In this document: positions 1 to 64,000 of the stretch, in pieces
Numbering within the stretch: the first letter of the stretch is position 1
How the letters are laid out: each line of letters begins with the position of its first letter
Source of the DNA: Clostridia bacterium
GTDB taxonomy: Bacteria; Bacillota; Clostridia; UMGS1883
Assembly (NCBI GenBank): GCA_051866635.1
Contig: JBJDXJ010000009.1
Location: 1 to 64,000 of the forward strand
Length of the DNA stretch: 64,000 nucleotides
Reading direction: 5' to 3'
Notes under the pieces: model-generated
Database searches by the model: none
What the model saw: the letters and a program-made list of their open reading frames with translations, nothing else
Told to the model about the DNA's origin: nothing
Program-made: the position numbers and the translations under genes

Positions 1-681
1 GCGACGGAACCTGCTACAGAACCTGCGACAGAACCTTCTACAAAGCCTGAAACAGAACCCGATACAGATGTCGTAGAAGAAGTTGAAACAACACCACAAA
101 TTCAGTTTAGCGATATAAAAGAGGATTTCTGGGCAAAGGATGCCATATATAAACTTGTTAACATGGGTGTTATCAATGGTTATCTTGACTCTACATTTAA
201 ACCTGATAATTTAATAACAAGAGCTGAATTTTCAAAGATTATTGTTACTGCTTCCGGTAGATACAACGCAAAAGAAGTTTATACAAGCACCTTTACAGAT
301 GTATTATCTACCGATTGGCATTACTCTTATGTTTCTGCCGCATATAAGTTCGGTTTTATAACAGGCAGAAGTGCGGAAATATTTGACCCCAATTCAAATA
401 TTACACGTGCTGACCTTTGCCTTATTGTTTACAGATACATCAAGTCCATAAACCCCGAATTTAAGGTTAAGACTGATGTGAACGGTGTAGCCCCCACATT
501 TGCAGATGCCGCAAACACTCCTTCATGGACAACAGAGGCTGTAAATGTTCTTTATTCTCATGGCATTGCACCACTGAGAGATACTGTTAACAATAAGTTC
601 GAGCCTACAGCTTATGCAACAAGAGCTGAATGTGCGTATATCGTTTACAACGCAATAAATGTGGCATTGGGAATTAAATAA
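1..681 (+). CDS. C-terminal part of a cell-surface protein: A-T-E-P repeat linker followed by three SLH domains (5' truncated by window)
   Basis: Frame is open from base 1 (ATEPATEPATEPSTKPETEP...). SLH motifs FSDIKEDFWAKDAI...GVINGY...FKPDNLITRAEF, FDPNSNITRAD and FEPTAYATRAE. Confidence 0.85.
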   Translation, partial: ATEPATEPATEPSTKPETEPDTDVVEEVETTPQIQFSDIKEDFWAKDAIYKLVNMGVINGYLDSTFKPDNLITRAEFSKIIVTASGRYNAKEVYTSTFTDVLSTDWHYSYVSAAYKFGFITGRSAEIFDPNSNITRADLCLIVYRYIKSINPEFKVKTDVNGVAPTFADAANTPSWTTEAVNVLYSHGIAPLRDTVNNKFEPTAYATRAECAYIVYNAINVALGIK

Positions 682-726
682 GTCATAATATGGGATTATG
701 CCTTTCAAAAAGACAAGTTAAAATAT

Positions 727-780
727 GAAAAAGGGATGTGATAAAACGATTTGTAAATATCATTTTGTCACATCCTTTTT
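727..780 (+). terminator. Rho-independent terminator after SLH gene
   Basis: Inverted repeat AAAAGGGATGTGATAAAA...TTTTGTCACATCCTTTTT ending in a T-run. Confidence 0.7.
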
Positions 781-807
781 GTTGAATATCACTTCAAATT
801 AATTTTA

Positions 808-879
808 CAGAAAAATCCCCTTGGGCTTTAGCTTGAAAATTTTGTTGTTTCGAGCAAAGTCTAAGGGGATTTTTTCCTG
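808..879. terminator. Second long hairpin, possibly the terminator of the minus-strand small gene
   Basis: AAAAATCCCCTTGGGCTTTAGCTTGAAA...TTTCGAGCAAAGTCTAAGGGGATTTTT. Confidence 0.55.
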
Positions 880-914
880 ATTGATTTGCAATCTTTAATT
901 TGCTATATTAAATT

Positions 915-1169
915 TTATTCCTGTTCAGCCTTGCCGTAAAGGTTATACCTGAAAAGTCTGGATTCGTCCTCCAAATTTTCACATTCAATTGTAGCTTCGC
1001 TAAGCTTACCGCCTTCAAGTACGCTCATTATACCGACAATACGACAGAAAGCAGACTGAAGGTTAATCTTATCGCCATCTTCTGTAGTCATCCATACGTT
1101 GCCTACGCAGTTACCAAGCTCATTAACAAAGCCCTGCAAATCCAAATCATGTACAACAAATTTTCGCAT
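915..1169 (-). CDS. Small conserved-looking clostridial hypothetical protein (possibly HPr-like fold)
   Basis: 84 aa, AGGAGG RBS, own TTGACA-17-TACTAT promoter (1260..1232). Motif CxGxVxxxTxDGDKINLxS resembles a family of small clostridial proteins. Confidence 0.6.
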   Translation of the reverse strand: MRKFVVHDLDLQGFVNELGNCVGNVWMTTEDGDKINLQSAFCRIVGIMSVLEGGKLSEATIECENLEDESRLFRYNLYGKAEQE

Positions 1170-1293
1170 ACTTAAAACCTCCTTAGATTAGGAATTAATA
1201 TTGTTTGTAAGGATTACTTCCTTACTGCTACATAGTATACCCCAAAAGTTTTTTTGTCAATAGCATTTATTAAAAACTGTGATTTTAACCAAA

Positions 1294-3663
1294 TTATGTG
1301 AAGGATTGCTCCGTTCTATTGATAATTTCGTCCTGTAAAGCCTTTGAAAGATTTCTGAAATGGTCACTGTAGCCTGCAACACGTACAATCAAATCCTTAT
1401 ATTCTTCAGGATGCTTCTGTGCCTCTATAAGAGTTGCACGGTCAATAACGTTGAACTGAATATGGTGGCCGTCCATACCGAAATAAGAACGGATAAGAGC
1501 CGCCATATTATTAAGACCGTCTTCGCCTGCTACAACAGAAGGTGTAAACTTCTGGTTGAGAAGTGTTCCGCCTGTCTTTAAGTGGTCCATCTTGGAACAG
1601 CTCTTAATAACAGCTGTAGGACCGTTAACATCAGCACCTTTTTCGGGGGAGATACCCTCACTCATGGGCTTGCCTGCACGTCTGCCGTTGGGAAGTGCAC
1701 CGCAGACTTCACCAAAGTAAACGTGGCAAGTGGTGGGAAGCATATCAATGCGGTACTGTCCGCCCTTGATTGTGGGTCTGCCTGTAATATAGTCACAGTA
1801 TGCATTGAATACGTCCTTCATAATGGCGTCTGCATAATCGTTGTCATTGCCGTACTTAGGTGTTTTATTACTTACAAGATTGTAAATATAGTCAAAACCT
1901 TCAAAATCGGCTTTCACTGCATCCAAAAGCTCTGTCATGGTGAAGTTCTTTTGGTCGAAAACATTGTACTTGATAGCAGAAAGCGAGTCAGTGATAGAAC
2001 CGATACCAACGCCCTGAATGTAATATGTGTTGTACCTTGCACCGCCGCAGTTATAGTCCTGAGCCTTTTCGATACAGTCATCCATAATGATGGAAAGGAA
2101 GGGAACGGGCATATATTTTGCGTAAATCTTTTCGATTATGTTGTTGCCTGCAATCTTAATGTCAAGGAAGTGATGCATCTGCTTGATGAATGCATCGTAA
2201 AGCTCTTCATAGCTCTTAAAGTCTTCGGGATTACCTGTTTTAAGACCAATCTGCTTGCCTGTGTAGTTGTCGAAACCGTTATTAAGTGTAATTTCAAGAA
2301 CCTTGGGTATGTTGAAATAACCTGTAAGTGCATAGTTTTCCTTACCAAGACAGCCGGTTTCAACGCAACCTGTGGAACAGCCATGCCGTGCATCTTCGAT
2401 GGATTTGCCTGCATTCAAAAGCTCCTGAATAATAGCTTCTGTGTTATAGAATGCGGGCTGACCCCAACCCTTACGTGAAATTTCGCAAGCACGGAGCAAG
2501 AATTCTGTAGGAGTTTTTCTTGAAATCTGCACATTACTGGAGGGCTGTAAAAGCTTCATTTCGTCCATTGTGTCCAATATAATGTAGCTTACAGGGTTAA
2601 CGCCGTCCTTGCCGTCCTCTGTGATGCCGCCTGTGTTCAGGTTACAGAAGTCCGTATATGTGCCGCTTTCTTTAAGGGTAATACCTACCTTCGGAGGAGC
2701 GGGCTGGTTGTTGAATTTAATCCAGAAACATTCCATTAACTCTCTTGCTTTGTCATAATCAAGTATGCCGTCTTCAACATCCTTTTTATAGAAAGGATAA
2801 AGGTGCTGGTCAAGTCTGCCGGGTGTGAAAGCATCCCAGGGGTTTACTTCGCTTGTAACACCGATATGCACAAACCAGTACATCTGAAGTGCCTGATGGA
2901 ATGTCTTAGGTGCAAATTCGGGAACCTGCTTACAGTTTTCATGGATTAAAAGCAAATCTGCTTTCTTATTGGGGTCCGTTTCCTTTTCGGCAAGGGAAAG
3001 GGCATATTCACTGTAGCGATGACCAAAGGTAATAATAGCGTCACAGCATATTTTCATTGCTTCAAGCTCAGCCTTTTTGTCGTATGCTTCAAGGTCGTTT
3101 TCAAAGTTAAGGCGTTTTATTCTCTCGTCAATATCACGCTTAAAGTCAGAAAAGCCTTTTTTGTAAATAATATTGCCGGCACCTGTGTGACCGGGACCAC
3201 GCTGTTCCATGAATTCAGTGAACATACCTGCCGCATAGCAGTCTTTCCATTCCTGTGATGTGGAATTCATAATCTTATGACGGATTGAACGGTTTTCCCA
3301 ATAGGGGATAACTTTTTCACGCTGAATTCTTTTATCTTCTTCAGTAACGGAGAAACTTATTAGCTCCCTTTGGTCCATAACCTCCATATCTTCGATTGTG
3401 TGACAGCAAAGCTCGGGGAATGAGGGAGCACACTGAAGATTGTGACCTTTTTCACCTACAATCAATTCACCGTCGTTTATAACAAGGGTTTTTCTTTCCA
3501 TATATTCACGGAAAGCCAATGCACGAAGCATGGGAATATCAACACTGCCTTCATATTTCTTATATGCATCTGTGAATATGGATGCACGTTCAATTGAAAG
3601 GCTGGGGAGAGTAGATACGCTTTGTTCACGAAGCTTCTTTGTTCTTTCTGTATAACCTCTCAT
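1294..3663 (-). CDS. hypD: Glycyl radical enzyme, trans-4-hydroxy-L-proline dehydratase type
   Basis: Gly-radical loop RVAGYS, thiyl motif GCVE, and HypD-type segments EFMEQRGPGH, NPWDAF, ESGTYTDF, MLPTT. 789 aa. Confidence 0.85.
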   Translation of the reverse strand: MRGYTERTKKLREQSVSTLPSLSIERASIFTDAYKKYEGSVDIPMLRALAFREYMERKTLVINDGELIVGEKGHNLQCAPSFPELCCHTIEDMEVMDQRELISFSVTEEDKRIQREKVIPYWENRSIRHKIMNSTSQEWKDCYAAGMFTEFMEQRGPGHTGAGNIIYKKGFSDFKRDIDERIKRLNFENDLEAYDKKAELEAMKICCDAIITFGHRYSEYALSLAEKETDPNKKADLLLIHENCKQVPEFAPKTFHQALQMYWFVHIGVTSEVNPWDAFTPGRLDQHLYPFYKKDVEDGILDYDKARELMECFWIKFNNQPAPPKVGITLKESGTYTDFCNLNTGGITEDGKDGVNPVSYIILDTMDEMKLLQPSSNVQISRKTPTEFLLRACEISRKGWGQPAFYNTEAIIQELLNAGKSIEDARHGCSTGCVETGCLGKENYALTGYFNIPKVLEITLNNGFDNYTGKQIGLKTGNPEDFKSYEELYDAFIKQMHHFLDIKIAGNNIIEKIYAKYMPVPFLSIIMDDCIEKAQDYNCGGARYNTYYIQGVGIGSITDSLSAIKYNVFDQKNFTMTELLDAVKADFEGFDYIYNLVSNKTPKYGNDNDYADAIMKDVFNAYCDYITGRPTIKGGQYRIDMLPTTCHVYFGEVCGALPNGRRAGKPMSEGISPEKGADVNGPTAVIKSCSKMDHLKTGGTLLNQKFTPSVVAGEDGLNNMAALIRSYFGMDGHHIQFNVIDRATLIEAQKHPEEYKDLIVRVAGYSDHFRNLSKALQDEIINRTEQSFT

Positions 3664-3688
3664 AAAAAATCAATCCTTTCTTTTTTAT

Positions 3689-4594
3689 TCATCCTCCGAT
3701 TTTAACATAGGAGAAGAAATGATTTTCAAAAATCTTTTTAATTTCTTTCATCTTTTCTTCAGCCGGGGTACTCATACTGTTTGAGTCATACTCCATCCCA
3801 AGCTTTGTATATTTATACTTTCCCATGTCGTGATAGGGGAGAAGATTAACTTTTTTAATGCCCATTGCACTTGTTTTCTCTGCGATTTTTTCAAAATCCT
3901 CCAAAAAAGCATTACAGCCTTCAATAATGGGCAATCTCAAATTGATGTCGGCACCGTTTTTACACAGCTTTTCAAGGTTTTCCCATATAATTTCATTTGG
4001 CACCCCTGTCAAAGATTTGTGTAAATCCGAAGAATAGGCTTTTATATCGTACAAAAATACATCGGTATAGGGCAAAATCTTTTCAAAAACTTCATAGGGA
4101 GCAAAGCCCGATGTATCAATGCATGTATGTATATGGTATGCTTTGCACATTTTTAAAAGCCCTAACAAAAATTCGCCAAACATTGTACATTCGCCGCCGG
4201 AGAAGGTGACGCCGCCGCTCGATTCCTGATAGAAGGAGGCATCCTTTAAAATAATATCAAAGATTTCTTCTTTTGACATTTCTTTACCGGAAGTTTCCCT
4301 TGCGTTATAGTAGCATACATTTGTACATTTTCCGCAAAGCGTGCATTTATCCTTATCTGTTACAAGAAAATCTTCTTCAATTGTGATTGCACCATTGGGA
4401 CAAGCGTTAACGCACCTTGTACAAAGGGTGCAATTTTCTCTGTTGTACATAACCTCATATTGAGGGCTGAAGGTTTCAGGATTATGACACCATTTGCAAC
4501 GGAGGGGACAGCCTTTAAAAAACACGGTGGTTCGTATACCGTTGCCGTCTTTTGTAGAAAAACGCTGAATGTTTGATATAAGAACTTTTTCCAT
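3689..4594 (-). CDS. Glycyl-radical enzyme activating enzyme (radical SAM with 2x[4Fe-4S] ferredoxin insert)
   Basis: DGNGIRTTVFFKGCPLRCKWCHNPE, two CxxCxxCxxxC clusters, GGVTFSGGE, LLPYH. Immediately upstream of the GRE. Confidence 0.92.
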   Translation of the reverse strand: MEKVLISNIQRFSTKDGNGIRTTVFFKGCPLRCKWCHNPETFSPQYEVMYNRENCTLCTRCVNACPNGAITIEEDFLVTDKDKCTLCGKCTNVCYYNARETSGKEMSKEEIFDIILKDASFYQESSGGVTFSGGECTMFGEFLLGLLKMCKAYHIHTCIDTSGFAPYEVFEKILPYTDVFLYDIKAYSSDLHKSLTGVPNEIIWENLEKLCKNGADINLRLPIIEGCNAFLEDFEKIAEKTSAMGIKKVNLLPYHDMGKYKYTKLGMEYDSNSMSTPAEEKMKEIKKIFENHFFSYVKIGG

Positions 4595-4742
4595 AAAATA
4601 TGCCTTTCAATAAATTAATCCTTATCATTATAATTCTATACCTTTTTGACTGCTGTGTCAATAAAAAAAGATAGATTTATAACCACATTACGACAATATT
4701 TTAACCTTTGTTTATGTATAATAATAACGAGGTGCTAACAAG

Positions 4743-5600
4743 GTGAATATATACATAGATGTTCTTTTTATGATTAACTTTATTATTAATATACTTATCG
4801 TAGAAGGATGTTCCCTTATAATGTGCGAGGAAACGAAGTGGTACAAGACGCTTATTTCCGCATTTGTGGGAGCAGTGTACGCTGTGGCGGTGTTTTTTCC
4901 TTCACTTGAATTTTTCCAAAGCTTTGCCATGAAGCTTATTATTTCGGGAATTATGGTAGGACTGGGCTTTAAAATAACAAACAAAATACGATTTTTGAAA
5001 ATATGGTGCAGCTTTTACCTTGTAAGTTTTATTTTTGGCGGTGCCATTATGGCAATTATGAGTATTACAAGCCTGGGTGCAAAAAGCGGTGCCATAATTT
5101 CAAACGGCAGTATATATTTTTCACTTCCCTGGCAATTTGTTATATTAACAAGTGCGGCAGTATATTTTATGATTATCGTTTTTTCACGGGTGAGAAAAAA
5201 ACGCATTGCAAAAGAAGCTATCGGAAGATTGGTAAAAATATATATAAACGGAAAAACAGTTGAAATGAAGGCGATTATAGATACGGGAAATACCTTGTCT
5301 GACCCAATCACAGGCGACCCTGTAATCGTGTGTGAATACGATGAGCTAAAGTGCCTCTTTACCGACACCGAGGGCGTTAGTACAATAATGGAAAAAATGG
5401 CACTTACGGGAATGAGGATAAGGCTGATTCCCTTTTCTTCCATAGGTGAAGAAAAAGGCGTTATGCCCGGATTTATGCCTGACAGAGTTGAAATAGACCA
5501 ATATCAAGCCAAGAGGTGTGTAATATGTATAAGCGAAAACAAACTTTCAAAGGAAGAAGAATACCACGCATTGTTAAATCCGATGCTGATAGTAAACTGA
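4743..5600 (+). CDS. spoIIGA: Sigma-E processing aspartic peptidase SpoIIGA
   Basis: N-terminal IYIDVLFxINF, TM helices, catalytic [20 protein letters not shown]. Directly upstream of sigE. Confidence 0.92.
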
Positions 5601-5611
5601 AAGGGATAGTT

Positions 5612-6328
5612 ATGGATATAAAGGATTTAATTAGTTTTATTGCAGAAAAAAGCTACCGTGAGATAATGGAGCATTTTACACCTGAAAAGGTGCATTACTT
5701 AGGTTCAGGCGAGGTTTTGCCCCCTGCTTTATGCCGCGAGGAGGAAGAGCTTCTTTTAGAAAAGATTGACACAAAAAAGTCAAAGGATGCATTGGTTGAA
5801 CATAATTTGCGTCTTGTTGTTTACATTGCAAAAAAGTTTGAAAACACCAACATCTGCATGGAGGATTTAATAAGCATAGGCACAATCGGGCTTATAAAAG
5901 CCGTAAACACCTTTAAGCCCGACAAAAAGATTAAGCTTGCAACATATGCCTCCAGATGCATTGAAAATGAAATATTGATGTACTTAAGAAAGTACAATGC
6001 ACGAAAAAGCGAAATTTCCTTTGATGAACCCTTAAATGTGGATTGGGACGGAAACGAGCTTTTACTTTCCGATGTGTTAGGCACTGAAAACGACAGCGTG
6101 GAATCTGCACTTCAGGAAGCGGCGGAATTACAGCTTTTGCAAGGTGCCATGATGCGGCTGGGAAAAAGGGAAAGGGAAATAATTAACCTACGATACGGGC
6201 TTAACGGAAAGCGGGAAAAAACACAAAAGGAAGTTGCTGATATGCTTGGAATAAGCCAAAGCTACATTTCACGCCTTGAAAAGAAAATTATGGGTCAGTT
6301 AAAAAAAGACATTGTAAAAAATATTTGA
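5612..6328 (+). CDS. sigE: Sporulation sigma factor pro-SigE
   Basis: [69 protein letters not shown]. Start moved to ATG 5612, after the spoIIGA stop. Confidence 0.95.
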
Positions 6329-6399
6329 CAGTTAATAATGAAAAACAGTATTGTTCATGAATTGTTCAAAAAATGGTGTTAAAATGAACAAGAAAAGAG

Positions 6400-7302
6400 G
6401 TGACAGATGTGAAAAAGATGGCTTTTATATATAATCCCAATGCGGGAAAAGCTCTGATACGTGAGAATTTGTCTGAAATTCTGCATGTTTTTTCAGAAGG
6501 AGATTATGAGGTCACTGTAGTCCCCACAAAACATAAAAACCATTGCTGTGAGTATATATCTTCACGGGGCGAGCATTTTGACACAGTTACAGTGTCGGGC
6601 GGTGACGGCACGGTTAACGAAGCATTTAATGCACTTATGTGTATTGACGAACAAAAGAGGCCTGTTTTAGGATATATCCCCACAGGTACAACAAATGATT
6701 TTGCATCTTCAGTTTCAATACCAAAGGAGATAATTGAGGCGGCAAGGATTGTAAATGACGGTGAGGAGAAAAAAATCGATGTGGGCAAATTCAACGAAAA
6801 GTATTTTTCATATATTGCCGCATTCGGTGCATTTACCTCCGTTGCATACGATACACCTCAGCAAAGTAAAAACCTTTTAGGGTATGTGGCATATATTTTG
6901 GAGGGTATAAAAAGGCTTGGGGAAATAAAACCCTATAAAATACGGATTGAAACAGAAAATGAAACTTATGAGGATGAGTTCATATTTGGCATGGTCACAA
7001 ATGCACGTTCTGTAGGCGGTGTGAAGGTAAAGCACTTTGACATAAGTTTAAGTGACGGCGTTTTTGAAGGCATTTTTCTTAAAAAGATTACAAAGCCGGC
7101 TGACTTAAGTGCCATTGTTACGGACTTAAGAAAGAACATGGAAAAAAGCGATCATTATGTTTTCATTAAAGCACAAAAACTTAAAATAGAAAGCTATGAA
7201 AATATTGCATGGACACTGGACGGAGAATTCGGCGGTGAACACACAAGTGTGCAGATTGAAAATATACCACAGGCAATAAAAATAAAAGTTGCCCGTGAAT
7301 GA
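6400..7302 (+). CDS. YegS/BmrU-family diacylglycerol/lipid kinase
   Basis: IYNPNAGK, GGDGTVNE, IPTGTTNDF, TLDGE motifs. Confidence 0.9.
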   Translation: MTDVKKMAFIYNPNAGKALIRENLSEILHVFSEGDYEVTVVPTKHKNHCCEYISSRGEHFDTVTVSGGDGTVNEAFNALMCIDEQKRPVLGYIPTGTTNDFASSVSIPKEIIEAARIVNDGEEKKIDVGKFNEKYFSYIAAFGAFTSVAYDTPQQSKNLLGYVAYILEGIKRLGEIKPYKIRIETENETYEDEFIFGMVTNARSVGGVKVKHFDISLSDGVFEGIFLKKITKPADLSAIVTDLRKNMEKSDHYVFIKAQKLKIESYENIAWTLDGEFGGEHTSVQIENIPQAIKIKVARE

Positions 7303-7350
7303 AAAATATGGTATCATAAGTGTTACATATGAGAAAGGAAGATTTAGGAA

Positions 7351-9225
7351 ATGGCAAAGAAACAGTTTAAAACCGAATCCAAAAGAATATTGGATTTGAT
7401 GATTAATTCTATTTATACACATAAGGAAATTTTTCTTCGTGAAATTATTTCAAACGCAAGTGATGCAATCGACAAGCTTGTGTTCGTGTCCTTGACAGAT
7501 GGTGCAGAAGGCTTTGACAGAAGCAATTTTAAAATCAGGCTTGACATTGACAAAGAACACAGAACAATCACCGTAAGCGATAACGGTATCGGTATGACAA
7601 AGGAAGAGCTTGAAGAAAACCTCGGTACCATTGCAAAAAGCGGTTCTTTGAACTTTAAGTCCAATATATCAACAGAAGAAAAGGAAGAAAAGGACATTGA
7701 CATTATAGGTCAGTTCGGTGTAGGCTTTTACAGTGCCTTTATGGTAAGCGATTTAGTTACGGTTACAACGAAAAAGTACGATAGCGACCAAGCCTATGTA
7801 TGGGAAAGTACGGGTGTTGACGGCTACAGCATAAAAGAAGCGGTTAAGTACGACTCGGGTACTACAATTACCATGCATATTAAAGAAAATACCGAAGATG
7901 AAGTGTATGACGAATTTTTACAGAGCTACCGTATAAGAAGTATTGTGAAAAAGTATTCCGACTATGTTCGTTACCCCATTGTTATGCAGGTTGAAAAAAC
8001 GGGCGAAAACGACGAAAAATACTTTGAGGACGAAACACTTAACAGCATGGTTCCCCTTTGGCACAGAAGCAAAAGCGAAGTTTCCGACGAGGAATGTTAT
8101 AACTTCTATAAGGAAAACTTCTATGACTTTGAGGACCCCTGTAAGGTTATAAGGGTAAATGCCGAAGGTAGTCTTAATTATAAGGCAATGCTTTTCATCC
8201 CTTCAAAGGCACCTATGACATATTACACAAAGGAATATCAGAAGGGACTTTCTCTTTACACTTCTTCCGTTATGATTATGGAAAGATGCGAAGAGCTTCT
8301 GCCCGAGCATTTCAGGTTTGTAAAGGGTGTTGTTGATTCTGACAACCTTTCATTGAACATTTCCCGTGAAGTGCTTCAGCATGACCGTCAGCTTAAGCTT
8401 ATTGCAAATAATCTTGAAAAAAAGATTAAGTCCGAGCTTAAGAAAATGATGACTAATGAACGTGAAAAGTACGAAAACTTTTTCAAGGAATTCGGTCTTC
8501 AGTTAAAGTACGGCGTTGTATCAGACTACGGTGTACATAAGGATTTATTAAGTGACCTTTTGTTATATTATTCATCCTTCACGTCTTCACTTCAGAGCTT
8601 GGAGGAATATGTTTCTTCAATGCCCGAAGAACAAAAATACATATATTACGCACGTGGTGAAAGCATTTCAAAGATTGATGCACTTCCCCAGAGCGAAACA
8701 GTTAAGGAAAAGGGCTACGGCATACTTTACTTAACTGATGATGTGGACGAGTTTGTGGTAAATATTTTAGGTAAATACAATGACAAGGAATTTAAAAATA
8801 TCAATGATAAGGACCTTGGAATTGAAAGCGAAGACGAAATCAAGGAAACCGAAAAGAAGGAAGAAGAAAGCCGAGAGCTTCTTGATTTTGTAAAGGATTC
8901 ATTAAATGGTGAAGTTGAATTTGTACGTCTTTCCCATAAACTTAAGAGCCACCCTGTGTGCCTCTCCAGCGAAGGGGAAGTTACTCTTGAAATGGAAAAG
9001 TACTTTAAATCACTTCCCGGTGAGGAAGAAAAGATAAAGGCAAGAAGGGTTTTGGAATTAAACAGCGAGCATCACGCATTCCGGGCACTTAAAGATGCTT
9101 TTGAAAATGATAAAGAAAAGGCTAAAAAGCTCAGTAAGATACTTTATACCCAGGCACTTCTTATTGCGGATATGCCTGTGGAAAACCCTGTGGAATTTGC
9201 ACAATTGGTAGCAGAATTAATGTAA
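7351..9225 (+). CDS. htpG: Molecular chaperone HtpG (Hsp90)
   Basis: IFLREIISNASDAIDK, DNGIGMT, IGQFGVGFYSAF, LNISREVLQ. Confidence 0.97.
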   Translation: MAKKQFKTESKRILDLMINSIYTHKEIFLREIISNASDAIDKLVFVSLTDGAEGFDRSNFKIRLDIDKEHRTITVSDNGIGMTKEELEENLGTIAKSGSLNFKSNISTEEKEEKDIDIIGQFGVGFYSAFMVSDLVTVTTKKYDSDQAYVWESTGVDGYSIKEAVKYDSGTTITMHIKENTEDEVYDEFLQSYRIRSIVKKYSDYVRYPIVMQVEKTGENDEKYFEDETLNSMVPLWHRSKSEVSDEECYNFYKENFYDFEDPCKVIRVNAEGSLNYKAMLFIPSKAPMTYYTKEYQKGLSLYTSSVMIMERCEELLPEHFRFVKGVVDSDNLSLNISREVLQHDRQLKLIANNLEKKIKSELKKMMTNEREKYENFFKEFGLQLKYGVVSDYGVHKDLLSDLLLYYSSFTSSLQSLEEYVSSMPEEQKYIYYARGESISKIDALPQSETVKEKGYGILYLTDDVDEFVVNILGKYNDKEFKNINDKDLGIESEDEIKETEKKEEESRELLDFVKDSLNGEVEFVRLSHKLKSHPVCLSSEGEVTLEMEKYFKSLPGEEEKIKARRVLELNSEHHAFRALKDAFENDKEKAKKLSKILYTQALLIADMPVENPVEFAQLVAELM

Positions 9226-9262
9226 AAAAATCATCCGAACATTTTGTTCGGATGATTTTTTT
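9224..9262. terminator. Bidirectional terminator between convergent htpG and malQ
   Basis: AAAAAAATCATCCGAACA-TTT-TGTTCGGATGATTTTTTT, a perfect stem with A and T tails. Confidence 0.85.
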
Positions 9263-10775
9263 ACATCAAATTGTTGTTTCTGTTATATACATTTACAATT
9301 TGTCTGTAGAATTTTTTATTTACTGCATTTAAGCTGTCCTTTGTAATCCTGAATGCCCAGTTGCCCTCAGCCTTGCCGGGGGTATTCATACGTGTGTCAC
9401 CACCAAAGCCTGCCAAATCCTGAACAGGTACAATTGAAATTCCGGCACTTGATTCAAAAAGTGTCCTGACAATTGCCTTTATACACGGTGCATCAGGTCC
9501 GCCAACACCCCAGTCGCCTTCAAAGTTACAATATGTGCAAATTCTCTCACGGCTTCTTTCATCGCTTTCCCAAAGCCATCCTAAAATTGTGTTGTTGTCG
9601 TGTGTGCCTGTATATGCAACAGTTGAAGAAGTGTAATTATAAGGCATATGCGTGTTGTCACCGTCGGAGAGAAATGCAAACTGCATTACGCCCATGCCCG
9701 GGAAGCCTGACTTTTTCACCAGCTTTCGTACATCGTCGTCAATGTCACCTAAATCCTCTGCAATGATGGGAGGGTTGGGATATTTTTTGCCAAGTGCATT
9801 GAAAAAGTCCATGCCGGGACCCTTTATCCACTTGCCCATTGTTGCTTTTTCCCCGTAGGGAACTGACCAGTATGCAGAAAATGCCCTGAAATGGTCAATT
9901 CTGACAGCATCATAAAGAGAGAAGGAATAGCCTGCACGCTTAATCCACCACTTATAACCGTCCTTTTTCATTTCCGTCCAGTTGTAAAGGGGGTTGCCCC
10001 ATAACTGACCATCCTTACAAAAGTAATCGGGAGGTACACCTGCAACGGCACGGAGAGCAAAGGTTTTTGTATCAATTGAGAAAAGTTTGGGGTTTGCCCA
10101 TACATCGGCACTGTCATGTGCAAGGTAGATAGGCATATCACCTATGATGGAAACACCCATTTCGTTAACTGCTTTTTTAAAATTGGTGTACTGTTTTGAA
10201 AACTGGTACTGAAGAAAAAGGGCAAAGTAATAATCTTCCGCTAAGTCCTTTTTTGCTTTGGCTATTGCATCCTTTTTCCTCATTTTAATATCATCGTCCC
10301 ATTCCCACCAAGGTTTTTGGTCGTAAAAAGTTTTAAGTGCAATGAAAAGGGCGTAGTCGTCAAGGTCAGGGTTTTCAGTTAAAAATTTATTGAGGACCTC
10401 CATGTTATCCTTCTTGAAACGGTCAAAAGCCTTTTTAAAAAGAGGAAGCCTGGTTTCCTTTAAAAAAGCAAAATCAACGCTGTAGGGCTGGCTTGAAATT
10501 GCACTTTCAAGCTCTTCTTTTGTCAAAAGTTTTTCTTCAAAAAGAATTTCCGGGTCGATAAAATAGGGGTTGCCTGCAAATGCACTGCACCCTGCGTAAG
10601 GGGAATTGTAGTCATCTGTAGGGCATAAGGGTAAAAGCTGCCAAGTGCGGATGTCCATGCTTTTTAAAAAGCGGGCAAATTCCACCGCTTCTTTTCCCAA
10701 TGTACCGATGCCGTACTTGCCGGGGATTGAAGAAATATGGCAAAGCACACCTGAAGTACGATTAAACATTTTCAT
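9261..10775 (-). CDS. malQ: 4-alpha-glucanotransferase (GH77)
   Basis: GIGTLG, WQLLPL, SPY, GDMPIY, GVPPDYF, GQLWGNP, RIDHFR, IAEDLG, YTGTHDN, RMNTPG. Confidence 0.95.
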   Translation of the reverse strand: MKMFNRTSGVLCHISSIPGKYGIGTLGKEAVEFARFLKSMDIRTWQLLPLCPTDDYNSPYAGCSAFAGNPYFIDPEILFEEKLLTKEELESAISSQPYSVDFAFLKETRLPLFKKAFDRFKKDNMEVLNKFLTENPDLDDYALFIALKTFYDQKPWWEWDDDIKMRKKDAIAKAKKDLAEDYYFALFLQYQFSKQYTNFKKAVNEMGVSIIGDMPIYLAHDSADVWANPKLFSIDTKTFALRAVAGVPPDYFCKDGQLWGNPLYNWTEMKKDGYKWWIKRAGYSFSLYDAVRIDHFRAFSAYWSVPYGEKATMGKWIKGPGMDFFNALGKKYPNPPIIAEDLGDIDDDVRKLVKKSGFPGMGVMQFAFLSDGDNTHMPYNYTSSTVAYTGTHDNNTILGWLWESDERSRERICTYCNFEGDWGVGGPDAPCIKAIVRTLFESSAGISIVPVQDLAGFGGDTRMNTPGKAEGNWAFRITKDSLNAVNKKFYRQIVNVYNRNNNLM

Positions 10776-10781
10776 TTCCTC

Positions 10782-11522
10782 CTAAAAATTAAATATAGCT
10801 CTGAATAAATAAACCACAAAAGGTATAAACACTGAAGGGAGCATATTGCCAACCTTAAATTTCGGTTTGTAAACGAAGTTAAGACCGATGCCCATAATAA
10901 GTACATTACCGATAAAGCTCATCTGGCAAACTACACTTTCTGTAAGGTACGGTGCGATAAATGATGCACCAAGTGTTATGGCACCCTGATAAACGATAAG
11001 AGAAACACAGCTTAAAAGTGTTCCCACCCCAAGGGTGGAAGCAAAAACAACCGCCATAATGCCGTCTAAGATACTTTTTGCATAAAGTATGTTGGGGTCG
11101 TGGGAAATGCCATCGTTAAGTGAACCTACAATTGCCATACTGCCCACACAAAAAAGGAGCGATGCAGACACAAAAGCCTGGGAAAAGGTTGAGGTTTCAC
11201 CATCTTTAGTAAGCTTTTTCTGAAAAAAATCCCCTACATCTTCAAGACGCTTTTCAATATCAATAATAGTGCCGAAAAGTGTACCTATGGCGATTGACAA
11301 AATCATAAGAAGTGTAAATTCACCTGAAAGTTTGCCATCAGTGACAAAAATACTGTTTGTTACAATGCCTGTAATGCCTATGGTAAACACTGCAAGACCT
11401 AAAGCACTCATTACGCCTTCACGCAATCTGTCGTTTATTGCCTTTTTAAATAAAAGCCCGAAAACCGAGCCTAAAATTACAGCAATCACATTTACAATTG
11501 TACCTATACCTACGATGTACAT
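10782..11522 (-). CDS. DUF554-family membrane protein
   Basis: GTIVNVIAVILG, SLLFCVGSMAIVGSL, KSILDG, KVGNMLPS. Start moved to ATG 11522 (GAGGTG RBS). Confidence 0.85.
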   Translation of the reverse strand: MYIVGIGTIVNVIAVILGSVFGLLFKKAINDRLREGVMSALGLAVFTIGITGIVTNSIFVTDGKLSGEFTLLMILSIAIGTLFGTIIDIEKRLEDVGDFFQKKLTKDGETSTFSQAFVSASLLFCVGSMAIVGSLNDGISHDPNILYAKSILDGIMAVVFASTLGVGTLLSCVSLIVYQGAITLGASFIAPYLTESVVCQMSFIGNVLIMGIGLNFVYKPKFKVGNMLPSVFIPFVVYLFRAIFNF

Positions 11523-11666
11523 AATCTCACCTCTGAAAACAATATGGGTTAATTTTATCACAAAATGGGAAATTTGCAAGTGCATATGACAAAAAACTTG
11601 AAAAATGTATATGTGGGTGATATAATATTTCCAATATACATTTTTTGAAAGAAGAAGGTTTTTGTC

Positions 11667-12710
11667 ATGTTATCCTTAGACGTAAATATCCCAAAAAGGG
11701 AGTATAAAATTCATATAGGAAAGGCTCTTTTAAATGAAGGAGCACATCTTTTGTCACCCTTTGTAAACGGAAAAAAGGTGTGTGTTATATCAGATGGTAA
11801 CGTGTACCCTCTTTACGGGAAAAAGGTCTGTGATGAAATTGAAAAAGCAGGGGGAAATCCTTTTTCCTTAGTTGTAAAGGCCGGGGAGGACTCAAAAAGC
11901 TTTGAAAACCTTGAATATTTGTGCCGTGAAATTATAAAGCATGACTTTACAAGAAGTGATGTAATTGTAGCTTTAGGCGGCGGTGTTGTAGGTGATTTAA
12001 CTGCCTTTTGTGCTTCCGTCGTCCTTCGTGGTGTAACATTAATCCAAGTGCCTACAACGCTTTTGTCCCAGGTGGACTCATCTGTAGGCGGTAAAACTGC
12101 GGTAAACGTGCCTGAAGGTAAAAATTTGGTGGGAACATTTTACCAGCCTTCAATGGTTCTGATTGATACAGACACACTTGACACGCTGCCCCCCCGTGAG
12201 GTTGCATGCGGTATGGCAGAGGTTATTAAATACGGTGCCATAAGTGATAAATCACTTTCCGAAAAGCTTATGGAAGGTAATTTCAACATGGCAGAGGTTA
12301 TAAGAACCTGTTGCGGCATAAAAGCAAGAATTGTAGAAAACGACGAGCTTGACAAGGGCGAAAGGATGATTTTAAATTTTGGCCATACTTTAGGTCACGC
12401 CGTTGAAAATTATACAGGATACGGTACATATTCCCACGGTGCGGCTGTTGCTATCGGTATGTGTGCTATGACAAAGTGGAGCGAAAAGAAAGGTATAACA
12501 AAAGAGGGAACATATGAAGCATTAAAGAAGCTTTGTGAAAAGTACAATTTGCCCACAGAAATTGAAAACTTAGAAAATATGTTAGATGCCGCAAATCATG
12601 ACAAAAAGAGAAGCGGTAATAAAATTAGTATCGTCCTTGTTAAAGATATGGGCGAGTGCTATTACGAAAAAGTAGATGTTTCACTACTTCATGAAATCGC
12701 AAAGGGATGA
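11667..12710 (+). CDS. aroB: 3-dehydroquinate synthase
   Basis: GGGVVGDL, PTTLLSQVDSSVGGKTAVN, LNFGHTLGHAVE, HGxAVAIG. Confidence 0.95.
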   Translation: MLSLDVNIPKREYKIHIGKALLNEGAHLLSPFVNGKKVCVISDGNVYPLYGKKVCDEIEKAGGNPFSLVVKAGEDSKSFENLEYLCREIIKHDFTRSDVIVALGGGVVGDLTAFCASVVLRGVTLIQVPTTLLSQVDSSVGGKTAVNVPEGKNLVGTFYQPSMVLIDTDTLDTLPPREVACGMAEVIKYGAISDKSLSEKLMEGNFNMAEVIRTCCGIKARIVENDELDKGERMILNFGHTLGHAVENYTGYGTYSHGAAVAIGMCAMTKWSEKKGITKEGTYEALKKLCEKYNLPTEIENLENMLDAANHDKKRSGNKISIVLVKDMGECYYEKVDVSLLHEIAKG

Positions 12711-13903
12711 ATGTAATGAATGTAAAAATTAAACCTTGTAAACTTTCGGGGAATATGGATATTCCAAAGTCTAAAAGCTATTCCCACCGTGGGCTTATTG
12801 CCGCCTTTTTAGGTGGGGGAGAGGCTTTGGGCGTTGGCGAAAGCGAGGATATAAAAGCAACAAGAGAGTGTCTTGAAGCACTTAAAAACAAAAAGCCGCT
12901 TTTTGCCAATGAATCGGGGTCAACCTTAAGGTTCATGATACCTATTGCTTTGGCAGTAAACTCTCAGGTTGAAATTTCAGGCAGTAAAAGGCTTATGGAA
13001 AGACCCTTAGATGATTATTTCAGAATTTTTGAAGAAAAGGGCATTATATATTCTCTTAAAGACAATACCCTTTGTGCAAAGGGCGAAATGAAAGGCGGGG
13101 TATATTCACTCCGCGGTGACGTGTCAAGCCAGTTTATAACAGGGCTTTTGTTTGCACTTCCCCTTTTAAAGGAGGACAGCGAAATTAAAATTACAACAAA
13201 CCTTGAAAGCCGTGCCTATGTGGACATGACCATTGATGTACAGCGAAAGTTCGGTATTGAAATTGAAGAGGTTCCCACAGGCTACAAAATAAAGGGAAAT
13301 CAAACTTATAAGAAATGTACATATAATGTGGAGGGTGACTTTTCCCAAGCGGCATTTTTCCTTGCAATGGGTGATGTTACTCTTTCGGGTCTTGACGAAA
13401 ACTCCCTTCAGGGTGACAAGGCAATTGTGGACATATACAGGAAGATGGGGATGGAAATTTCCTACTGTGACGGTGTATATAAAACAAACGGCAAGACCGT
13501 GAAAAATACCATAGTTGACGTTTCCCAGATACCTGACTGCGTGCCTGTTTTGGCATCTGTTATGGCAGTGACAGAGGGCGAGGGCAGAATAGTAAATGCC
13601 GCAAGGCTTCGGATAAAGGAAAGCGACAGATTAAAGGCAATAACACTGGAACTTACAAACCTTGGTGCCTCTGTTACAGAAGGTGAGGATTATCTTATAA
13701 TAAAAGGGAAAAAGAGTCTTAAGGGAGGATTCTGCTCCTCCCATAACGACCACCGTATTGCAATGGCAATCGCCACAATCTCCCCTTACTGTGAGGGCGA
13801 TGTTTTCATAGACGGGGCTGACAGTGTGAAGAAAAGTATGCCCGATTTCTGGGAAAGATTTAAAATGTTGGGAGGAAATGTAAATGAGCTCGATTTGGGG
13901 TAA
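12707..13903 (+). CDS. aroA: EPSP synthase
   Basis: SKSYSHR, ESGSTLRF, SSQFITG, RIKESDR, NDHRIAM, KSxPDFW. Confidence 0.93.
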   Translation: MNVMNVKIKPCKLSGNMDIPKSKSYSHRGLIAAFLGGGEALGVGESEDIKATRECLEALKNKKPLFANESGSTLRFMIPIALAVNSQVEISGSKRLMERPLDDYFRIFEEKGIIYSLKDNTLCAKGEMKGGVYSLRGDVSSQFITGLLFALPLLKEDSEIKITTNLESRAYVDMTIDVQRKFGIEIEEVPTGYKIKGNQTYKKCTYNVEGDFSQAAFFLAMGDVTLSGLDENSLQGDKAIVDIYRKMGMEISYCDGVYKTNGKTVKNTIVDVSQIPDCVPVLASVMAVTEGEGRIVNAARLRIKESDRLKAITLELTNLGASVTEGEDYLIIKGKKSLKGGFCSSHNDHRIAMAIATISPYCEGDVFIDGADSVKKSMPDFWERFKMLGGNVNELDLG

Positions 13904-14972
13904 CAGTATAAAGCTTTCTGTTTTCGGCGAAAGCCATTCAAGAGGCATCGGCGGTGTTATTGACAATTTGCCAAGCGGTATTGAAATTGATATGGAGGAA
14001 ATAGCCTTCGAGCTTAAAAGACGTGCAACAGGGTCTTCCGCATTGGCAACTGCAAGAAAAGAACCTGACATACCGGAAATTTTGTCAGGTGTTGTCAACG
14101 GGAAAACAACGGGCACACCGCTGGCGTTTGTTATATACAATTCAGACCAGCACAGTAAAGATTACGATAATTTAAAAACTGTTGCCCGTCCATCCCATGC
14201 GGACTATACAGGCTATTTAAGGTATAAGGGATTTAATGACCACCGTGGAGGAGGCCACTTTTCGGGCAGACTTACAGCACCTATTGTTTTTGCCGGTGCT
14301 GTGGCAAAGTGTGCTTTAAAGCAAAAGGGGATTTACACAGTATCAAGAATTAAGAGTATTATGGATATTGAGGATATGCCCGTTGATTATAGAAATATGA
14401 CCCAAGATAAAGCTGATGAATTGAAAAAGCTTATAATTCCAACAATTGATACCTTTGCGGCTAAAAAAATGGAGGAGAGGGTTTTAAGTTTAAAAAGCTC
14501 CCTTGACAGTGCAGGGGGAGTTATTGAATGTGCCATTATGAATATGGAAAAAGGCATAGGCAACCCCATATTTGATGCCTTTGAATCACGCCTTGCCTCC
14601 CTTATATTCTCCGTTCCGGCAGTTAAAGGCCTTGAATTTGGTGCAGGCTTTGATGTAACAAAAATGACAGGTAGTCAGGCAAACGACTCCCTTTATACAG
14701 ACGGAGAAAATATTTACACAAAGACAAATCATGACGGCGGTATAAATGGCGGCATCACAAACGGTATGCCCATTGTGTTCAGAACGGCAATCAAACCCAC
14801 AGCCTCCATTTCCCGTGAACAGGACAGCGTAAACTTTATTGACAAGACTAACGAAAAGCTTGTAATAAAGGGCAGACACGATGCGTGTATCGTTGTGCGT
14901 GCCGTAAGCGTTATTGATGCCTGTGCGGCACTTTGTGCCTTTGATTATTTAGTTGAAGCTAAAATGTTTTAA
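13884..14972 (+). CDS. aroC: Chorismate synthase
   Basis: FGESH, RPSHADY, RGGGHFSGRLT, GGITNG, KPTASI, GRHDAC. Confidence 0.96.
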   Translation: MSSIWGNSIKLSVFGESHSRGIGGVIDNLPSGIEIDMEEIAFELKRRATGSSALATARKEPDIPEILSGVVNGKTTGTPLAFVIYNSDQHSKDYDNLKTVARPSHADYTGYLRYKGFNDHRGGGHFSGRLTAPIVFAGAVAKCALKQKGIYTVSRIKSIMDIEDMPVDYRNMTQDKADELKKLIIPTIDTFAAKKMEERVLSLKSSLDSAGGVIECAIMNMEKGIGNPIFDAFESRLASLIFSVPAVKGLEFGAGFDVTKMTGSQANDSLYTDGENIYTKTNHDGGINGGITNGMPIVFRTAIKPTASISREQDSVNFIDKTNEKLVIKGRHDACIVVRAVSVIDACAALCAFDYLVEAKMF

Positions 14973-14985
14973 AGCAGGTGAAGAA

Positions 14986-16083
14986 ATGGAAAATCTTGAA
15001 TTTTACAGAAAAGAAATAGATAAAATTGATGCAGAGCTTATTTCATTAATTGAAAAAAGAATGGACGTGGCAAAAAATATTGCCCGTTTTAAGCTTAAAA
15101 ACGGTATGCAGGTCCTTGACAGCACACGTGAAAAACAGGTGCTTGCAAGCCGGGTTGACCGTGTTTCACAAAAGGAATATGAAAGCGTTATCGAAAAATT
15201 CTTCATTGAGGTTATGGCTCTTTCCAGAGGCGTTCAGCAAAATCTCATTGATTCACATTCCATGAAAAAGTTTTTCACGGGGAAAGCAGTTTATCAGGGC
15301 GTTGACGGTGCCTACGGCTCCATTGCGGCATCTAAAATATTTGGAGAAAATATTTACAATGTAAAGACCTTTGAAAATGTTTTTGAAGAAGTGGCAGGCG
15401 GAAATGCCGATTACGGTGTGCTTCCTTTGGAAAATTCCACAACCGGCAGTATTACCGATGTGGTGGATATGTTATCAAAGTATGATGTTTTCATTGTAGG
15501 TGAAACATTTGTTAAGGTGGAGCATAACCTTTTGGTTCAGAAGGGTGCAAGCCTTTCTGATATAAAGGAAGTTTATTCCCATGAGCAAGGCTTCTGGCAG
15601 TGCAAGGACTATCTTAAAGGTAAGGATTGGGTATTGAACACTGTTGTAAACACTGCAGTAGGAGCAAAGATTGTGTCCGAAAGCGGTGACAAGACAAAGG
15701 CGGCAATTGCATCTTACCGTGCTTGTCAGCTTTATGACCTTGAAGTGAAAGAGTCTTGTATAAATTCAGGTAAGGAAAATTATACACGCTTTATTGTAAT
15801 TGCCAAAGAACCTCAAATTGGGGAAAACTTTACAAAAACGGCTGTTTCTTTCTCTGTGCCTCACGTTTCAGGTTCTCTTATGTCTGCCCTTCAGATTTTT
15901 GCAGAAAATTCCGTAAACCTTGCAAAGCTGGAGTCAAGACCTGTAATTGACAGAATAGGCGAGTATTTATTCTTTGCGGAATTGGAAGGCAACATTAATG
16001 ATGATAACATGAAAAATGCATTAAATTCATTAAAAAAGTATGCAACAAGTTACAAATATCTTGGAAATTATAAAAAAATATAA
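14986..16083 (+). CDS. pheA: Bifunctional chorismate mutase / prephenate dehydratase
   Basis: N-terminal CM domain (RKEIDKID...R), then YQGVDGAY, PLENSTTG, YSHxQ, NYTRF and ACT motif LESRP. Start moved to ATG 14986. Confidence 0.9.
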   Translation: MENLEFYRKEIDKIDAELISLIEKRMDVAKNIARFKLKNGMQVLDSTREKQVLASRVDRVSQKEYESVIEKFFIEVMALSRGVQQNLIDSHSMKKFFTGKAVYQGVDGAYGSIAASKIFGENIYNVKTFENVFEEVAGGNADYGVLPLENSTTGSITDVVDMLSKYDVFIVGETFVKVEHNLLVQKGASLSDIKEVYSHEQGFWQCKDYLKGKDWVLNTVVNTAVGAKIVSESGDKTKAAIASYRACQLYDLEVKESCINSGKENYTRFIVIAKEPQIGENFTKTAVSFSVPHVSGSLMSALQIFAENSVNLAKLESRPVIDRIGEYLFFAELEGNINDDNMKNALNSLKKYATSYKYLGNYKKI

Positions 16084-16210
16084 ATAATTTCAAAAAAACC
16101 CTTGCTTTTTGATATACAATATGCTATGATGAAAAATTTAAAAAAATAAGTTTGACAAATCTTCCTTAATATGGTATAATCAAAAGGTATAAGAGGGGAG
16201 TGAGCGTTTT

Positions 16211-16711
16211 ATGTACAGCATAGGCGACAGCATTGTTTATCCCTTGCACGGTGCAGGTGTAATTGAAGCTATTGAAGAGCGTGAGGTTATGGGCCTTATG
16301 CACAGTTATTACGTCATGCGTATTCCCCTTGGTGACATGAAGGTGCTCATTCCGGTTGAAGGTATTGAAAAAATAGGCATCAGAGATATTATTTCACCTG
16401 AGGAGTCAGATAAGGTTCTGGAAGAATTCAAACATGCTGAGCTTGACGGTAACCGTAACTGGAACAAGCGTTTTCGGGAAAATATGGTTAAGATTAAAAG
16501 CGGTAATATTTATTCTGTTGCGTCAGTTGTAAAGAGCCTTATGGTTCGTGATAAGGAAAAAGGTCTTTCGACACAGGAAAGAAAAATGCTTGCAAACGCT
16601 AAGCAGATTTTAATAAGCGAAATTGTTATTTCAAAAAACGTATCATACAATGATGTTGAGCAGGAGCTTCTTGGTATCGTTGAAACTCAGATGAAAAGTG
16701 CTAAATGTTGA
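16211..16711 (+). CDS. carD: CarD-family transcription regulator
   Basis: GDSIVYPLHGAGVI, NWNKRFREN, KGLSTQERKML. TTGACA-17-TATAAT promoter upstream. Confidence 0.92.
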   Translation: MYSIGDSIVYPLHGAGVIEAIEEREVMGLMHSYYVMRIPLGDMKVLIPVEGIEKIGIRDIISPEESDKVLEEFKHAELDGNRNWNKRFRENMVKIKSGNIYSVASVVKSLMVRDKEKGLSTQERKMLANAKQILISEIVISKNVSYNDVEQELLGIVETQMKSAKC

Positions 16712-16799
16712 TGGCTTTTCGCTAAAAATGTGTTCTTCGGTGTGGCCGTCAATATTGGCGGTCACATTTTTGTTTTAATAAATAGAAAGGTGTGGTTTT

Positions 16800-17501
16800 A
16801 TGGTTAAGGATAAATTCTTTTCTGCAATTATTTTGTCGGCAGGTAAATCAACACGGATGGGCTATAATAAAATGCTTCTTAAAATAGGAAATAGAACGGT
16901 TTTTGAAAGAACGGTTGAGGTTTTTGAAAATTGCGATGCTATTGACGAAATTATAATTGTGGCACCAAAAGAAAGTATAACAGAATATGTGGAAATAATT
17001 AAAAACAATTTTTACAGCAAGGTTGTAAGAGTTACAGAAGGCGGTGAAACAAGACAAGAAAGCGTTTATAACGGCTTGCAGAATGTTTCTGATAAATGTG
17101 ATTATATCGCTGTCCACGACGGTGCAAGGGCACTTATTGAGGAAGAATCTATTGTAGAGGTCTGCGAAGCGGCTATTGAATACGGCGGTGCAGTGGCTGC
17201 TGTTACAAGTGTTGATACATTAAAAGAGATTGACAGTAACGGTATGATAATATCTACCATTGACCGTGACAAAACTGTTCAGGTGCGTACACCCCAGATT
17301 TTCAAAAAGGAAATAATTTTGGATGCTCATGCAAAGGCAAGGGTTGATAAATTTGAAGGCACAGATGAATGTATGCTGGTGGAAAGATGTAAAAAACCAA
17401 TAAAAACAGTTATTACAGGCAAAAATAACATAAAGCTGACACAGCCTGAGGACATTTTCTTTATGACTTCTGTCCTGCGTGAGAGGGGTAAATTATCATG
17501 A
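16800..17501 (+). CDS. ispD: 2-C-methyl-D-erythritol 4-phosphate cytidylyltransferase
   Basis: AGKSTRMG, GGETRQESVYNG, VHDGAR, TPQIF, NIKLT. Confidence 0.95.
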   Translation: MVKDKFFSAIILSAGKSTRMGYNKMLLKIGNRTVFERTVEVFENCDAIDEIIIVAPKESITEYVEIIKNNFYSKVVRVTEGGETRQESVYNGLQNVSDKCDYIAVHDGARALIEEESIVEVCEAAIEYGGAVAAVTSVDTLKEIDSNGMIISTIDRDKTVQVRTPQIFKKEIILDAHAKARVDKFEGTDECMLVERCKKPIKTVITGKNNIKLTQPEDIFFMTSVLRERGKLS

Positions 17502-17971
17502 GAATAGGCATAGGCTGTGATACGCACCGTTTGGTTGAAGGCAGAAAACTTATTTTAGGCGGTGTTGAAATTGAACATACAAAAGGGCTTTACGGTCATT
17601 CCGATGCAGATGCACTTGTTCATGCGGTGATTGATGCACTTTTAGGTGCGGCAGGGGCGGGCGATATAGGAACTCTTTTCCCCGACACTGACATGAAGTA
17701 TAAGGATATATCGTCTCTTGTTTTACTTAAGGAAGCGGCAAGAGTAATTGACGAAAAAGGGTATAAAATTGTAAATATTGATACTGTTATTATTGCCCAG
17801 AAACCTAAAATGGCACCTTTCAAGGCACTTATGGAAAAAACTATGGCAGAGGTTTTGTGCATTGAACCCGATAGGATTAATGTAAAGGCAAAAACAAACG
17901 AAAATATGGGATTTACAGGACGTGAAGAAGGTATCGAAACACGGGCGGTTGCCCTTTTGGAAGAAAAGTAG
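17498..17971 (+). CDS. ispF: MECDP synthase
   Basis: RIGIGCDTH, GHSDAD, GDIG, NVKAKTNE, GREEGI. Confidence 0.96.
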   Translation: MRIGIGCDTHRLVEGRKLILGGVEIEHTKGLYGHSDADALVHAVIDALLGAAGAGDIGTLFPDTDMKYKDISSLVLLKEAARVIDEKGYKIVNIDTVIIAQKPKMAPFKALMEKTMAEVLCIEPDRINVKAKTNENMGFTGREEGIETRAVALLEEK

Positions 17972-18065
17972 TTCATATTTATTTCCAAATTTACAATATG
18001 TTCATTTTTGCGTTGCGAAAACTATATATAAAAATAGTAAGCTTAGCATAAAGGAGGTATAGGAT

Positions 18066-20204
18066 ATGAATATGAAAAGAATTATAAGCACAATCGGGGT
18101 AATAGCGGTAGTATCTGCAAGTATTGTTATACCCCATGTAAGTGCAAAAGAAGTTACAGTTAAGCTTGACGGTGAAGTTGTGGAGTGTCCAACCCCTGCA
18201 AGAGTAGAAAACGGCAGTACAATGATTCCCATGCGTGCAATTTTTGAAGCATTTGGTATGGATGTAGTGTGGAACGATACGGAAAAAACCGTTACAGCCA
18301 CAAAGGATAATGATACAGTTCAGCTTACAATAGGCAAAAATGTTATAGAGGTTAACGGTGAAGAAATTGAAATACCTGTTGCACCTTATATAGATGGGGG
18401 TTACACATTGGTTCCCGTAAGGGCTGTTTCAGAAGGTTTAAATGCCAAAGTAAGCTGGAACGGCTACACAGACGAGGTTTCTATTGTAACAGAGGATTTT
18501 AGCTTTGATGAAGATACATGGAAAGACAATGTAGGTTCAATAAACCTTTCTGATTTAACTTATACAGGTGAAGGCGTAACTGTAATTGAAAATGTTGTTG
18601 TCATTAACAAAGGCGGCGATTTTGAATTAACGGGTGAAAATGCAGATGCAATGGTGTATGTGAACACATACGAAAAGGTTAAGCTTCGCTTAAACGGCGT
18701 AAACCTTACAAATACAACAGGTCCTGCCATTTTCTTTGACAACTGTGAAAAAGCACTTATTACTATTTCTAAGGACAGTGAAAACTTTATCACAGACGGA
18801 CAGGAATATTCCTCTGATGCAAAGGCAGCTATTTTTGCAAATGATGATATTGAAATCAAAGGCTTAGGTACTTTGAATGTAACAAGTAAATCTCATCACG
18901 GAATTGCAAGCGATGATGATATCAAAATTGAAGAAGGTACAATAATCATAAATGCTGAGGAAAAAGACGGTATACATGCAAATAATACTGTTAAAATACA
19001 AGGCGGTTCTGTAACTGTGACAGCTTTTGGTGACGGAATACAAGCGGAAGAAGATGTTGTCATCGAAGGCGGCAGTGTAAATATTACCACGACAGGCACT
19101 GTTACGGAAAGTGGTAAAAGCGGCGAATTTTTCGGCAGAGGAGAAAAGCCACAAAGGAATATGGGCGAAGAAATGCCTGACATGGGAAATAATATGACAC
19201 CATCTGAGGGCTTTAACGGTGAAAGACAAAAGGGCAATAGAATGGAACAGGCTATGCCACAAGGTGAAAATATGACACCGCCCGAAGGTGAACAGAAGGC
19301 TTTTCACGAGGGTGAAAACATGACCCCTCCCGGATGGAATATGACTCCTCCCCAAGGTGAGAGCGTGACAGAGGAAAATACCTCTGATACATCCTCCACA
19401 AAGGGTATAAAAGCTGAAACGGATATTACAATTTCAGGTGGCAATATTGTTGTGAATTCTGCCGATGATGCAATCCACTGCAGTGGCACAGTTAATTTAA
19501 CAGGCGGTGAAATCACCCTTGAGTCTGATAAGGGTAAGGGCATTTCCGCACATGGTGACCTTACAATTAATGATGGTGTGGTTACTGTCACAAAGTCAAC
19601 AGAAGGCATAGAAAGTAAGGCAAACTTTATGATAAATGGCGGAACAATCACAGTTACTGCTTCTGACGACGGTATCAACGCAGGCGGCACAAATTCCAGG
19701 GATGTTGGTGCAAATACAGGTCACGACCTTACAATAAACGGCGGTAAGATTTATGTGAACGCATCAGGTGACGGCATAGATTCTAACGGTGCCATTATAA
19801 TAAACGGTGGTGACATTGTTGTTGAAGGTCCCACAAACAGCGGTAACGGGGCATTGGACAGCGGCGGTGTTATCAATGTAAACGGCGGCACAATTATTGC
19901 GTTAGGTGCAAGCGGTATGGCAGAAATGCCTAATAATACGTCGAAACAGCCCTCCTTTAAGGTTGTAACAGAAGCTAATATTTTAGAGGGCAGTCTTATT
20001 ACAATCAAAAATTCCAAAGGTGAAGAAATTTATTCTTATACAACGGTAAAAGTTGGCAACAGTATTGTGTTCTCCTCTGATAAACTCAATTTAGGAGAAA
20101 CCTATACTGTAAGAGCAGGGGAAAGTGAGTATTCATTAACCCTTGAAAATATAACTACAACCCTAGGCGGTCAAATGGGCGGTTTTGGCGGAAAACGCTG
20201 GTAA
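18066..20204 (+). CDS. Secreted protein: copper amine oxidase-like N-terminal domain plus Cthe_2159/DUF4353-type beta-helix carbohydrate-binding domain with a low-complexity insert
   Basis: Signal peptide, TMIPMRAIFE / TLVPVRAVSE repeats, repeated DGI/KGI/EGIES beta-helix turns, GDGIDSNG, NGALD. Confidence 0.75.
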   Translation: MNMKRIISTIGVIAVVSASIVIPHVSAKEVTVKLDGEVVECPTPARVENGSTMIPMRAIFEAFGMDVVWNDTEKTVTATKDNDTVQLTIGKNVIEVNGEEIEIPVAPYIDGGYTLVPVRAVSEGLNAKVSWNGYTDEVSIVTEDFSFDEDTWKDNVGSINLSDLTYTGEGVTVIENVVVINKGGDFELTGENADAMVYVNTYEKVKLRLNGVNLTNTTGPAIFFDNCEKALITISKDSENFITDGQEYSSDAKAAIFANDDIEIKGLGTLNVTSKSHHGIASDDDIKIEEGTIIINAEEKDGIHANNTVKIQGGSVTVTAFGDGIQAEEDVVIEGGSVNITTTGTVTESGKSGEFFGRGEKPQRNMGEEMPDMGNNMTPSEGFNGERQKGNRMEQAMPQGENMTPPEGEQKAFHEGENMTPPGWNMTPPQGESVTEENTSDTSSTKGIKAETDITISGGNIVVNSADDAIHCSGTVNLTGGEITLESDKGKGISAHGDLTINDGVVTVTKSTEGIESKANFMINGGTITVTASDDGINAGGTNSRDVGANTGHDLTINGGKIYVNASGDGIDSNGAIIINGGDIVVEGPTNSGNGALDSGGVINVNGGTIIALGASGMAEMPNNTSKQPSFKVVTEANILEGSLITIKNSKGEEIYSYTTVKVGNSIVFSSDKLNLGETYTVRAGESEYSLTLENITTTLGGQMGGFGGKRW

Positions 20205-20210
20205 CAACTA

Positions 20211-20254
20211 AAATTGGAGCAAAGTGATTTAAAATAGACACTTTGCTCCAATTT
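20211..20254 (+). terminator. Terminator hairpin
   Basis: AAATTGGAGCAAAGTG...CACTTTGCTCCAATTT, perfect 16-bp stem. Confidence 0.7.
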
Positions 20255-20334
20255 GTTGGTTGAAAAGAATGGTGTGGGATGTTATAATGAGCATATAAGG
20301 TATTTGTTAAGAAAAAAATTTATGAGGTGGAAAA

Positions 20335-21219
20335 ATGAGTAATTTTCAGTTATCTTGCGAATCAACGGTTGATATGCCCTATTCCTACATAACGGGCAGA
20401 AATATTGCGGTTACTTTTTACAATTACATTGTTGACGGTGTGGAATATGTGGACGATATGGGCCGTGACAGCGAAGCTCTTCCCAATTTCCACAAAATGC
20501 TTCGTGAAGGTAAAATGCCTACCACATCACAGATTAATCAGTACACTTATGAGGAATTTTTTGACGAGCTTTTGCAAAAAGGTGATGTGCTTCACCTTGC
20601 TTTCGGCAGGGGCATGTCCGCTTCTGTTGTAAATGCTTGCAATGCCGCAAAAGTGGTTGGGGAAAAATACCCCGACAGGAAGATTATTGTTGTGGACACC
20701 TTGGCAAGTTCCAGCGGATATGGCTTAATTGTTGACTATGCGGCAGATATGAGGGATAGCGGTGCATCTATGGAAGAAATTGAAAAATGGGTCCTTGACA
20801 ACCGCTTAAACGTGCATCATCAGATATATGCAACAGACCTTAACCACCTTCGCCGCGGCGGACGTGTTTCAGGTCCTGCGGCAATGATTGGTACAGTGCT
20901 TGGTATTTGCCCGATTATGCGTCTTAACAAGGAAGGCAGTATTACAGCTTACGGAAAAGTACGCAGTAAGAAAAAGGCAATGGCAGAAACAGTTAAGGTT
21001 ATGGAGGAACACGCACAGAACGGCTACGATTATGACGGCAAGTGCTTCATCTGCCACGCTGATTGTTTGGAAGATGCAGAAACTGTCAAAGCAATGATTG
21101 AAGAAAAGTTCAAAAAGGTTCAGGTTAAAATTTTTGATATAGGCACAATTATTGCGGCACATACAGGTCAGGGAACATTGGCACTGTTCTTCTTGGGTGA
21201 CGACAGATCAAAGCTTTAA
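20335..21219 (+). CDS. DegV-family fatty-acid-binding protein
   Basis: ESTVD, PTTSQ, VVDTL, LRRGGRVS, IAAHTG. Confidence 0.9.
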   Translation: MSNFQLSCESTVDMPYSYITGRNIAVTFYNYIVDGVEYVDDMGRDSEALPNFHKMLREGKMPTTSQINQYTYEEFFDELLQKGDVLHLAFGRGMSASVVNACNAAKVVGEKYPDRKIIVVDTLASSSGYGLIVDYAADMRDSGASMEEIEKWVLDNRLNVHHQIYATDLNHLRRGGRVSGPAAMIGTVLGICPIMRLNKEGSITAYGKVRSKKKAMAETVKVMEEHAQNGYDYDGKCFICHADCLEDAETVKAMIEEKFKKVQVKIFDIGTIIAAHTGQGTLALFFLGDDRSKL

Positions 21220-21245
21220 TCTGACAGAATAAGTACATAAAAAGG

Positions 21246-21526
21246 ACCGAGGATTATTCCTCGGCCCTTTCAGACTGTCGATAAACTTACTTTTATTCAA
21301 TAGCGAAGGGTTCGGGAAAGAAGGTTTCCCGAATAAAATAGGAGCCGGAAATCGCATTTTCGACTCCGAAAGTGGCGATTTTAGGGGGGTCAAAGACCCC
21401 TTGCACGAGAAATTGCCACTTTGTTCCTTAGAAAAAATACAGACCTCAAAGTGCTGAAGGGCATTGCCCGCCTTTGAGGTCGCGTGTCGACATTTCGACA
21501 CGCTAGAACCGAGGATTATTCCTCGG
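21246..21526. repeat. 19-bp direct repeat of a stem-loop (ACCGAGGATTATTCCTCGG at 21246-21264 and 21508-21526) flanking a structured element
   Basis: Identical 19-mers, each the core of a terminator-like hairpin. Confidence 0.85.
21271..21505 (+). mobile_element. Non-autonomous structured repeat element (MITE-like), copy 1
   Basis: About 235 bp, homologous to 44510-44721. Imperfect terminal IR (AGACTGTCGA / TCGACACGCT), multiple hairpins, flanked by a duplicated stem-loop. Confidence 0.7.
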
Positions 21527-22685
21527 TTCTTTTTAGTGCTATTGATGATAAAACAAGTATAATGGGGAAAATTATTGCCGCTAAAAGACCAATATTTAAG
21601 TTGTCGTTAAAAAGGGACGATACAAACCCCGTAAGTGTAGGGCCCGATGAACAGCCTGCATCACCTGCAAGGGCAAGGATGGCAAACATCAATGTTCCGC
21701 CACGTGGGAAAACGCTTGATGCCATTGAAAATACCCCGGGCCAGAGTATGCCTGCTGACAAACCGCACAGTGTACAGCCAATAAGGGATAAAACAGGAAA
21801 GGGTGATACGGCTACTGTTATGTAAGAAGCTATACTTAAAAGACCGCTTAAAATAATGGCTTTACGTAAGTTTATCCTGTGTCCCATTACAGCGTAGGTA
21901 GCACGGGCTATGCCCATAAACAATGCAAACATACATATACCGAATATGTCACCAAATGCTTTTGGTACCCCCAGTGCCTTTTCAACAAAGAAGGATGCCC
22001 ACTGGCTCATTGCTTGCTCGCTTGCACCGGCACTTATCATAAGTATTATGAAAAGTATAAAGAATTTGCTTTTGAACAATTCCTTAAAGCTCATTGACTC
22101 TGATTCTTCCGTCAATTGATTTACGGGAACAATTGAGAATAAACAAGCATTGAAAAGGGGAAGCAACGCCCACAGCACTGATAAAATACTCCAGCTTGTT
22201 TTTCCGAAAATGGCAAGAAACAGTGTGGATATTATAACAACTGCCATAGTACCCCAACAGTAGAAGGAGTGAAGAAGGCTCATAACAGAAGCCTTGTTTT
22301 CTGTGGGACAGGCTTCTGCTATGGGGCTTATCAATACTTCAATAAGGCCGCCTCCGATTGCATAAATAACAACAGATGTTAAAAGTGCAGGGAAGGGAGG
22401 GGAAATACGGGGAAGTATGCCCATTAATATAAGACCTGCGGCAGAGAAAATATGTGCGGCTACAATGCATTTTTTATATCCGATTTTATCGGCAAACGAA
22501 GGTGAAACTGCATCCACTAAAAGCTGTACCAAAAAGTTTATTGTAACAAGAAGTGTTATTTTTGTAAGGTCAACATGGAGTTGTTCGTTGAAAATAACAA
22601 AAAGCAGTGGTGCAAAATTGTTTACAGTTGCCTGTGTTATATAGCCTAAAAAACAGGCATAAAGTGTGTGTTTGTAGTTTTTCAC
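21516..22685 (-). CDS. MFS transporter
   Basis: 389 aa, about 12 hydrophobic helices, ADKIGYKK loop motif. Confidence 0.85.
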   Translation of the reverse strand: MKNYKHTLYACFLGYITQATVNNFAPLLFVIFNEQLHVDLTKITLLVTINFLVQLLVDAVSPSFADKIGYKKCIVAAHIFSAAGLILMGILPRISPPFPALLTSVVIYAIGGGLIEVLISPIAEACPTENKASVMSLLHSFYCWGTMAVVIISTLFLAIFGKTSWSILSVLWALLPLFNACLFSIVPVNQLTEESESMSFKELFKSKFFILFIILMISAGASEQAMSQWASFFVEKALGVPKAFGDIFGICMFALFMGIARATYAVMGHRINLRKAIILSGLLSIASYITVAVSPFPVLSLIGCTLCGLSAGILWPGVFSMASSVFPRGGTLMFAILALAGDAGCSSGPTLTGFVSSLFNDNLNIGLLAAIIFPIILVLSSIALKRTEE

Positions 22686-22686
22686 G

Positions 22687-23508
22687 TTAAGCCTCCCTCT
22701 TTAGGGTGAAAATGAATGTAAAAATAAATACAATAATATTCGCCACTACAATTGATGCACCTGTGGGAAGGTCAAAATAGTAGGATATGATAAGTCCCGA
22801 AATAAAGCAGAAAACAGAAATAATTGATGACGCTATCACAAGGGAGCGGAAACTTTTAACCATTCTTCTGCCTGTTACGGCGGGGAAAATAATAAGGCTT
22901 GAAATTAAAAGTGTACCCATAATTCTCATGCCGATAACAATTGTAATGGCTGTTAAAAATGAAATAAGAAACTGATAGAAATTAACATTTATACCACTTG
23001 CCTCTGCGAAACTTTCATCGTAAGTAATAAGGAAAAGGCGGTTATAGAATATAACGAAAATAACAAGCACAATTATAACAAGGACAATACTTAAAACCAT
23101 GTCGAAATTGCTTGTTGCCAATATACTGCCGAACATATATTCCGTAGGGTCAATATTAAACCCGTTATACAGGCGTGTTATAATAATTCCCAAGGCAAGG
23201 GCAGACGTTGAAACCATACCTATTGCAGTATCGCCCTTTGTGCTTTTCTTTGTTATGTGCATTATTATAAATGATGCACAAATAACAACAGGCAGTGTTA
23301 TTATAATGTGTTTTGCGGGAGAAAGCCCCAATGCAACTGCTAAGCTCACTGCCGCAAAGCTAACGTCCGCAAGACCGTGACCAATCATGGAGTAGCGTTT
23401 TAAAACTAAAATTACACCTAAAAGTGCCGCACAGAATGAAATGGACAGCCCTGTAACCAAAGCACGTGTCATAAAGGGGAGAGAAAACAGTGAAATTAAT
23501 TCTGCCAT
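22687..23508 (-). CDS. Zn/Mn ABC transporter permease (ZnuB-like)
   Basis: LKRYSMIGHGLADVS, YMFGSIL, MGTLLISSLIIFP, DLPTGA. Confidence 0.9.
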   Translation of the reverse strand: MAELISLFSLPFMTRALVTGLSISFCAALLGVILVLKRYSMIGHGLADVSFAAVSLAVALGLSPAKHIIITLPVVICASFIIMHITKKSTKGDTAIGMVSTSALALGIIITRLYNGFNIDPTEYMFGSILATSNFDMVLSIVLVIIVLVIFVIFYNRLFLITYDESFAEASGINVNFYQFLISFLTAITIVIGMRIMGTLLISSLIIFPAVTGRRMVKSFRSLVIASSIISVFCFISGLIISYYFDLPTGASIVVANIIVFIFTFIFTLKREA

Positions 23509-24173
23509 ATCTTATCCCTCCATTCACTAACATCACCTACAAAGTTCACCTGGGAATTATTCATAAGCATAACTCTTGTTGCAAATTTTCCGATTGCCTG
23601 ATAGTCATGTGATGCCATAATTATTGTAACGCCCTGTTTGTTAAGGTCGTGATAAAGGGAGTACAGCTCCTCGGAAATTGAGCTGTCAAGCCCTGCAAAG
23701 GGCTCGTCAAGAAGCATAATACGCGGCGATTTGCACAAGGCACGTGCAAGAAGTACACGTTGCTGTTGACCGCCTGACAAATTCCCTATACGTGTGTTTT
23801 TAAATTTGTCCATCCCCAGTTTTACCATAGATTCTTCAGCTTTCAGTTTGTCGTACTTTGAATAAAAGGGAAGCCTTTTCCCAGGCTTTTGTGTGCCTGA
23901 TAATATGATTTCCCAGACTGTTGCAGGGAAATCCCTGTCTGCCTTGTTAGTTTGTGAAAGATAGGAAATCTGCTCCTTTGGAAAATGGATGTGCAGATGT
24001 CCTTTTTTTATGGGAACAAGCCCTATAATGCCCTTTAAAAGTGTAGATTTACCGCTACCGTTACAGCCTGCAATGCAGAAATAATCCCCCTCGTTTACAT
24101 GGAAGGTTGCATTGTCAACAGCAGTTACGTTGCCGTAGTTTATTGTTACGTTTTTTGCCGTTAAAATTTCCAT
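23496..24173 (-). CDS. Zn/Mn ABC transporter ATP-binding protein (ZnuC-like)
   Basis: GCNGSGKST, LSGGQQQR, LLDEP, SHD. Confidence 0.9.
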   Translation of the reverse strand: MEILTAKNVTINYGNVTAVDNATFHVNEGDYFCIAGCNGSGKSTLLKGIIGLVPIKKGHLHIHFPKEQISYLSQTNKADRDFPATVWEIILSGTQKPGKRLPFYSKYDKLKAEESMVKLGMDKFKNTRIGNLSGGQQQRVLLARALCKSPRIMLLDEPFAGLDSSISEELYSLYHDLNKQGVTIIMASHDYQAIGKFATRVMLMNNSQVNFVGDVSEWRDKIWQN

Positions 24174-25096
24174 TAAGAAAGCCCCTTTGAAAGATTTTCA
24201 AGATTTTTTTCCATAAGATAGACAAATGTTGTGCCCATCTCTCTTTCGTCCTTACTTATATTGTGGCAGGAATGTAAAACAAGAACTTCTGCGTTATTTG
24301 CATTTGCTATTTCTCTTGCCACCTTAGGGTCGGTATATTCCTGGCAGAAAACTGCCTTAATATCATTTTCACTCACAAAAGCGGAAAGACGAGAAATGTC
24401 TGCTATACTGGGTTCTGCATTGGCACTGCATGAATCGTATGCAGAAAGATAATTAATGTTATACCTTCTTACAAGGTAGCCCAAGGCAAATTTTCCACCG
24501 AAGACAATAGTTTTGTCACTTTGTGAAATTGTTTCTTTGTATTTTTCGTCAAGACTCGTTAAATCCGACTTGTATTTTTCAAGGTTTTCTTTAAAATAGC
24601 TTTCGTTTTCAGGTGATATAATGGCTAATGCGTTATATATATTGTCGCACATTACCTTTGCATTGTCAAAGTCAAGCCATATATGGGGGTCAAGAGCGTG
24701 AGCGTGACCCTCTTCGTCCTCATGGTCGTGGTCCGTATCTGGAGAAGAAACAAGTGTAATATTTTCTGATGCATCTAAAATTGTAACATTGCCTTGGACC
24801 GAGGAGGCGATATCACCTGCCCAAGGCTCCATGTTGTCACCTGTGTAAATAAAAAGGTCGCTTTTTGAAATAAGTGCCATGTCGGAAGGGGAAGGGTCAT
24901 AATTGTGACTTTCACTTCCCGGTGGCAGTAAAAGCGTAACACTAACCTTGTCGCCGCCAATTTGCCTTGCAAAGTCAAATTGCGGAAAAAGCGTTGCAAT
25001 AACAGTTATTTTGTCAGTTTCTAAATTTTCTGTCTTACTGCATCCTGAAAAGGGGATGATAAGACAAACAAGTAATAAGCCAAGTAGTTTTTTCAT
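24173..25096 (-). CDS. Zn/Mn ABC transporter substrate-binding lipoprotein (ZnuA/AdcA-like)
   Basis: Lipobox-like FSGC, ESHNYDP, His-rich loop DHDHEDEEGHAH, DPHIW. Confidence 0.9.
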   Translation of the reverse strand: MKKLLGLLLVCLIIPFSGCSKTENLETDKITVIATLFPQFDFARQIGGDKVSVTLLLPPGSESHNYDPSPSDMALISKSDLFIYTGDNMEPWAGDIASSVQGNVTILDASENITLVSSPDTDHDHEDEEGHAHALDPHIWLDFDNAKVMCDNIYNALAIISPENESYFKENLEKYKSDLTSLDEKYKETISQSDKTIVFGGKFALGYLVRRYNINYLSAYDSCSANAEPSIADISRLSAFVSENDIKAVFCQEYTDPKVAREIANANNAEVLVLHSCHNISKDEREMGTTFVYLMEKNLENLSKGLS

Positions 25097-25509
25097 GATT
25101 TACCTCCCATGCACTCCTTGCATTTTCCATAAAATACAGTTTTGGAACAGTCAATTTCAAAACCGTAGTTTGCAAGAGCACTTTCTGCAAATTGCTGTGT
25201 TATTTTCGTGTCAATATGCTCTAATTTGCCGCAAACGTCGCACATTAAATGGTAGTGGGCATGACAGTGGGTGTCTGAACCTAAATACTGATAGTATGAG
25301 GTGTTCTTTTCGCCCAAGGTGTATTTTTTCACTTTGCCCGTTTCTTCTAATTCACGAAGGAAGCGGTACACAGTTGCCCTGCCAACTTTTTCGCCCCTGT
25401 CACGGAGAAGATATACTACATCTTCGGCGGTAACGTGGTTGGGACTATTTTCCAGAACCTCTAAAATTGTGTTTTTCTGTTTAGTGTTGTGATGAACAGC
25501 CATAGCCAT
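25093..25509 (-). CDS. Fur-family metal-responsive repressor (Zur-like)
   Basis: HVTAEDV, GRATVYRFL, HYHLMCxxCG, C-terminal CxxC. First gene of the metal ABC operon. Confidence 0.88.
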   Translation of the reverse strand: MAMAVHHNTKQKNTILEVLENSPNHVTAEDVVYLLRDRGEKVGRATVYRFLRELEETGKVKKYTLGEKNTSYYQYLGSDTHCHAHYHLMCDVCGKLEHIDTKITQQFAESALANYGFEIDCSKTVFYGKCKECMGGKS

Positions 25510-25527
25510 TCTCCTTTTTTATGAAAT

Positions 25528-25570
25528 TGAGACTGAATATCAGTATACATTAAATACAAGAAAAAGTCAA
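25528..25570 (-). promoter_or_regulatory. SigA promoter with overlapping Fur-family 7-1-7 box
   Basis: Minus strand TTGACT (25570-25565), 17 bp, TATACT (25547-25542), then TGATATT-C-AGTCTCA (25542-25528). Confidence 0.6.
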
Positions 25571-25585
25571 CAGTTAAACATAAAG

Positions 25586-25635
25586 AAAAAAACAGGATAA
25601 TTTAAGCTGTAGAGCAGAAATTATCCTGTTTTTTT
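25586..25635 (-). terminator. Terminator of era operon
   Basis: AAAAAAACAGGATAATTT...AAATTATCCTGTTTTTTT. Confidence 0.75.
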
Positions 25636-26533
25636 AATCTTCACTTTCGCTGTAGCCAAATTCTTTTAAGAGGAAGTTGGAGTTACGCCAGTCCTCCTTA
25701 ACCTTAACCCATAATTCCAAAAATACTTTTTTGTCCAAAAGTTTTTCAATATCTGTACGGGCGTATGAACCGATACGCTTTAACATTTCGCCACCCTTAC
25801 CGATAATAATACCCTTGTGACTTGCCTTTTCGCAATATATAACGGCACCGATTTTAGTAAGGCTTTCCCCTTCTTTCATATACTCAATTTCAACGGCTGT
25901 ACCGTGGGGAACCTCCTTGTCCAAAAGACGGAGCATTTTCTCACGGATAATTTCAGAGACGATTTCTCTTTCAGTCTGGTCTGTGATCATATCTTCGGGG
26001 TAGTACATGGGTCCAACGGGCAAAAGCACCTTTATTTCGTCAAGAACTTCATTTATACCGTTTTTACGGAGAGCAGAGATGGGAATAATTGCTTTAAATT
26101 CACCAACTGAGGAGGCATCTGCAATCTGAGAGAGCATATCTTCCTTATTATTCAACGCATCGGCTTTGTTGATGATAAGTATAACGGGGAGCTTTTTATC
26201 AAAAAGGTCTTTTAATATTTCCTTTTCGTTATTCATCAGTTTCTGACCCGCCTCTGTTACAAAAAGCACAGCGTCCACACTGTCAACAGAGTCAGTAACA
26301 ACCTTATTCATATATTCGCCCAGCTTTGTTCTGGGGGAGTGTACACCCGGGGTGTCCACAAAAATTATCTGTGAAGACTCGTCTGTAAGTATGGTTAAAA
26401 CCTTACCTCGGGTTGTCTGTGGCTTATTTGAAACAATGGCGATTTTTTCGCCTGTAAGGGCGTTTAAAAGAGTGGATTTACCAACATTAGGTCTGCCTAT
26501 AATAGTAACAAAGCCTGATTTAAAATTATTCAT
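25634..26533 (-). CDS. era: GTPase Era
   Basis: GRPNVGKST, PQTTR, DTPG, NKAD, KH motif IIIGKGG. Confidence 0.97.
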   Translation of the reverse strand: MNNFKSGFVTIIGRPNVGKSTLLNALTGEKIAIVSNKPQTTRGKVLTILTDESSQIIFVDTPGVHSPRTKLGEYMNKVVTDSVDSVDAVLFVTEAGQKLMNNEKEILKDLFDKKLPVILIINKADALNNKEDMLSQIADASSVGEFKAIIPISALRKNGINEVLDEIKVLLPVGPMYYPEDMITDQTEREIVSEIIREKMLRLLDKEVPHGTAVEIEYMKEGESLTKIGAVIYCEKASHKGIIIGKGGEMLKRIGSYARTDIEKLLDKKVFLELWVKVKEDWRNSNFLLKEFGYSESED

Positions 26534-26544
26534 TATCTTACCTC

Positions 26545-26871
26545 TTATATGTTAATTTCTTTTTTTAACGTGTTTAATGACTGAACCATACTGTCCTTTT
26601 GTGCTTCACTTATATACCCTGTATGGTAAAGGGAGTCAAGATACATCTGCACCTTATCTGAATTAAGTATACTATCCTTACGGAGAGAAGTTATTTCAGC
26701 CTTTGAAAGCTGAGGGTTTTTAAGACAGTATGCACTTTCGCAAAGAAGGCACACCGTGTTAAACAGCCTTTCTGAAATAAGCTTTTCAGACTTTTCCGAT
26801 ATAAGAAAACGGCAAAGGTTTGAGCTTTTCACGAAAAAATCCAAAGAAAGTGTCTTTTCATCCATATACAA
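26545..26871 (-). CDS. Hypothetical protein, possibly a degenerate four-helix-bundle (23S rRNA IVS-protein-like) family member
   Basis: GGAGG RBS. Pattern SLDFxVK...L...KSEKLISERL...YLDSLYHTGYIS resembles that family. Confidence 0.5.
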   Translation of the reverse strand: MYMDEKTLSLDFFVKSSNLCRFLISEKSEKLISERLFNTVCLLCESAYCLKNPQLSKAEITSLRKDSILNSDKVQMYLDSLYHTGYISEAQKDSMVQSLNTLKKEINI

Positions 26872-26877
26872 GCCTCC

Positions 26878-27252
26878 TTAGTTAAACAAAGCGATAGCGT
26901 AGGGAACAAATATGTATAAGCCCAAAGCCGCAGAAAAAACGGCACAGATTAAGGATGCACCTGCGGCAATGTCCTTGGCTTGTCCTGCCAGTGGGTGAAA
27001 ATTCGGCGATGCCAAGTCAACCAGCTTTTCAATGGCAGAATTTGTAATTTCGGCAAAAAGACACAGTGCACAAAGCATATACAAAATGCACCTTTCCCAT
27101 TTTAAAAGGGGAAAAATTATTGAGCATATAATAACAAGAAGTGTCATAACAAGGTCAAAACGGAAATTCCGTTCATCTTTTATAACGGTCTTAATGCCCT
27201 TTAAAGCATATTTTAAGCTGCATAAAAAGGTTTTGTTTTTCATTTTACCCAT
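26878..27252 (-). CDS. dgkA: Prokaryotic diacylglycerol/undecaprenol kinase
   Basis: SLKYALKG, ERNFR, EITNSAIEKLVD, AKDIAAGA. Confidence 0.9.
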   Translation of the reverse strand: MGKMKNKTFLCSLKYALKGIKTVIKDERNFRFDLVMTLLVIICSIIFPLLKWERCILYMLCALCLFAEITNSAIEKLVDLASPNFHPLAGQAKDIAAGASLICAVFSAALGLYIFVPYAIALFN

Positions 27253-27280
27253 AGCCTTTCTACCAAAAAGGTGTAAAAAA

Positions 27281-27769
27281 TTATCTTCTAAGATCCATCT
27301 TTTCTGCTATTTCCTTTTCAAACTTTCGCATAACCACTGCATCATCTTCCTTTATGTGGTCAAAGCCCATTAAATGAAGGGCAGAGTGCAGTGACAAAAA
27401 TCCTACCTCACGGATAAGGGAATGACCATATTCCTCGCTTTGTGAAAGTGCCTTTTCCAAAGAAATCATAATGTCGCCAAGTAAAAGGGTGTCACCTTCA
27501 TAATCACCCTCACAAATAAGTGCTTCGCCATCGGGTGAAAACTCAATAATGGGGAAACTTAATACATCGGTTTCACGGTCAATTTTACGGTAAATGGAGT
27601 TTATTTCGCGGATTTTTTCGTTGTCTGTAACGGTAACGCTTACCTGACATTTTACGTCACCCCAGCCTAAAATGTCAAGGGTGGTATTTACCGCAAGGCG
27701 GATAATATTTTCAATCTCCTCTGTAAAGGGGAGCTTGTCCTGTTCGTTTTCAAATATAAAATCTACCAT
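27281..27769 (-). CDS. ybeY: rRNA maturation endoribonuclease YbeY
   Basis: TDVLSFP, LGDIMIS, HSALHLMGFDH. Confidence 0.95.
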   Translation of the reverse strand: MVDFIFENEQDKLPFTEEIENIIRLAVNTTLDILGWGDVKCQVSVTVTDNEKIREINSIYRKIDRETDVLSFPIIEFSPDGEALICEGDYEGDTLLLGDIMISLEKALSQSEEYGHSLIREVGFLSLHSALHLMGFDHIKEDDAVVMRKFEKEIAEKMDLRR

Positions 27770-27772
27770 GTT

Positions 27773-29806
27773 TTACTCCTTTTCCTTATTTTGCGGATAG
27801 AGTATTCTCTTGTGAAAATATTGTTCCAATGTGGTTACGAAGGACTTTTTTACATTGTTCAAATCTTTGAAGGTCAAGGCAGAATCAGAAAGCTGACCTT
27901 CAGAAATACGTGTTGACACAATGTTTTCCACAACCTGTGCCACATCAACATTTCCTTTTTCACGCATTGCCCTTACAGCCGCTTCGCAAGCATCTGCAAG
28001 CATAATAATGGTGGCTTCCTTTGTCTTTGGACAAGGACCGGGATAAGTATAGATTGAAACATCTGTATCTGGGTCTTTTTCACGTGCCTTATACAAAAAG
28101 TACGAAGCTGTTGTTGTGCCGTGATGCTGCAAGATAATATCCTTTACCGCACTGGGAAGATGGTACATTTCTGCAAGCTGTGCACCTAAAGCAACATGTT
28201 GGAGCAGGATTTTTGCACTTTCTTCAGGGGGAAGGTGGTCGTGAGGATTGTCGTCAACCATCTGATTTTCCTTGAAGTAAAGCGGGTGTTCTGTTTTGCC
28301 TATATCGTGATAATATGCACCAACACGTGCTAAAAGGGAATTTGCACCGCAGGCTGATGCGGCGGCTTCTGCCATGTTTGCAACAGTCAGTGAATGGTGG
28401 TATGTACCCGGTGCTTTAATAAGCATTGTTTTTAAAAGTTTATGCTCGGGATTTGAAAGCTCCCCAAGCTTCATCGGAGTAATTACATCAAAAATTGCTT
28501 CCCAGAAGGGAATTGTGCCGATTGCAAGAATGTTTCCGAAAAAGCTGCCTGCACCTGTCAGAGCAAAAATCCTTAACGCATCAAGTACGCTTTTGGCATC
28601 ATTTAGGGAAAGCATACCGTAAATTAAGGCATATGTAATTGCGGAAATAATCGTTGCCGGAAGAAGATGGGCACGCCTTCTTACCTTTGAAAAATAGAAA
28701 CCTGTTGCAGTGCCGGATATTGCAACTGACAGTGCAAAAATATAATCGTCTGTCTGCATGCCTATCAATACGGCTATAACAATGTTTAATACAACTGCCA
28801 TATTCCCCGAAAGTAAAAGCGAAACAAGGGCAGGTATTATGCACAGTGCAGATAAATAGAAAAGCCTTATACTGCTTTCAGAAACAAAATAAACACTGAC
28901 CGCACCGATACATACCAAAAGACAGCATATAAGGGTTGTGGCAACGGGGGAGGCTGAAATTTCATCTTTGCCAATGCGGATATAATAAAGAATACAAAGT
29001 ACAACGAGAATGAGAAGTATGGAAATATTTCTTGTAATCATTGACATATCGATGGATTTTTCACCTTCGATAAAGCCAAGCTCCGTAAGCATATTGTACT
29101 GGGCTTCTGTTATAATGTCGCCTTTACGTGCAATTATCTGGTTCTTAAGATATTCCACGTCCTTAACATTCACCATAGCGTTGATTTTTTGCCTTTCAGT
29201 TTCTTCGCTGTCTAACACTTTGTTGACAGTGATTGTATTTGAGGCAATTTCAAAAGCTATCATTTCAACCGTGGATGCGGCGTGCTGTGCTGTAAGACTG
29301 CTGTTGAATGCGGAAAGCCCTTCTTCCACATCTGTGACGCCTTCATTCATAACCCTTTCTAAAATTTCAGGCACTATTCTGGATAATGTGTTAAACTGCT
29401 CATCACTTAAATTTAAAGCTGAGTCGAAAACATCATCGGGAAGCCCCGTTGAGTTTTCTATTTTAGATTCCATATTGGGAAAAACGCTGAGACGGGCATT
29501 TTTTTCTTCTTCACGAAGGTTAAAAAGGGTACTTAAAATGTTTTTTGCACGGGCAATAGTGTTTGTGGTGATGGAAGAATCAATTGCTAACACATCTTTT
29601 ACACTATCACGTGCGGAATTTTTTCGTATCTGCGTTGTTGTTATATCTACAATATCACGTGTTGCATAAATATCCTCGGGGCATACACTGCCCACGGTAA
29701 TATCATACTGCTGGGAAACGTTCATGTTAAAGGTGGAAAATAAAAGAACACAAAATGTCACAATAACCAACAGTATACAAAGTATTCTGGAACGAAATGA
29801 TACCAT
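27773..29806 (-). CDS. 7TM HD-domain phosphohydrolase (PgpH/YqfF-like c-di-AMP phosphodiesterase)
   Basis: Extracellular domain, TM block, APGTYHHS, YYHDIGK, QHHGT, MLADACEAA. Conserved position between phoH and ybeY. Confidence 0.88.
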   Translation of the reverse strand: MVSFRSRILCILLVIVTFCVLLFSTFNMNVSQQYDITVGSVCPEDIYATRDIVDITTTQIRKNSARDSVKDVLAIDSSITTNTIARAKNILSTLFNLREEEKNARLSVFPNMESKIENSTGLPDDVFDSALNLSDEQFNTLSRIVPEILERVMNEGVTDVEEGLSAFNSSLTAQHAASTVEMIAFEIASNTITVNKVLDSEETERQKINAMVNVKDVEYLKNQIIARKGDIITEAQYNMLTELGFIEGEKSIDMSMITRNISILLILVVLCILYYIRIGKDEISASPVATTLICCLLVCIGAVSVYFVSESSIRLFYLSALCIIPALVSLLLSGNMAVVLNIVIAVLIGMQTDDYIFALSVAISGTATGFYFSKVRRRAHLLPATIISAITYALIYGMLSLNDAKSVLDALRIFALTGAGSFFGNILAIGTIPFWEAIFDVITPMKLGELSNPEHKLLKTMLIKAPGTYHHSLTVANMAEAAASACGANSLLARVGAYYHDIGKTEHPLYFKENQMVDDNPHDHLPPEESAKILLQHVALGAQLAEMYHLPSAVKDIILQHHGTTTASYFLYKAREKDPDTDVSIYTYPGPCPKTKEATIIMLADACEAAVRAMREKGNVDVAQVVENIVSTRISEGQLSDSALTFKDLNNVKKSFVTTLEQYFHKRILYPQNKEKE

Positions 29807-29817
29807 ACAATCACTCC

Positions 29818-30777
29818 TTATCTTAAGTTCTTCTTGTTTTCATATCTTTCATATGCGGCAATGATTTTTTGTACCAACGGGTGACGTACAATGTCCGATG
29901 AGGAAAGATAACAGATTTCAAGAGACTCGATACCTTTTAATATTTTAACAGCTTCCTTAAGTCCACTGCGTTTTCCGTCGGGAAGGTCAATCTGTGTAAC
30001 GTCACCTGTTATAACGCACTTGGAGCCAAAGCCTATTCTTGTTAAAAACATTTTCATCTGTTCGGGGGTGGTGTTCTGTGCTTCGTCAAGGATAATAAAT
30101 GCATCGTCAAGTGTTCTGCCTCGCATATATGCCAACGGTGCAACTTCAATGCTTCCACGCTCAACGTATTTCTGGTAATTTTCAAAGCCAAGCATGTCGG
30201 ATAATGCATCGTAAAGGGGTCTTAGATAGGGGTCAACTTTCATCTGCAAATCCCCGGGCAAAAAGCCTAATTTTTCGCCTGCTTCAACTGCTGGACGGGT
30301 AAGGATAATTCTTGAAACCTCTTTACGGCGGAAGGAGTCAACTGCGGCGGCAACAGCAAGGTAGGTCTTACCTGTACCTGCTGGGCCTATGGCAATTACA
30401 ACGGTGTTTTCCTTTATTTTGTCAACATATGCCTTCTGACCCTTTGTTTTACATTTTACAGGTCTGCCCTTTGCACTTATGCAGATTGTGTCAGAGGTTT
30501 TTGCATAGTCGGGGCTTAAACCTGCCTGTGCCATGTCAATTGCATAGCGGACAGATTGTTCGTTAATTTCATCCCCGTTATTGTGAAGGGCAAAAAGGTT
30601 ATCTAAAACATTCGATGCTTTTTCACAGTTTTCATCGTCGCCTGTTATTTTAATTGTTTCACCACGATTTATAATAGATACGTTAAATGCCTTTTCAATA
30701 AGTTTTAAGTTAAAGTCAAAGCTGCCGAATACGGCAATAGTTTCGTCAATTGTCTGTGCTGAAATTATCTTCTCCAA
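29818..30777 (-). CDS. phoH: PhoH-family ATPase
   Basis: GPAGTGKT, RPAVEAGEKLGFLPG, MRGRTL, DEAQN, GDVTQIDLP. TTG start at 30777 with GGAGG RBS. Confidence 0.95.
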   Translation of the reverse strand: MEKIISAQTIDETIAVFGSFDFNLKLIEKAFNVSIINRGETIKITGDDENCEKASNVLDNLFALHNNGDEINEQSVRYAIDMAQAGLSPDYAKTSDTICISAKGRPVKCKTKGQKAYVDKIKENTVVIAIGPAGTGKTYLAVAAAVDSFRRKEVSRIILTRPAVEAGEKLGFLPGDLQMKVDPYLRPLYDALSDMLGFENYQKYVERGSIEVAPLAYMRGRTLDDAFIILDEAQNTTPEQMKMFLTRIGFGSKCVITGDVTQIDLPDGKRSGLKEAVKILKGIESLEICYLSSSDIVRHPLVQKIIAAYERYENKKNLR

Positions 30778-31933
30778 TGTTAATCCTCCGTTCAACTCCT
30801 ATAGGTTCTTCGCAAAGTGTGCGTAATGAAACAAGTACACTGTCGCCTTCATCCGATAAATATGATTCTATATTATCTGCATATAAACCTTTTTGCATAA
30901 GCTCACTTTTAAATTCTTCAGTTTCCTTTTGCACCAAGGAATTTATATCATTTTCCTTGTAAGTAACGGAAACCTCCCTATATTCCTTTTTGTCAAAAGA
31001 CAATGGAATGAAAGGTATTTTCCTACTATAGTCTATAATATCATATTCTGTATACAAAATGCTACTGTTTATAAAAAGTTTTATCGGAAAATTTACAAAA
31101 TTTATTATTAAATGCTCTGTTTGATTGCCTGTAGGGGTGCGGATTTCCTCTTTTTTTGGCAAGTTCACTGTTTTTTCTTCCCAAACTGTACCGTAAACGG
31201 TGCCCGATGCACGTGTGGGGACGGTTTCCTCCTGGGAAATTATTTTAATTCCTTCAATTAGAAGCTGACCTTTTACAACAATATCACCTTCATTAACCTT
31301 TGCAATACCGTCGGTTGCTATAATGCGTGTGATTATTGCATCTTTGTCGGCATAAATGTTTGAATAATCATTTTCGTTGAAAACCTCCGGCGGAAGTGTG
31401 CGAAGTGCATATTTTACAATTGCACTGCCACCCTTTAAGTCAACCCATATCCACAAAAGGTCGTTGTTGTTTATCAGTATTTGGTTTTTTACATAGGACT
31501 GGTCCACCGAAACCTTTAATGTACCGCGTGATACACCAAGATTTTTAAGCTCCTCTTTAAGGCGTGCTTCCATTACACTGTCATCACCTATGATATTAAC
31601 ATTCCAGATTATTTGTGTTGACAAAAGAAGAAGCACAACGCACAAAATGGGTGCAATAAGGAGCATTTTGCGGCTTCGTCTTTTTTTGAAAAATGAAAAA
31701 AGTCCCTTTTCACTAACTTGCGAAAGGGTTATTCCCTCCGGCAAATCCATTGAAAAAAGTCTTTTGGCACCCTTCTGACTAACCGAAAAAAGAATTGACA
31801 TATCGCTGTCTTTTTCAATGTCAAAAATAAAAATGCCTTCCTCTTTTGCGATGTTCAAAATCCTTTCTGAGTATATGCCGCTTGTGCGGAGTATTACATA
31901 GCCTGTAAGAAAATTTAAAAGCCTTAAATTCAT
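30746..31933 (-). CDS. yqfD: Sporulation protein YqfD
   Basis: GYVIL...ERILN, TM segment, GDIVVKGQLLIEG. Synteny yqfC-yqfD-phoH. Confidence 0.82.
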   Translation of the reverse strand: MNLRLLNFLTGYVILRTSGIYSERILNIAKEEGIFIFDIEKDSDMSILFSVSQKGAKRLFSMDLPEGITLSQVSEKGLFSFFKKRRSRKMLLIAPILCVVLLLLSTQIIWNVNIIGDDSVMEARLKEELKNLGVSRGTLKVSVDQSYVKNQILINNNDLLWIWVDLKGGSAIVKYALRTLPPEVFNENDYSNIYADKDAIITRIIATDGIAKVNEGDIVVKGQLLIEGIKIISQEETVPTRASGTVYGTVWEEKTVNLPKKEEIRTPTGNQTEHLIINFVNFPIKLFINSSILYTEYDIIDYSRKIPFIPLSFDKKEYREVSVTYKENDINSLVQKETEEFKSELMQKGLYADNIESYLSDEGDSVLVSLRTLCEEPIGVERRINIGEDNFSTDN

Positions 31934-31946
31934 AACTCCCTCCCAA

Positions 31947-32222
31947 TTATTCAAAGGCAAGAAGACGTATATTGCCTGTAATTTTTACACTTTCATCTGT
32001 CATAAAGGGTATTTTAAGATTTTCACCGTCAATTTTCACAATGCCGTCGGAGGTATTTATCCTGGCAGAATTTTGTGAAAAATCAAGAAGCGAGCGAAAA
32101 TTGTCAATTTCCGCACAGCTTGTGCCGTATATGATAATGTTGGGAAGATTTGCAATTGTGCCTTTTTGAATATCCAAAATGTTTTCAGCCTTTGATAAAA
32201 ATGTTTTTTTCAAAGAAATCAT
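31947..32222 (-). CDS. yqfC: YabP/YqfC-family sporulation protein
   Basis: PNIIIYG...IDNFRSLL...IDGENL...ITGNI. Directly upstream of yqfD. Confidence 0.75.
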   Translation of the reverse strand: MISLKKTFLSKAENILDIQKGTIANLPNIIIYGTSCAEIDNFRSLLDFSQNSARINTSDGIVKIDGENLKIPFMTDESVKITGNIRLLAFE

Positions 32223-32269
32223 CCTTTCCGTAGGTCTTTACATATATTTATTACGGAAAGGGTGATATT

Positions 32270-33241
32270 ATGTTTTTATTGGTGTGTATTATGCTTGTGC
32301 TTTTTCCCGAGAAGTCGGCAGAAGGGGCAATTGAGGGGCTTCAGACTGCTTTTGAGGTGGTAATTCCTTCAATATTGCCCTTTGCGGTTTTTTCTGCCGC
32401 AGTTGTGTATTCCTCCTTGGCAAGGGTTATAGGAGCAGTATTGTCCCCTGTATTTAACACTATTTTCGGGCTTCATCCCTATGGTGCAGTGGCACTTTTG
32501 TCGGGTATGCTGGGCGGTTACCCAACAGGATGCAAGGTTGTGTGCGATATGTATGAAGAGGGGATGATAACGAAAAAGGAAGGGGAGAGGATGCTTTCAT
32601 ATGCAAATGTGGGTGGAGTGGTTTTTTGTTTGAATGTTTGCGGTATGACAGCTTTTTCATCATATCAGAAGGGCATTATAATTTATCTTATACATATTTT
32701 AGCAACCCTTATGGCGGCATGTATAATTAATAAAAGAGTAAGCTTAAAGATAAACATTAAAGAAGAAATTTATCTTTACAAAAAACAAAAAAAGCCCCTT
32801 ATGGCAATAATGGGGAAAAGCATCGCCTCGGGGGGCATGGTTTTGGTGAACATAGTTTGTGCTTTTGTGGTTTTTTATGCGGTGATAAAAGCCTTTCAAG
32901 TTGAAAAAATACCTTTTTTATGCGGATTTTGCGAAATGACTAAGGGCGTATTTTTTGCCTCGGAAAAAGGAAGTTTGCCTCTTGGAGCAATGTATTTCAC
33001 ATTTGGAGGATTGTCCGTTTTTGCCCAGACTGAAAGTATATCGGAAAAATACGGCTTTAATCTTAAGTATTTTTATACCGCAAAGGCTTTAAGCTGTGCA
33101 ATAGCGTGGGCAATGGGTATTTTTTACACAAGTGTTTCCCACTTAGGAATTGAAGGATTGATTTTCCTGACTGTTACATTGATAGCTGTAATAAGTGCTT
33201 TGTATTTACTAACAAAGTGTCTCTTCACTCCTTGGCAATAA
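32270..33241 (+). CDS. ylbJ: Sporulation integral membrane protein YlbJ
   Basis: VIPSILPF, GMLGGYPTG, CEMTKG, FGGLSV. Confidence 0.78.
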   Translation: MFLLVCIMLVLFPEKSAEGAIEGLQTAFEVVIPSILPFAVFSAAVVYSSLARVIGAVLSPVFNTIFGLHPYGAVALLSGMLGGYPTGCKVVCDMYEEGMITKKEGERMLSYANVGGVVFCLNVCGMTAFSSYQKGIIIYLIHILATLMAACIINKRVSLKINIKEEIYLYKKQKKPLMAIMGKSIASGGMVLVNIVCAFVVFYAVIKAFQVEKIPFLCGFCEMTKGVFFASEKGSLPLGAMYFTFGGLSVFAQTESISEKYGFNLKYFYTAKALSCAIAWAMGIFYTSVSHLGIEGLIFLTVTLIAVISALYLLTKCLFTPWQ

Positions 33242-33252
33242 AATCAAAAATT

Positions 33253-33342
33253 TTTTTTACATTATAGAAAATGAAGAATTTCCTATAATGTAAAAAAGGC
33301 TGTAGCCTGTCCGATTAAAAAACCGTTTTGCTACAGCCTTTT
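33253..33342. terminator. Two tandem hairpins between convergent genes
   Basis: TTTTTTACATTATAG...CTATAATGTAAAAAA and AAAAGGCTGTAGC...GCTACAGCCTTTT. Confidence 0.6.
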
Positions 33343-33349
33343 GCCCTGA

Positions 33350-33553
33350 TTACTTGCTTTCCAGAAATTCGTTAATCTTATTAACAAGTTCATCTGCGTC
33401 AACACCGTGTACCATTGCAGCTTGTTCAATTGTCTCACCGCTTGCGGAAGGACATCCGAGACAGTGCATACCGATTTCAAGGAAGAAAGGTGCAGTTTCG
33501 GGGTCGATACGTAAAACATCCATAATAATAGTATCCTTAGTTATCTGAGCCAT
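33350..33553 (-). CDS. DUF1858-domain small protein
   Basis: ITKDTII...GMHCLGCPSASGETIEQAAMVHG, GGAGG RBS. Confidence 0.88.
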   Translation of the reverse strand: MAQITKDTIIMDVLRIDPETAPFFLEIGMHCLGCPSASGETIEQAAMVHGVDADELVNKINEFLESK

Positions 33554-33669
33554 TTTGTTATACCTCCGTTAAAAATTATAATTAATTATATAAATTATTT
33601 TCCGTATAGTCAATAGAAATTCATAAAAAATTGTTAAAACACCATAAGTACCTTAATTTAGAGTTTAAA

Positions 33670-33961
33670 TGCGGAAAAGCTAAAAAATTACTTAAAAAGC
33701 ATTAGAAATATAATTATGTAAACCGCTATTTAAAGGGTTTTAGCCACCTTGGAAAACTTCAAGTTTTCCACAATAAGCCACCACTTTTTATGTGGAAGTT
33801 GTGGAAAAGTCTGTGAAAAACCATAAAATGAGGGTGTTTAGACTGTGGAAAAATTGAATATTCCACCAAATGCAAATTGTTGAAAACTTAAAGAGGTTTA
33901 CATAATTATTACAGAGTATACAACCCTTTCAAAAGCCCGATTTAAAGGGGTTTGTGTCGAA
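33670..33961. promoter_or_regulatory. DnaA-box cluster (oriC-like or titration locus)
   Basis: TTWTNCACA matches at 33764-33772, 33800-33808, 33812-33820 and 33844-33852. Near-matches at 33670, 33748, 33791, 33859 and 33878. AT-rich left flank. Confidence 0.6.
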
Positions 33962-34042
33962 ATTTTATTTTAATGTTCTCTTGTTGTTGACCTTTAAAGC
34001 AAATTGTTATAAAATAAAGCAAATGTTGAAAGGATAAAAATT

Positions 34043-34723
34043 ATGGATACAGAATTGCTTGAGAAAAATTTAGGATATAAATTTAAGGATAAAAAGCTTT
34101 TGGAAGTGGCAATAACTCACACATCCTTTGCCAACGAAAAACATACACAAAGCTATGAAAGGCTTGAATTTTTGGGGGATGCTGTGTTGCAAATGCTTAC
34201 AAGCAGATATATATACGTAAATTACCCTGATTTTCCCGAAGGTAAAATGAGCAAAATGAGGGCAAATATCGTATGCGAACAGACTCTTTTTGAAATTGCA
34301 AAAAAGCTGGGTATTGACAAGTTTGCACGCCTTGGAAAAGGTGAAGAAACTTCAGGGGGCAGAAACCGCCCTTCAATTCTGGCAGATATGGTTGAAGCTG
34401 TTTTAGCCGCAGTTTACCTTGACGGAGGCATTGACAAGGCACGTGAAATTATTTTTGACGCTTACGGTCATATTATAGAAAAGGCGGCAATAGGTGAATT
34501 GAATTTTGATTATAAAACTGCACTTCAGGAAAAATTACAGGAAAAGGGCAGTGTGAAAATTGAGTATCTTTTAATAAAGGACGAAGGCCCTGCCCATAAC
34601 AAAACCTTTACCATGGCTGTTGCTTCGGAAAATAAAATAATCGGAACAGGTGTGGGAAAGACAAAGCAGGAAGCACAGCAGATGGCGGCAAAGGAAGCCT
34701 TGGGGGTTATTAAAAATGGCTAA
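34043..34723 (+). CDS. rnc: Ribonuclease III
   Basis: THTS, ERLEFLGDAVL, ADMVEA, dsRBD DYKTALQE...GPAH...AQQMAA. Confidence 0.96.
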   Translation: MDTELLEKNLGYKFKDKKLLEVAITHTSFANEKHTQSYERLEFLGDAVLQMLTSRYIYVNYPDFPEGKMSKMRANIVCEQTLFEIAKKLGIDKFARLGKGEETSGGRNRPSILADMVEAVLAAVYLDGGIDKAREIIFDAYGHIIEKAAIGELNFDYKTALQEKLQEKGSVKIEYLLIKDEGPAHNKTFTMAVASENKIIGTGVGKTKQEAQQMAAKEALGVIKNG

Positions 34724-35684
34724 TATTCCGATTTTTATTCCCCACCAAGGTTGCAAGAGGGATTGTGTGTTTTGTAACCAAAGGTCAATTACCGGGCAAA
34801 ATGTAATGCCCACAATTGAAGAAACTGACATGATTATAAAGACTTGCCTTAAAACAATGACTAAAAAGCCACAAATTGCATTTTTTGGCGGCAGTTTTAC
34901 AGGAATCGGCAATGATTTAATGGAGGGGTATCTATCTGTTGCCCATAAATATGTAAAAAACGGACAAGCTATGGGAATACGGCTTTCCACACGGCCTGAT
35001 TACATTGACAGTGAAATTTTGTCAATTCTGAAAAAATACGGCGTTACAAATATTGAGCTTGGGGCACAAAGTCTTTGCGATGATGTGCTTGAGGCTTCAA
35101 ACCGTGGACATGATGCCCTTTGTGTAGAAAAAGCATCAAAGGCTATTTTGTCGGAAAACTTTACATTAGGATTACAGATGATGATAGGTCTGCCATGTGA
35201 CACACGGGAAAAAAGCGTTTATACGGCAAAAAAGATTGCAGAACTTGGTGCAAGGGAAACAAGAATTTATCCCACGGTAGTTATCGAAGGGACACGCCTT
35301 GCAGATATGTATAAAAAGGGAGAATATGTACCGATGGATTTTGACGAAGCCATTAGTGCGGCGGCAGAATGTTACAGTATTTTTTTTGAAAAGGGCGTCA
35401 ATGTTCTGAGGATAGGGCTTCAGAATTCCGAGGAGCTGAAAAAAAGCGTTGTTGGCGGATTTTACCATGACTCCATAGGTGAACTGGTCTATTCCCGTGT
35501 TATAAGAAACAGCGTTAAAAAGAATGGCACAATTTGCTACAATAAACGGTTTTTAAGCAAGGTTCTGGGACAAAAAAAGGAAAATATGGAGTATTTTAAG
35601 AAAAATGGGCTGGAAGTTAAATTGAAAGAAGATAATTCAATTAATGGAGTTTTGGTTGACGGAAAATATGTATTGACAATTTGA
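34716..35684 (+). CDS. Elp3-like radical SAM protein
   Basis: IPIFIPHQGCKRDCVFCNQ, AFFGGSFT, IRLSTRPD, ELGAQS, RIYP. Start moved to ATG 34716. Confidence 0.88.
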   Translation: MANIPIFIPHQGCKRDCVFCNQRSITGQNVMPTIEETDMIIKTCLKTMTKKPQIAFFGGSFTGIGNDLMEGYLSVAHKYVKNGQAMGIRLSTRPDYIDSEILSILKKYGVTNIELGAQSLCDDVLEASNRGHDALCVEKASKAILSENFTLGLQMMIGLPCDTREKSVYTAKKIAELGARETRIYPTVVIEGTRLADMYKKGEYVPMDFDEAISAAAECYSIFFEKGVNVLRIGLQNSEELKKSVVGGFYHDSIGELVYSRVIRNSVKKNGTICYNKRFLSKVLGQKKENMEYFKKNGLEVKLKEDNSINGVLVDGKYVLTI

Positions 35685-35739
35685 ATATAAAGGGATAAAA
35701 TATATAAGATAATTTAAACATTTCAAGGAGTTGATCAGT

Positions 35740-37677
35740 ATGGTAATTAAAGTAACATTACGTGATGAAGTACGGGAATTTGAGGCCCCCATCACCTACA
35801 TGGACATTGCAAAGAGCATATCCGAAGGCCTGGCAAGAAACGTGCTTTGTGCAACCAAAGACGGCGAAACGGTAGGTTTGTATGAAACCCTTACCACTGA
35901 TGCAACCGTTGAATTTAAAGGCTTTGATACCGAAGAAGGTAAGCATACACTCCGTCACAGTGCAAGCCATGTACTTGCCCAGGCGGTAAAAAGGCTATTC
36001 CCCGAAGTAAAGCTTGCAATAGGTCCCGCAATAGAAAACGGTTTTTATTACGATTTTGACTTGGACAAGGGCTTTTCTCCTGAAGATTTGGCTAAAATCG
36101 AAGCTGAAATGAAAAAGATTGTTAAGGAAAATTATCCTATTGTCCGTTTTGAACTGCCAAGAGATGAAGCGGTTAAGTTTATGGAAGAAGCAAATGAACC
36201 ATATAAGGTTGAATTGATTAACGATTTGCCCGAAGGTGAAGTTATTTCCTTCTACAAGCAGGGGGAATTTACAGACCTTTGTGCAGGTCCTCATGTTCCG
36301 TCTACAGGTGCGGTAAAAGCATTTAAGATAACATCTACTGCAGGTGCATACTGGAGAGGCAATGAAAAGAACAAAATGCTTACAAGAATTTATGCAACTG
36401 CGTTTACAAAGAAAGCTGATATGGAAGAATACCTTGCCGCTGTGGAAGAAGCTAAGAAGCGTGACCACAATAAGTTAGGCAGAGAGCTTGAGCTTTTCAC
36501 AACAAGCGATGTTATAGGTCAGGGCCTTCCCATTATGCTTCCCAAGGGTGTTGCCGTTTTGCAGACACTTCAGCGTTTTGTGGAAGATGAAGAAACACGC
36601 CGTGGTTGGCTCAGGACAAAGACACCTCTTATGGCTAAGAGCGATTTATATAAAATTTCAGGTCACTGGGACCACTACAAAGATGGTATGTTCGTTTTAG
36701 GTGACGAAGAAAATGACAAGGAAGTTTTCGCACTTCGTCCCATGACATGCCCCTTCCAGTATCAGGCATATCTTAACCGTGCACGTTCCTACCGTGATTT
36801 GCCTCTTCGTTACGGCGAAACAAGTACACTTTTCCGTAATGAAGCAAGCGGTGAAATGCATGGCTTAATCAGAGTAAGACAGTTCACAATAAGTGAAGGT
36901 CACCTTATGTGTACACCTGAACAGCTTGAAGACGAATTTAAGAGTTGTCTTGAACTGGCTGTATATATGCTTAAAACATTAGGTCTTTATGAAGATGTTT
37001 CATATCGTTTCTCCCAGTGGGATCCTAACGACAGAGGAAAGTACATCGGTACAGATGAGCAGTGGGCAGAAGCTCAAGGCATGATGAAGAAAATTCTTGA
37101 TCACCTTGAAATTCCCTATGTTGTAGGTATAGGCGAAGCGGCATTCTACGGTCCTAAGCTTGACATTCAGATTAAGAATGTTCACGGTAAGGAAGATACA
37201 CTTATCACAATACAGATTGACCAGCTTTTGGCTCAGCAGTTCGGTATGGTTTACACAGATGCGGATGGTACAAAGAAGAACCCCTGCATTATCCACCGTA
37301 CAAGTATCGGTTGCTACGAAAGAACACTTGCTCTTCTTATTGAAAAATACGCAGGTGCGTTCCCCACATGGATGGCACCTGTTCAGGTTAAACTTCTTCC
37401 CATAGGCGAAGGTCACCGTGAGTATTGCCGTGAGCTTAATACACGCCTTATTAACATGGGTATCAGAAGCGAAGTGGATGACAGAAGCGAAAAAATAGGT
37501 TATAAAATTCGTGAAGCACAGCTTGAAAAGGTTCCTTACATGCTGGTTGTGGGCGATAAGGAAATGGAAGATGGTGCTGTAAGCGTACGTAGCCGTAAAG
37601 AAGGCGATAAGGGCAGTATGAAGGTTAACGACTTTATCATGGCACTTATGGATGAAATCGCTGAAAAGAGAAGATAA
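35740..37677 (+). CDS. thrS: Threonine--tRNA ligase
   Basis: HSASHVLAQA, DLCAGPH, RDHNKLG, RPMTCP, AFYGPKLD, IHRTSIG. TTGACA-17-TAAAAT promoter at 35673-35701. Confidence 0.97.
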   Translation: MVIKVTLRDEVREFEAPITYMDIAKSISEGLARNVLCATKDGETVGLYETLTTDATVEFKGFDTEEGKHTLRHSASHVLAQAVKRLFPEVKLAIGPAIENGFYYDFDLDKGFSPEDLAKIEAEMKKIVKENYPIVRFELPRDEAVKFMEEANEPYKVELINDLPEGEVISFYKQGEFTDLCAGPHVPSTGAVKAFKITSTAGAYWRGNEKNKMLTRIYATAFTKKADMEEYLAAVEEAKKRDHNKLGRELELFTTSDVIGQGLPIMLPKGVAVLQTLQRFVEDEETRRGWLRTKTPLMAKSDLYKISGHWDHYKDGMFVLGDEENDKEVFALRPMTCPFQYQAYLNRARSYRDLPLRYGETSTLFRNEASGEMHGLIRVRQFTISEGHLMCTPEQLEDEFKSCLELAVYMLKTLGLYEDVSYRFSQWDPNDRGKYIGTDEQWAEAQGMMKKILDHLEIPYVVGIGEAAFYGPKLDIQIKNVHGKEDTLITIQIDQLLAQQFGMVYTDADGTKKNPCIIHRTSIGCYERTLALLIEKYAGAFPTWMAPVQVKLLPIGEGHREYCRELNTRLINMGIRSEVDDRSEKIGYKIREAQLEKVPYMLVVGDKEMEDGAVSVRSRKEGDKGSMKVNDFIMALMDEIAEKRR

Positions 37678-37688
37678 ATATTAGGAAT

Positions 37689-37734
37689 AAAAACCTCCTT
37701 GGCAGTAAACAATATTGCCAAAGGAGGTTTTTTT
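37689..37734 (+). terminator. thrS terminator whose 3' arm contains the sleB Shine-Dalgarno
   Basis: AAAAACCTCCTTGGCAGTA...TATTGCCAAAGGAGGTTTTTTT, directly followed by GTG. Confidence 0.75.
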
Positions 37735-38391
37735 GTGAAAAAAATAATTTCATTTATATTGGCAAGTACATTAATTTTAAGCACCGGAATATTATACAAT
37801 CTAAAGTCCCGGGATACACTTTCACGATTGGGCTCCTCGGGAAGCGAGGTTACAAAAATCCAGACAAAACTGAAAAACTGGGGCTATTACAAGGGAAATA
37901 TTGACGGGGTGTACGGCACCGAAACACAAGCTGCCGTTAAAAACTTTCAGAAGAAAAACGGTCTGACGGTTGACGGTATTGCAGGAAGTGCAACACTTTC
38001 CGCAATGGGAATTTCATATTCATCAGGTTCATCGGCATCCGATAACGATGTTTACCTTCTGGCACGAGCCATTAACGGTGAAGCACGTGGTGAGCCTTAT
38101 GCAGGTCAGGTTGCGGTTGGGGCAGTAATATTAAACAGGGTAAAGCACCCTTCTTTCCCAAATACTGTTGCAGGGGTTATTTATCAGAAAGGTGCATTTA
38201 CTGCCGTTGATGACGGACAGATTGACGCCGCAATGACATCCTCCTGTGAAAGGGCCGCCCGTGATGCACTAAACGGCTGGGACCCTACAGGAGGAGCGAT
38301 TTATTATTATAATCCTGTTACCGCCACAAATCAGTGGATAAGGTCAAGACCTATTATTCTTACCATAGGCAAACATGTGTTTTGTTCATAA
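37735..38391 (+). CDS. sleB: Spore cortex-lytic enzyme SleB
   Basis: Signal peptide, PG-binding domain (DGVYG...FQKKNGLTVDG), Hydrolase_2 motifs LARAINGEARGEPY, GWDPTGGAIYYYNP, IGKHVF. Confidence 0.93.
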   Translation: MKKIISFILASTLILSTGILYNLKSRDTLSRLGSSGSEVTKIQTKLKNWGYYKGNIDGVYGTETQAAVKNFQKKNGLTVDGIAGSATLSAMGISYSSGSSASDNDVYLLARAINGEARGEPYAGQVAVGAVILNRVKHPSFPNTVAGVIYQKGAFTAVDDGQIDAAMTSSCERAARDALNGWDPTGGAIYYYNPVTATNQWIRSRPIILTIGKHVFCS

Positions 38392-38482
38392 GTTTACACT
38401 TTGGTAAGGATAATTGGCTTGACAACTTGAAATCCTTTCTATATAATTGAAATAACACAATTATGATAAAGGAGTTTTTGTC

Positions 38483-38782
38483 ATGGCAGATATTAATAAC
38501 AACGAAGATATGGAAATGGAAGAATACGAACCTGAAATGGTGTCCCTTTTTGATGAGGACGGTACGGAAATTCAGTTTGAACTTTTGGACATTCTTGATT
38601 ATGAAGGTGACAGCTATGCGGTAATGCTTCCTCCCGATGATAACGAAGTGGTTATTATGCTTTTGGAAGAATTAAACGATGAGGAAGATGTTTATGCACC
38701 TGTTGAAGATGATGATGTTTTAACAGCAGTGTTTGATATGTTCAAAGAAAAATTCAAGGACGAATTTAACTTTGAAGACTGA
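38483..38782 (+). CDS. DUF1292-family acidic protein
   Basis: Very acidic 99 aa, SLFDEDG...FELLD...YAVMLP pattern. Confidence 0.75.
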   Translation: MADINNNEDMEMEEYEPEMVSLFDEDGTEIQFELLDILDYEGDSYAVMLPPDDNEVVIMLLEELNDEEDVYAPVEDDDVLTAVFDMFKEKFKDEFNFED

Positions 38783-38909
38783 TTCATATTTTAAAAGCTG
38801 AAAAGTTACTTTGCCCCAAGGAATGAGATTGGTTTTCCTTGGGGCTGTTTCTTCTTGAAAATTGGAAAAAAGTATGGTAAAATAAAGCTGTAAATATAAA
38901 AAAGGGGTA

Positions 38910-41900
38910 GTGAAAATGAGAAAAGTAATTTGTTTGTTAATTGCGGTAATCATGTGTTTATCCATAGTTCCTGCAATGGCAGAAGACGCTTCAACCAAAG
39001 TGCTTTTAAACGGTGAAGAGGCAGGTTTTGATGTGGTGAACGGCTATGTTCCAATAAGGGCATTTACCAAGGCTATAGGTGCAACCGTTACATGGGACAA
39101 TGAAAACAGGTGTGCAGTTGTAAAAGATGGGGGTATTGAAATTATCATCCCCATAGGACAAAAATGGGTGCAGAGAGCAGGGCTTAAGCATAGTATTGCA
39201 AGTGAAAGCATTATTTTAAATGAATTATCTTATATGCCTTATGAGGCACTCCGAGGCTTTAATGCTGCCTATAGCGTTGAAGAGTGCAGTTTAAAAATAG
39301 AAGTTTCGGTTTTTGACGGTAAGTATGTAAAACTTATAAATAACGGCAAGGCGTTGTCTCCCGAAGGTGGAAAATCAACGGACAGTGCCATGATTGTTAT
39401 GGAAGATGTAAGTGACAGCGACGCACAAATCTGGAAGTTTACAAGCCGTGGCAGTAACGTGTATCGCTTTGAAAATAAAAAGACCTTACGGGCTATTGAC
39501 GTACCCTCTGACAGCAAGGAAGCGGGACGTAACCTTATCCAGTACGGTAAAAACGGCGGCGGAAACCAAAATTATATCCCCGTAAGACAAAGTGACGGTA
39601 CATATCTTATTCAGTGCTATAATTCCAAACTTTACATGACAGTGGGTGAGGACTTTACTATTACACAGGAAGAATTGACAGGGGCGGAAAATCAAAAGTT
39701 CACCTTGGAAGTTGTAGGTGCAGAAGGTAATCTGGCAGATGATGTAATTGCCGAAGACACAGAAAAGGACCCCTTGGACTTAACTTTCGTAAAGGTTGAC
39801 GGTGAAGTGTACCAACTTTTTAAAGATGGGGACAGATATATAGGCGTGAACAAAAAAACAGGTGAAACACGTGATTTGACATACCCCATCCCCGGTGCAG
39901 TTAATGAAAGAGTAATTTTGGAAGAAGATACATATACAAATTCTGACTTTATAGGTGGTAAATATGTTAATCTTATGTTGGAGGATGGCAAAATTTTAAT
40001 CCTAAATGAAAAAACAAACGAAATTTGTGCGAAAGATAACAATACGGGTATAAATATAGTGGATCTTGAAACTGCCATTTGGGAGGTAGTTTCGGTAGGC
40101 AGTGATGCGTTCACACTTATAAACAAAAAAAGCGGAAAAGCAATTGATGTACCCAACGAAAGCAAGGAAGCAGGTATTAAACTTTCACAGTATACCTCAA
40201 ATAAAAAGAACCACCAAATCTACTCCTTGGAAAAAGCAGACGGCGATGGATTTAGACTGAAAAACAAAAATTCCAATATGTATTTAACTATTAAAGACAA
40301 TGTTGCTTATCAGGAAGAAAAAGCTGACAGCGGACAGGTATTTTTCTATAGAGTAGTTGGCGAAAGTGACAAAAAAATGGTTGCAATTACTGCCACACCT
40401 TTCGTATTAAAGGGTGACGAAGCGGTAACGAACGTAAAACTTCAGTGGAACGAAGTTATCGGTGCAAAGACATATGATATTTACAAATCCGTAGACGGCA
40501 GTGATTATGAACTAATATGGGCAATGACAGGCTTTACTTGTGACGATTACGATTTGGAAGTTGGCAAAACATATACATACCGTGTATATGCCTTAGACGA
40601 TAACGGTATGATTGGCTATGCCGAAACGGAGCCTTTTACACCTTATGAAATGCCCCTTGATATGAAATCTGTGTCAAACCTTGAGCCTGAAGGTATGAGT
40701 GTACCCGGTAAGGGTATGAGAGATAGCGATGGTATATATTACCGCTTCAGCCAAAAAAGCAGAACAGACGGCGGTAAGGGCTTTGGATGGATGGAAATGA
40801 CAACATCCACTGACGGTGTTACATATTCAGAACCAAAGGTTGTGCTTACTTATGAAGATATGTTAGCACACGAAACATGTAAGGACTTGCAGGACATCAA
40901 ATTTGAAAGCGTAAATATTAAGTATAACCCCAAGGCAAATAACTTTGGCTTTATCGCACATGCCGAAAAAGGCAGTGGCGGTTATGACTTTGCACGCATT
41001 TCCATTGCCACATATACCCCCGGTGACGACAAAATGGTTTTCCACGGTGCAGTACGCCCCGATGGTGACGATGTGCGTGACTTAAATACATTTATTGACG
41101 ATGACGGCACAACATATATCATGGGTGCCACACATAACAATGCAGACCTTGCAATTTACAGATTAAAGGACGACTGGTCAGGTATTGAAAAGAGGGTTGC
41201 CCTTATAAATCAGGGTAAGTGGCGTGAGCTTCCCAACATTTTAAAGGTTGACAATTACTATTATCTTTTCACCTCCGGCTGTGCAGGCTGGTACCCAACA
41301 CCGGGCATGTACAACAGTGCAACAGATATGGAAGGTGAATGGAGTGAATTAAGAAATGTGGGCAATATGACAACATTCTCCTCACAGTCAGGCTACGGTG
41401 CATATTTAAAGGAAAACAGCGAAAACTATTACATGAATTCCTATCGCTGGATGGGTAACTGGAAGGATGCCACGCTTAAAACAACACAGCAGCTCCGTTT
41501 CCCCATAACAGTAAGTAACGGCTATGCCTTTTATGACTATTTTGAAGAGCTTTTGTATAACTGGGAGGAAGATGTTCTTGTTCCCGTGCAGCGTGGAAGA
41601 ATTCTTTCACAGCAAAGACCTACAAGCTATGGGAAAAACGCAAATGACGGCAATTATAAGTCCCAGTGGACCGTAGATACAACATGGCCTTACTCTTGGG
41701 AGGTTGATTTAGGTTCTGTATATAATGTGAACCAGGTTCAGATTTCATGGAGAATACATATCGGAAGTGAAGCCTACTACAACTATGTAATTGAAGGCAG
41801 TGTTGACGGCGAAAACTATGAAGTGTTATGTGACCGCCGTGAAGGCTACACAGATTACGGCTTCACCGTTGACAATTTTTCAGGCAAAGCAAGATATGTA

Positions 41901-41987
41901 AAAGTAACAGTTACAGATGCTAAACCGAGAAGCGGTGAAAATAATTATCCTTCAAGCTTTTATGAAATAAAGGTATTGGGAAGATAG
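38910..41987 (+). CDS. Secreted modular glycoside hydrolase: copper amine oxidase-like N-domain, two ricin/CBM13 modules, Fn3, GH43 (subfamily 24-like beta-1,3-galactanase), F5/8-type CBM32
   Basis: QxW/QxY ricin repeats. GH43_24-like RDLNTFIDDDG, RELP...YYLFTSGCAGWYP, TTFSSQ. C-terminal ANDGN...W...VDLG...ARYVKV...YEIKV. Confidence 0.72.
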   Translation: MKMRKVICLLIAVIMCLSIVPAMAEDASTKVLLNGEEAGFDVVNGYVPIRAFTKAIGATVTWDNENRCAVVKDGGIEIIIPIGQKWVQRAGLKHSIASESIILNELSYMPYEALRGFNAAYSVEECSLKIEVSVFDGKYVKLINNGKALSPEGGKSTDSAMIVMEDVSDSDAQIWKFTSRGSNVYRFENKKTLRAIDVPSDSKEAGRNLIQYGKNGGGNQNYIPVRQSDGTYLIQCYNSKLYMTVGEDFTITQEELTGAENQKFTLEVVGAEGNLADDVIAEDTEKDPLDLTFVKVDGEVYQLFKDGDRYIGVNKKTGETRDLTYPIPGAVNERVILEEDTYTNSDFIGGKYVNLMLEDGKILILNEKTNEICAKDNNTGINIVDLETAIWEVVSVGSDAFTLINKKSGKAIDVPNESKEAGIKLSQYTSNKKNHQIYSLEKADGDGFRLKNKNSNMYLTIKDNVAYQEEKADSGQVFFYRVVGESDKKMVAITATPFVLKGDEAVTNVKLQWNEVIGAKTYDIYKSVDGSDYELIWAMTGFTCDDYDLEVGKTYTYRVYALDDNGMIGYAETEPFTPYEMPLDMKSVSNLEPEGMSVPGKGMRDSDGIYYRFSQKSRTDGGKGFGWMEMTTSTDGVTYSEPKVVLTYEDMLAHETCKDLQDIKFESVNIKYNPKANNFGFIAHAEKGSGGYDFARISIATYTPGDDKMVFHGAVRPDGDDVRDLNTFIDDDGTTYIMGATHNNADLAIYRLKDDWSGIEKRVALINQGKWRELPNILKVDNYYYLFTSGCAGWYPTPGMYNSATDMEGEWSELRNVGNMTTFSSQSGYGAYLKENSENYYMNSYRWMGNWKDATLKTTQQLRFPITVSNGYAFYDYFEELLYNWEEDVLVPVQRGRILSQQRPTSYGKNANDGNYKSQWTVDTTWPYSWEVDLGSVYNVNQVQISWRIHIGSEAYYNYVIEGSVDGENYEVLCDRREGYTDYGFTVDNFSGKARYVKVTVTDAKPRSGENNYPSSFYEIKVLGR

Positions 41988-41995
41988 TAAAAATG

Positions 41996-42154
41996 GGCTG
42001 TAAAAAAAGTCTCTAAAGAAATAAGTTAGACCATTTGGGACAGTCCCCATTATGGCAAATTGGGAGACAATTTGCCAAAGAAACCTTGCGAGGTTTTGTT
42101 GGGACAGTCCCGAAATGGTCTTTTGTTATCTTATTGTTGACTTTTTTTACAGCC
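41996..42154. mobile_element. 159-bp MITE/REPIN-like element with perfect 16-bp terminal inverted repeats
   Basis: GGCTGTAAAAAAAGTC / GACTTTTTTTACAGCC ends with nested internal stems. Lies between convergent genes. Confidence 0.6.
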
Positions 42155-42161
42155 TCTTTTG

Positions 42162-42902
42162 TTATCTTGGAATATCAATAATCAGCGGTGCATCTATAAG
42201 AGTGTTATATTCTTCCTCCAAAAAGAACAGACAAATATGACCGTCTTCAATATAGTAATTAAAGTCAAAAATGTCGTAGTCGTCAAGCTCCTTTTTAAAA
42301 GCGGTTATTTTAACATCAATGCCATATTTTTCGTCCACATAATTAATGATTTTATCTTTTATATATCTGCTTGTTTTTGCATATGTCATTGACATCACTT
42401 CCGTAATAAGCAGTTTTTCCCCTGTGGAAAGGTCAAAACTTATGCCTGAAACAGTTGTGAAATCGTCCTTTGTAAGCGACTCTTTAATACTTAAAATGCC
42501 GCCTTGGTTACATGTAACAATGGATGTAAAATCATAATTTATGTCAGATGACGGGTCTTTTTTAAAATCCGAAAGCTTTGATGTAAAAAAACATTCTCGC
42601 ATGTTACTTAAAACAAGGTTAATGCTTTCGGTATTGGGGTTAACGTTTTCGATAAAAGGCATACGGTAGTTTATTGTACACATTGTGCCGTTTTCGATAT
42701 CCTCATAAGTTTCATTTTTGTCAATCATTTTTATATTTACTGACTCAAAGTAATCAAATGTAGCTTCCTCGTTTCCATATTCACTTGCATCTTCAATCTC
42801 GGGCAAATATACCTCGCTGTTTTTCCCGAAAAGGAAGGAGGATGCAAAAAATGCTAATGCAAATATGATAACAACTACCATGATTGAAACAATCTTCTTC
42901 AT
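42162..42902 (-). CDS. Membrane-anchored hypothetical protein (PdaC/RsiV DUF4163/DUF3298-like)
   Basis: N-terminal TM, ILSI...FDLSTGEKL...D...FNYYI...F pattern. Confidence 0.5.
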   Translation of the reverse strand: MKKIVSIMVVVIIFALAFFASSFLFGKNSEVYLPEIEDASEYGNEEATFDYFESVNIKMIDKNETYEDIENGTMCTINYRMPFIENVNPNTESINLVLSNMRECFFTSKLSDFKKDPSSDINYDFTSIVTCNQGGILSIKESLTKDDFTTVSGISFDLSTGEKLLITEVMSMTYAKTSRYIKDKIINYVDEKYGIDVKITAFKKELDDYDIFDFNYYIEDGHICLFFLEEEYNTLIDAPLIIDIPR

Positions 42903-42977
42903 CAGGTATACCTCCAATTGTAAAAGGTTTAAGTATCATCATGTTATCATATGCAAAAAGTGTTGTCAAATTAATTT

Positions 42978-43817
42978 TCAGTGCTTGTTTTTGCCTTCAA
43001 AGCCTATGATTAAACCGCCTTCCTCTGCATAAAAACTGCAAAGGGCACCGCAGGGTATAATTTCAATATGGGCATTTGGAAAATCAGAAAGTATTATATC
43101 TTTCAAATTTTCGGCAAAATTAATATTAAAGCAATGGCTTATACGCACCTTGCCGCCTGTGTAGCCGTCTTTTATCATATCATCATAAATTGTGGCAAGT
43201 GCCTTTTTTTCGCCTCTGACTTTGTGACAAGGGTCTAATACACCCTCCAGGGCTTTGCCCACAACACGTATGCCAAGTACACCTGCCAATTTTGCAACCG
43301 CCGGGTTTACCCTGCCGTTACGGGCAAGATTTGTCATTGAGGACAGTGCAAAGTAAAGGTGTGTTGTGTCTTTATAAAGTGTAATTTCTTCTTCAATTTC
43401 TTCAAAGGATTTGCCCAAATTTATAAGGTCAGTAATTTTTTCAATAATAAGCTGCATTTCGCCTCCTGTAGAATAGGAGTCTATAACACAGATTTTTACA
43501 TCAGGGTGTTCTGCGATATACTGATTTTTTGCCAAAGAGGCTCCGTTGTAGCTGCCTGAAAGGTTGCTTGTTATTGTAATTGCAAAAATACAGTCTGCAC
43601 CCTCGTATGCTTCAAGCCATTCCGATATGTTGGGGCAAGATGTTTTTACAGTGCCCTTGACCTTTTTTAAATCGTCAACCATACTGCGTACATCTAAAAG
43701 AGAGTTATCTACATATTCTTTTTCTGATGATACAATCTTCAAAGGGGTGGTAATATAATCAACTTTGTCCCAAGTGAGAAGATTTGATGATGAATCTGAT
43801 ACTATTCTATATTTCAT
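42978..43817 (-). CDS. DegV-family protein
   Basis: IVSDSS, TSCP, ITSNLSGSYN, IDS, LARNGRV. Start moved to ATG 43817 (GGAGG RBS). Confidence 0.88.
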   Translation of the reverse strand: MKYRIVSDSSSNLLTWDKVDYITTPLKIVSSEKEYVDNSLLDVRSMVDDLKKVKGTVKTSCPNISEWLEAYEGADCIFAITITSNLSGSYNGASLAKNQYIAEHPDVKICVIDSYSTGGEMQLIIEKITDLINLGKSFEEIEEEITLYKDTTHLYFALSSMTNLARNGRVNPAVAKLAGVLGIRVVGKALEGVLDPCHKVRGEKKALATIYDDMIKDGYTGGKVRISHCFNINFAENLKDIILSDFPNAHIEIIPCGALCSFYAEEGGLIIGFEGKNKH

Positions 43818-43953
43818 GTTAGACCTCCGTAACTTAACATCGGTTTTTAAAAAACCTGTCAAAAGGTATTTTAATACACAATATAGGAATTGTCAAGTAT
43901 TTATTTGTTGACTAAAGATATAAATTGTGATAATATTCCCTTGAGGTGTTATT

Positions 43954-44469
43954 ATGACAGAAATAGATAAGGTAAAACAATTGTTATTGAATTTTAAACT
44001 GCCCTGCTACAACGAAATTCCTAATGTTGGGTTGTATCTTGAGCAGACCTCCAAATATATATCAGAATGTCTTTCGCCCTTGTGTGAAAATGCAATAACA
44101 GGTTCTATGATTAGTAACTATGTTAAAAAGGGGCTTATATCAAATCCCGTAAAAAAACAGTATAACCGTGACCAGATTGCATATCTTATGTTTATTGCAA
44201 TGGCAAAAACAGTATTGTCAATTGAAGATATAAAGCTTATGATTGAAATACAGAAGGATTCCTATGAAACACAGTTGGCATACACTTATCTGAAAGAGGA
44301 ATTTGAAAATGTCCTTCAATATGTGTTCGGCATAAAGAAGGAAATGGAGGTTTTAGGCAAACATAATAACGATGCTAAGATAATGCTGAGGAACGTTATA
44401 ATAACTATTGCCCACAAGGTATATCTTGATTCATATTTTTCAAATTACCGCAAAGAAAGAAATGGGTAA
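43954..44469 (+). CDS. DUF1836-family putative DNA-binding protein
   Basis: LPxYNEIPNVGLYLEQ, ITGSMISNYVKKG, PVKKQY. Divergent from degV. Confidence 0.85.
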   Translation: MTEIDKVKQLLLNFKLPCYNEIPNVGLYLEQTSKYISECLSPLCENAITGSMISNYVKKGLISNPVKKQYNRDQIAYLMFIAMAKTVLSIEDIKLMIEIQKDSYETQLAYTYLKEEFENVLQYVFGIKKEMEVLGKHNNDAKIMLRNVIITIAHKVYLDSYFSNYRKERNG

Positions 44470-44508
44470 AAAAATAACTGACATCTTAAAGGTGTCAGTT
44501 ATTTTTTT
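44468..44508 (+). terminator. Terminator; insertion point of repeat copy 2
   Basis: AAAAAATAACTGACATCT-TAA-AGGTGTCAGTTATTTTTTT. Confidence 0.8.
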
Positions 44509-44509
44509 A

Positions 44510-44721
44510 CAGGCTGTCGATAAACCTATTTTCCTCACAATCGCAAGGGGCTTGGGGAGTAAGCTCCCAAAAATAAAATCGGCAGGGTAATCGTATTGCC
44601 CTGCCGAAAGTGGCGATTTTAGGGGGTCGCAGACCCCTTGCACGAGAAATTGCCACTTTGTTCCTTAAAAATACCAGACCTCAAAGTGCTGAAGGGCATT
44701 GCCCGCCTTTTAGGTCGCGTG
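44510..44721 (+). mobile_element. Structured repeat element (MITE-like), copy 2, right end missing
   Basis: Shares the CAG(G/A)CTGTCGATAAAC start and identical 37-bp and 36-bp blocks with 21271-21505. Ends at the stop codon of the AraC gene. Confidence 0.7.
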
Positions 44722-45495
44722 TTATCCGTTCATTCTTACCGCATTGTAATAATCCTTAGGCGTATAGCCGTAGCGGTTTTTAAAAAGCCTGAAAAAGTGG
44801 GGAATATTCGTAAAACCACACATTTGGGCAATTTCATAAATTTTCATATCGTTTGAAAGACGCATAAGGTCCCTTGCTTTTTCAAGCCTTGCCCATATAA
44901 GGTCCTCGTTGGGGGTGGAGTGAAAAAACCGTGAATACATTTTATACCCTTGTGTACGTGAAATGCCCTTTTCTTTTAAAAGAATGGTAAAATCCAAAGG
45001 GTCTGCAATATTTGATAAAAACTCTGCACGGATTTCACTCATCTTGTTTAACATATCCCAGCTTTTGGAATTTTCTTCATCGTTATTTGTACCACGGGCA
45101 ATTGCCACTAAAAGGTTTAAAATAAGAGCTTGGATATTTTCTTCAAAGCCACGCTTTTTTACAGAGTTTTCTTTACATATATTAAAAAGTATATCATTTA
45201 TTTCCCTACAGTTATTTGGGAAAATGGGCTTATCCGTTTCAATATTAAGCTTTGCAAATAATTCTTCCGGCACGTTGAAACCGATGTAACTGTTGACAAA
45301 GCCATTTAAAGTGGTGTAGTTGTGATGTGTGCCTTTTTTATACAAAATGCAGGCACCTGCACCTTCTTCTTTGCCTGAAAGAAGAACGGGACCTTGAAAA
45401 TATAAAAAAGCGTGCTGGTTGATAGCCCAGCTAAAAGTAAGACTTGTGGGTTCTGCCACATTGTAGCCTGCATTCACAAATTTAATTCCCTGCAT
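44722..45495 (-). CDS. AraC-family transcriptional regulator
   Basis: C-terminal IYEIAQMCGFTNIPHFFRLFKNRYGYTPKDY. Divergent from the giant GH gene. Confidence 0.9.
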   Translation of the reverse strand: MQGIKFVNAGYNVAEPTSLTFSWAINQHAFLYFQGPVLLSGKEEGAGACILYKKGTHHNYTTLNGFVNSYIGFNVPEELFAKLNIETDKPIFPNNCREINDILFNICKENSVKKRGFEENIQALILNLLVAIARGTNNDEENSKSWDMLNKMSEIRAEFLSNIADPLDFTILLKEKGISRTQGYKMYSRFFHSTPNEDLIWARLEKARDLMRLSNDMKIYEIAQMCGFTNIPHFFRLFKNRYGYTPKDYYNAVRMNG

Positions 45496-45623
45496 TTCAT
45501 CACCCCTTTTTAAATATATCATAATGCGTACAATAATGCAATAAAAAAGTACAATAGGAAATTGATTAAAGTGGCAGAGGATTATATAATAAAGGCAGAT
45601 AGATATCTACAGGAGGGAAACTG

Positions 45624-48600
45624 ATGAAAAAATTAACAGCACTTCTATTGGTTCTTGCCATGACTTTGACTTTTATGCCTGTTATCAGTCTTGGCACTGA
45701 AACTACCCAAACGGCAGAAAGTATTTCCGCTTTCAGCTGGAATTTTGAAACAAACGCACAGAACGGAACGCTCCCCACGGTGGTAAGCTGGGGCAATTAC
45801 AGAGCAGCATTTATGAGCTTTGAAATTCCCGAGGAAATACTTTCCTATAAGGATGAAACAGTAATCATAAATGCCACCTTAAGTGCCAATATGACCTTTA
45901 ATAACGGCAGAGTGTCAGGTCAGGCACCTTTTGTTACAATTGTTGAGGCGGACGGTGATGCAATTGCATCAGCTGATATGGGCGGCGGAAGCGATACAAC
46001 AAATACTCTTAAAGCCGCATGGGCAGAGGGTAAAGTTTTAGGTACAATTGACACCCTTAAAGAGGATGTTTCCACAGTTATGGACATTACCGAAATTGTA
46101 AAGGGCGGCAAAACAAAAATAGGCTTGTACCTTACATGCCGAAGTGAGGACGGATATTTAAAAACAAACGGTATTGTAAACTTTAACTCTCCCTCACTTG
46201 AAATAACAGTAACCAAAGTAGACGAGGATTATTACTTAAACAGTCTTAATATTCCTTACAATATATCTGAAGGTTACATTCTTCCAAAATCAATAGGCGG
46301 TATGGATATTGTATGGAGTGAAAGTGAAATTAAAGCTGAAGGCGAAACAGTTTATAAAAAGCTGACAGCTTCAATTAATAATAAGACAAAGGATTTTGAT
46401 GTGATGATTATGGGTGAAAACGACAAATTTATTGCGGCATACACCACGGAGGACTCTGTGGCGGTGGGCAACAGTATGCACCTTGCCATAAAAACAGAAA
46501 CGGGATGGGAGGAATTGAACTTTGGCATAGGCGTTCTTTTTGCAAGTGCTGACCTTTCCGATGAAACTTCCGCAGGCACAACAAAGGTGCTGGAAAAGCC
46601 GTATATTTACAGAAAAGATAACGGCAAAATCGGTGTTAGTGCAAGATGCATGAAATTGGACGGCACAAAGGACGAATTTTTAACCCTTTGGGAAACTGAC
46701 GATCTTGTACATTTTGAGACTGTAGGCACAGCTGAAAACGTGGACGGCTATGAAACAGTGGACCGTGTAGAAGTTGAAGGCATTAACGGAACTGTTAGCT
46801 CGGTGTTCCCTATAACTGACAGTGAATACGAATACCTTACAAAAAAGCTTATGGAAGTGAAAAACACTTCTGTTGAACCTATTATTTTAAGTACGGTTCC
46901 CGGCAAGGCTATTAGTAAATTGCCTTCTCTTACAGCTAATTATTCCGACACTTCAAAGGGAGAAATCCCTGTAAAATGGAATGAAGAAGAACTTAACGCA
47001 ATTGATTTTAATAAAACAGGTATTTATACTGTTACAGGTCAGGCTCAGGTAGCAGATTACCCAAGCCCTATGTTTTACGGCGAAGCAGACCCTGTTATTT
47101 ATAATTATAACGGCAAATACTATTTTATTGCCACAAATGAAACAGGCAGTCAGCTTGACTTATACATAAGATGTGCCGACACTATTGACGAGCTTGAAAC
47201 GGCAGAGGAAGTTTTGATTTTCAAGCATACATCATCAGGCGACCACAGCGGTTGTAACTGGGCACCTGAACTTCACGTTATAAACGGTGAATTGTACTGT
47301 CTTTTCGCTTCCAGTACAACAGGCAGTTGGAACGCTGTTCAGAGCCGTATTATGAAATGTACAGGGGACCCCATGAATATCAACGACTGGGAAGCACCTG
47401 TAATGGTTACAAGAAAAGACGGAAGCAGCCTCATTGACGAAGGTATCACCCTTGATATGACATATTTTGAATCAAAGGGTAAGCACTACTATGCTTGGGC
47501 AGAACGTCCCATAACTTCTCAAGGAAACGGCAACAGCTACATTGCAATTGCCGAGATGGATCCTTCTGACCCCTATAGGATAACAACAGACCCCGTCATT
47601 ATCCGTATCCCCGAATACGGCTGGGACAGACGCACAACAACAGTTGACGAAGGACCCCACGTTTTAAAGCATGAGGGTAAAATTTATATGTCATTCTCAG
47701 GCTCAGGCTGTGACAACACATATTGCTTAGGTTATCTTATTGCAGATGAAGATGCAGATTTGCTTAATAAAGACAGCTGGAGAGTTACAAACTATCCCGT
47801 ACTTGCAAGCGAGCATGTGGCAGGGGAGTACGGCCCCGGTCATAACGCCTTTGCAAAGGACGAATACGGCAGAGATATTATAATTGTACATATGAAGCCT
47901 AACGGCGGTACAAGAAGCGGTACCGTAAGAACAATTCACTACGGATTTGACGGTACACCTATTTTGTATATGACTGCCGACAGATATCTTAAGAGTGAAT
48001 ACAGAAATGTTACTGCAACAATCTATGTACGTGACGAAGATGTAACAGATGAAGAATTTGAGCTTGAAAGCATTGTAAATAATCTTACGATACATAATGC
48101 TGACAACATAAAAGAACATATAACACTTCCAACAGAAATTGATGGTGCAACCATTTTATGGTCAAGCGACAACTCTGCGGTAACAAATGATGGTGTTGTA
48201 ACAAGAGGAAATGAAGATGTAAGGGTTAATCTTACTGCCCTTGTTTCAAAAAACGGCTTAACAAAAGAAAAGGTATTTACAGTTACAATAAAGGCTAAGA
48301 GAGAAACTCATGACAAGGTTGGCTATATTTACGCATACTTCCGCGGAAGCGTTAATGGCGAAAAAGAAGTACAACAGATACATCTTGCAATAAGTGACGA
48401 CGGTTTAAACTGGCGTGATTTAAACGGTAACTTCCCTGTTATTGAGTCAAAGATGGGTACAAAGGGATTAAGAGACCCATACCTTATCCGTTCCTATGAA
48501 GGTGACAAGTTCTACCTTTTGGCAACTGATTTAGATGCAAACGGGGGAGATTGGACACAATACGGAGAAAACGGAAGTCGCTACCTTATGATTTGGGAAA

Positions 48601-51600
48601 GTGACGACCTTCTTAACTGGTCCGAGCAGAGAATGGTAAAAGTTTCTGACGAGAATATGGGTTGTACATGGGCACCTGAGGCAATATATGACGAAGAAAA
48701 CAAGAACTACCTTGTTTACTGGTCCTCCCACCGTGCAGATTTGGGAGGTAAGAAGGTTGTGCAGTGTGCCACAACACGTGACTTTGTAACATTTACCGAG
48801 CCTGAAATATTTGTTGGCGGTGACGGCGAAATCAGTGTTATCGACACAACAATGATAAAGGGCGACGACGGAAAATACTACCGCTTCACAAAGTATGCTG
48901 ACAAAGTAAGAGTATTTATGGAAGTGTCTGATTCTCCCACGGGACCTTTTACTGAGGTAAGTAGCAATGTTTATGATATTTATGGTGTTGAAGGACCTGA
49001 AATATTCAAATTGGAAGGCACAGATAAGTATTGCCTGATGCTAGACAGCTACACAGGCGATCTTGGTGCAATCGGATTTTTCCCCATGGTGACAGATGAT
49101 TTATCAAGTGGCAATTTTACACGCTTGACAGAAGGCTATAAAATGCCCACAGGTGCAAAGCACGGCGGCATACTCGCAATAACTGAGGATGAATACGCAT
49201 CTATCATGAAAAAGTGGGGACCACTTCCCGATGATGAAAATGTTATTGAATATAAATTTGACGGAAGCGATGAAAACCTTACACTTTACGGCAATGCAAA
49301 GTTAGAGGGTGGTACCCTTGTACTTGACGGAACAAGCTCTACATACGCAAACCTTGGAAAAGGTATTTTTGACAGACGTGAAAAATTCACTGTTTCAATG
49401 GACTTGTACAATGAAACAGAATCGGGATTTTTCTTTACCTTCTCCATAGGCGATACAACAAGCGACTATCTGTTCCTTCGTACAAGAAAGGAGCAGGTGC
49501 GTCTTGCACAGACAATATCCGGAAATACATACGAAGAAGCTGTCAATGTAGCGGTTTCAGATAATGTAAACAAATGGAGTAATTATACAATTGTAGGTGA
49601 CGGAGAAACATTAAAGCTTTATATTGACGGGGTTCTCTCAGGTGAAGCGAATACAACAAAAACATTGTATCACTTGGGCGAAAACCTTAGTGTAAACTTG
49701 GGTAAATCCACATTCTCAGCGGATAAATATTTTAAAGGTAAATTTGAAAATGTGAAGATTTTCAACCGTGCACTGACAAAAGCGGAGGTTATAGCATTAT
49801 TAGGTGATGCAGAAAAGCATCTTGAATACGATTACGACAATTTATCAATACTCAATCAGGACGAAATCACATGTGATTTGATGCTTCCTTCTGAAGGTGA
49901 AAGAAGCGGTTGTGAAATAACATGGAAATCCTCAGATACAAGCGTTATTACAGATGCCGGTATTGTAAATAGGTTTGACACAGACAAAAAGGTTACAATG
50001 ACGGGAACCTTAACTCTTGGTGAAACTGTACTTGAAAAGAAATTTGATGTAACAGTTCTTGCAAAAGAAGAAGATTATGCATATCTCTTTGCATATTTCA
50101 CAGGAAGTGCGGCAAGTCAAGAGAGGCTTTTCTACGGCGTTTCAAAGGACGGCTACAACTTCCGTGCGTTAAACGGCGGAAACAGCGTTTTAACAAGCGA
50201 CCTGGGCACAGGCTGTATCCGTGACCCCTTTATCATGAAGGGCGAGGACGGCTATTACTATATCATAGCAACGGATATGAAGTCCTCCTTAGGTTGGTCC
50301 AGTAACTACGCAACAGTTGTGTTTAAAACTCCCGACCTTATAAACATTGTTGATAAAGAATGGATTAATTACCGTAATTTTAAAGCAACTGCAAACTGTA
50401 CACGTGCGTGGGCACCCCAGGCTATATGGTGCCCCGAAAAAGAGGCATATATGGTATATCTCACAATGGAAATGCCCGACGACGATTACCCAACAGTAAT
50501 GTTCCGTCATTACGCAACTGATTTGTGCGACGCAAGTACATATACAGAACCCACTCTTATGCTAAATCGCCCTGAAAACATAAACTCTGCAATTGACGGT
50601 GATATTATTTACGATAAGTTCCACGATGAATATATTATGTTCTACAACGGTAAACAGCTTGCGGTAAGTAAAACCTTAAGCGGAGAATGGACACATGCAA
50701 AAACGAAGTATTCCGACGGTCAGCTCCCCATGGTTACATCGACCGGAGCCTCCATGGCTGTTGAGGGCAGCAATATATGGCAGATTATAGGTCGTGATAA
50801 GTGGGTAATTGCCGCAGACGGCACAGCGTTCAACGGCGGCTGTTACGCACTTGTTGAAACAGAGGACTTTGAAAACTATACTCAGCTTTGGGCAAGTCGC
50901 GGCGATTACTCCTTCGACTTTACACCACGCCACGGCTATGTAATACCCATAAGCGAAAGAGAGTTAAATAATCTGTTTACGGCTTACGGAACCGTGGAAT
51001 TTCCCGAAGATAAAGCATTTGACCTTAATATCGACCTTTCACAAAAAGGCGTTGATATAAACGAGGATATGTACGGAATTTTCTACGAGGATATTAACTA
51101 TGGTGCAGACGGCGGATTGTACAGCGAAGTTATTGAAAACCGTTCCTTTGAAGCGGCACATTGTAACCCTGATAAGGGAGAAGCTTATACAAAGATTCCT
51201 TCATCAGGCTGGACAGTTACAAACGCTACGGCAGAATATCTCTCAGAAAACCCCTTGAACGAAAATAACACGACATATGTCCGTCTTACAACGCAAAATG
51301 GTTCCACCTTAAGTAACGAATGTTACTCGGGCTTTAAAGCAAGTGACGGTGAAATTTTTGACGTAAGTTTCTTTGCTCGTGGAAACTACACGGGAAAAAT
51401 CACAGTTTCAATTGTAGAGGGCGAAAATGTTTTAGGAAGTAAGGAATTTACTATTAACAGCACTGAATTTAAGAAGTATTCAGGCACATTACAGGTAAAG
51501 GGCGAATCTGCTACCGCTACAGTCAAACTTAGCTTTGATAAAGAAGGCACAATTGACATGGATATGATTTCCGTAATTACACAAAACACCTTTAACGGTC

Positions 51601-53870
51601 GTAATAACGGATTAAGACGTGATATTGTTCAAGCCCTTTACGATTTACATCCTAAGTTTATGCGTTTCCCCGGTGGCTGTGTTGTGGAAGGTTACTACCT
51701 TGACAACCGCTACAAATGGAAGGAGTCTATCGGTCCTGTAGAAGAAAGAAAGGAAAACTGGAACCGTTGGCAGACAGGCAGTAACGCTTACGACTACTGC
51801 CAGACTTTAGGTCTTGGTTTTTACGAATATTTCCTCCTTTGCGAAGACATAGGTGCAAAGCCACTTCCCGTAGTAAGCGTGGGCATTGGTTGCCAGTATC
51901 AGTCAGGTGAAGTATCAAGCTGGGACGACTTGTACAATATCTATATTCAGGATGCAATTGACCTTATTGAATTTGCAAACGGCGACCCCAAAACAAATAA
52001 GTGGGCGGCTATCCGTGCCGAAATGGGTCATGAAGAACCCTTTAACCTTGAATACTTAGGAATAGGTAACGAACAGTGGTATACAGACGCTAACCGCTTC
52101 TTTGAGCGTTATGAAGCATTTGAAGAAGAAATCCACAAACTGTATCCCGATATTAAATTAATTTCCACATCAGGTCCTTCAGCAGACGGAACGCATTACG
52201 ATAACGCCTGGAACTGGCTTAAATCCCATAACGGTGAAGAAAACTTCACATATGCGGTAGATGAACATTATTACCGCACACCCGAATGGTTCCTTGATAA
52301 TGTTAACCGATACGACTCCTACGACAGAGAAGGTTTTGGCGTGTTTGCAGGTGAATATGCGGCAAACGGCACTTATGGCAACACTCTTTATTCAGCCATT
52401 GCCGAAGCGGCATATATGACAGGTTTAGAAAAAAATGCCGACATTGTAAAACTTGCTTCCTATGCACCGCTTCTGGCAAAGGAAGGCTTTACACAGTGGT
52501 CCCCTAATCTTATATGGTTTGACAATACTACAGTTTATGGTTCACCTGACTATTATGTACAGAAAATGTACTCCGAAAATAACGGTTCGTATACTGTGAA
52601 AAATGAAGTTAGTGTCCATGGAGAGGAAAAGGTGTATAAAGCAGGTGTAGGTACATGGTCAACTGCCGCACAGTTTAAGGATATTACAGTTACAGACGAC
52701 AAAACAAATGAAACTACCAAGCTTGTACTTGGGGAAACAACCCTTGGTACATGGACAGAAGACGAGGGCGTTTACTCCCAGACAAGCACAAGTGCAAACG
52801 GTGCATTTAATATTGCACCTGTTACTAAAAACGGATATACACTTAGCCTTAAGGCTATGAAAACAGGCGGTAATGAAGGCTTCCTTATTCCCATAAAGTA
52901 TGTTGACAATAATAACTACATTTTCTGGAATATTGCAGGCTGGGGCAACACACAAAGTGCTGTTCAGAAAGTAGACAACGGAACAAAAACAAATATTACA
53001 TCATATGTACCTATAGTTGTTGAAACAAATACATGGTATGATGTTTCCGTAAAGGTTACGGAAGATACTATGTACTGCTACTTAAACGGAGAGCTTATTC
53101 AGTCGGCATTTATTAATAAAACGGAAGGCCCCGTTTACAGCAGTGTTTCAGTTGACGAAAAATCAGGGGATATTATCGTAAAGCTTGTAAATTCTTCCGA
53201 AACAAAGGCAGATGTTAACGTAAAAATTGAAAATGCAGAATATATTGCACCCCTCTGCGACGAATATGTTCTTACAGGCAATGCAAAGGGTGACAGAAAC
53301 TCACTTGCAAATCCTGAAAATGTGCGGGAGGTTAAGGGAATATTTACAGGTGCCTCCGATAACTTTACATACGAAATGACAGGCTTAAGCTTTGTAGTTT
53401 TAAGGCTTCATACAACAGAAAGTTATGTTACAGAAGTTACCTCTGTTACTGTAAATAACCCTGAAAACCTTCCCGAAAATGTATTGGTTACACTTTCTGA
53501 CGGTTCAAAGGAAGAAAGGAAGGTAACATGGCAGAAGGGCAGTGAGGGTGCATACTGTTACGGCGGTTCATATACCGTTGAAGGTGATGTTGAACAAAGT
53601 AATGTTAAAGCTATTGCCACACTTAACATTCCCACACACGGTATGGTAGAATTTACAGGTGATAATACTGCACATGTTTACACAAGGGAAAATACTACTG
53701 TACGAATTGCGGTATACAATGATGAGGGAGCACTCATAAGCATAGAAACAAAGAAAATTGACGGCGAAGAGGACATTGTATTTACAGCACCTGAAAGCGG
53801 CAAGGTAAAGATTATGCTTTGGAGTGAAAATATTACCCCCATGGAGAAAACTTTTGAAAAAGTATATTAA
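45624..53870 (+). CDS. Giant secreted multi-catalytic glycoside hydrolase (three GH43/clan GH-F-like modules, LamG, Ig-like domains, GH51 alpha-L-arabinofuranosidase)
   Basis: Signal peptide. Three propeller motif sets: ADP...WAPE...DEGP, RDP...WAPE...IDT...EGPE and RDP...WAPQ...IDG...EG. GH51 motifs FYEDINYGADGGLY, RFPGGC, GIGNEQW, GEYAA, SYAPLL. Confidence 0.82.
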   Translation: MKKLTALLLVLAMTLTFMPVISLGTETTQTAESISAFSWNFETNAQNGTLPTVVSWGNYRAAFMSFEIPEEILSYKDETVIINATLSANMTFNNGRVSGQAPFVTIVEADGDAIASADMGGGSDTTNTLKAAWAEGKVLGTIDTLKEDVSTVMDITEIVKGGKTKIGLYLTCRSEDGYLKTNGIVNFNSPSLEITVTKVDEDYYLNSLNIPYNISEGYILPKSIGGMDIVWSESEIKAEGETVYKKLTASINNKTKDFDVMIMGENDKFIAAYTTEDSVAVGNSMHLAIKTETGWEELNFGIGVLFASADLSDETSAGTTKVLEKPYIYRKDNGKIGVSARCMKLDGTKDEFLTLWETDDLVHFETVGTAENVDGYETVDRVEVEGINGTVSSVFPITDSEYEYLTKKLMEVKNTSVEPIILSTVPGKAISKLPSLTANYSDTSKGEIPVKWNEEELNAIDFNKTGIYTVTGQAQVADYPSPMFYGEADPVIYNYNGKYYFIATNETGSQLDLYIRCADTIDELETAEEVLIFKHTSSGDHSGCNWAPELHVINGELYCLFASSTTGSWNAVQSRIMKCTGDPMNINDWEAPVMVTRKDGSSLIDEGITLDMTYFESKGKHYYAWAERPITSQGNGNSYIAIAEMDPSDPYRITTDPVIIRIPEYGWDRRTTTVDEGPHVLKHEGKIYMSFSGSGCDNTYCLGYLIADEDADLLNKDSWRVTNYPVLASEHVAGEYGPGHNAFAKDEYGRDIIIVHMKPNGGTRSGTVRTIHYGFDGTPILYMTADRYLKSEYRNVTATIYVRDEDVTDEEFELESIVNNLTIHNADNIKEHITLPTEIDGATILWSSDNSAVTNDGVVTRGNEDVRVNLTALVSKNGLTKEKVFTVTIKAKRETHDKVGYIYAYFRGSVNGEKEVQQIHLAISDDGLNWRDLNGNFPVIESKMGTKGLRDPYLIRSYEGDKFYLLATDLDANGGDWTQYGENGSRYLMIWESDDLLNWSEQRMVKVSDENMGCTWAPEAIYDEENKNYLVYWSSHRADLGGKKVVQCATTRDFVTFTEPEIFVGGDGEISVIDTTMIKGDDGKYYRFTKYADKVRVFMEVSDSPTGPFTEVSSNVYDIYGVEGPEIFKLEGTDKYCLMLDSYTGDLGAIGFFPMVTDDLSSGNFTRLTEGYKMPTGAKHGGILAITEDEYASIMKKWGPLPDDENVIEYKFDGSDENLTLYGNAKLEGGTLVLDGTSSTYANLGKGIFDRREKFTVSMDLYNETESGFFFTFSIGDTTSDYLFLRTRKEQVRLAQTISGNTYEEAVNVAVSDNVNKWSNYTIVGDGETLKLYIDGVLSGEANTTKTLYHLGENLSVNLGKSTFSADKYFKGKFENVKIFNRALTKAEVIALLGDAEKHLEYDYDNLSILNQDEITCDLMLPSEGERSGCEITWKSSDTSVITDAGIVNRFDTDKKVTMTGTLTLGETVLEKKFDVTVLAKEEDYAYLFAYFTGSAASQERLFYGVSKDGYNFRALNGGNSVLTSDLGTGCIRDPFIMKGEDGYYYIIATDMKSSLGWSSNYATVVFKTPDLINIVDKEWINYRNFKATANCTRAWAPQAIWCPEKEAYMVYLTMEMPDDDYPTVMFRHYATDLCDASTYTEPTLMLNRPENINSAIDGDIIYDKFHDEYIMFYNGKQLAVSKTLSGEWTHAKTKYSDGQLPMVTSTGASMAVEGSNIWQIIGRDKWVIAADGTAFNGGCYALVETEDFENYTQLWASRGDYSFDFTPRHGYVIPISERELNNLFTAYGTVEFPEDKAFDLNIDLSQKGVDINEDMYGIFYEDINYGADGGLYSEVIENRSFEAAHCNPDKGEAYTKIPSSGWTVTNATAEYLSENPLNENNTTYVRLTTQNGSTLSNECYSGFKASDGEIFDVSFFARGNYTGKITVSIVEGENVLGSKEFTINSTEFKKYSGTLQVKGESATATVKLSFDKEGTIDMDMISVITQNTFNGRNNGLRRDIVQALYDLHPKFMRFPGGCVVEGYYLDNRYKWKESIGPVEERKENWNRWQTGSNAYDYCQTLGLGFYEYFLLCEDIGAKPLPVVSVGIGCQYQSGEVSSWDDLYNIYIQDAIDLIEFANGDPKTNKWAAIRAEMGHEEPFNLEYLGIGNEQWYTDANRFFERYEAFEEEIHKLYPDIKLISTSGPSADGTHYDNAWNWLKSHNGEENFTYAVDEHYYRTPEWFLDNVNRYDSYDREGFGVFAGEYAANGTYGNTLYSAIAEAAYMTGLEKNADIVKLASYAPLLAKEGFTQWSPNLIWFDNTTVYGSPDYYVQKMYSENNGSYTVKNEVSVHGEEKVYKAGVGTWSTAAQFKDITVTDDKTNETTKLVLGETTLGTWTEDEGVYSQTSTSANGAFNIAPVTKNGYTLSLKAMKTGGNEGFLIPIKYVDNNNYIFWNIAGWGNTQSAVQKVDNGTKTNITSYVPIVVETNTWYDVSVKVTEDTMYCYLNGELIQSAFINKTEGPVYSSVSVDEKSGDIIVKLVNSSETKADVNVKIENAEYIAPLCDEYVLTGNAKGDRNSLANPENVREVKGIFTGASDNFTYEMTGLSFVVLRLHTTESYVTEVTSVTVNNPENLPENVLVTLSDGSKEERKVTWQKGSEGAYCYGGSYTVEGDVEQSNVKAIATLNIPTHGMVEFTGDNTAHVYTRENTTVRIAVYNDEGALISIETKKIDGEEDIVFTAPESGKVKIMLWSENITPMEKTFEKVY

Positions 53871-53871
53871 G

Positions 53872-53914
53872 AAAATGAAAAGAGACCTTCCAAAAGAGGG
53901 TCTCTTTTCATTTC
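53872..53914 (+). terminator. Terminator of the giant GH gene
   Basis: AAATGAAAAGAGACC...GGTCTCTTTTCATTT. Confidence 0.8.
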
Positions 53915-53970
53915 GGTATATTCATATTTGAAAACACTTATTTACTCAATTTATGAGAAGTCATAAAAAT

Positions 53971-54011
53971 GTCTTGATTATTATAGCGCACTGCGCTATA
54001 ATAATCAAGAC
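53971..54011. promoter_or_regulatory. Perfect 41-bp palindrome forming a SigA-type promoter on both strands, containing two GCGC sites
   Basis: GTCTTGATTATTATAGCGCA-C-TGCGCTATAATAATCAAGAC. TTGATT (53974-53979), 17 bp, TATAAT (53997-54002). GCGC at 53986-53989 and 53993-53996. Confidence 0.8.
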
Positions 54012-54033
54012 GAAAACCTTTGGAGGAACTATT

Positions 54034-55014
54034 ATGATTAATATAGAAAACAAGTATTTTGATGGAATGACATTTATTGATTTATTTGCTGGATTGGGTG
54101 GGTTTAGATTGGCATTAGAATCATTAGGTGCAAAATGTGTTTATTCAAATGAGTGGAATATTCCTGTACAGGAAGTGTATTATGATAACTTTGGTGATAT
54201 TCCCGAGGGCGATATAACAAAGGTCGATGAAAAAACGATACCTAATCATGATATTTTATGTGCGGGGTTTCCGTGTCAAGCCTTCTCTATAAGTGGAAAG
54301 CAGAGAGGTTTTGAAGATAGTAGAGGTACTTTGTTTTTTGATGTTGCCCGTATTGTTAAAGAAAAAAAGCCAAAAATTGTATTTATGGAAAATGTCAAGA
54401 ATTTTGCCACACATGATGGTGGAAAAACATTAGAGGTTGTAAAAGCCACAATGGAAGAATTAGGCTATGTCTTCAAACAAAAAGTGTTAAATTCAGTTGA
54501 TTATGGAGTTCCGCAAAAAAGGGAAAGAATATACATGGTATGTTTTAGAAAAGATGTGAAAATTAATAATTTTTCTTTTCCGAAGGCAATTAAACTTACT
54601 AAGCATGTTGAGGATTTTTTATTAGAGGATACATCTTTAACTGAACATCTGTTTGTAGATAGACCTGATACTTATTACAGTGGTATAGAGGACAATGTCT
54701 ATAGTGAAAAATCAATTAGGTTAGGAACTGTAAATAAAGGTGGACAGGGAGAAAGAATATATAGTACTAAAGGTATAGCTATAACATTTTCAGCATACGG
54801 TGGTGGTGTTTTTGCAAAAACAGGCGGTTATTTGGTGGATGGTAGACCCAGAAGATTACATCCAAGAGAATGTGCCAGATTAATGGGATATCCCGATACT
54901 TACAAAATTAGTAAAAAAGTAAATCAAGCGTATCAGCAGTTTGGAAATTCTGTAGTTGTAGATGTCCTTCAATACATTGGAATAGAAGTGGGAAAAGCCC
55001 TAAAGGATGATTGA
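54034..55014 (+). CDS. C5-cytosine DNA methyltransferase, M.HhaI-like (predicted GCGC)
   Basis: FIDLFAGLGGFRLALES, AGFPCQAFSISGKQ, MENV, PQKRER, QFGNSV. TRD KGGQGERIYST...SAYGGGVFAKTGGY matches my recollection of M.HhaI. Start ATG 54034 with GGAGG. Confidence 0.9.
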   Translation: MINIENKYFDGMTFIDLFAGLGGFRLALESLGAKCVYSNEWNIPVQEVYYDNFGDIPEGDITKVDEKTIPNHDILCAGFPCQAFSISGKQRGFEDSRGTLFFDVARIVKEKKPKIVFMENVKNFATHDGGKTLEVVKATMEELGYVFKQKVLNSVDYGVPQKRERIYMVCFRKDVKINNFSFPKAIKLTKHVEDFLLEDTSLTEHLFVDRPDTYYSGIEDNVYSEKSIRLGTVNKGGQGERIYSTKGIAITFSAYGGGVFAKTGGYLVDGRPRRLHPRECARLMGYPDTYKISKKVNQAYQQFGNSVVVDVLQYIGIEVGKALKDD

Positions 55015-55309
55015 AATGAATGAAGTGGAATTTAGAAATTGGTTGTTAAAAAATAGTGGTTCTAAAAAAGTTCAAAGTGATATTGTTTCCAGAATTAAAA
55101 AAATAGAACGAGAAATAGAAAACTGCGATATTGATGAACAATATCGCAGGGATAGATGTGAATACTTAATGTCATTATTTATAAACATGGGAATCAACAA
55201 TGAGATGGATAAATATCCTAATGCCAATTTTCCTATTGGAGCGTATTATATGAGCACATTTCGATATGCAATAAAACAATATGTACAATTTTGTGATGAA
55301 TGTTATTAA
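55007..55309 (+). CDS. Hypothetical 100-aa helical protein coupled to the methyltransferase
   Basis: Overlaps the MTase 3' end and the endonuclease stop. No family recognised with confidence. Confidence 0.6.
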   Translation: MIEMNEVEFRNWLLKNSGSKKVQSDIVSRIKKIEREIENCDIDEQYRRDRCEYLMSLFINMGINNEMDKYPNANFPIGAYYMSTFRYAIKQYVQFCDECY

Positions 55310-56100
55310 TCATTATATAGTTCTGCTTCGAATTTTCTTAAATCGTTAATATCTTGCGACTTAATCAATTTGATAGAAAATATAACATTCATTTTATATG
55401 TGTTGGACAACTTTCTGACTTCATATTCATTTTGTGTTCGTTTGGAGAGAAGAAATGTAAAATTACCTAAACCAAATTTGTCTGTTATTAAGGCATCTGT
55501 TATCTTGACATAGAGTTTTTTGCCTTCGTGAGCATACGTAGCAGATGGATACAAACGGCTAATTGTGTTTTTGACAATAGGCATATCCTTTATTGCCGGC
55601 ACTCCTGAACCACTTTTCTTAATGCGATAAGTGGCATTAATTCGAAAATATTGATTAAATTTGTGTATGGGCAGTATAACATAATCTCGACCACGGCTAA
55701 TAACATATTTTACATTTTTACTTATGTAGTGACCAATAATCCAATCGGCGAAGACGTTGGCATCAATGTCTAATGATTGTCCGGCAGTTCCTGCATTATT
55801 GAAACGATGAAAATCGTTGTTCATATACTGAATCATAATTGCGGTCATTTCGTTTGGTTTACTATGGTTTTTTGGGGAAAACACAAATATTTGTGATTTT
55901 TCATCGGGATTAAGGACAAATTGTCCGGATTGAGCGGTAGAATCTTTAACTTCAATATAAAAATCTGTTATCCCGTTTTTGAGAACTGCGATATCAGATT
56001 TCGTAGAATCCATACCTCCTTCTAAATGGAATATTGCGTTAGGGTATGTTCGTTTTAAATATTCATAACAATCATTTTCAAATTTCTCGCCCGGTTTCAT
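55306..56100 (-). CDS. Type II restriction endonuclease, R.HhaI-like (PD-(D/E)XK)
   Basis: FE..C..YL, DST.SDI, FYIEVK...Q.GQFVL, YRIKKSGS and LSNT...NVIFSI match my recollection of R.HhaI. Confidence 0.75.
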   Translation of the reverse strand: MKPGEKFENDCYEYLKRTYPNAIFHLEGGMDSTKSDIAVLKNGITDFYIEVKDSTAQSGQFVLNPDEKSQIFVFSPKNHSKPNEMTAIMIQYMNNDFHRFNNAGTAGQSLDIDANVFADWIIGHYISKNVKYVISRGRDYVILPIHKFNQYFRINATYRIKKSGSGVPAIKDMPIVKNTISRLYPSATYAHEGKKLYVKITDALITDKFGLGNFTFLLSKRTQNEYEVRKLSNTYKMNVIFSIKLIKSQDINDLRKFEAELYND

Positions 56101-57077
56101 TGGTTACCTCCTGTGATTTTTAAAAAATCAATAATACTTTTTCCTAAAGCTTTGATTACGGTTACTGTCATTGCATTTCCTGCTTGCATTAATAAATGTC
56201 TATCCGTAACTTTATTCTTAACTTTGTCAGCATATTCTTTGGGAAATCCTTGCAACAGCAATGCTTCATATCCTGTTAATTGGTGTATAATACCATCTCT
56301 AACATAGAGTACACCGTCTCTTTGAGCTCGTAAAGTGGGACACTTATCTTTATATATACGCAAGTCGTTCATGCGTGTATCAATTATTCTTCCCTCCATA
56401 GATTTTATATCATCTATTGTGTATTTTCCCATATTAACAGGATTTTTTAAATAATAGTTCAATATATTCAAGCGACTATCATCTGCAGTATGATTGTCAA
56501 TTAAAAAATCTGATAACAATGGGGGTTCAATTTCTTTAGGCCACTCAAATTTAGAATAATCTAATTTGAGTGATTTTTTAAATCCAATAAAATACACTCG
56601 TTGTCGCATTTGAGGCACACCGTAGTTAAGACTTGTCAGTACTCGATAAGAGGTGTCATATCCAACGGAGTTTAATTCCTCTAAAATTGTTTTTATTGTT
56701 TTACCGCCATCGTGAGTTACCAAGCCTTTAACATTCTCTAATATGAAACACATAGGTTGTGCTTCCTTAAGTATTCTTGACAATTGAAAAATAATTTGAC
56801 CTCTATCATCTGAAAACCCTTCCTGCCTTCCGATAACCGAAAAAGTTTGACAAGGGAAGCCTGCTATAAGTAGATCAAATGCAGGAATTCTATCCGCTGT
56901 AATTCTTTTTAGATTTCCATAGTTCAGTTCGTTCTCAGTATTGTGCATGAGACGATAAGTTGTGTCGGCTAATCTACTTGTTTCTGAACGCCCAACGCAT
57001 TTAAGACCAGCTTTTTCTAAACCTAATCTACCTCCGCCGATTCCTGAACAGAAATCGAAAAAAGTGTTAATTGTCAT
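56097..57077 (-). CDS. Second C5-cytosine DNA methyltransferase, M.Hpy99III-like (predicted GCGC)
   Basis: DFCSGIGGGRLGLE, GFPCQ, LENVKG, QMRQR, QAGNAM. TRD DTRMNDLRIY...PTLR resembles the H. pylori GCGC MTase as I recall it. Start ATG 57077 with GAGG. Confidence 0.82.
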   Translation of the reverse strand: MTINTFFDFCSGIGGGRLGLEKAGLKCVGRSETSRLADTTYRLMHNTENELNYGNLKRITADRIPAFDLLIAGFPCQTFSVIGRQEGFSDDRGQIIFQLSRILKEAQPMCFILENVKGLVTHDGGKTIKTILEELNSVGYDTSYRVLTSLNYGVPQMRQRVYFIGFKKSLKLDYSKFEWPKEIEPPLLSDFLIDNHTADDSRLNILNYYLKNPVNMGKYTIDDIKSMEGRIIDTRMNDLRIYKDKCPTLRAQRDGVLYVRDGIIHQLTGYEALLLQGFPKEYADKVKNKVTDRHLLMQAGNAMTVTVIKALGKSIIDFLKITGGNQ

Positions 57078-57294
57078 TATTTTTATCCTCATTTATAAAA
57101 AGTTTATATGTGTCAATTTCAAGTGCATCTGCTATCCTTTGTATGTTCTCCAGTGAAATACTTCGTCTACAACACTCTACTGCACTAATATATGTACGGT
57201 GTAACTCACATTTTTCAGCAAATGCTTCTTGAGAAAGCCCTATTTGTGTGCGATATTTCTTTACATTTTGTGCAAACACTTTTAAAATATCCAT
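57067..57294 (-). CDS. XRE-family HTH controller (C) protein
   Basis: NVKKYR...GLSQEAFAEKCELHRTYISAVE...SLENIQRIADAL. First gene of the C-M-R operon. Confidence 0.85.
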   Translation of the reverse strand: MDILKVFAQNVKKYRTQIGLSQEAFAEKCELHRTYISAVECCRRSISLENIQRIADALEIDTYKLFINEDKNNDN

Positions 57295-57317
57295 AGATAC
57301 ATCACCTCACTCTAATA

Positions 57318-57359
57318 ATTATACAGTTTTGAACACAAAAAGTCTACATACAATAAGTA
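57318..57359 (-). promoter_or_regulatory. C-box pair overlapping a SigA promoter
   Basis: Minus strand TACTTATTGTA-TGTA-GACTTTTTGTG (11-4-11 layout of PvuII-type C-boxes). TAGACT, 17 bp, TATAAT. Confidence 0.65.
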
Positions 57360-57544
57360 TCTTTGGTAAATGGTTAATATTGAGTTACACACTAATATAT
57401 GTCATAATACCGGTATATGGATGGTGTGGTAGATAGGTGACGCATGTCTTCTTTTCATTTCGGTATATTTCTACTTAAAAACGGGACTTTTGTTTTATTG
57501 TGTAAGAAATACCATGTTGATATAATTTTGTTGAGGTGTTCAGC

Positions 57545-59236
57545 ATGGAATTGATTTTTTTGGAAAGTTTATACAAAGAAAAGCTGTGGGGCAGTGAAAC
57601 ATGGCTTATCAGTGCACATAAAAACGGAGAGACAAAAATACAATCGGGGGAATATAAAGGGAAATTTTTAAGCGAGGTTTATAATAATTTTCCCCTTTTA
57701 GTCAAGATAATTGACGCTAAGGACGATTTAAGTATACAGGTTCATCCAAATGATGAATATGCAAAAAAATATGAAAATTCAAAGGGAAAAACCGAATGTT
57801 GGTATGTACTTGATTGCAAAGAAGATGCAAGTCTTATTATAGGTCATAACGCAAAGGATAAGACGGAGCTTACAAGTATGATACAAAAAGGGGAGTGGAA
57901 CTCACTCCTAAGGGAAGTCAAGATTAAAAAAGGGGACTTTTTTCAGATTGAACCGGGCACAATCCATGCAATAAAAGGGGGAGTAAAAATACTTGAAATA
58001 CAAGAGTCCAGCGATATTACATACCGCCTTTACGATTATGACCGCCTTGAGAATGGAAAACCCAGAGAGCTTCACACAAAAGAAAGTATAGAAAACATAA
58101 CATGCCCCTTTGAAGAAAAGGTTTGCAGGAAGTTTTCAGGTGAACTTGTGTCGTGTATGTACTATACCGTTGAAAAAATAAATGTGGCAGGGAATAAAAT
58201 TTTAAAATCAAAAAATCAACCTGTTATTGTAAGTTGTATAGAGGGCGAAGGATATGCTGACGATGAGAAAATCCAGTTTGGTACAAGTTTTATAATACCG
58301 CCTTTTCATGAAACAACTATGCAGGGCGATATGGAAATTATCCTAAGCTATGAAAAAAGAGAAAATGTAAAAATTGGTATTGACCTTGGCGGTACAAATA
58401 TTGCCGTGGGATTAGTTGACCGCTTTGGTAGATTAATTGATAAAATATCAAGCCCCACAAAAAGTGAAAGAGGGATAGATGCCATAGTAAGTGACATTGT
58501 GCTCCTTTGTAACACTATCGCAGAGAAAAATAATCTTTCAATGAAAGATATTGTTTCTGTTGGAATAGGGTGCCCCGGAACAATAGATGCGGAAGGTGGC
58601 GTTGTTGTATATTCAAATAATATAAGGATGGACAACGTACCTTTAAGGGATATGCTTGAAGAAAAGCTCAAGGTGAAGGTTAACATTGAAAACGATGCAA
58701 ATGCCGCCGCTTTCGGAGAATATATAACAAATTTCAAAGATGCAAAAAGTTTTGTGCTTATGACCCTTGGCACAGGTGTAGGAAGCGGACTTGTGATAGA
58801 CGGAAAGCTTTACCGTGGCTTTAACGGTGCGGGATTTGAGTGCGGACATATGATAATCCACCCAAATGGCGAAAAATGCACCTGTGGCAATTTAGGTTGC
58901 CTTGAAGCATACGCATCGGCAAGTGCATTGAAAAAGCGTGGAGAAGACAGTTGCGAAAACATATTTGCCCTTGCACATAATGGCAACGATAAATACCAAA
59001 GGGTGCTTGATGATTACATAACCGATTTAAGCATCGGTGTAGGCAATGTGATTAATATTATCCAGCCTGAGGTTCTGGCAATAGGTGGCGGAGTCAGTAA
59101 CGCAGGAGATGAACTTTTAAACCCCTTAAAAGAAAAGGTAAAAGATATGGATTTTAATAAACACCTTAGTAAAACCGAGATAGTTACTGCAAAACTGAAA
59201 AACGATGCAGGAATTATAGGTGCGGCATTAATTTAA
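57545..59236 (+). CDS. Fusion of type I mannose-6-phosphate isomerase and ROK-family sugar kinase
   Basis: PMI half: FPLLVKIIDAKDDLSIQVHP, GKTECWY, GTIHA, EIQESSDITYRLYDY. ROK half: GIDLGGT, ENDANAAA, TLGTGVG, GH...CTCG...GCLE, IGGG. Confidence 0.88.
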   Translation: MELIFLESLYKEKLWGSETWLISAHKNGETKIQSGEYKGKFLSEVYNNFPLLVKIIDAKDDLSIQVHPNDEYAKKYENSKGKTECWYVLDCKEDASLIIGHNAKDKTELTSMIQKGEWNSLLREVKIKKGDFFQIEPGTIHAIKGGVKILEIQESSDITYRLYDYDRLENGKPRELHTKESIENITCPFEEKVCRKFSGELVSCMYYTVEKINVAGNKILKSKNQPVIVSCIEGEGYADDEKIQFGTSFIIPPFHETTMQGDMEIILSYEKRENVKIGIDLGGTNIAVGLVDRFGRLIDKISSPTKSERGIDAIVSDIVLLCNTIAEKNNLSMKDIVSVGIGCPGTIDAEGGVVVYSNNIRMDNVPLRDMLEEKLKVKVNIENDANAAAFGEYITNFKDAKSFVLMTLGTGVGSGLVIDGKLYRGFNGAGFECGHMIIHPNGEKCTCGNLGCLEAYASASALKKRGEDSCENIFALAHNGNDKYQRVLDDYITDLSIGVGNVINIIQPEVLAIGGGVSNAGDELLNPLKEKVKDMDFNKHLSKTEIVTAKLKNDAGIIGAALI

Positions 59237-59238
59237 AC

Positions 59239-59286
59239 AAAACACAGACCTCAAAGACGGGCTATGTCCTTTGAGGTCTGTGTTTT
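59239..59286. terminator. Bidirectional terminator related to the last hairpin of the repeat element
   Basis: AAAACACAGACCTCAAAG...CTTTGAGGTCTGTGTTTT, 18-bp stem. Confidence 0.75.
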
Positions 59287-59360
59287 TAATAATTAATAAT
59301 GAAAAAATGAATGATGAATAATTTCGGAAAATTTTCCATAAGGCGAAAATTTGTTTATGT

Positions 59361-60719
59361 CTATTCAAAACTAATATTATCCGTGTAATCACCGATTAAA
59401 ATGTTTTCTTTAATATCCCGACCGTGTTCGGTTACATTTTTAAATTTGATGTTATAAACTTTTCTTTCCTCATCATACCCCGATATACGTGAGGGCATTT
59501 CCCCGTAACCTGAATATGTAATGTTTTCAAAGTTTATATCGTGTATGGCTTTGCCCGGGATGGGGTTATAGGTAGAATTGTGACAAACCCTTAAATCAAT
59601 AAGCCGTCCACGTTGATATTGCTCCACACGTATATTTTTGTAGGAAATATTTCTTGCGGTATTACCGTCGCCAACATTTATTGCAAGAACACCTGTATAA
59701 TCATCCTGCGGCTCGTGGTGGTTTAACACATCGATATTTTCAAATGTAATATCTTCGATTGTATCTCCGCCTTTTTCGTGGTTTCCGTGGCATCCTATTG
59801 TTGTGGGATGGGCAACATCTGCCCAAAGGGTGGAATTTTTCACTGTAATATTTCGGCTGTCACCGTAAAAGGACCATCTGCTTCCGTAGATTGCAATGCA
59901 GTCGTCGCTGTTTCGCATAAAAACAGAGTCAATTACAATGTTTTCACTGCTCATAATATCAATTCCGTCGCTCCATCCCTGGCAACTGAAACTCTTTATG
60001 TCCTTGATATTTACATTTTTACTTCCTCCTACACCAATGCTGTAATGGGGAGGATTGACAATTGAAATGCCTTCTATATCCACGTTAGAGCAGTGTGATA
60101 TGTTTATGCCATGAAAACAACTGAAATGTGGGTACTGATGCAGATTTATCATTCCGTTGCCGTAAATTTTCACATTTGAAACATTTACACAGTCAATGCT
60201 TCCCACTAAAACAGCACCGCCGCAAATGTATAAAGAGGAATTGTTTTTCATCTTTAGTGAACAACCGCCTATAAAATGCACACCCGGCAAAAGAATTGCA
60301 GAGTTATTTTCAATTGAAATTTCATCCCCATGAATACCGGGGGCAATCAGATTTCCGGAGGGACGTGAAATGGGCTTTTGGGCAAAGATATGCAGATTAT
60401 GATAAATGTCGTCATTTATTTCAACTGAAATGTTTACGGGCCTATCCAGCTTGAATTTTATTTTTCTCTGCTCGTAGTCAAAATTTATATTAAGGCTTTC
60501 GGGACGGATTTTGTAACGCCATGCATAACTTAAAGGGCATTCAATTTCAATTTCCGTTTCATCTTCAAAATCAAATGCTACCATTGAGGCACTTTGCACA
60601 GAGTGCATATCAACATACACTCTGTGCACAAAGGCTTCCTCTCCGTTTATGCGTACTATAAAATCCCGACTTTCATCATTGAAATTACTGTCACAGCAAT
60701 ATTTAGGGTAAATGCTCAT
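59361..60719 (-). CDS. GH28-like pectin-lyase-fold glycoside hydrolase
   Basis: NVKIYGNG, WSDGIDI, RNSDDCIAI and beta-helix repeats. No obvious signal peptide. Confidence 0.72.
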   Translation of the reverse strand: MSIYPKYCCDSNFNDESRDFIVRINGEEAFVHRVYVDMHSVQSASMVAFDFEDETEIEIECPLSYAWRYKIRPESLNINFDYEQRKIKFKLDRPVNISVEINDDIYHNLHIFAQKPISRPSGNLIAPGIHGDEISIENNSAILLPGVHFIGGCSLKMKNNSSLYICGGAVLVGSIDCVNVSNVKIYGNGMINLHQYPHFSCFHGINISHCSNVDIEGISIVNPPHYSIGVGGSKNVNIKDIKSFSCQGWSDGIDIMSSENIVIDSVFMRNSDDCIAIYGSRWSFYGDSRNITVKNSTLWADVAHPTTIGCHGNHEKGGDTIEDITFENIDVLNHHEPQDDYTGVLAINVGDGNTARNISYKNIRVEQYQRGRLIDLRVCHNSTYNPIPGKAIHDINFENITYSGYGEMPSRISGYDEERKVYNIKFKNVTEHGRDIKENILIGDYTDNISFE

Positions 60720-60736
60720 TGTCTTTTCTCCTGTTT

Positions 60737-63700
60737 TTAATTCTGTATGGATTTAATTGTAATGCTTTCGCCTCTTTCACCGTGACGGTTTATGGGGGTT
60801 ATGCGGTAATAGGGCTTTAAATTTGTTATATTGTACTTTTGTGAAACAAGGTTATCTGTTTCAAGCGTGAAAATTTCACCGTCATTTGATGACTCAACCA
60901 AAATGTACTTATTGTCAATTCTCTTTTGAATATAAAGAATATTATCCTTAATTTCCCAATCTTTAATGGGGAATGGCTTTAAAAGTGTTTCCTTTTGTAA
61001 AACAGCATTTTCATTTTCGGTGGAGCCTAAGTAGTAAGACTGGGGAAAGGGCAAAATTTCACGGCGAAGAAGTGTCCAGTCTTTTCCCTCCGATGCGAAA
61101 AACGCCACAGAATGTAAGTCCTTATCAACCAAAAGTTTAAGTTTTACAAAATTACCTTTGGGGAGAGTAAAACATAGTGGACTTAATTTTTCCTGTGAGA
61201 AGGTGTAAATAGTGTTTTTACTGCGTGTTCTTATAACAATTTTGTCACCTTCAAAACCTATGTAGGCGTAACGAGCGTTTTCACAAAGGTTTTCACGTGC
61301 CATCACGCTTGAATTGGATGTAGCTGACATATCACCATGCACTGCTTTTGCATAAAAATAAAGTGAATCCAATATATTGCGTTCTCTTGCGTGATAGTCG
61401 TTTCCTTCACCAAAGTAAACACCCTTTGTGTCAGGGCTTCCTATTTTTACGGCCATAAAACCGCCACACTTTTCAGCCTTAACGGTACATACAGGTGAAG
61501 GGATACTTTCGCCATATTTATTTACTGAGGTGACAAAGTATGTGTATTCCAATCCTTCTTTGACAGAGGCATCTTCATACACTGTGTCTTTTGTATTTTT
61601 TATAAGAATTCCGTCACGGTAAATGTTATAGCTTTCACCGCTTGATGCTTTCCATGAAAGAAGCGTGCCATTTTGGTGAGTGATAGCTCTGAAATAAGTA
61701 ACGGAGGAAGGTGTTAAAATTTCGTCATCGGTTTTTATAACTCTGTAGCTGAAAGGTTCAAGAGTAATTTTTTCACCGTTTATCTCAAAAGGAAGTGTGT
61801 AAGCCTTTGCGTTTTGGTAGCTTTCACGTGTGGTGTTGCAAGCAATAAAGTATTTATCAATCTTTGTCCAGATTACATCGGGATAGCCTGAATATGGTGT
61901 GTCAACTTCATAATTTTCACGAAGAACTGTACCAATACCCTTCTGATACGTAATGCTCTGTTCTTCACCGCAAAGTGCTTGTGGTGTTGAACCGAATTCA
62001 AGAAGAGGTTCGGGTCCCCGACAGTAGGAATTTGAACCTGAGGAGTCATAAATAAAGTCCATATTTACATTTTGCTGACGGATAAACTCTCCGCCCTTTG
62101 TAAATGCACCGTCAGTTTTAAACTGTGTCAAATGATGTGTGCCGTTCTTTATAATGTGTGCTCTGCCGTAACCTGAAAAGCCACGGCTTCTGTGGTTAAG
62201 CTGGGCAAAAATATGTGTATCCTTATCCCTTAGTGACAGATTAAGGTTGTCAATGTCAAAGAAAACGAAGTGTTCCTCTACGGGAAGATTTACATTGTAC
62301 TTATTAATTGACAAATCCGTATGGGGGAGAAGGTATGTAATATCATCCTTACAAATATCAAGTATTGTTCTGTCAATTCTGAAATCGTTGTAATTGGGCA
62401 CAAGCTCATCCAATACTCCTTTTAAGTTGCCGTCAAGATTTTGCTGACGGAAGGCATCAAGAGCTTTCTTTGCATAAAGTTTATACTTATCCCAATCTCT
62501 TGATTTATATCTTTCACTATGCTCATCCATATGCCTTTTCAAAGATGCAAAAAGCATTGTACGTTTGTCGTGAACTATTGCACCGTAAGCAGGCTTTGAA
62601 TTCATTGTGGGGTTTCTTTCGTCAATTGCCTGTTCCATAAGCATTATGGGGTTATTGTTTTCGTCTGTACCGGAATAACGCATGAAAAGTCTTCCGTTTA
62701 TGTTTTCAAGTGCCATTTTCAAAATTTCATCTGACAATTCCCAATCACCGTGATTAAAAGTGCGATACACCCATTCGGGCATATAATTAAGGGTTTCACC
62801 GTAGTTGGCAACGTAACCGTTTTCACGGGGCATATACATATGTGTTAAGGGGTAATAGTTTTCACCATAGGGCTTGCGGCGAAGAAAGTCACCCTTTTCG
62901 TCTTTGCCCTGGACTGCCTGCCCTGTGCAGACAATGTTTTTAAAATCATCTGTAAAAACAGCCGATTGGTCATGGTGGAAAAGACAGTGATACAAGTCAA
63001 GCTCGCGGCCTGATGAGTCAAAAAGAATATGTTCCCCAAGCCATGGTGCTATGCCTAAGGCTTCCTTTAAAATGCGGTCACATTTTTCTTTGCCGATATA
63101 GTATTTGCTGCCTATAACACCAAGACCTGCCATAGATTTCCATGCACCCTCATATGTATAGTACGTCTGGTTAAATATATAGCTTTGTCGTGCGGAAGCA
63201 AAGTCAAAGTTTGCCTTTAAACATAATTCCCAGGCTTCTTTTTTTGTTCTCTTACCATCAAAGGGTGATGCGAGATATTCTTGGAATTTGTCCTTGTCAA
63301 GGAGCTTTTCTATTATATAAAGCCCCTGACCCAATTCCCCGTAGTAACCGCCCCAGTCACTTTGGTGAGAAGTTCTTAGCAAACTTTGAGGGTTTTCAAA
63401 ATAGTCCTTTACGTAAAGGTTTATACAATTCAAAATTAAGTCACATGCTTCACTCTTATCCTCTAAGGGGCAATAAGGCTCAAAAAGCATCATACAGAAG
63501 TGGCGGAATTCTTCAACATATTTTGTGATGGAGAGCTTTTCCCCACGGCGTAATTTTTCAAGTGAATTGTTAAAATATTCAACCTGTTTTGCGATGTATT
63601 TATCAGAAAAAGCCTTTGCATCATTAATGGAGAAATCCTCCGATTTTTTTATGGTAACACCTGTTTTGTTTTCCGGCAGGTCAAAAGACGGGCAAAGGGT

Positions 63701-64000
63701 TGAATAAGCCTCAAAAATTTTGCCGTTAACCTCATAAATGTCATCATAAGGCTCGCCCTGCCTGAGTGAAAGTGTTATCTCATGTTTGTTTTTTGTACAC
63801 CAGATGGGAATAGCTGTAGTTACATAAAAGTAGTTTGCAGGGTTAAAGGAACCGTAACAAAGATTTAATGCTTCAAAATCACCGCATTTTGCATAGCCTA
63901 ACTGCTTGCCGTCAATGTACAAAAATATTGGTGTGTATTTATCGGAGGAGTGTAATTTTAAAGAAAAATAGTTTTGTTTATATGGGTCAACCTTAATTTT
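60737..64000 (-). CDS. Large uncharacterised protein with an Fn3 domain (5' end outside window)
   Basis: Frame stays open to the window edge (KIKVDPYKQNYFSLKL...). Fn3 pattern LSW...YNIYRDG...Y.D...YTYFVTSVN..GES. Confidence 0.65.
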   Translation of the reverse strand, partial: KIKVDPYKQNYFSLKLHSSDKYTPIFLYIDGKQLGYAKCGDFEALNLCYGSFNPANYFYVTTAIPIWCTKNKHEITLSLRQGEPYDDIYEVNGKIFEAYSTLCPSFDLPENKTGVTIKKSEDFSINDAKAFSDKYIAKQVEYFNNSLEKLRRGEKLSITKYVEEFRHFCMMLFEPYCPLEDKSEACDLILNCINLYVKDYFENPQSLLRTSHQSDWGGYYGELGQGLYIIEKLLDKDKFQEYLASPFDGKRTKKEAWELCLKANFDFASARQSYIFNQTYYTYEGAWKSMAGLGVIGSKYYIGKEKCDRILKEALGIAPWLGEHILFDSSGRELDLYHCLFHHDQSAVFTDDFKNIVCTGQAVQGKDEKGDFLRRKPYGENYYPLTHMYMPRENGYVANYGETLNYMPEWVYRTFNHGDWELSDEILKMALENINGRLFMRYSGTDENNNPIMLMEQAIDERNPTMNSKPAYGAIVHDKRTMLFASLKRHMDEHSERYKSRDWDKYKLYAKKALDAFRQQNLDGNLKGVLDELVPNYNDFRIDRTILDICKDDITYLLPHTDLSINKYNVNLPVEEHFVFFDIDNLNLSLRDKDTHIFAQLNHRSRGFSGYGRAHIIKNGTHHLTQFKTDGAFTKGGEFIRQQNVNMDFIYDSSGSNSYCRGPEPLLEFGSTPQALCGEEQSITYQKGIGTVLRENYEVDTPYSGYPDVIWTKIDKYFIACNTTRESYQNAKAYTLPFEINGEKITLEPFSYRVIKTDDEILTPSSVTYFRAITHQNGTLLSWKASSGESYNIYRDGILIKNTKDTVYEDASVKEGLEYTYFVTSVNKYGESIPSPVCTVKAEKCGGFMAVKIGSPDTKGVYFGEGNDYHARERNILDSLYFYAKAVHGDMSATSNSSVMARENLCENARYAYIGFEGDKIVIRTRSKNTIYTFSQEKLSPLCFTLPKGNFVKLKLLVDKDLHSVAFFASEGKDWTLLRREILPFPQSYYLGSTENENAVLQKETLLKPFPIKDWEIKDNILYIQKRIDNKYILVESSNDGEIFTLETDNLVSQKYNITNLKPYYRITPINRHGERGESITIKSIQN

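What the first reader, a model, noticed from the sequence alone, without database searches (positions are those of the whole stretch)
53903..57469. GCGC restriction-modification cassette with two unrelated methyltransferases for one palindromic site, under two different control circuits
Seen: two convergent operons, M1 + ORF100 on the plus strand and C-M2-R on the minus strand. Recalled: M1 looks like M.HhaI including its target-recognition domain, R looks like R.HhaI (GCG^C), and M2 looks like H. pylori M.Hpy99III, a different C5-MTase lineage that also methylates GCGC. A palindromic Type IIP site normally needs only one MTase; twin MTases are typical of asymmetric Type IIS sites. Inference: a dual-protection architecture in which M1 is controlled at its palindromic GCGC-containing promoter, giving early protection, while M2 is co-transcribed with the nuclease under C-protein delay. 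The two MTases might also differ in substrate (hemimethylated or single-stranded DNA, or which C is modified).
Basis: partly seen in the sequence, partly recalled or inferred. Interest (0 to 1): 0.82.

Follow-up and report, generated by a model that had tools for sequence, protein, structure and literature searches.

The report
GCGC restriction cassette with two methylases
This is a mobile bacterial defence cassette of the well-known HhaI (GCGC-cutting) type that carries two related protective methylases plus a small uncharacterised protein that probably controls one of them through the cassette's own target sites.

Summary
The five-gene layout is real. M1 (54034-55014, +) is a close M.HhaI orthologue, target-recognition domain included. 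R (55306-56100, -) is an R.HhaI homologue that keeps all six published recognition residues. C is a controller-type HTH protein with a conserved dyad block upstream. M2 is not "unrelated" to M1. They are 33% identical, and M2's best solved relative is M.HhaI itself. Its likeness to M.Hpy99III and its target could not be tested.

The M1+M2 layout is not unique: 22 of 43 related loci have it, and 4 of 43 have all five genes. Six literature searches found no description of it.

The most interesting part is ORF100 and the M1 promoter. The only two GCGC sites in 64 kb (about 109 expected) lie in a palindrome between the -35 and -10 boxes. This GCGC-N3-GCGC element is present in 21 of 24 loci with intact ORF100 and in 0 of 13 without it. 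ORF100 belongs to no known family, and weak leads point to an integrase-SAM-like DNA-binding fold.

Best reading: ORF100 is an operator-binding, probably methylation-sensitive, regulator of M1, while C, M2 and R form a classical controlled operon. The regulatory logic resembles AhdI. Verdict: a new variant of a known kind, of moderate interest.

The parts
53971..54011 (.). Perfect 20+1+20 palindrome. Its core, TATAGCGC-ACT-GCGCTATA (53982-54000), is the proposed operator. It holds the only two GCGC sites of the window (53986 and 53993).
   Evidence: The core GCGC-N3-GCGC recurs at the M1 promoter of 21 related loci and nowhere else in 408,985 nt of loci.
53974..54002 (+). M1 promoter: TTGATT, 17-nt spacer, TATAAT (10 of 12 consensus matches). 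Both GCGC sites lie in the spacer, and the second abuts the -10 box.
   Evidence: The same TTGACA...GCGC-N3-GCGC-TATAAT build is seen in the group A loci. A consensus match only; no transcript data.
54034..55014 (+). M1: C5-cytosine methyltransferase, an orthologue of M.HhaI (makes Gm5CGC). 326 aa.
   Evidence: (3.6e-154; TRD loops aligned with M.HhaI, Q237 and R240 equivalents kept). Motifs I, IV, VI, VIII and X are present in 38 of 38 family members.
55016..55309 (+). ORF100: a 97-aa protein of no described family, translationally linked to M1. Proposed to bind the operator and regulate M1. An alternative start is at 55007.
   Evidence: No Pfam or NCBIfam match. 370 and 338 homologues, all unnamed. 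Co-occurs with the operator. Integrase-SAM-like/FliZ lead.
55123..55149 (-). Hairpin (11-bp stem) followed by TTTTCTATTT on the strand that encodes R, inside the ORF100 coding region. A possible terminator of the C-M2-R transcript.
   Evidence: Kept in L001, L004, L006, L007 (two wobble changes), L010, L014, L017 and L026. L002 keeps the stem without the T-run. Absent in the more distant loci. Function inferred.
55306..56100 (-). R: restriction endonuclease of the HhaI family (expected GCG^C). 264 aa.
   Evidence: (6uke, 1.1e-41, residues 6-249). It has SD-X13-EVK where HhaI has SD-X11-EAK. Q57, Q60, R159, K161, K162 and S163 match HhaI Q53, Q56, R155, K157, K158 and S159, and are invariant in 23 sequences.
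56097..57077 (-). M2: a second C5-cytosine methyltransferase, 326 aa, with a 4-nt overlap onto R. It is HhaI-related, with a shorter and diverged TRD. Its target is unproven.
   Evidence: PCQ, ENV and GN motifs are present in 19 of 19 family members.
57067..57294 (-). C: controller-type HTH protein, 75 aa. Its 3' end overlaps the start of M2.
   Evidence: (PADLOC Control_protein 5.6e-23).
57318..57361 (-). C-operon promoter (TAGACT, 17-nt spacer, TATAAT, 57346-57318) and a conserved dyad block (57361-57330): ATAC-N5-GTAT and AGAC-N5-GTGT. Read here as C-boxes.
   Evidence: The block GATACTT.TTGTATGTAGACT..T.GT.T.CA is invariant in the window, L001, L004 and L014. The likeness to published C-boxes is recalled, not tested.

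Best explanation
This is a horizontally mobile Type IIP restriction-modification cassette of the HhaI kind. It is expected to cut GCG^C, with protection by Gm5CGC. It is built from two convergent operons.

Operon 1 (+ strand). A near-consensus promoter drives M1, an M.HhaI orthologue, and the small protein ORF100. Between the -35 and -10 boxes lies a palindromic operator, TATAGCGC-N3-GCGCTATA. It is made of two copies of the system's own target.

I propose that ORF100 is a DNA-binding autoregulator that acts at this operator. I also propose that its binding, or the promoter's strength, depends on whether the two GCGC sites are methylated. M1 would then be made in a burst on unmethylated DNA in a new host and be throttled once the DNA is methylated.

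Operon 2 (- strand). A promoter with C-box-like dyads drives C, M2 and R as one translationally coupled message. C delays and limits R. M2 is a second, HhaI-related C5-methylase.

Shown: gene identities, layout, operator conservation and its association with ORF100.
Inferred: ORF100 binding, the direction of the methylation effect, the target of M2, and the division of labour.
For: Identity of the system:
- M1 vs M.HhaI, 3.6e-154, with the TRD aligned.
- R vs R.HhaI, 1.1e-41, with all six recognition residues and the catalytic S, D, E and K kept.
- GCGC is the most depleted tetranucleotide in the window, observed/expected 0.03. GCG alone is 0.82, and GCGA, GCGG and GCGT are not depleted.

Operator:
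- The only two GCGC sites lie in the promoter spacer.
- GCGC-N3-GCGC sits at the M1 promoter in 21 related loci and nowhere else in 408,985 nt.
- It has two placements, in the spacer or just after the -10 box. Both suit a repressor.

Link to ORF100:
- The double site is present in 21 of 24 loci with intact ORF100 and a readable promoter. It is present in 0 of 13 loci where ORF100 is absent or truncated. Raw Fisher p = 1.6e-7, not corrected for shared ancestry.
- M1 is present in all 13 of those loci, so M1 alone does not keep the sites.
- Four of those loci (L005, L013, L018, L020) have a recognisable promoter in which one or both sites have changed, mostly to GTGC or GCAC.
- ORF100 changes state at least 8 times on the M1 tree. 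In 4 independent pairs on well-supported branches, the operator went the same way in a mean of 3.8 pairs and never the other way.

ORF100 as a DNA binder:
- Median pI of the family is 8.8.
- The domain is N-terminal in longer homologues. One of these (P0478) matches an HNH nuclease domain and one (P0479) a GmrSD/NsnA domain.
- Two Atlas queries give FliZ/Phage_int_SAM families as the nearest named clusters, score 0.90. FliZ is a repressor that binds at the extended -10 through such a domain (PMC3367168 passages).

C circuit: Control_protein 5.6e-23 and a conserved dyad block.

M2-R coupling:
- A 4-nt overlap in the window.
- Gaps of -59 to +14 nt in the 20 loci with an M2 ORF next to a separate R ORF. 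L006 (remnant) and L025 are excluded.
- An in-frame M2-R read-through in L026.
- M2 is found more often where ORF100 is present: 19 of 22 loci against 8 of 19 (raw p = 0.007).

Precedent for the logic: AhdI (PMC2275141 abstract).
Against:
- ORF100 matches no Pfam or NCBIfam family. A profile search of PDB sequences gave only a coiled-coil match to Rpt3 (1.4e-3). Atlas scores of 0.90 arise by chance 4-10 times in 100.
- The phylogenetically controlled test has only 4 pairs (p = 0.125). Three loci with intact ORF100 lack the double site (L017, L035, L019).
- The window's own ORF100 is acidic (pI 5.2) and has Ala at a nearly invariant Lys. The window's proximal C-box dyad is degenerate.
- The direction of the methylation effect is open. 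AhdI is attenuated by methylation. In H. pylori, GCGC at the extended -10 needs methylation for full activity (PMC8706393).
- The target of M2 is unproven. The position matching Q237 varies, and Loop 2 is 5 residues shorter (PMC2790894).
- No locus shows M2 protecting alone. L025 ends in an IS66 element and the contig end.
Confidence: 0.55

Rival explanations
1. The operator works without ORF100. Methylation of the two GCGC sites alone changes promoter strength (as in AhdI or CfrBI), or M1 binds its own sites. ORF100 then has another role, for example modulating R or M1, or sensing modified DNA.
For: - Published systems are regulated by methylation of their own site in the M promoter, with no extra protein (AhdI abstract; CfrBI preprint, listing only).
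- ORF100 has no recognised DNA-binding family.
- The related domain sits on nucleases, which would also fit a sensor role.
- The window's copy is acidic.
Against: M1 is present in all 13 loci that lack intact ORF100. None of them keeps the double GCGC site, and four show changed sites. If M1 or methylation alone used the sites, they should persist there. ORF100 and the operator are lost together at least 4 times, and up to 8 times.
Confidence: 0.22
2. M2 does not duplicate M1. It has a shorter or different target, for example GCG or another GC-rich motif. It then adds a second kind of protection or an unrelated epigenetic mark.
For: - The M2 TRD is diverged. The position of M.HhaI Q237 varies, and the stretch after the TL dipeptide is 5 residues shorter.
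- An engineered 5-residue truncation of that loop made M.HhaI GCG-specific (PMC2790894 passages).
- The M2 family evolves faster, with median identity 56% against 74% for M1.
Against: - M2 is always placed directly before an HhaI-type R, and is fused in frame to it in L026.
- The R240 equivalent and the TL dipeptide are kept.
- GCG as such is hardly depleted in the window (0.82), so there is no sign of heavy GCG methylation and decay. This is weak evidence.
Confidence: 0.25
3. The twin methylases are an evolutionary leftover. Two GCGC modules were joined by recombination, and one methylase is redundant and on its way out. There is no division of labour.
For: - R with M1 alone occurs in 19 of 43 loci.
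- L006 keeps only an M2 remnant of 42-51 aa.
- M2, ORF100 and C come and go: 12, 8 and several changes on the tree.
Against: - M1+M2 is kept in 22 of 43 loci, spread over Clostridia, Selenomonadaceae, the Peptoniphilus group, a Bacteroidales MAG and a gammaproteobacterial MAG.
- M2 has diverged down to 48-54% identity, yet PCQ, ENV and GN are kept in 19 of 19 members.
- That is long persistence under selection.
Confidence: 0.15

Closest known systems
HhaI restriction-modification system of Haemophilus haemolyticus (R.HhaI, M.HhaI)
   Same: M1 aligns with M.HhaI over its whole length, including both recognition loops. R aligns with R.HhaI over residues 5-240, with the catalytic and recognition residues kept.
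   Different: HhaI is described as a simple two-gene system (PMC7026639 passages). Here there are also a second methylase, a controller protein and ORF100. R is diverged from R.HhaI (identity not computed; E = 1.1e-41) and has SD-X13-EVK instead of SD-X11-EAK.
AhdI R-M system regulation (Bogdanova et al. 2008, PMC2275141; abstract read)
   Same: It has two convergent transcription units. A strong M promoter carries the system's own site at the -10 box and is tuned by its methylation. A weak CR promoter is run by a C protein at two sites.
   Different: AhdI has one methylase (M plus S subunits) and no ORF100-like gene. It has a single site, not a palindromic double site. Here a methylase also rides in the C-R operon.
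CfrBI R-M system (methylation of one site in the shared promoter region; preprint 10.64898/2025.12.04.692298, search listing only)
   Same: The system's own target site lies in the promoter region and acts as a methylation-dependent switch.
   Different: CfrBI has divergent genes, one site, no accessory protein and one methylase.
DpnII-type systems with two methylases for palindromic GATC (PMC3573125 and PMC3812788, search listings only)
   Same: Two methylases serve one palindromic Type IIP site.
   Different: The DpnII methylases are adenine enzymes of different classes, one acting on single strands (recalled). Here both are C5 enzymes of one subfamily, and nothing points to a single-strand role.
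M.Hpy99III (JHP1050) of H. pylori, Gm5CGC
   Same: It modifies the same motif and the same cytosine as M.HhaI (PMC8706393 abstract). GCGC next to the -10 box affects promoter strength there.
   Different: Whether M2 belongs to this lineage was not testable here. M.Hpy99III is mostly an orphan enzyme.
FliZ, a repressor with a phage-integrase core-binding (SAM-like) domain (PMC3367168 passages)
   Same: It is the nearest named cluster to two ORF100 homologues in the Atlas (0.90). FliZ binds at the extended -10 region, which is where the group A operator lies.
   Different: There is no significant sequence match. ORF100 is about half the size and sits in an R-M operon.

Membership tests
HhaI-type Type IIP R-M system | Endonuclease homologous to R.HhaI over its three domains | tested here: met
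   6uke_X, E = 1.1e-41, query 6-249 against chain 5-240 of 258.
HhaI-type Type IIP R-M system | Catalytic motif SD-X11-EAK (PMC7026639) | tested here: met
   alignment: S, D, E and K are all present. The spacing is 13 instead of 11, and the motif reads EVK instead of EAK.
HhaI-type Type IIP R-M system | Recognition residues Q53, Q56, R155, K157, K158, S159 | tested here: met
   they match Q57, Q60, R159, K161, K162 and S163, which are invariant in 23 aligned sequences.
HhaI-type Type IIP R-M system | Adjacent C5-methylase with the M.HhaI target-recognition loops | tested here: met
   M1 has GGQGERIY...ITFSAYGGGVFAKTGGYL, with the Q237 and R240 equivalents kept.
HhaI-type Type IIP R-M system | Cuts GCG^C and is blocked by Gm5CGC | not testable with these tools
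   Indirect only: GCGC observed/expected is 0.03 in the window.
C-protein-controlled R-M systems | Small HTH controller gene upstream of R and in the same orientation | tested here: met
   75 aa, Control_protein PDLC03665 5.6e-23.
C-protein-controlled R-M systems | C-box dyads at the promoter of the C gene | tested here: inconclusive
   a conserved block with two dyads in the window and 3 loci. The match to published C-box consensus is recalled. The window's proximal dyad is degenerate.
R-M systems with a methylation-tuned M promoter (AhdI, CfrBI) | The system's own target site lies inside the core promoter of the methylase gene | tested here: met
   two GCGC sites in the 17-nt spacer, conserved in 21 loci.
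R-M systems with a methylation-tuned M promoter (AhdI, CfrBI) | Methylation of that site changes promoter activity | not testable with these tools
   Needs reporter assays.
Twin-methylase Type IIP systems (DpnII type) | Both methylases modify the same palindromic site | tested here: inconclusive
   M1: yes, by homology. M2: inferred from its coupling to R, but its TRD is diverged.
Twin-methylase Type IIP systems (DpnII type) | One methylase acts on single-stranded incoming DNA | not testable with these tools
   No sequence feature examined bears on this.
M.Hpy99III lineage (claimed for M2) | Closer in sequence to JHP1050 than to M.HhaI, TRD included | not tested
   No JHP1050 sequence was within reach. 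The best 120 hits are all above 70% identical, with generic names. The best solved relative is M.HhaI.
Phage-integrase SAM-like / FliZ DNA-binding domain (considered for ORF100) | Significant match to a Phage_int_SAM Pfam model | tested here: not met
   no match in 25 members. Two long homologues match Phage_int_SAM_5 at about 1e-3, below the cut-off.
Phage-integrase SAM-like / FliZ DNA-binding domain (considered for ORF100) | Four-helix core-binding fold | not testable with these tools
The Atlas feature scores of 0.90 are a lead only.

The most novel reading that the evidence does not exclude
ORF100 founds a new class of R-M controller. It would be a stand-alone, integrase-SAM-like DNA-binding domain that reads the 5-methylcytosine state of a double-target-site operator (TATAGCGC-N3-GCGCTATA). 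It would switch the 'establishment' methylase M1 off once the genome is protected, handing maintenance to the R-coupled M2. The same domain would serve as the DNA- or modification-sensing head of HNH and GmrSD-type defence nucleases.
Probability: 0.3. Interest if true: 0.7.

Novelty: new variant of a known kind. Interest (0 to 1): 0.5.

Why it matters
Restriction-modification systems must protect a new host's DNA before the nuclease appears. Three solutions are well studied: C proteins, methylases that bind their own promoters, and methylation of a promoter site.

This cassette, and about half of its relatives in gut and other bacteria, combines a C-type circuit with a second, undescribed one. 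That second circuit consists of a small protein of an unnamed family (hundreds of homologues in each of two searches) tied to an operator made of two target sites.

If ORF100 reads methylation, it would be a simple bacterial 5mC-sensitive transcription factor. It would also explain why a palindromic site is served by two methylases, one for establishment and one for maintenance.

Practically, the enzymes are likely HhaI isoschizomers and GCGC methylases from anaerobes. Such systems are barriers to genetic work in gut Clostridia.

Tried and rejected
No fold, dimer or partner test was made.
2. ORF100 against known families. Pfam, NCBIfam and PADLOC gave nothing usable (LeoB at 0.0024 was dismissed). 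A PDB profile search gave only the Rpt3 coiled coil (1.4e-3), rejected as a composition effect.
3. M2 = M.Hpy99III. No H. pylori sequence was available. One search returned only close, generically named relatives. The three H. pylori papers give no sequence comparison.
4. An 'M2 alone protects' case. L025 has M2+R without M1, but an IS66 transposase follows R and the contig ends there. Rejected as evidence. L009 has R with no methylase nearby.
5. Plasmid collection. One hit, an unannotated R homologue in a Clostridium estertheticum plasmid. Uninformative.
6. The palindrome as a terminator. flags it on the - strand. Rejected, because relatives conserve the GCGC core within the promoter, not the long stem.
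7. The long M1 ORF from 53953. Rejected, because it would start upstream of its own promoter and homology begins at 54034.
8. Shared flanks between the window and the loci: none.
9. Other defence genes in the window: none among 35 long ORFs.
10. Literature. Searches found no description of a GCGC system with two C5-methylases or of ORF100. Subscription journals and REBASE were not searchable.
11. Not searched: the metagenome contigs and viral contigs collections, which were closed. No supplementary files were opened.

Full report
**What is there**

Between a very long ORF that ends at 53870 and an ORF that starts at 57536 lie five genes in two convergent units.

- On the + strand: M1 and ORF100.
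- On the - strand: C, M2 and R.

I place the true starts as follows.

- M1 starts at 54034. It has a GGAGGA ribosome-binding site, and homology to M.HhaI begins there.
- ORF100 starts at 55016, because 24 homologues begin MNEVEF or similar.
- M2 starts at 57077, because an identical 326-aa database protein begins there.

M2 and R overlap by 4 nt, and C overlaps M2. The stop codons of ORF100 and R overlap tail to tail. The cassette has about 0.33 G+C against about 0.40 around it. It shares no flanking genes with any of 43 related loci. I therefore read it as horizontally mobile.

**Identities**

M1:
- It matches M.HhaI at E = 3.6e-154 over residues 1-322 of 327.
- Both target-recognition loops align with M.HhaI, and the Q237 and R240 equivalents are kept.

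R:
- It matches the solved R.HhaI (6uke) at 1.1e-41.
- The HhaI paper names Q53, Q56, R155, K157, K158 and S159 as the base-reading residues and SD-X11-EAK as the active site (PMC7026639, passages).
- R has Q57, Q60, R159, K161, K162 and S163. These are invariant in 23 aligned family members. Its motif reads SD-X13-EVK.
- I therefore expect an HhaI isoschizomer.

C:
- It hits the PADLOC controller-protein model at 5.6e-23 and Pfam HTH_3 at 1.1e-11.
- Upstream of C, a block of about 30 nt with two dyads (ATAC-N5-GTAT and AGAC-N5-GTAT/GTGT) is nearly invariant in the window, L001, L004 and L014, while the surrounding DNA is not.
- It overlaps a TAGACT-17 nt-TATAAT promoter.
- That it looks like published C-boxes is my recollection, not a test.

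**M2 is not an unrelated lineage**

- M2 is 33% identical to M1 (E = 7e-54).
- Its best solved relative is M.HhaI (3.1e-42), ahead of M.HaeIII (7.9e-33).
- Both methylases have the same best PADLOC model, PDLC03272. M1 scores 1.2e-113. M2 scores 1.1e-98, and its next-best model only 2.6e-53.
- Across families, M1 and M2 are 29-35% identical.
- In the recognition domain, M2 keeps the Arg that matches M.HhaI R240 (the RIY motif) and the TL dipeptide. The Q237 position varies, and the stretch after TL (Loop 2) is 5 residues shorter.
- That matters, because an engineered 5-residue truncation of Loop 2 changed M.HhaI from GCGC to GCG specificity (PMC2790894, passages).
- So the target of M2 is probably GCGC or something that covers it, but this is inference.
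I had no H. pylori sequence, and the 120 best of 4238 hits are all more than 70% identical and generically named.
- M.Hpy99III makes Gm5CGC, the same base as M.HhaI (PMC8706393 abstract).

**The layout is widespread**

A profile of R found 43 loci in the species-representative genome collection. I annotated them with the five window proteins.

| Feature | Loci (of 43) |
|---|---|
| M1 within reach of R | 41 (all but L009 and L025) |
| M2 directly before R | 23 |
| M1 and M2 together | 22 |
| All five genes | 4 (L001, L004, L014, L026) |
| R with M1 but no M2 | 19 |

- L006 keeps only an M2 remnant.
- The M1+M2 loci come from Oscillospiraceae and other Clostridia, Selenomonadaceae, Peptoniphilus, Tissierella, Ezakiella and Lagierella. 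They also include a Bacteroidales MAG and a gammaproteobacterial MAG (titles as given).
- In L024 and L036, a different small HTH (HTH_26) sits in the C position.
- In L003, L016 and L043, a C homologue stands directly before R with no M2.
- No clean case of M2 protecting alone exists. In L025, an IS66 transposase follows R and the contig ends.
- The PCQ, ENV and GN motifs are present in 19 of 19 M2 and 38 of 38 M1 sequences.

**The operator and ORF100**

The window holds 2 GCGC sites, where 108.6 +/- 9.9 are expected from dinucleotide shuffles.

- GCGC is the most depleted tetranucleotide (0.03).
- GCG is at 0.82, and GCGA, GCGG and GCGT are not depleted.
- Both sites (53986 and 53993) lie in a perfect 20+1+20 palindrome. 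They sit in the 17-nt spacer of TTGATT...TATAAT, and the second site abuts the -10 box.

The motif GCGC-N3-GCGC, usually as TATAGCGC-N3-GCGCTATA(AT), stands at the M1 promoter in 21 loci. It occurs nowhere else in their 408,985 nt. It has two placements.

- In the window's closer relatives (group A, including L001-L027 and L040), it fills the spacer.
- In L032, L034, L036, L038, L039 and L041 (group B), it lies just after the -10 box and before the ribosome-binding site.

Both placements are typical of a repressor site.

Its presence follows ORF100.

| Loci with readable promoter | Double GCGC site | Notes |
|---|---|---|
| ORF100 intact (24) | 21 | L017 and L035 keep one site; L019 lacks the whole promoter segment that its close relative L021 has |
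| ORF100 absent or truncated (13) | 0 | M1 is present in all 13; in L005, L013, L018 and L020 one or both sites have changed, mostly to GTGC or GCAC |

- The changes seen are mostly of the kind that deamination of 5-methylcytosine gives. That reading is mine.
- The raw Fisher p is 1.6e-7, but the loci are related to one another.
- On an M1 tree, ORF100 changes state at least 8 times. In the 4 independent pairs on well-supported branches, the operator went the same way in a mean of 3.8 pairs and never the other way. That gives p = 0.125, too few pairs for significance.
- I conclude that the sites are kept by selection only where ORF100 is present. The simplest reason is that ORF100 acts at them.

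**What ORF100 is**

- It is a 97-aa protein with no Pfam, NCBIfam or convincing PDB match.
- It has 370 homologues in the word-index search and 338 cluster representatives in the exhaustive search. Nearly all are 90-105 aa, with no informative name.
- The family's median pI is 8.8. The window's copy is 5.2 and has Ala at a nearly invariant Lys.
- Ten of the 150 listed representatives are longer (230-504 aa), with the domain at the N-terminus. One continues into an HNH nuclease domain, and one into a GmrSD_N/NsnA domain. So the domain is reused as the head of defence nucleases.
- Two Atlas queries with stored homologues both give the FliZ family (Phage_int_SAM_1) as the nearest named cluster, at 0.90, followed by other Phage_int_SAM families. 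Two long homologues match Phage_int_SAM_5 below the cut-off.
- FliZ is a repressor whose integrase-like domain binds at the extended -10 region, and such domains bind inverted repeats (PMC3367168, passages).
- All of this is a lead, not a demonstration. The fold could not be predicted.

**How it most likely works**

1. On entry into an unmethylated host, the near-consensus M1 promoter fires. M1 and ORF100 are made together.
2. C has to build up before the C-M2-R operon is fully on.
3. Once the genome, including the operator, is methylated, ORF100 and/or the methyl groups reset the M1 promoter.
4. From then on, each R message also encodes M2, which keeps protection in step with the nuclease.

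M2 is found more often where ORF100 is present: 19 of 22 loci against 8 of 19 (raw p = 0.007). That fits a handover from M1 to M2.

The two operons meet tail to tail with no plus-strand terminator found. M1-ORF100 transcription may therefore also run antisense into R. A hairpin with a T-run for the R strand lies inside ORF100 and is kept in the close relatives.

The sign of the methylation effect is open. AhdI's M promoter is attenuated by methylation (PMC2275141 abstract). GCGC at the extended -10 of H. pylori promoters needs methylation for full activity (PMC8706393, passages). In group A, the methylated C would sit at -15, next to G -14.

**Comparison and novelty**

- The enzymes are members of known families: M.HhaI, R.HhaI and C proteins.
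- The two-loop regulation resembles AhdI.
- Two methylases on a palindromic site are known from DpnII (search listing).
- The Type II review reserves twin methylases for asymmetric sites (PMC4081073, passages).
- New here are the pairing of two HhaI-related C5-methylases around an HhaI-type nuclease, the double-site operator, and ORF100.
- Six literature searches found no description of these. REBASE, subscription journals and the closed metagenome and viral collections were not searched.
- I rate it a new variant of a known kind, with interest 0.5.

Noticed in passing
window 1-64000: Besides GCGC (0.03), several other palindromes are strongly depleted: CTAG 0.07-0.08, GATC 0.10, GGCC 0.17, CGCG 0.21-0.22 and CCGG 0.37-0.38 (observed/expected). 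This suggests exposure to other restriction systems that are not encoded in this window. None of 35 long ORFs outside the cassette hit a defence model, apart from generic ATPase/GTPase matches.
   Followed up: partly
L026:298-2148: M2 reads in frame through a 26-residue linker into R, giving one 616-aa ORF. This is a possible natural methylase-nuclease fusion, or a read-through with separate initiation of R.
   Followed up: partly
L022, L023, L024: The cassettes are nearly the same, with identical M1 proteins. Yet the MAGs are labelled Bacteroidales, Peptostreptococcus and Clostridiaceae. This means either very recent transfer or binning errors.
   Followed up: no
L019 vs L021, upstream of M1: These are close relatives (M1 branch lengths 0.04 and 0.004). 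L021 has a roughly 60-nt promoter and operator segment that L019 lacks, although L019 keeps ORF100 and M2.
   Followed up: no
P0478, P0479 and eight other long homologues: The ORF100 domain forms the N-terminus of longer proteins. One has an HNH nuclease domain and one a GmrSD_N/NsnA domain. Six have no family match, and two match Phage_int_SAM_5 only below the cut-off. This hints at a DNA- or modification-sensing module shared by defence nucleases.
   Followed up: partly
window 55016-55309 and 57330-57345: The window's own copy looks slightly off-consensus. ORF100 has Ala at a nearly invariant Lys and a pI of 5.2, against a family median of 8.8. The promoter-proximal dyad before C reads AGAC-TTTTT-GTGT, where three relatives have AGAC-T(T/G)ATA-GT(A/G)T.
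   Followed up: partly
L027 (1541-2328) and L043 (6001-6779): R is split into two frames in these two loci, so the nuclease is probably inactivated, while M1 is intact. L013 has a shortened R of 242 aa.
   Followed up: no
L025:2546-4114 and 6888-8516: A GmrSD-type modification-dependent nuclease gene lies next to M2, and an IS66 transposase lies directly after R.
   Followed up: partly
window 45624-53870: One 2748-aa ORF ends 100 nt before the M1 promoter. It is followed by a GC-rich hairpin with a T-run (about 53880-53910), which marks the left border of the cassette. The protein was not analysed.
   Followed up: no
L024:2947-4776 and L036:2973-4790: A roughly 605-aa AAA_23 ATPase gene and a small HTH_26 gene precede M2. 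This may be another defence gene travelling with the cassette.
   Followed up: partly

What the first reader, a model, noticed from the sequence alone, without database searches (positions are those of the whole stretch)
53971..54011. Perfect palindromic promoter carrying the methyltransferase's own predicted target sites
Seen: 20-bp arms with a 1-bp centre. TTGATT-17bp-TATAAT is present on both strands because of the symmetry. Two GCGC sites lie in the spacer, each abutting a -10 box, and the palindrome ends 22 bp before the M1 start. Known precedent: methylation of a cognate site in the promoter regulates some R-M systems (CfrBI, LlaDII). Inference: a methylation-sensing feedback switch, possibly using cruciform extrusion, mutually exclusive overlapping RNA polymerase sites, or a dimeric regulator such as ORF100. 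The minus-strand promoter fires toward the upstream terminator hairpin and could yield a short RNA.
Basis: partly seen in the sequence, partly recalled or inferred. Interest (0 to 1): 0.8.

Follow-up and report, generated by a model that had tools for sequence, protein, structure and literature searches.

The report
Methylation-sensing promoter of an HhaI-type methyltransferase
The palindrome is the promoter of a GCGC-methylating enzyme gene and holds the only two GCGC sites in 64 kb; related systems keep this site pair only when a small unknown neighbouring gene is present, which points to a self-sensing methylation switch.

Summary
53971-54011 is a perfect 20+1+20 palindrome with TTGATT-17-TATAAT on both strands. 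It carries the only two GCGC sites in the window (about 69 expected). It lies 22 nt upstream of a full-length M.HhaI homologue (M1). M1 is followed by an unannotated 97-aa gene (ORF100). A C-M2-R operon converges on it, and its R is an R.HhaI homologue.

In 79 related loci plus the window, what is conserved is the forward promoter TTGaca-17-TATAAT with GCGC-N3-GCGC in the spacer, not the long palindrome. The pair is present in 52 of 57 loci with intact ORF100 and in 0 of 22 without it. At least nine ORF100-less loci keep a recognisable promoter remnant whose sites have decayed. Of 12 one-step decays, 10 are at the HhaI-methylated cytosine (GTGC or GCAC).

I read it as a methylation-state sensor of the M1-ORF100 operon, of the AhdI/LlaDII/CfrBI kind, functionally tied to ORF100 and probably repressive. 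The sign is unproven, because H. pylori promoters with GCGC at -13 are activated by methylation. Cruciform, reverse promoter and short RNA are not conserved.

The parts
53971..54011 (.). Perfect 20+1+20 palindrome that contains the M1-ORF100 promoter
   Evidence: As single-stranded DNA the hairpin folds at -19.8 kcal/mol, z -9.7.
53974..53979 (+). -35 hexamer TTGATT of the forward promoter
   Evidence: TTGa at this position is kept in the 49 unique related promoters.
53986..53989 (.). Left GCGC site, about -23 to -20 in the spacer
   Evidence: Invariant in the 49 unique promoters that have the pair.
53993..53996 (.). Right GCGC site, about -16 to -13, abutting the -10 hexamer (extended -10 position)
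   Evidence: Same geometry as the H. pylori GCGC-at--13 promoters (PMC8706393).
53997..54002 (+). -10 hexamer TATAAT of the forward promoter. The start site inferred from spacing is about 54009-54010.
   Evidence: The start site is inferred, not mapped.
53980..54008 (-). Mirror-image promoter: TTGATT 54008-54003 and TATAAT 53985-53980
   Evidence: Present in the window. The reverse -35 is missing in most relatives.
54034..55014 (+). M1, a C5 cytosine methyltransferase of 326 aa, an M.HhaI homologue (predicted G-m5C-GC)
   Evidence: PF00145 at 5e-97. PDB 10mh and other M.HhaI entries at E 3.5e-154 over residues 1-323.
55016..55309 (+). ORF100, 97 aa from the family-consensus start MNEVEF (100 aa if read from 55007). 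Unannotated family, placed right after M1.
   Evidence: No Pfam, NCBIfam or convincing PDB sequence match. Homologues follow M1 in 57 of 80. It co-occurs with the GCGC pair.
55306..56100 (-). R, a 264-aa homologue of the R.HhaI endonuclease. Its stop codon overlaps the ORF100 stop codon.
   Evidence: PDB 6uke at E 1.1e-41 over residues 6-249. The residues aligned to D34, E46 and K48 are kept (my reading; residue names from PMC7026639).
56097..57077 (-). M2, a second C5 methyltransferase with a different target-recognition region, co-transcribed with R. The ORF is open from 57092; homologues start at 57077.
   Evidence: PF00145 at 2e-69. Against M.HhaI only the catalytic core aligns well. The database copy is 326 aa.
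57067..57294 (-). C, a controller-type helix-turn-helix protein of 75 aa
   Evidence: HTH_3. Best PDB matches are C.BclI 2e-12, C.AhdI 4e-9 and C.Esp1396I 1.5e-6.
57331..57361 (-). C-box-like repeats overlapping the C-M2-R promoter (TAGACT-17-TATAAT, 57346-57318)
   Evidence: ACTTATTGTATGTAGACTTATAGT-like sequence is kept upstream of C in L002, L004, L009, L033, L045 and L072. It contains no GCGC.

Best explanation
The palindrome is the sigma-70-type promoter of a two-gene operon, M1 (an M.HhaI-type G-m5C-GC methyltransferase) followed by ORF100. The functional core is not the 41-bp symmetry. It is two GCGC sites with fixed spacing (GCGC-N3-GCGC) in the 17-bp spacer, the right one touching the -10 hexamer.

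Proposed working:
1. On unmethylated DNA, as in a new host, the near-consensus promoter fires and makes M1 and ORF100.
2. M1, and possibly M2, methylates the genome and also these two sites.
3. The methylated pair then lowers transcription of the operon, with ORF100 acting as reader or co-repressor at the pair.
4. The convergent, C-protein-controlled M2-R operon takes over maintenance and restriction.

Shown:
- the anatomy;
- the enzyme families;
- conservation of the pair;
- its dependence on ORF100;
- a decay pattern typical of methylated cytosine.

Inferred:
- that methylation changes transcription;
- that the change is repression;
- that ORF100 binds the pair.
For: 1. Target identity. M1 matches M.HhaI at E 3.5e-154 over its full length, with the stretches KGGQGERIYST and SAYGGG-FAKTGGYLV kept. 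That these are the recognition loops is recalled, not from a call. R is an R.HhaI homologue.
2. Avoidance. The two sites are the only GCGC in 64 kb, O/E 0.03. In 14 of 53 promoters with the pair, it is the only GCGC in the whole stretch held.
3. Conservation. GCGCNNNGCGC occurs exactly once in each of 52 of the 80 related loci, always at about -30 to -55 from the M1 start (two at -100 and -70), and nowhere else in them. The consensus of 49 unique promoters is TTGaaaaTTatAGCGCa.TGCGCTATAATt. All eight GCGC columns are invariant, while the 3-nt spacer and the flanks vary. Hosts span Clostridia, Bacteroidales, Pasteurellaceae, Treponema, Victivallaceae, Saccharibacteria and Akkermansia.
4. Link to ORF100. 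Of 80 genomes (79 loci plus the window): pair and ORF100 together 52; ORF100 with one site left 5; neither 22; pair without ORF100 0; one unscorable (L015, ORF100 cut by the contig end).
5. Promoter remnants. With the GCGC columns masked, a promoter matrix finds remnants above the 95% null at the right place in 9 of 22 ORF100-less or ORF100-broken loci. L012 was added by eye. Each has different substitutions in the sites. L039 and L040 carry truncated ORF100 genes and have lost both sites.
6. Methylation in vivo. All 12 sites that are one change away from GCGC changed by a transition. Ten are GTGC or GCAC, the product of deamination of the HhaI-methylated cytosine. Binomial p is 0.019 against transitions at either C.
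7. Direction. Among ORF100+ loci with a known M2 state, the pair is complete in 40 of 42 with M2 and in 5 of 8 without M2 (Fisher p 0.024, not corrected for relatedness). No ORF100-less locus has M2 (0 of 22; 3 of these unknown because the contig ends). This fits a switch that can silence M1 because M2 remains.
8. Precedent. AhdI has the same layout: a strong M promoter attenuated by methylation of its own site at the -10 element, and a convergent C-R unit (PMC2275141, abstract and passages). The 2025 review lists CfrBI, AhdI and LlaDII under regulation by promoter methylation (PMC12707154, section 10 passages).
9. ORF100 as a module. Its profile finds 354 cluster representatives. Six of the 150 listed are 238-504 aa with the ORF100-like part at the N-terminus. 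One of these six, P0469, carries GmrSD_N/DUF262 (Pfam 2.6e-19; PADLOC NsnA 7e-102). This is the position that DNA-targeting domains usually hold in such nucleases.
Against: - No experiment here shows any effect of methylation on this promoter.
- The closest tested geometry, GCGC with its 3' end at -13 in H. pylori, gives activation by methylation in 3 of 6 reporters (2- to 7-fold) and a small opposite effect in one (PMC8706393, abstract, sections 3.1 and 4). The sign could therefore be the opposite.
- ORF100 has no recognised DNA-binding domain.
- The window's ORF100 is acidic, pI 5.5; the family median is 8.5.
- The language-model lead to FliZ/Phage_int_SAM scored 0.90 with 160 shared features and was not confirmed: hhalign against E. 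coli FliZ gives probability 1.5%.
- Five of the six long relatives have no recognised second domain.
- The co-occurrence counts ignore relatedness. On well-supported branches of the M1 tree only 3 independent contrasts exist (sign test p 0.25). The estimate of 10 changes of ORF100 state rests on a quick tree with many weak branches.
- Five ORF100+ loci live with a single site.
Confidence: 0.5

Rival explanations
1. Methylation acts directly on RNA polymerase, and ORF100 is the regulated cargo, not the reader. Its dose, for example as an activator or inhibitor of the M2-R unit, is what the methylation sensor sets.
For: Direct effects of promoter methylation on RNA polymerase are documented for AhdI: about 50% less transcription from a methylated template in vitro (PMC2275141). 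They are also reported for CfrBI (review PMC12707154). The co-occurrence of pair and ORF100 fits cargo as well as reader. The ORF100 and R stop codons overlap, so the two operons collide with no terminator between them. The window's ORF100 is acidic.
Against: The left GCGC site, about -23 to -20, has no known polymerase contact yet is as invariant as the right one. A T four bases before it is also invariant. That suggests a factor reading both sites. Relatives of ORF100 sit at the N-terminus of larger proteins, one of them a DUF262/NsnA nuclease-family protein, which fits a targeting domain better than a dedicated partner of R.HhaI.
Confidence: 0.2
2. Positive feedback. G-m5C-GC next to the -10 hexamer mimics the TG of an extended -10 element and strengthens the promoter. 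M1-ORF100 then rises only after methylation is in place.
For: In H. pylori, promoters with GCGC ending at -13 need the G-m5C-GC methyltransferase for full activity: 3 of 6 reporters fall 2- to 7-fold in the mutant (PMC8706393). The right site here has exactly that position. The authors argue that the 5-methyl group of m5C can stand in for that of thymine.
Against: This promoter already has a conserved -35 element and a 17-bp spacer, unlike H. pylori promoters, which to my recollection lack a -35. The R-M precedents (AhdI, CfrBI, LlaDII) are all described as regulation by promoter methylation that lowers M transcription. The pair tends to be lost where M2 is absent (5 of 8 complete against 40 of 42), which is the opposite of what a needed activator site would show. 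The second site is unexplained.
Confidence: 0.15
3. The symmetry itself is the functional feature: cruciform extrusion, two mutually exclusive overlapping promoters with a short minus-strand RNA, or an intrinsic terminator for antisense transcripts.
For: In the window both promoters score 10 of 12. The hairpin is very stable. On the minus strand the hairpin is followed by ATTTTTAT and is flagged terminator-like. Long perfect arms also occur in L024 (22), L077 (19), L014 (17) and L029 (15), with different outer sequences.
Against: Across 49 unique promoters, pairing of the 20 arm positions does not exceed column shuffles: 68.0% vs 67.1% paired (88 of 500 shuffles as high) and covariation 0.101 vs 0.087 (39 of 500). 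Outer arm positions are unpaired in most sequences. Many relatives have GCGCTATGCGCTATAAT, a direct rather than inverted arrangement, with no reverse -10 or -35. DNA upstream of the -35 is unrelated between loci. No Rfam family reaches threshold.
Confidence: 0.07
4. M1 itself, or the C protein, is the repressor and binds the palindrome as an operator.
For: Some C5 methyltransferases repress their own promoters (SsoII: listing and abstract starts of PMC3978073 and PMC6100179). C.Esp1396I binds the promoter of its convergent M gene (PMC2691842 abstract; passage).
Against: M1 has no extra N-terminal domain: 326 aa aligned end to end with the 327-aa M.HhaI. The C-box lies upstream of C, is unrelated in sequence and has no GCGC. 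C homologues were detected in only 10 of 79 loci, while the pair is in 52. Neither idea explains the dependence on ORF100.
Confidence: 0.05

Closest known systems
AhdI restriction-modification system (Bogdanova et al. 2008, PMC2275141; abstract and three passages read)
   Same: There are two convergent transcription units. The strong methyltransferase promoter carries the system's own recognition site at the -10 element and is attenuated by its methylation. The other unit is controlled by a C protein through C-boxes.
   Different: AhdI has Type I-like M and S subunits, probably making m6A, and one site, with a modest effect of about 50% in vitro. Here the enzyme is a C5 methyltransferase, there are two sites at fixed spacing, a second methyltransferase sits inside the C-R operon, and an extra gene (ORF100) tracks the sites.
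LlaDII (Christensen and Josephsen 2004). The paper is not held. It is cited only through reviews; the details below are recalled.
   Same: It is a C5 methyltransferase system whose M promoter carries two of its own recognition sites, and M expression falls when the methyltransferase is present (recalled). The review lists it as regulated by promoter methylation affecting only the M gene.
   Different: Its target is GCNGC and R and M are in tandem (recalled). No ORF100-like gene, second methyltransferase or C protein is known to me for it.
CfrBI (Beletskaya et al. 2000). The paper is not held. Described from the review PMC12707154, section 10, and a passage of PMC2275141.
   Same: The system's own site lies within inverted repeats in the M promoter. 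Methylation lowers RNA polymerase binding to the M promoter. A cruciform has been proposed there but not tested.
   Different: In CfrBI the site overlaps the -35 element and the overlapping divergent promoter drives R. Here nothing conserved lies on the other side, and the reverse promoter is not conserved.
H. pylori GCGC-containing promoters under M.Hpy99III/M.HpyGIII (Meng et al. 2021, PMC8706393; abstract and sections 3.1 and 4 read)
   Same: Same motif (GCGC), same modification (G-m5C-GC), and same position, with the 3' end at -13 abutting the -10 hexamer. The effect on transcription was tested.
   Different: There the methyltransferase is an orphan acting on a regulon, not on its own promoter. 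There is one site, and the effect is mostly activation.
The HhaI system of Haemophilus haemolyticus (Horton et al. 2020, PMC7026639; passages read)
   Same: M1 and R are homologues of M.HhaI and R.HhaI.
   Different: The paper describes HhaI as a simple, compact two-gene system. It does not contain the term 'second methyltransferase', 'promoter' occurs only in its reference list, and none of the 12 'gene' passages shown mentions an ORF100-like gene. The native H. haemolyticus locus was not among the 80 loci, so I could not check it.

Membership tests
R-M methyltransferase genes regulated by methylation of their own promoter (CfrBI/AhdI/LlaDII kind) | The recognition site(s) of the system's own methyltransferase lie inside the core promoter of its gene. 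| tested here: met
   Two GCGC sites lie in the 17-bp spacer, one abutting the -10. M1 is an M.HhaI homologue.
R-M methyltransferase genes regulated by methylation of their own promoter (CfrBI/AhdI/LlaDII kind) | The sites are kept by selection rather than chance. | tested here: met
   They are the only two GCGC in 64 kb. They are invariant in 49 unique promoters from many phyla while neighbouring bases vary. GCGCNNNGCGC occurs once per locus in 52 of 80 loci, always at this place.
R-M methyltransferase genes regulated by methylation of their own promoter (CfrBI/AhdI/LlaDII kind) | The sites are methylated in the cell. | tested here: inconclusive
   Only indirect evidence: 10 of 12 one-step decayed sites are GTGC or GCAC, the deamination products of the HhaI-methylated cytosine. 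No methylome data are available.
R-M methyltransferase genes regulated by methylation of their own promoter (CfrBI/AhdI/LlaDII kind) | The methylation state changes transcription from the promoter. | not testable with these tools
   This needs reporter or in vitro transcription assays.
HhaI-type (GCGC) Type II restriction-modification system | A methyltransferase homologous to M.HhaI, including the target-recognition region. | tested here: met
   E 3.5e-154, residues 1-323 aligned to 1-322 of M.HhaI.
HhaI-type (GCGC) Type II restriction-modification system | An endonuclease homologous to R.HhaI with the catalytic residues. | tested here: met
   PDB 6uke at E 1.1e-41. The residues aligned to D34, E46 and K48 are kept (my reading; residue names).
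HhaI-type (GCGC) Type II restriction-modification system | Demonstrated GCGC specificity of cutting and methylation. | not testable with these tools
   Inferred from homology and from GCGC depletion in the window.
C-protein operator (C-box) | A C-box-like sequence that co-occurs with a C gene. | tested here: not met
   The C-box is upstream of C at 57331-57361 and is unrelated in sequence. The pair is present in 52 loci, while C homologues were detected in 10.
Divergent overlapping promoter pair (as in CfrBI) | A second promoter on the other strand that is conserved and drives a gene or RNA. | tested here: not met
   It is present in the window. The reverse -35 is absent in most relatives, the upstream DNA is not conserved, and there is no gene on that side in the window.
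Structured DNA or RNA hairpin (cruciform or intrinsic terminator) | Arm pairing maintained by compensatory change. | tested here: not met
   68.0% of cells paired against 67.1% in shuffles (88 of 500); covariation 39 of 500. A T-run follows the hairpin only on the minus strand of the window.
ORF100 as a Phage_int_SAM / FliZ-like DNA-binding domain | Significant sequence or profile similarity to that domain. | tested here: not met
   No Pfam hit in 50 members, even at E up to 10. hhalign against E. coli FliZ gives probability 1.5%. Only a language-model lead of 0.90.

The most novel reading that the evidence does not exclude
ORF100 founds a family of small bacterial readers of sequence-specific 5-methylcytosine. 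It binds the G-m5C-GC pair only when methylated and thereby turns the establishment methyltransferase M1 off once the genome is protected. The same domain has been recruited as the targeting module of NsnA/GmrSD-type and other nucleases. HhaI-type systems would then be four- or five-gene devices: an establishment methyltransferase, a methyl-reader, a maintenance methyltransferase, the endonuclease, and sometimes C. They would not be the textbook two-gene pair.
Probability: 0.25. Interest if true: 0.85.

Novelty: new variant of a known kind. Interest (0 to 1): 0.62.

Why it matters
M.HhaI is the model C5 methyltransferase, and HhaI is described as a simple two-gene system. The comparison made here shows otherwise for most of its close relatives:
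- They carry a conserved promoter holding two of their own target sites.
- They carry an unannotated 100-aa gene that tracks those sites.
- They often carry a second methyltransferase co-transcribed with the endonuclease.

If the switch works as proposed, it adds a widespread, horizontally mobile example of epigenetic self-sensing through m5C. It also names a candidate bacterial m5C reader that can be tested with a few gel shifts and reporter fusions in E. coli.

The site-decay pattern is useful in its own right. It is a natural experiment in which a methylated regulatory site erodes by deamination once its partner gene is lost.

Tried and rejected
Tools and sources that were unavailable:
I waited twenty calls between tries, as told. 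So there is no fold and no Foldseek search.
- Complex prediction (ORF100 as two copies) was not available.
- The Atlas did not hold the window's ORF100. I used a stored homologue, as the tool suggested.
- The primary LlaDII and CfrBI papers are not held.
ORF100's distant relatives and the native H. haemolyticus locus therefore have no genomic context here.

Searches that found nothing useful:
- Pfam and NCBIfam find nothing for ORF100.
- PDB sequence and profile searches of ORF100 give only weak coiled-coil-like matches to proteasome Rpt3, best E 0.0018, which I treat as spurious.
- tblastn of ORF100 finds nothing in plasmids or phages.
- M1 has only matches of 49-52% identity in three plasmids.
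- Names for M2 relatives are generic, so its specificity stays unknown.
- A full-text search for M.HhaI, promoter and autoregulation found one unrelated paper.

Ideas tested and rejected:
- hhalign of ORF100 against FliZ is not significant.
- HNH-like motifs that I saw by eye in the long relatives P0474, P0478 and P0509 are not supported by Pfam at E up to 5, so I make no claim on them.
- The C protein as binder of the palindrome.
- Family-wide hairpin covariation.
- The independent-contrast test of ORF100 against the pair, limited to well-supported branches, has too few pairs: 3, p 0.25.

Full report
OBSERVATION

Positions 53971-54011 read GTCTTGATTATTATAGCGCA-C-TGCGCTATAATAATCAAGAC. This is a perfect inverted repeat with 20-nt arms and one central base.
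- Among eight inverted repeats of at least 14 nt with short loops in the whole 64-kb window, it is the only perfect one.
- About 1.4e-6 such repeats are expected by chance.
- TTGATT-17 nt-TATAAT is present on both strands, 10 of 12 to consensus. The same scan finds as many promoter-like matches in shuffled sequence (16 against 19.8 +/- 5.1), so the match alone carries little weight.
- The two GCGC sites at 53986 and 53993 are the only GCGC in the window. Between 69 and 92 are expected. GCGC is the most depleted of all tetramers, O/E 0.03.
- The palindrome ends 22 nt before the ATG at 54034, which follows GGAGG.

THE GENES AROUND IT
- M1 (54034-55014, 326 aa) is a C5 methyltransferase. It aligns end to end with M.HhaI at E 3.5e-154, including the variable region that reads GCGC.
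- ORF100 follows one base after the M1 stop. The family consensus start is at 55016, giving 97 aa. It has no Pfam, NCBIfam or convincing PDB match.
- A C-M2-R operon converges on it.
  - R (55306-56100) is a homologue of the R.HhaI endonuclease, E 1.1e-41. The residues aligned to the catalytic D34, E46 and K48 named by Horton et al. are kept (PMC7026639 passages).
  - M2 is a second C5 methyltransferase whose variable region does not align with that of M.HhaI.
  - C is a controller-type HTH protein, closest to C.BclI, C.AhdI and C.Esp1396I. It has C-box-like repeats in front of its own gene.
- The stop codons of ORF100 and R overlap, so the two operons run into each other.
- The cassette sits between carbohydrate-degrading genes of a low-GC Clostridia-like host.

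RELATED LOCI

One scan of species-representative genomes with M1 gave 369 relatives. The best 80 were kept. Their M1 identity is 73-87%, and they come from many phyla. By tblastn, most show the order M1, ORF100, then R and M2 on the other strand. In 79 of them the DNA upstream of M1 was available.

What is conserved is a forward promoter. The consensus of 49 unique sequences is TTGaaaaTTatAGCGCa.TGCGCTATAATt.
- All eight GCGC positions are invariant.
- The spacing is fixed at 3 nt.
- The spacer sequence is variable (ANT, TAT, ATA, TCT and others).
- Everything upstream of the -35 is unrelated between loci.

GCGCNNNGCGC occurs exactly once in each of 52 loci, always at this place, and never elsewhere in about 690 kb of related DNA. 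In 14 of 53 cases the pair is the only GCGC in the stretch held.

THE LONG PALINDROME IS NOT THE CONSERVED FEATURE
- Arms of 15-22 nt occur in the window, L024, L077, L014 and L029, with different outer sequences. Most loci have 12-nt arms or none.
- A whole subgroup has GCGCTATGCGCTATAAT, which is closer to a direct repeat, with no reverse -10.
- A pair-count test over the 20 arm positions gives 68.0% paired against 67.1% in shuffles (88 of 500 as high). The covariation score is 0.101 against 0.087 (39 of 500).
- On the minus strand of the window the hairpin is followed by a T-run and looks terminator-like. This depends on the long arms and is not general.

The cruciform, the reverse promoter and the short minus-strand RNA therefore remain possible for this locus, but they have no comparative support. 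Rfam finds nothing at threshold.

THE LINK TO ORF100

Among the 79 loci plus the window:
- 52 have the pair together with an intact ORF100.
- 5 have ORF100 and one remaining site.
- 22 have neither.
- None has the pair without ORF100.
- One (L015) is unscorable, because the contig ends inside ORF100.

The ORF100-less loci are scattered over the M1 tree, with at least 10 changes of state. The tree is weakly resolved, and only three contrasts lie on well-supported branches (p 0.25).

A better argument for independence comes from the remnants. With the GCGC columns masked, a promoter matrix recovers the same promoter at the same distance in 9 of the 22 ORF100-less loci, and in L012 by eye. Each carries different substitutions in the former sites. 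L039 and L040 have truncated ORF100 genes and have lost both sites.

All 12 sites that are one step away from GCGC changed by a transition. Ten are GTGC or GCAC, which is what deamination of the cytosine methylated by M.HhaI produces.

I conclude three things: the sites are methylated in vivo; they erode quickly when not selected; and selection holds them only while ORF100 is present.

DIRECTION OF THE SWITCH

This is inference.
- Precedents within R-M systems point to repression. AhdI has the same two-unit layout, and its strong M promoter is attenuated by methylation of a site at the -10 (PMC2275141, abstract and passages). The 2025 review groups CfrBI, AhdI and LlaDII under regulation by promoter methylation (PMC12707154, section 10). 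Details of LlaDII are recalled, because the paper is not held.
- The only tested case with the same motif at the same place points the other way. H. pylori promoters with GCGC ending at -13 lose 2- to 7-fold activity without the G-m5C-GC methyltransferase, in 3 of 6 reporters (PMC8706393).
- One comparative observation favours repression. No ORF100-less locus has M2. Among ORF100+ loci, the pair is complete in 40 of 42 with M2 but in only 5 of 8 without it (Fisher p 0.024, relatedness ignored). This is expected if the switch silences M1 and can be afforded only while M2 keeps the genome protected.

ORF100
- The family has 498 members at 90% clustering, all unnamed or 'hypothetical' among the 120 listed. 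It has 354 representatives at 50%.
- Most are stand-alone proteins of about 100 aa.
- Six of the 150 listed are longer, with the ORF100-like part at the N-terminus. One of them carries a GmrSD_N/DUF262 domain and matches PADLOC NsnA at 7e-102. The other five have no recognised second domain.
- A language-model search places a homologue nearest to FliZ-like proteins with an integrase SAM-like domain, at 0.90, which is only a lead. hhalign against E. coli FliZ is not significant, probability 1.5%.
- The window's ORF100 is acidic, pI 5.5; the family median is 8.5.
- Its fold could not be predicted.

ORF100 as reader of the pair is therefore my preferred reading but is not shown. ORF100 as regulated cargo is the main rival.

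VERDICT

The element is the promoter of the M1-ORF100 operon. Its two GCGC sites form a conserved, selected and in-vivo-methylated element of the kind known from AhdI, LlaDII and CfrBI.

New here:
- the fixed pair of sites;
- its wide conservation in the HhaI family;
- its dependence on an uncharacterised gene;
- the second methyltransferase.

I rate it a new variant of a known kind, of moderate to good interest.

Noticed in passing
window 56097-57092 (-); M2 homologues in L002, L004, L009, L016 and others: A second C5 methyltransferase (M2) with a different target-recognition region is co-transcribed with the R.HhaI homologue. It is present in 42 of 57 ORF100+ genomes (8 lack it, 7 unknown) and in 0 of 22 ORF100-less ones (3 unknown). 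Its specificity is unknown; database names are generic.
   Followed up: partly
proteins P0469, P0463, P0474, P0478, P0480, P0509 (no window coordinates): Distant relatives of ORF100 form the N-terminal part of proteins of 238-504 aa. P0469 continues into a GmrSD_N/DUF262 domain and matches the defence protein NsnA. The other five have no recognised second domain.
   Followed up: partly
window 55306-55309 and 55123-55149 (-): The stop codons of ORF100 (+) and R (-) overlap, leaving no intergenic terminator. A terminator-like hairpin for the R transcript lies inside the ORF100 coding sequence on the minus strand. Convergent transcription could let a strong M1 promoter interfere with R expression.
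   Followed up: no
whole window: Several palindromic tetramers are strongly avoided besides GCGC (0.03): CTAG 0.08, GATC 0.10, GGCC 0.17, CGCG 0.22, CCGG 0.38 (observed/expected). This suggests a long history of several 4-base restriction systems in this host.
   Followed up: no
window 57331-57361 (-); upstream of C in L002, L004, L009, L033, L045, L072: A conserved C-box-like sequence (ACTTATTGTATGTAGACTTATAGT type) overlaps the C-M2-R promoter.
   Followed up: partly
upstream of M2 in L017, L020, L023, L026, L053, L056, L058, L060-L063: Loci scored as lacking the window-type C protein often encode a different small protein just upstream of M2. I read it as HTH-like by eye; its translated C-terminus reads ...DVLLKICEAMDCKLEDIMETIKD. 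Most M2-R operons may therefore have some controller.
   Followed up: no
L018, L071, L010, L031, L075: Five loci with intact ORF100 keep only one GCGC site; the other is GTGC or GCAC. Three of the five lack M2.
   Followed up: partly
window 45624-53870 (+), 57536-59236 (+), 59361-60719 (-): The cassette is flanked by a 2748-aa multidomain GH43/arabinofuranosidase protein, a phosphomannose-isomerase-ROK fusion and a GH28 enzyme. The DNA next to the M1 promoter differs in every related locus, as expected for a mobile cassette whose left edge is the -35 element.
   Followed up: no
window 53953-55014 (+): The longest ORF for M1 starts at 53953, upstream of the palindrome. An automatic annotation using it would hide the promoter inside a coding sequence. 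Homologues and the ribosome-binding site place the start at 54034.
   Followed up: yes
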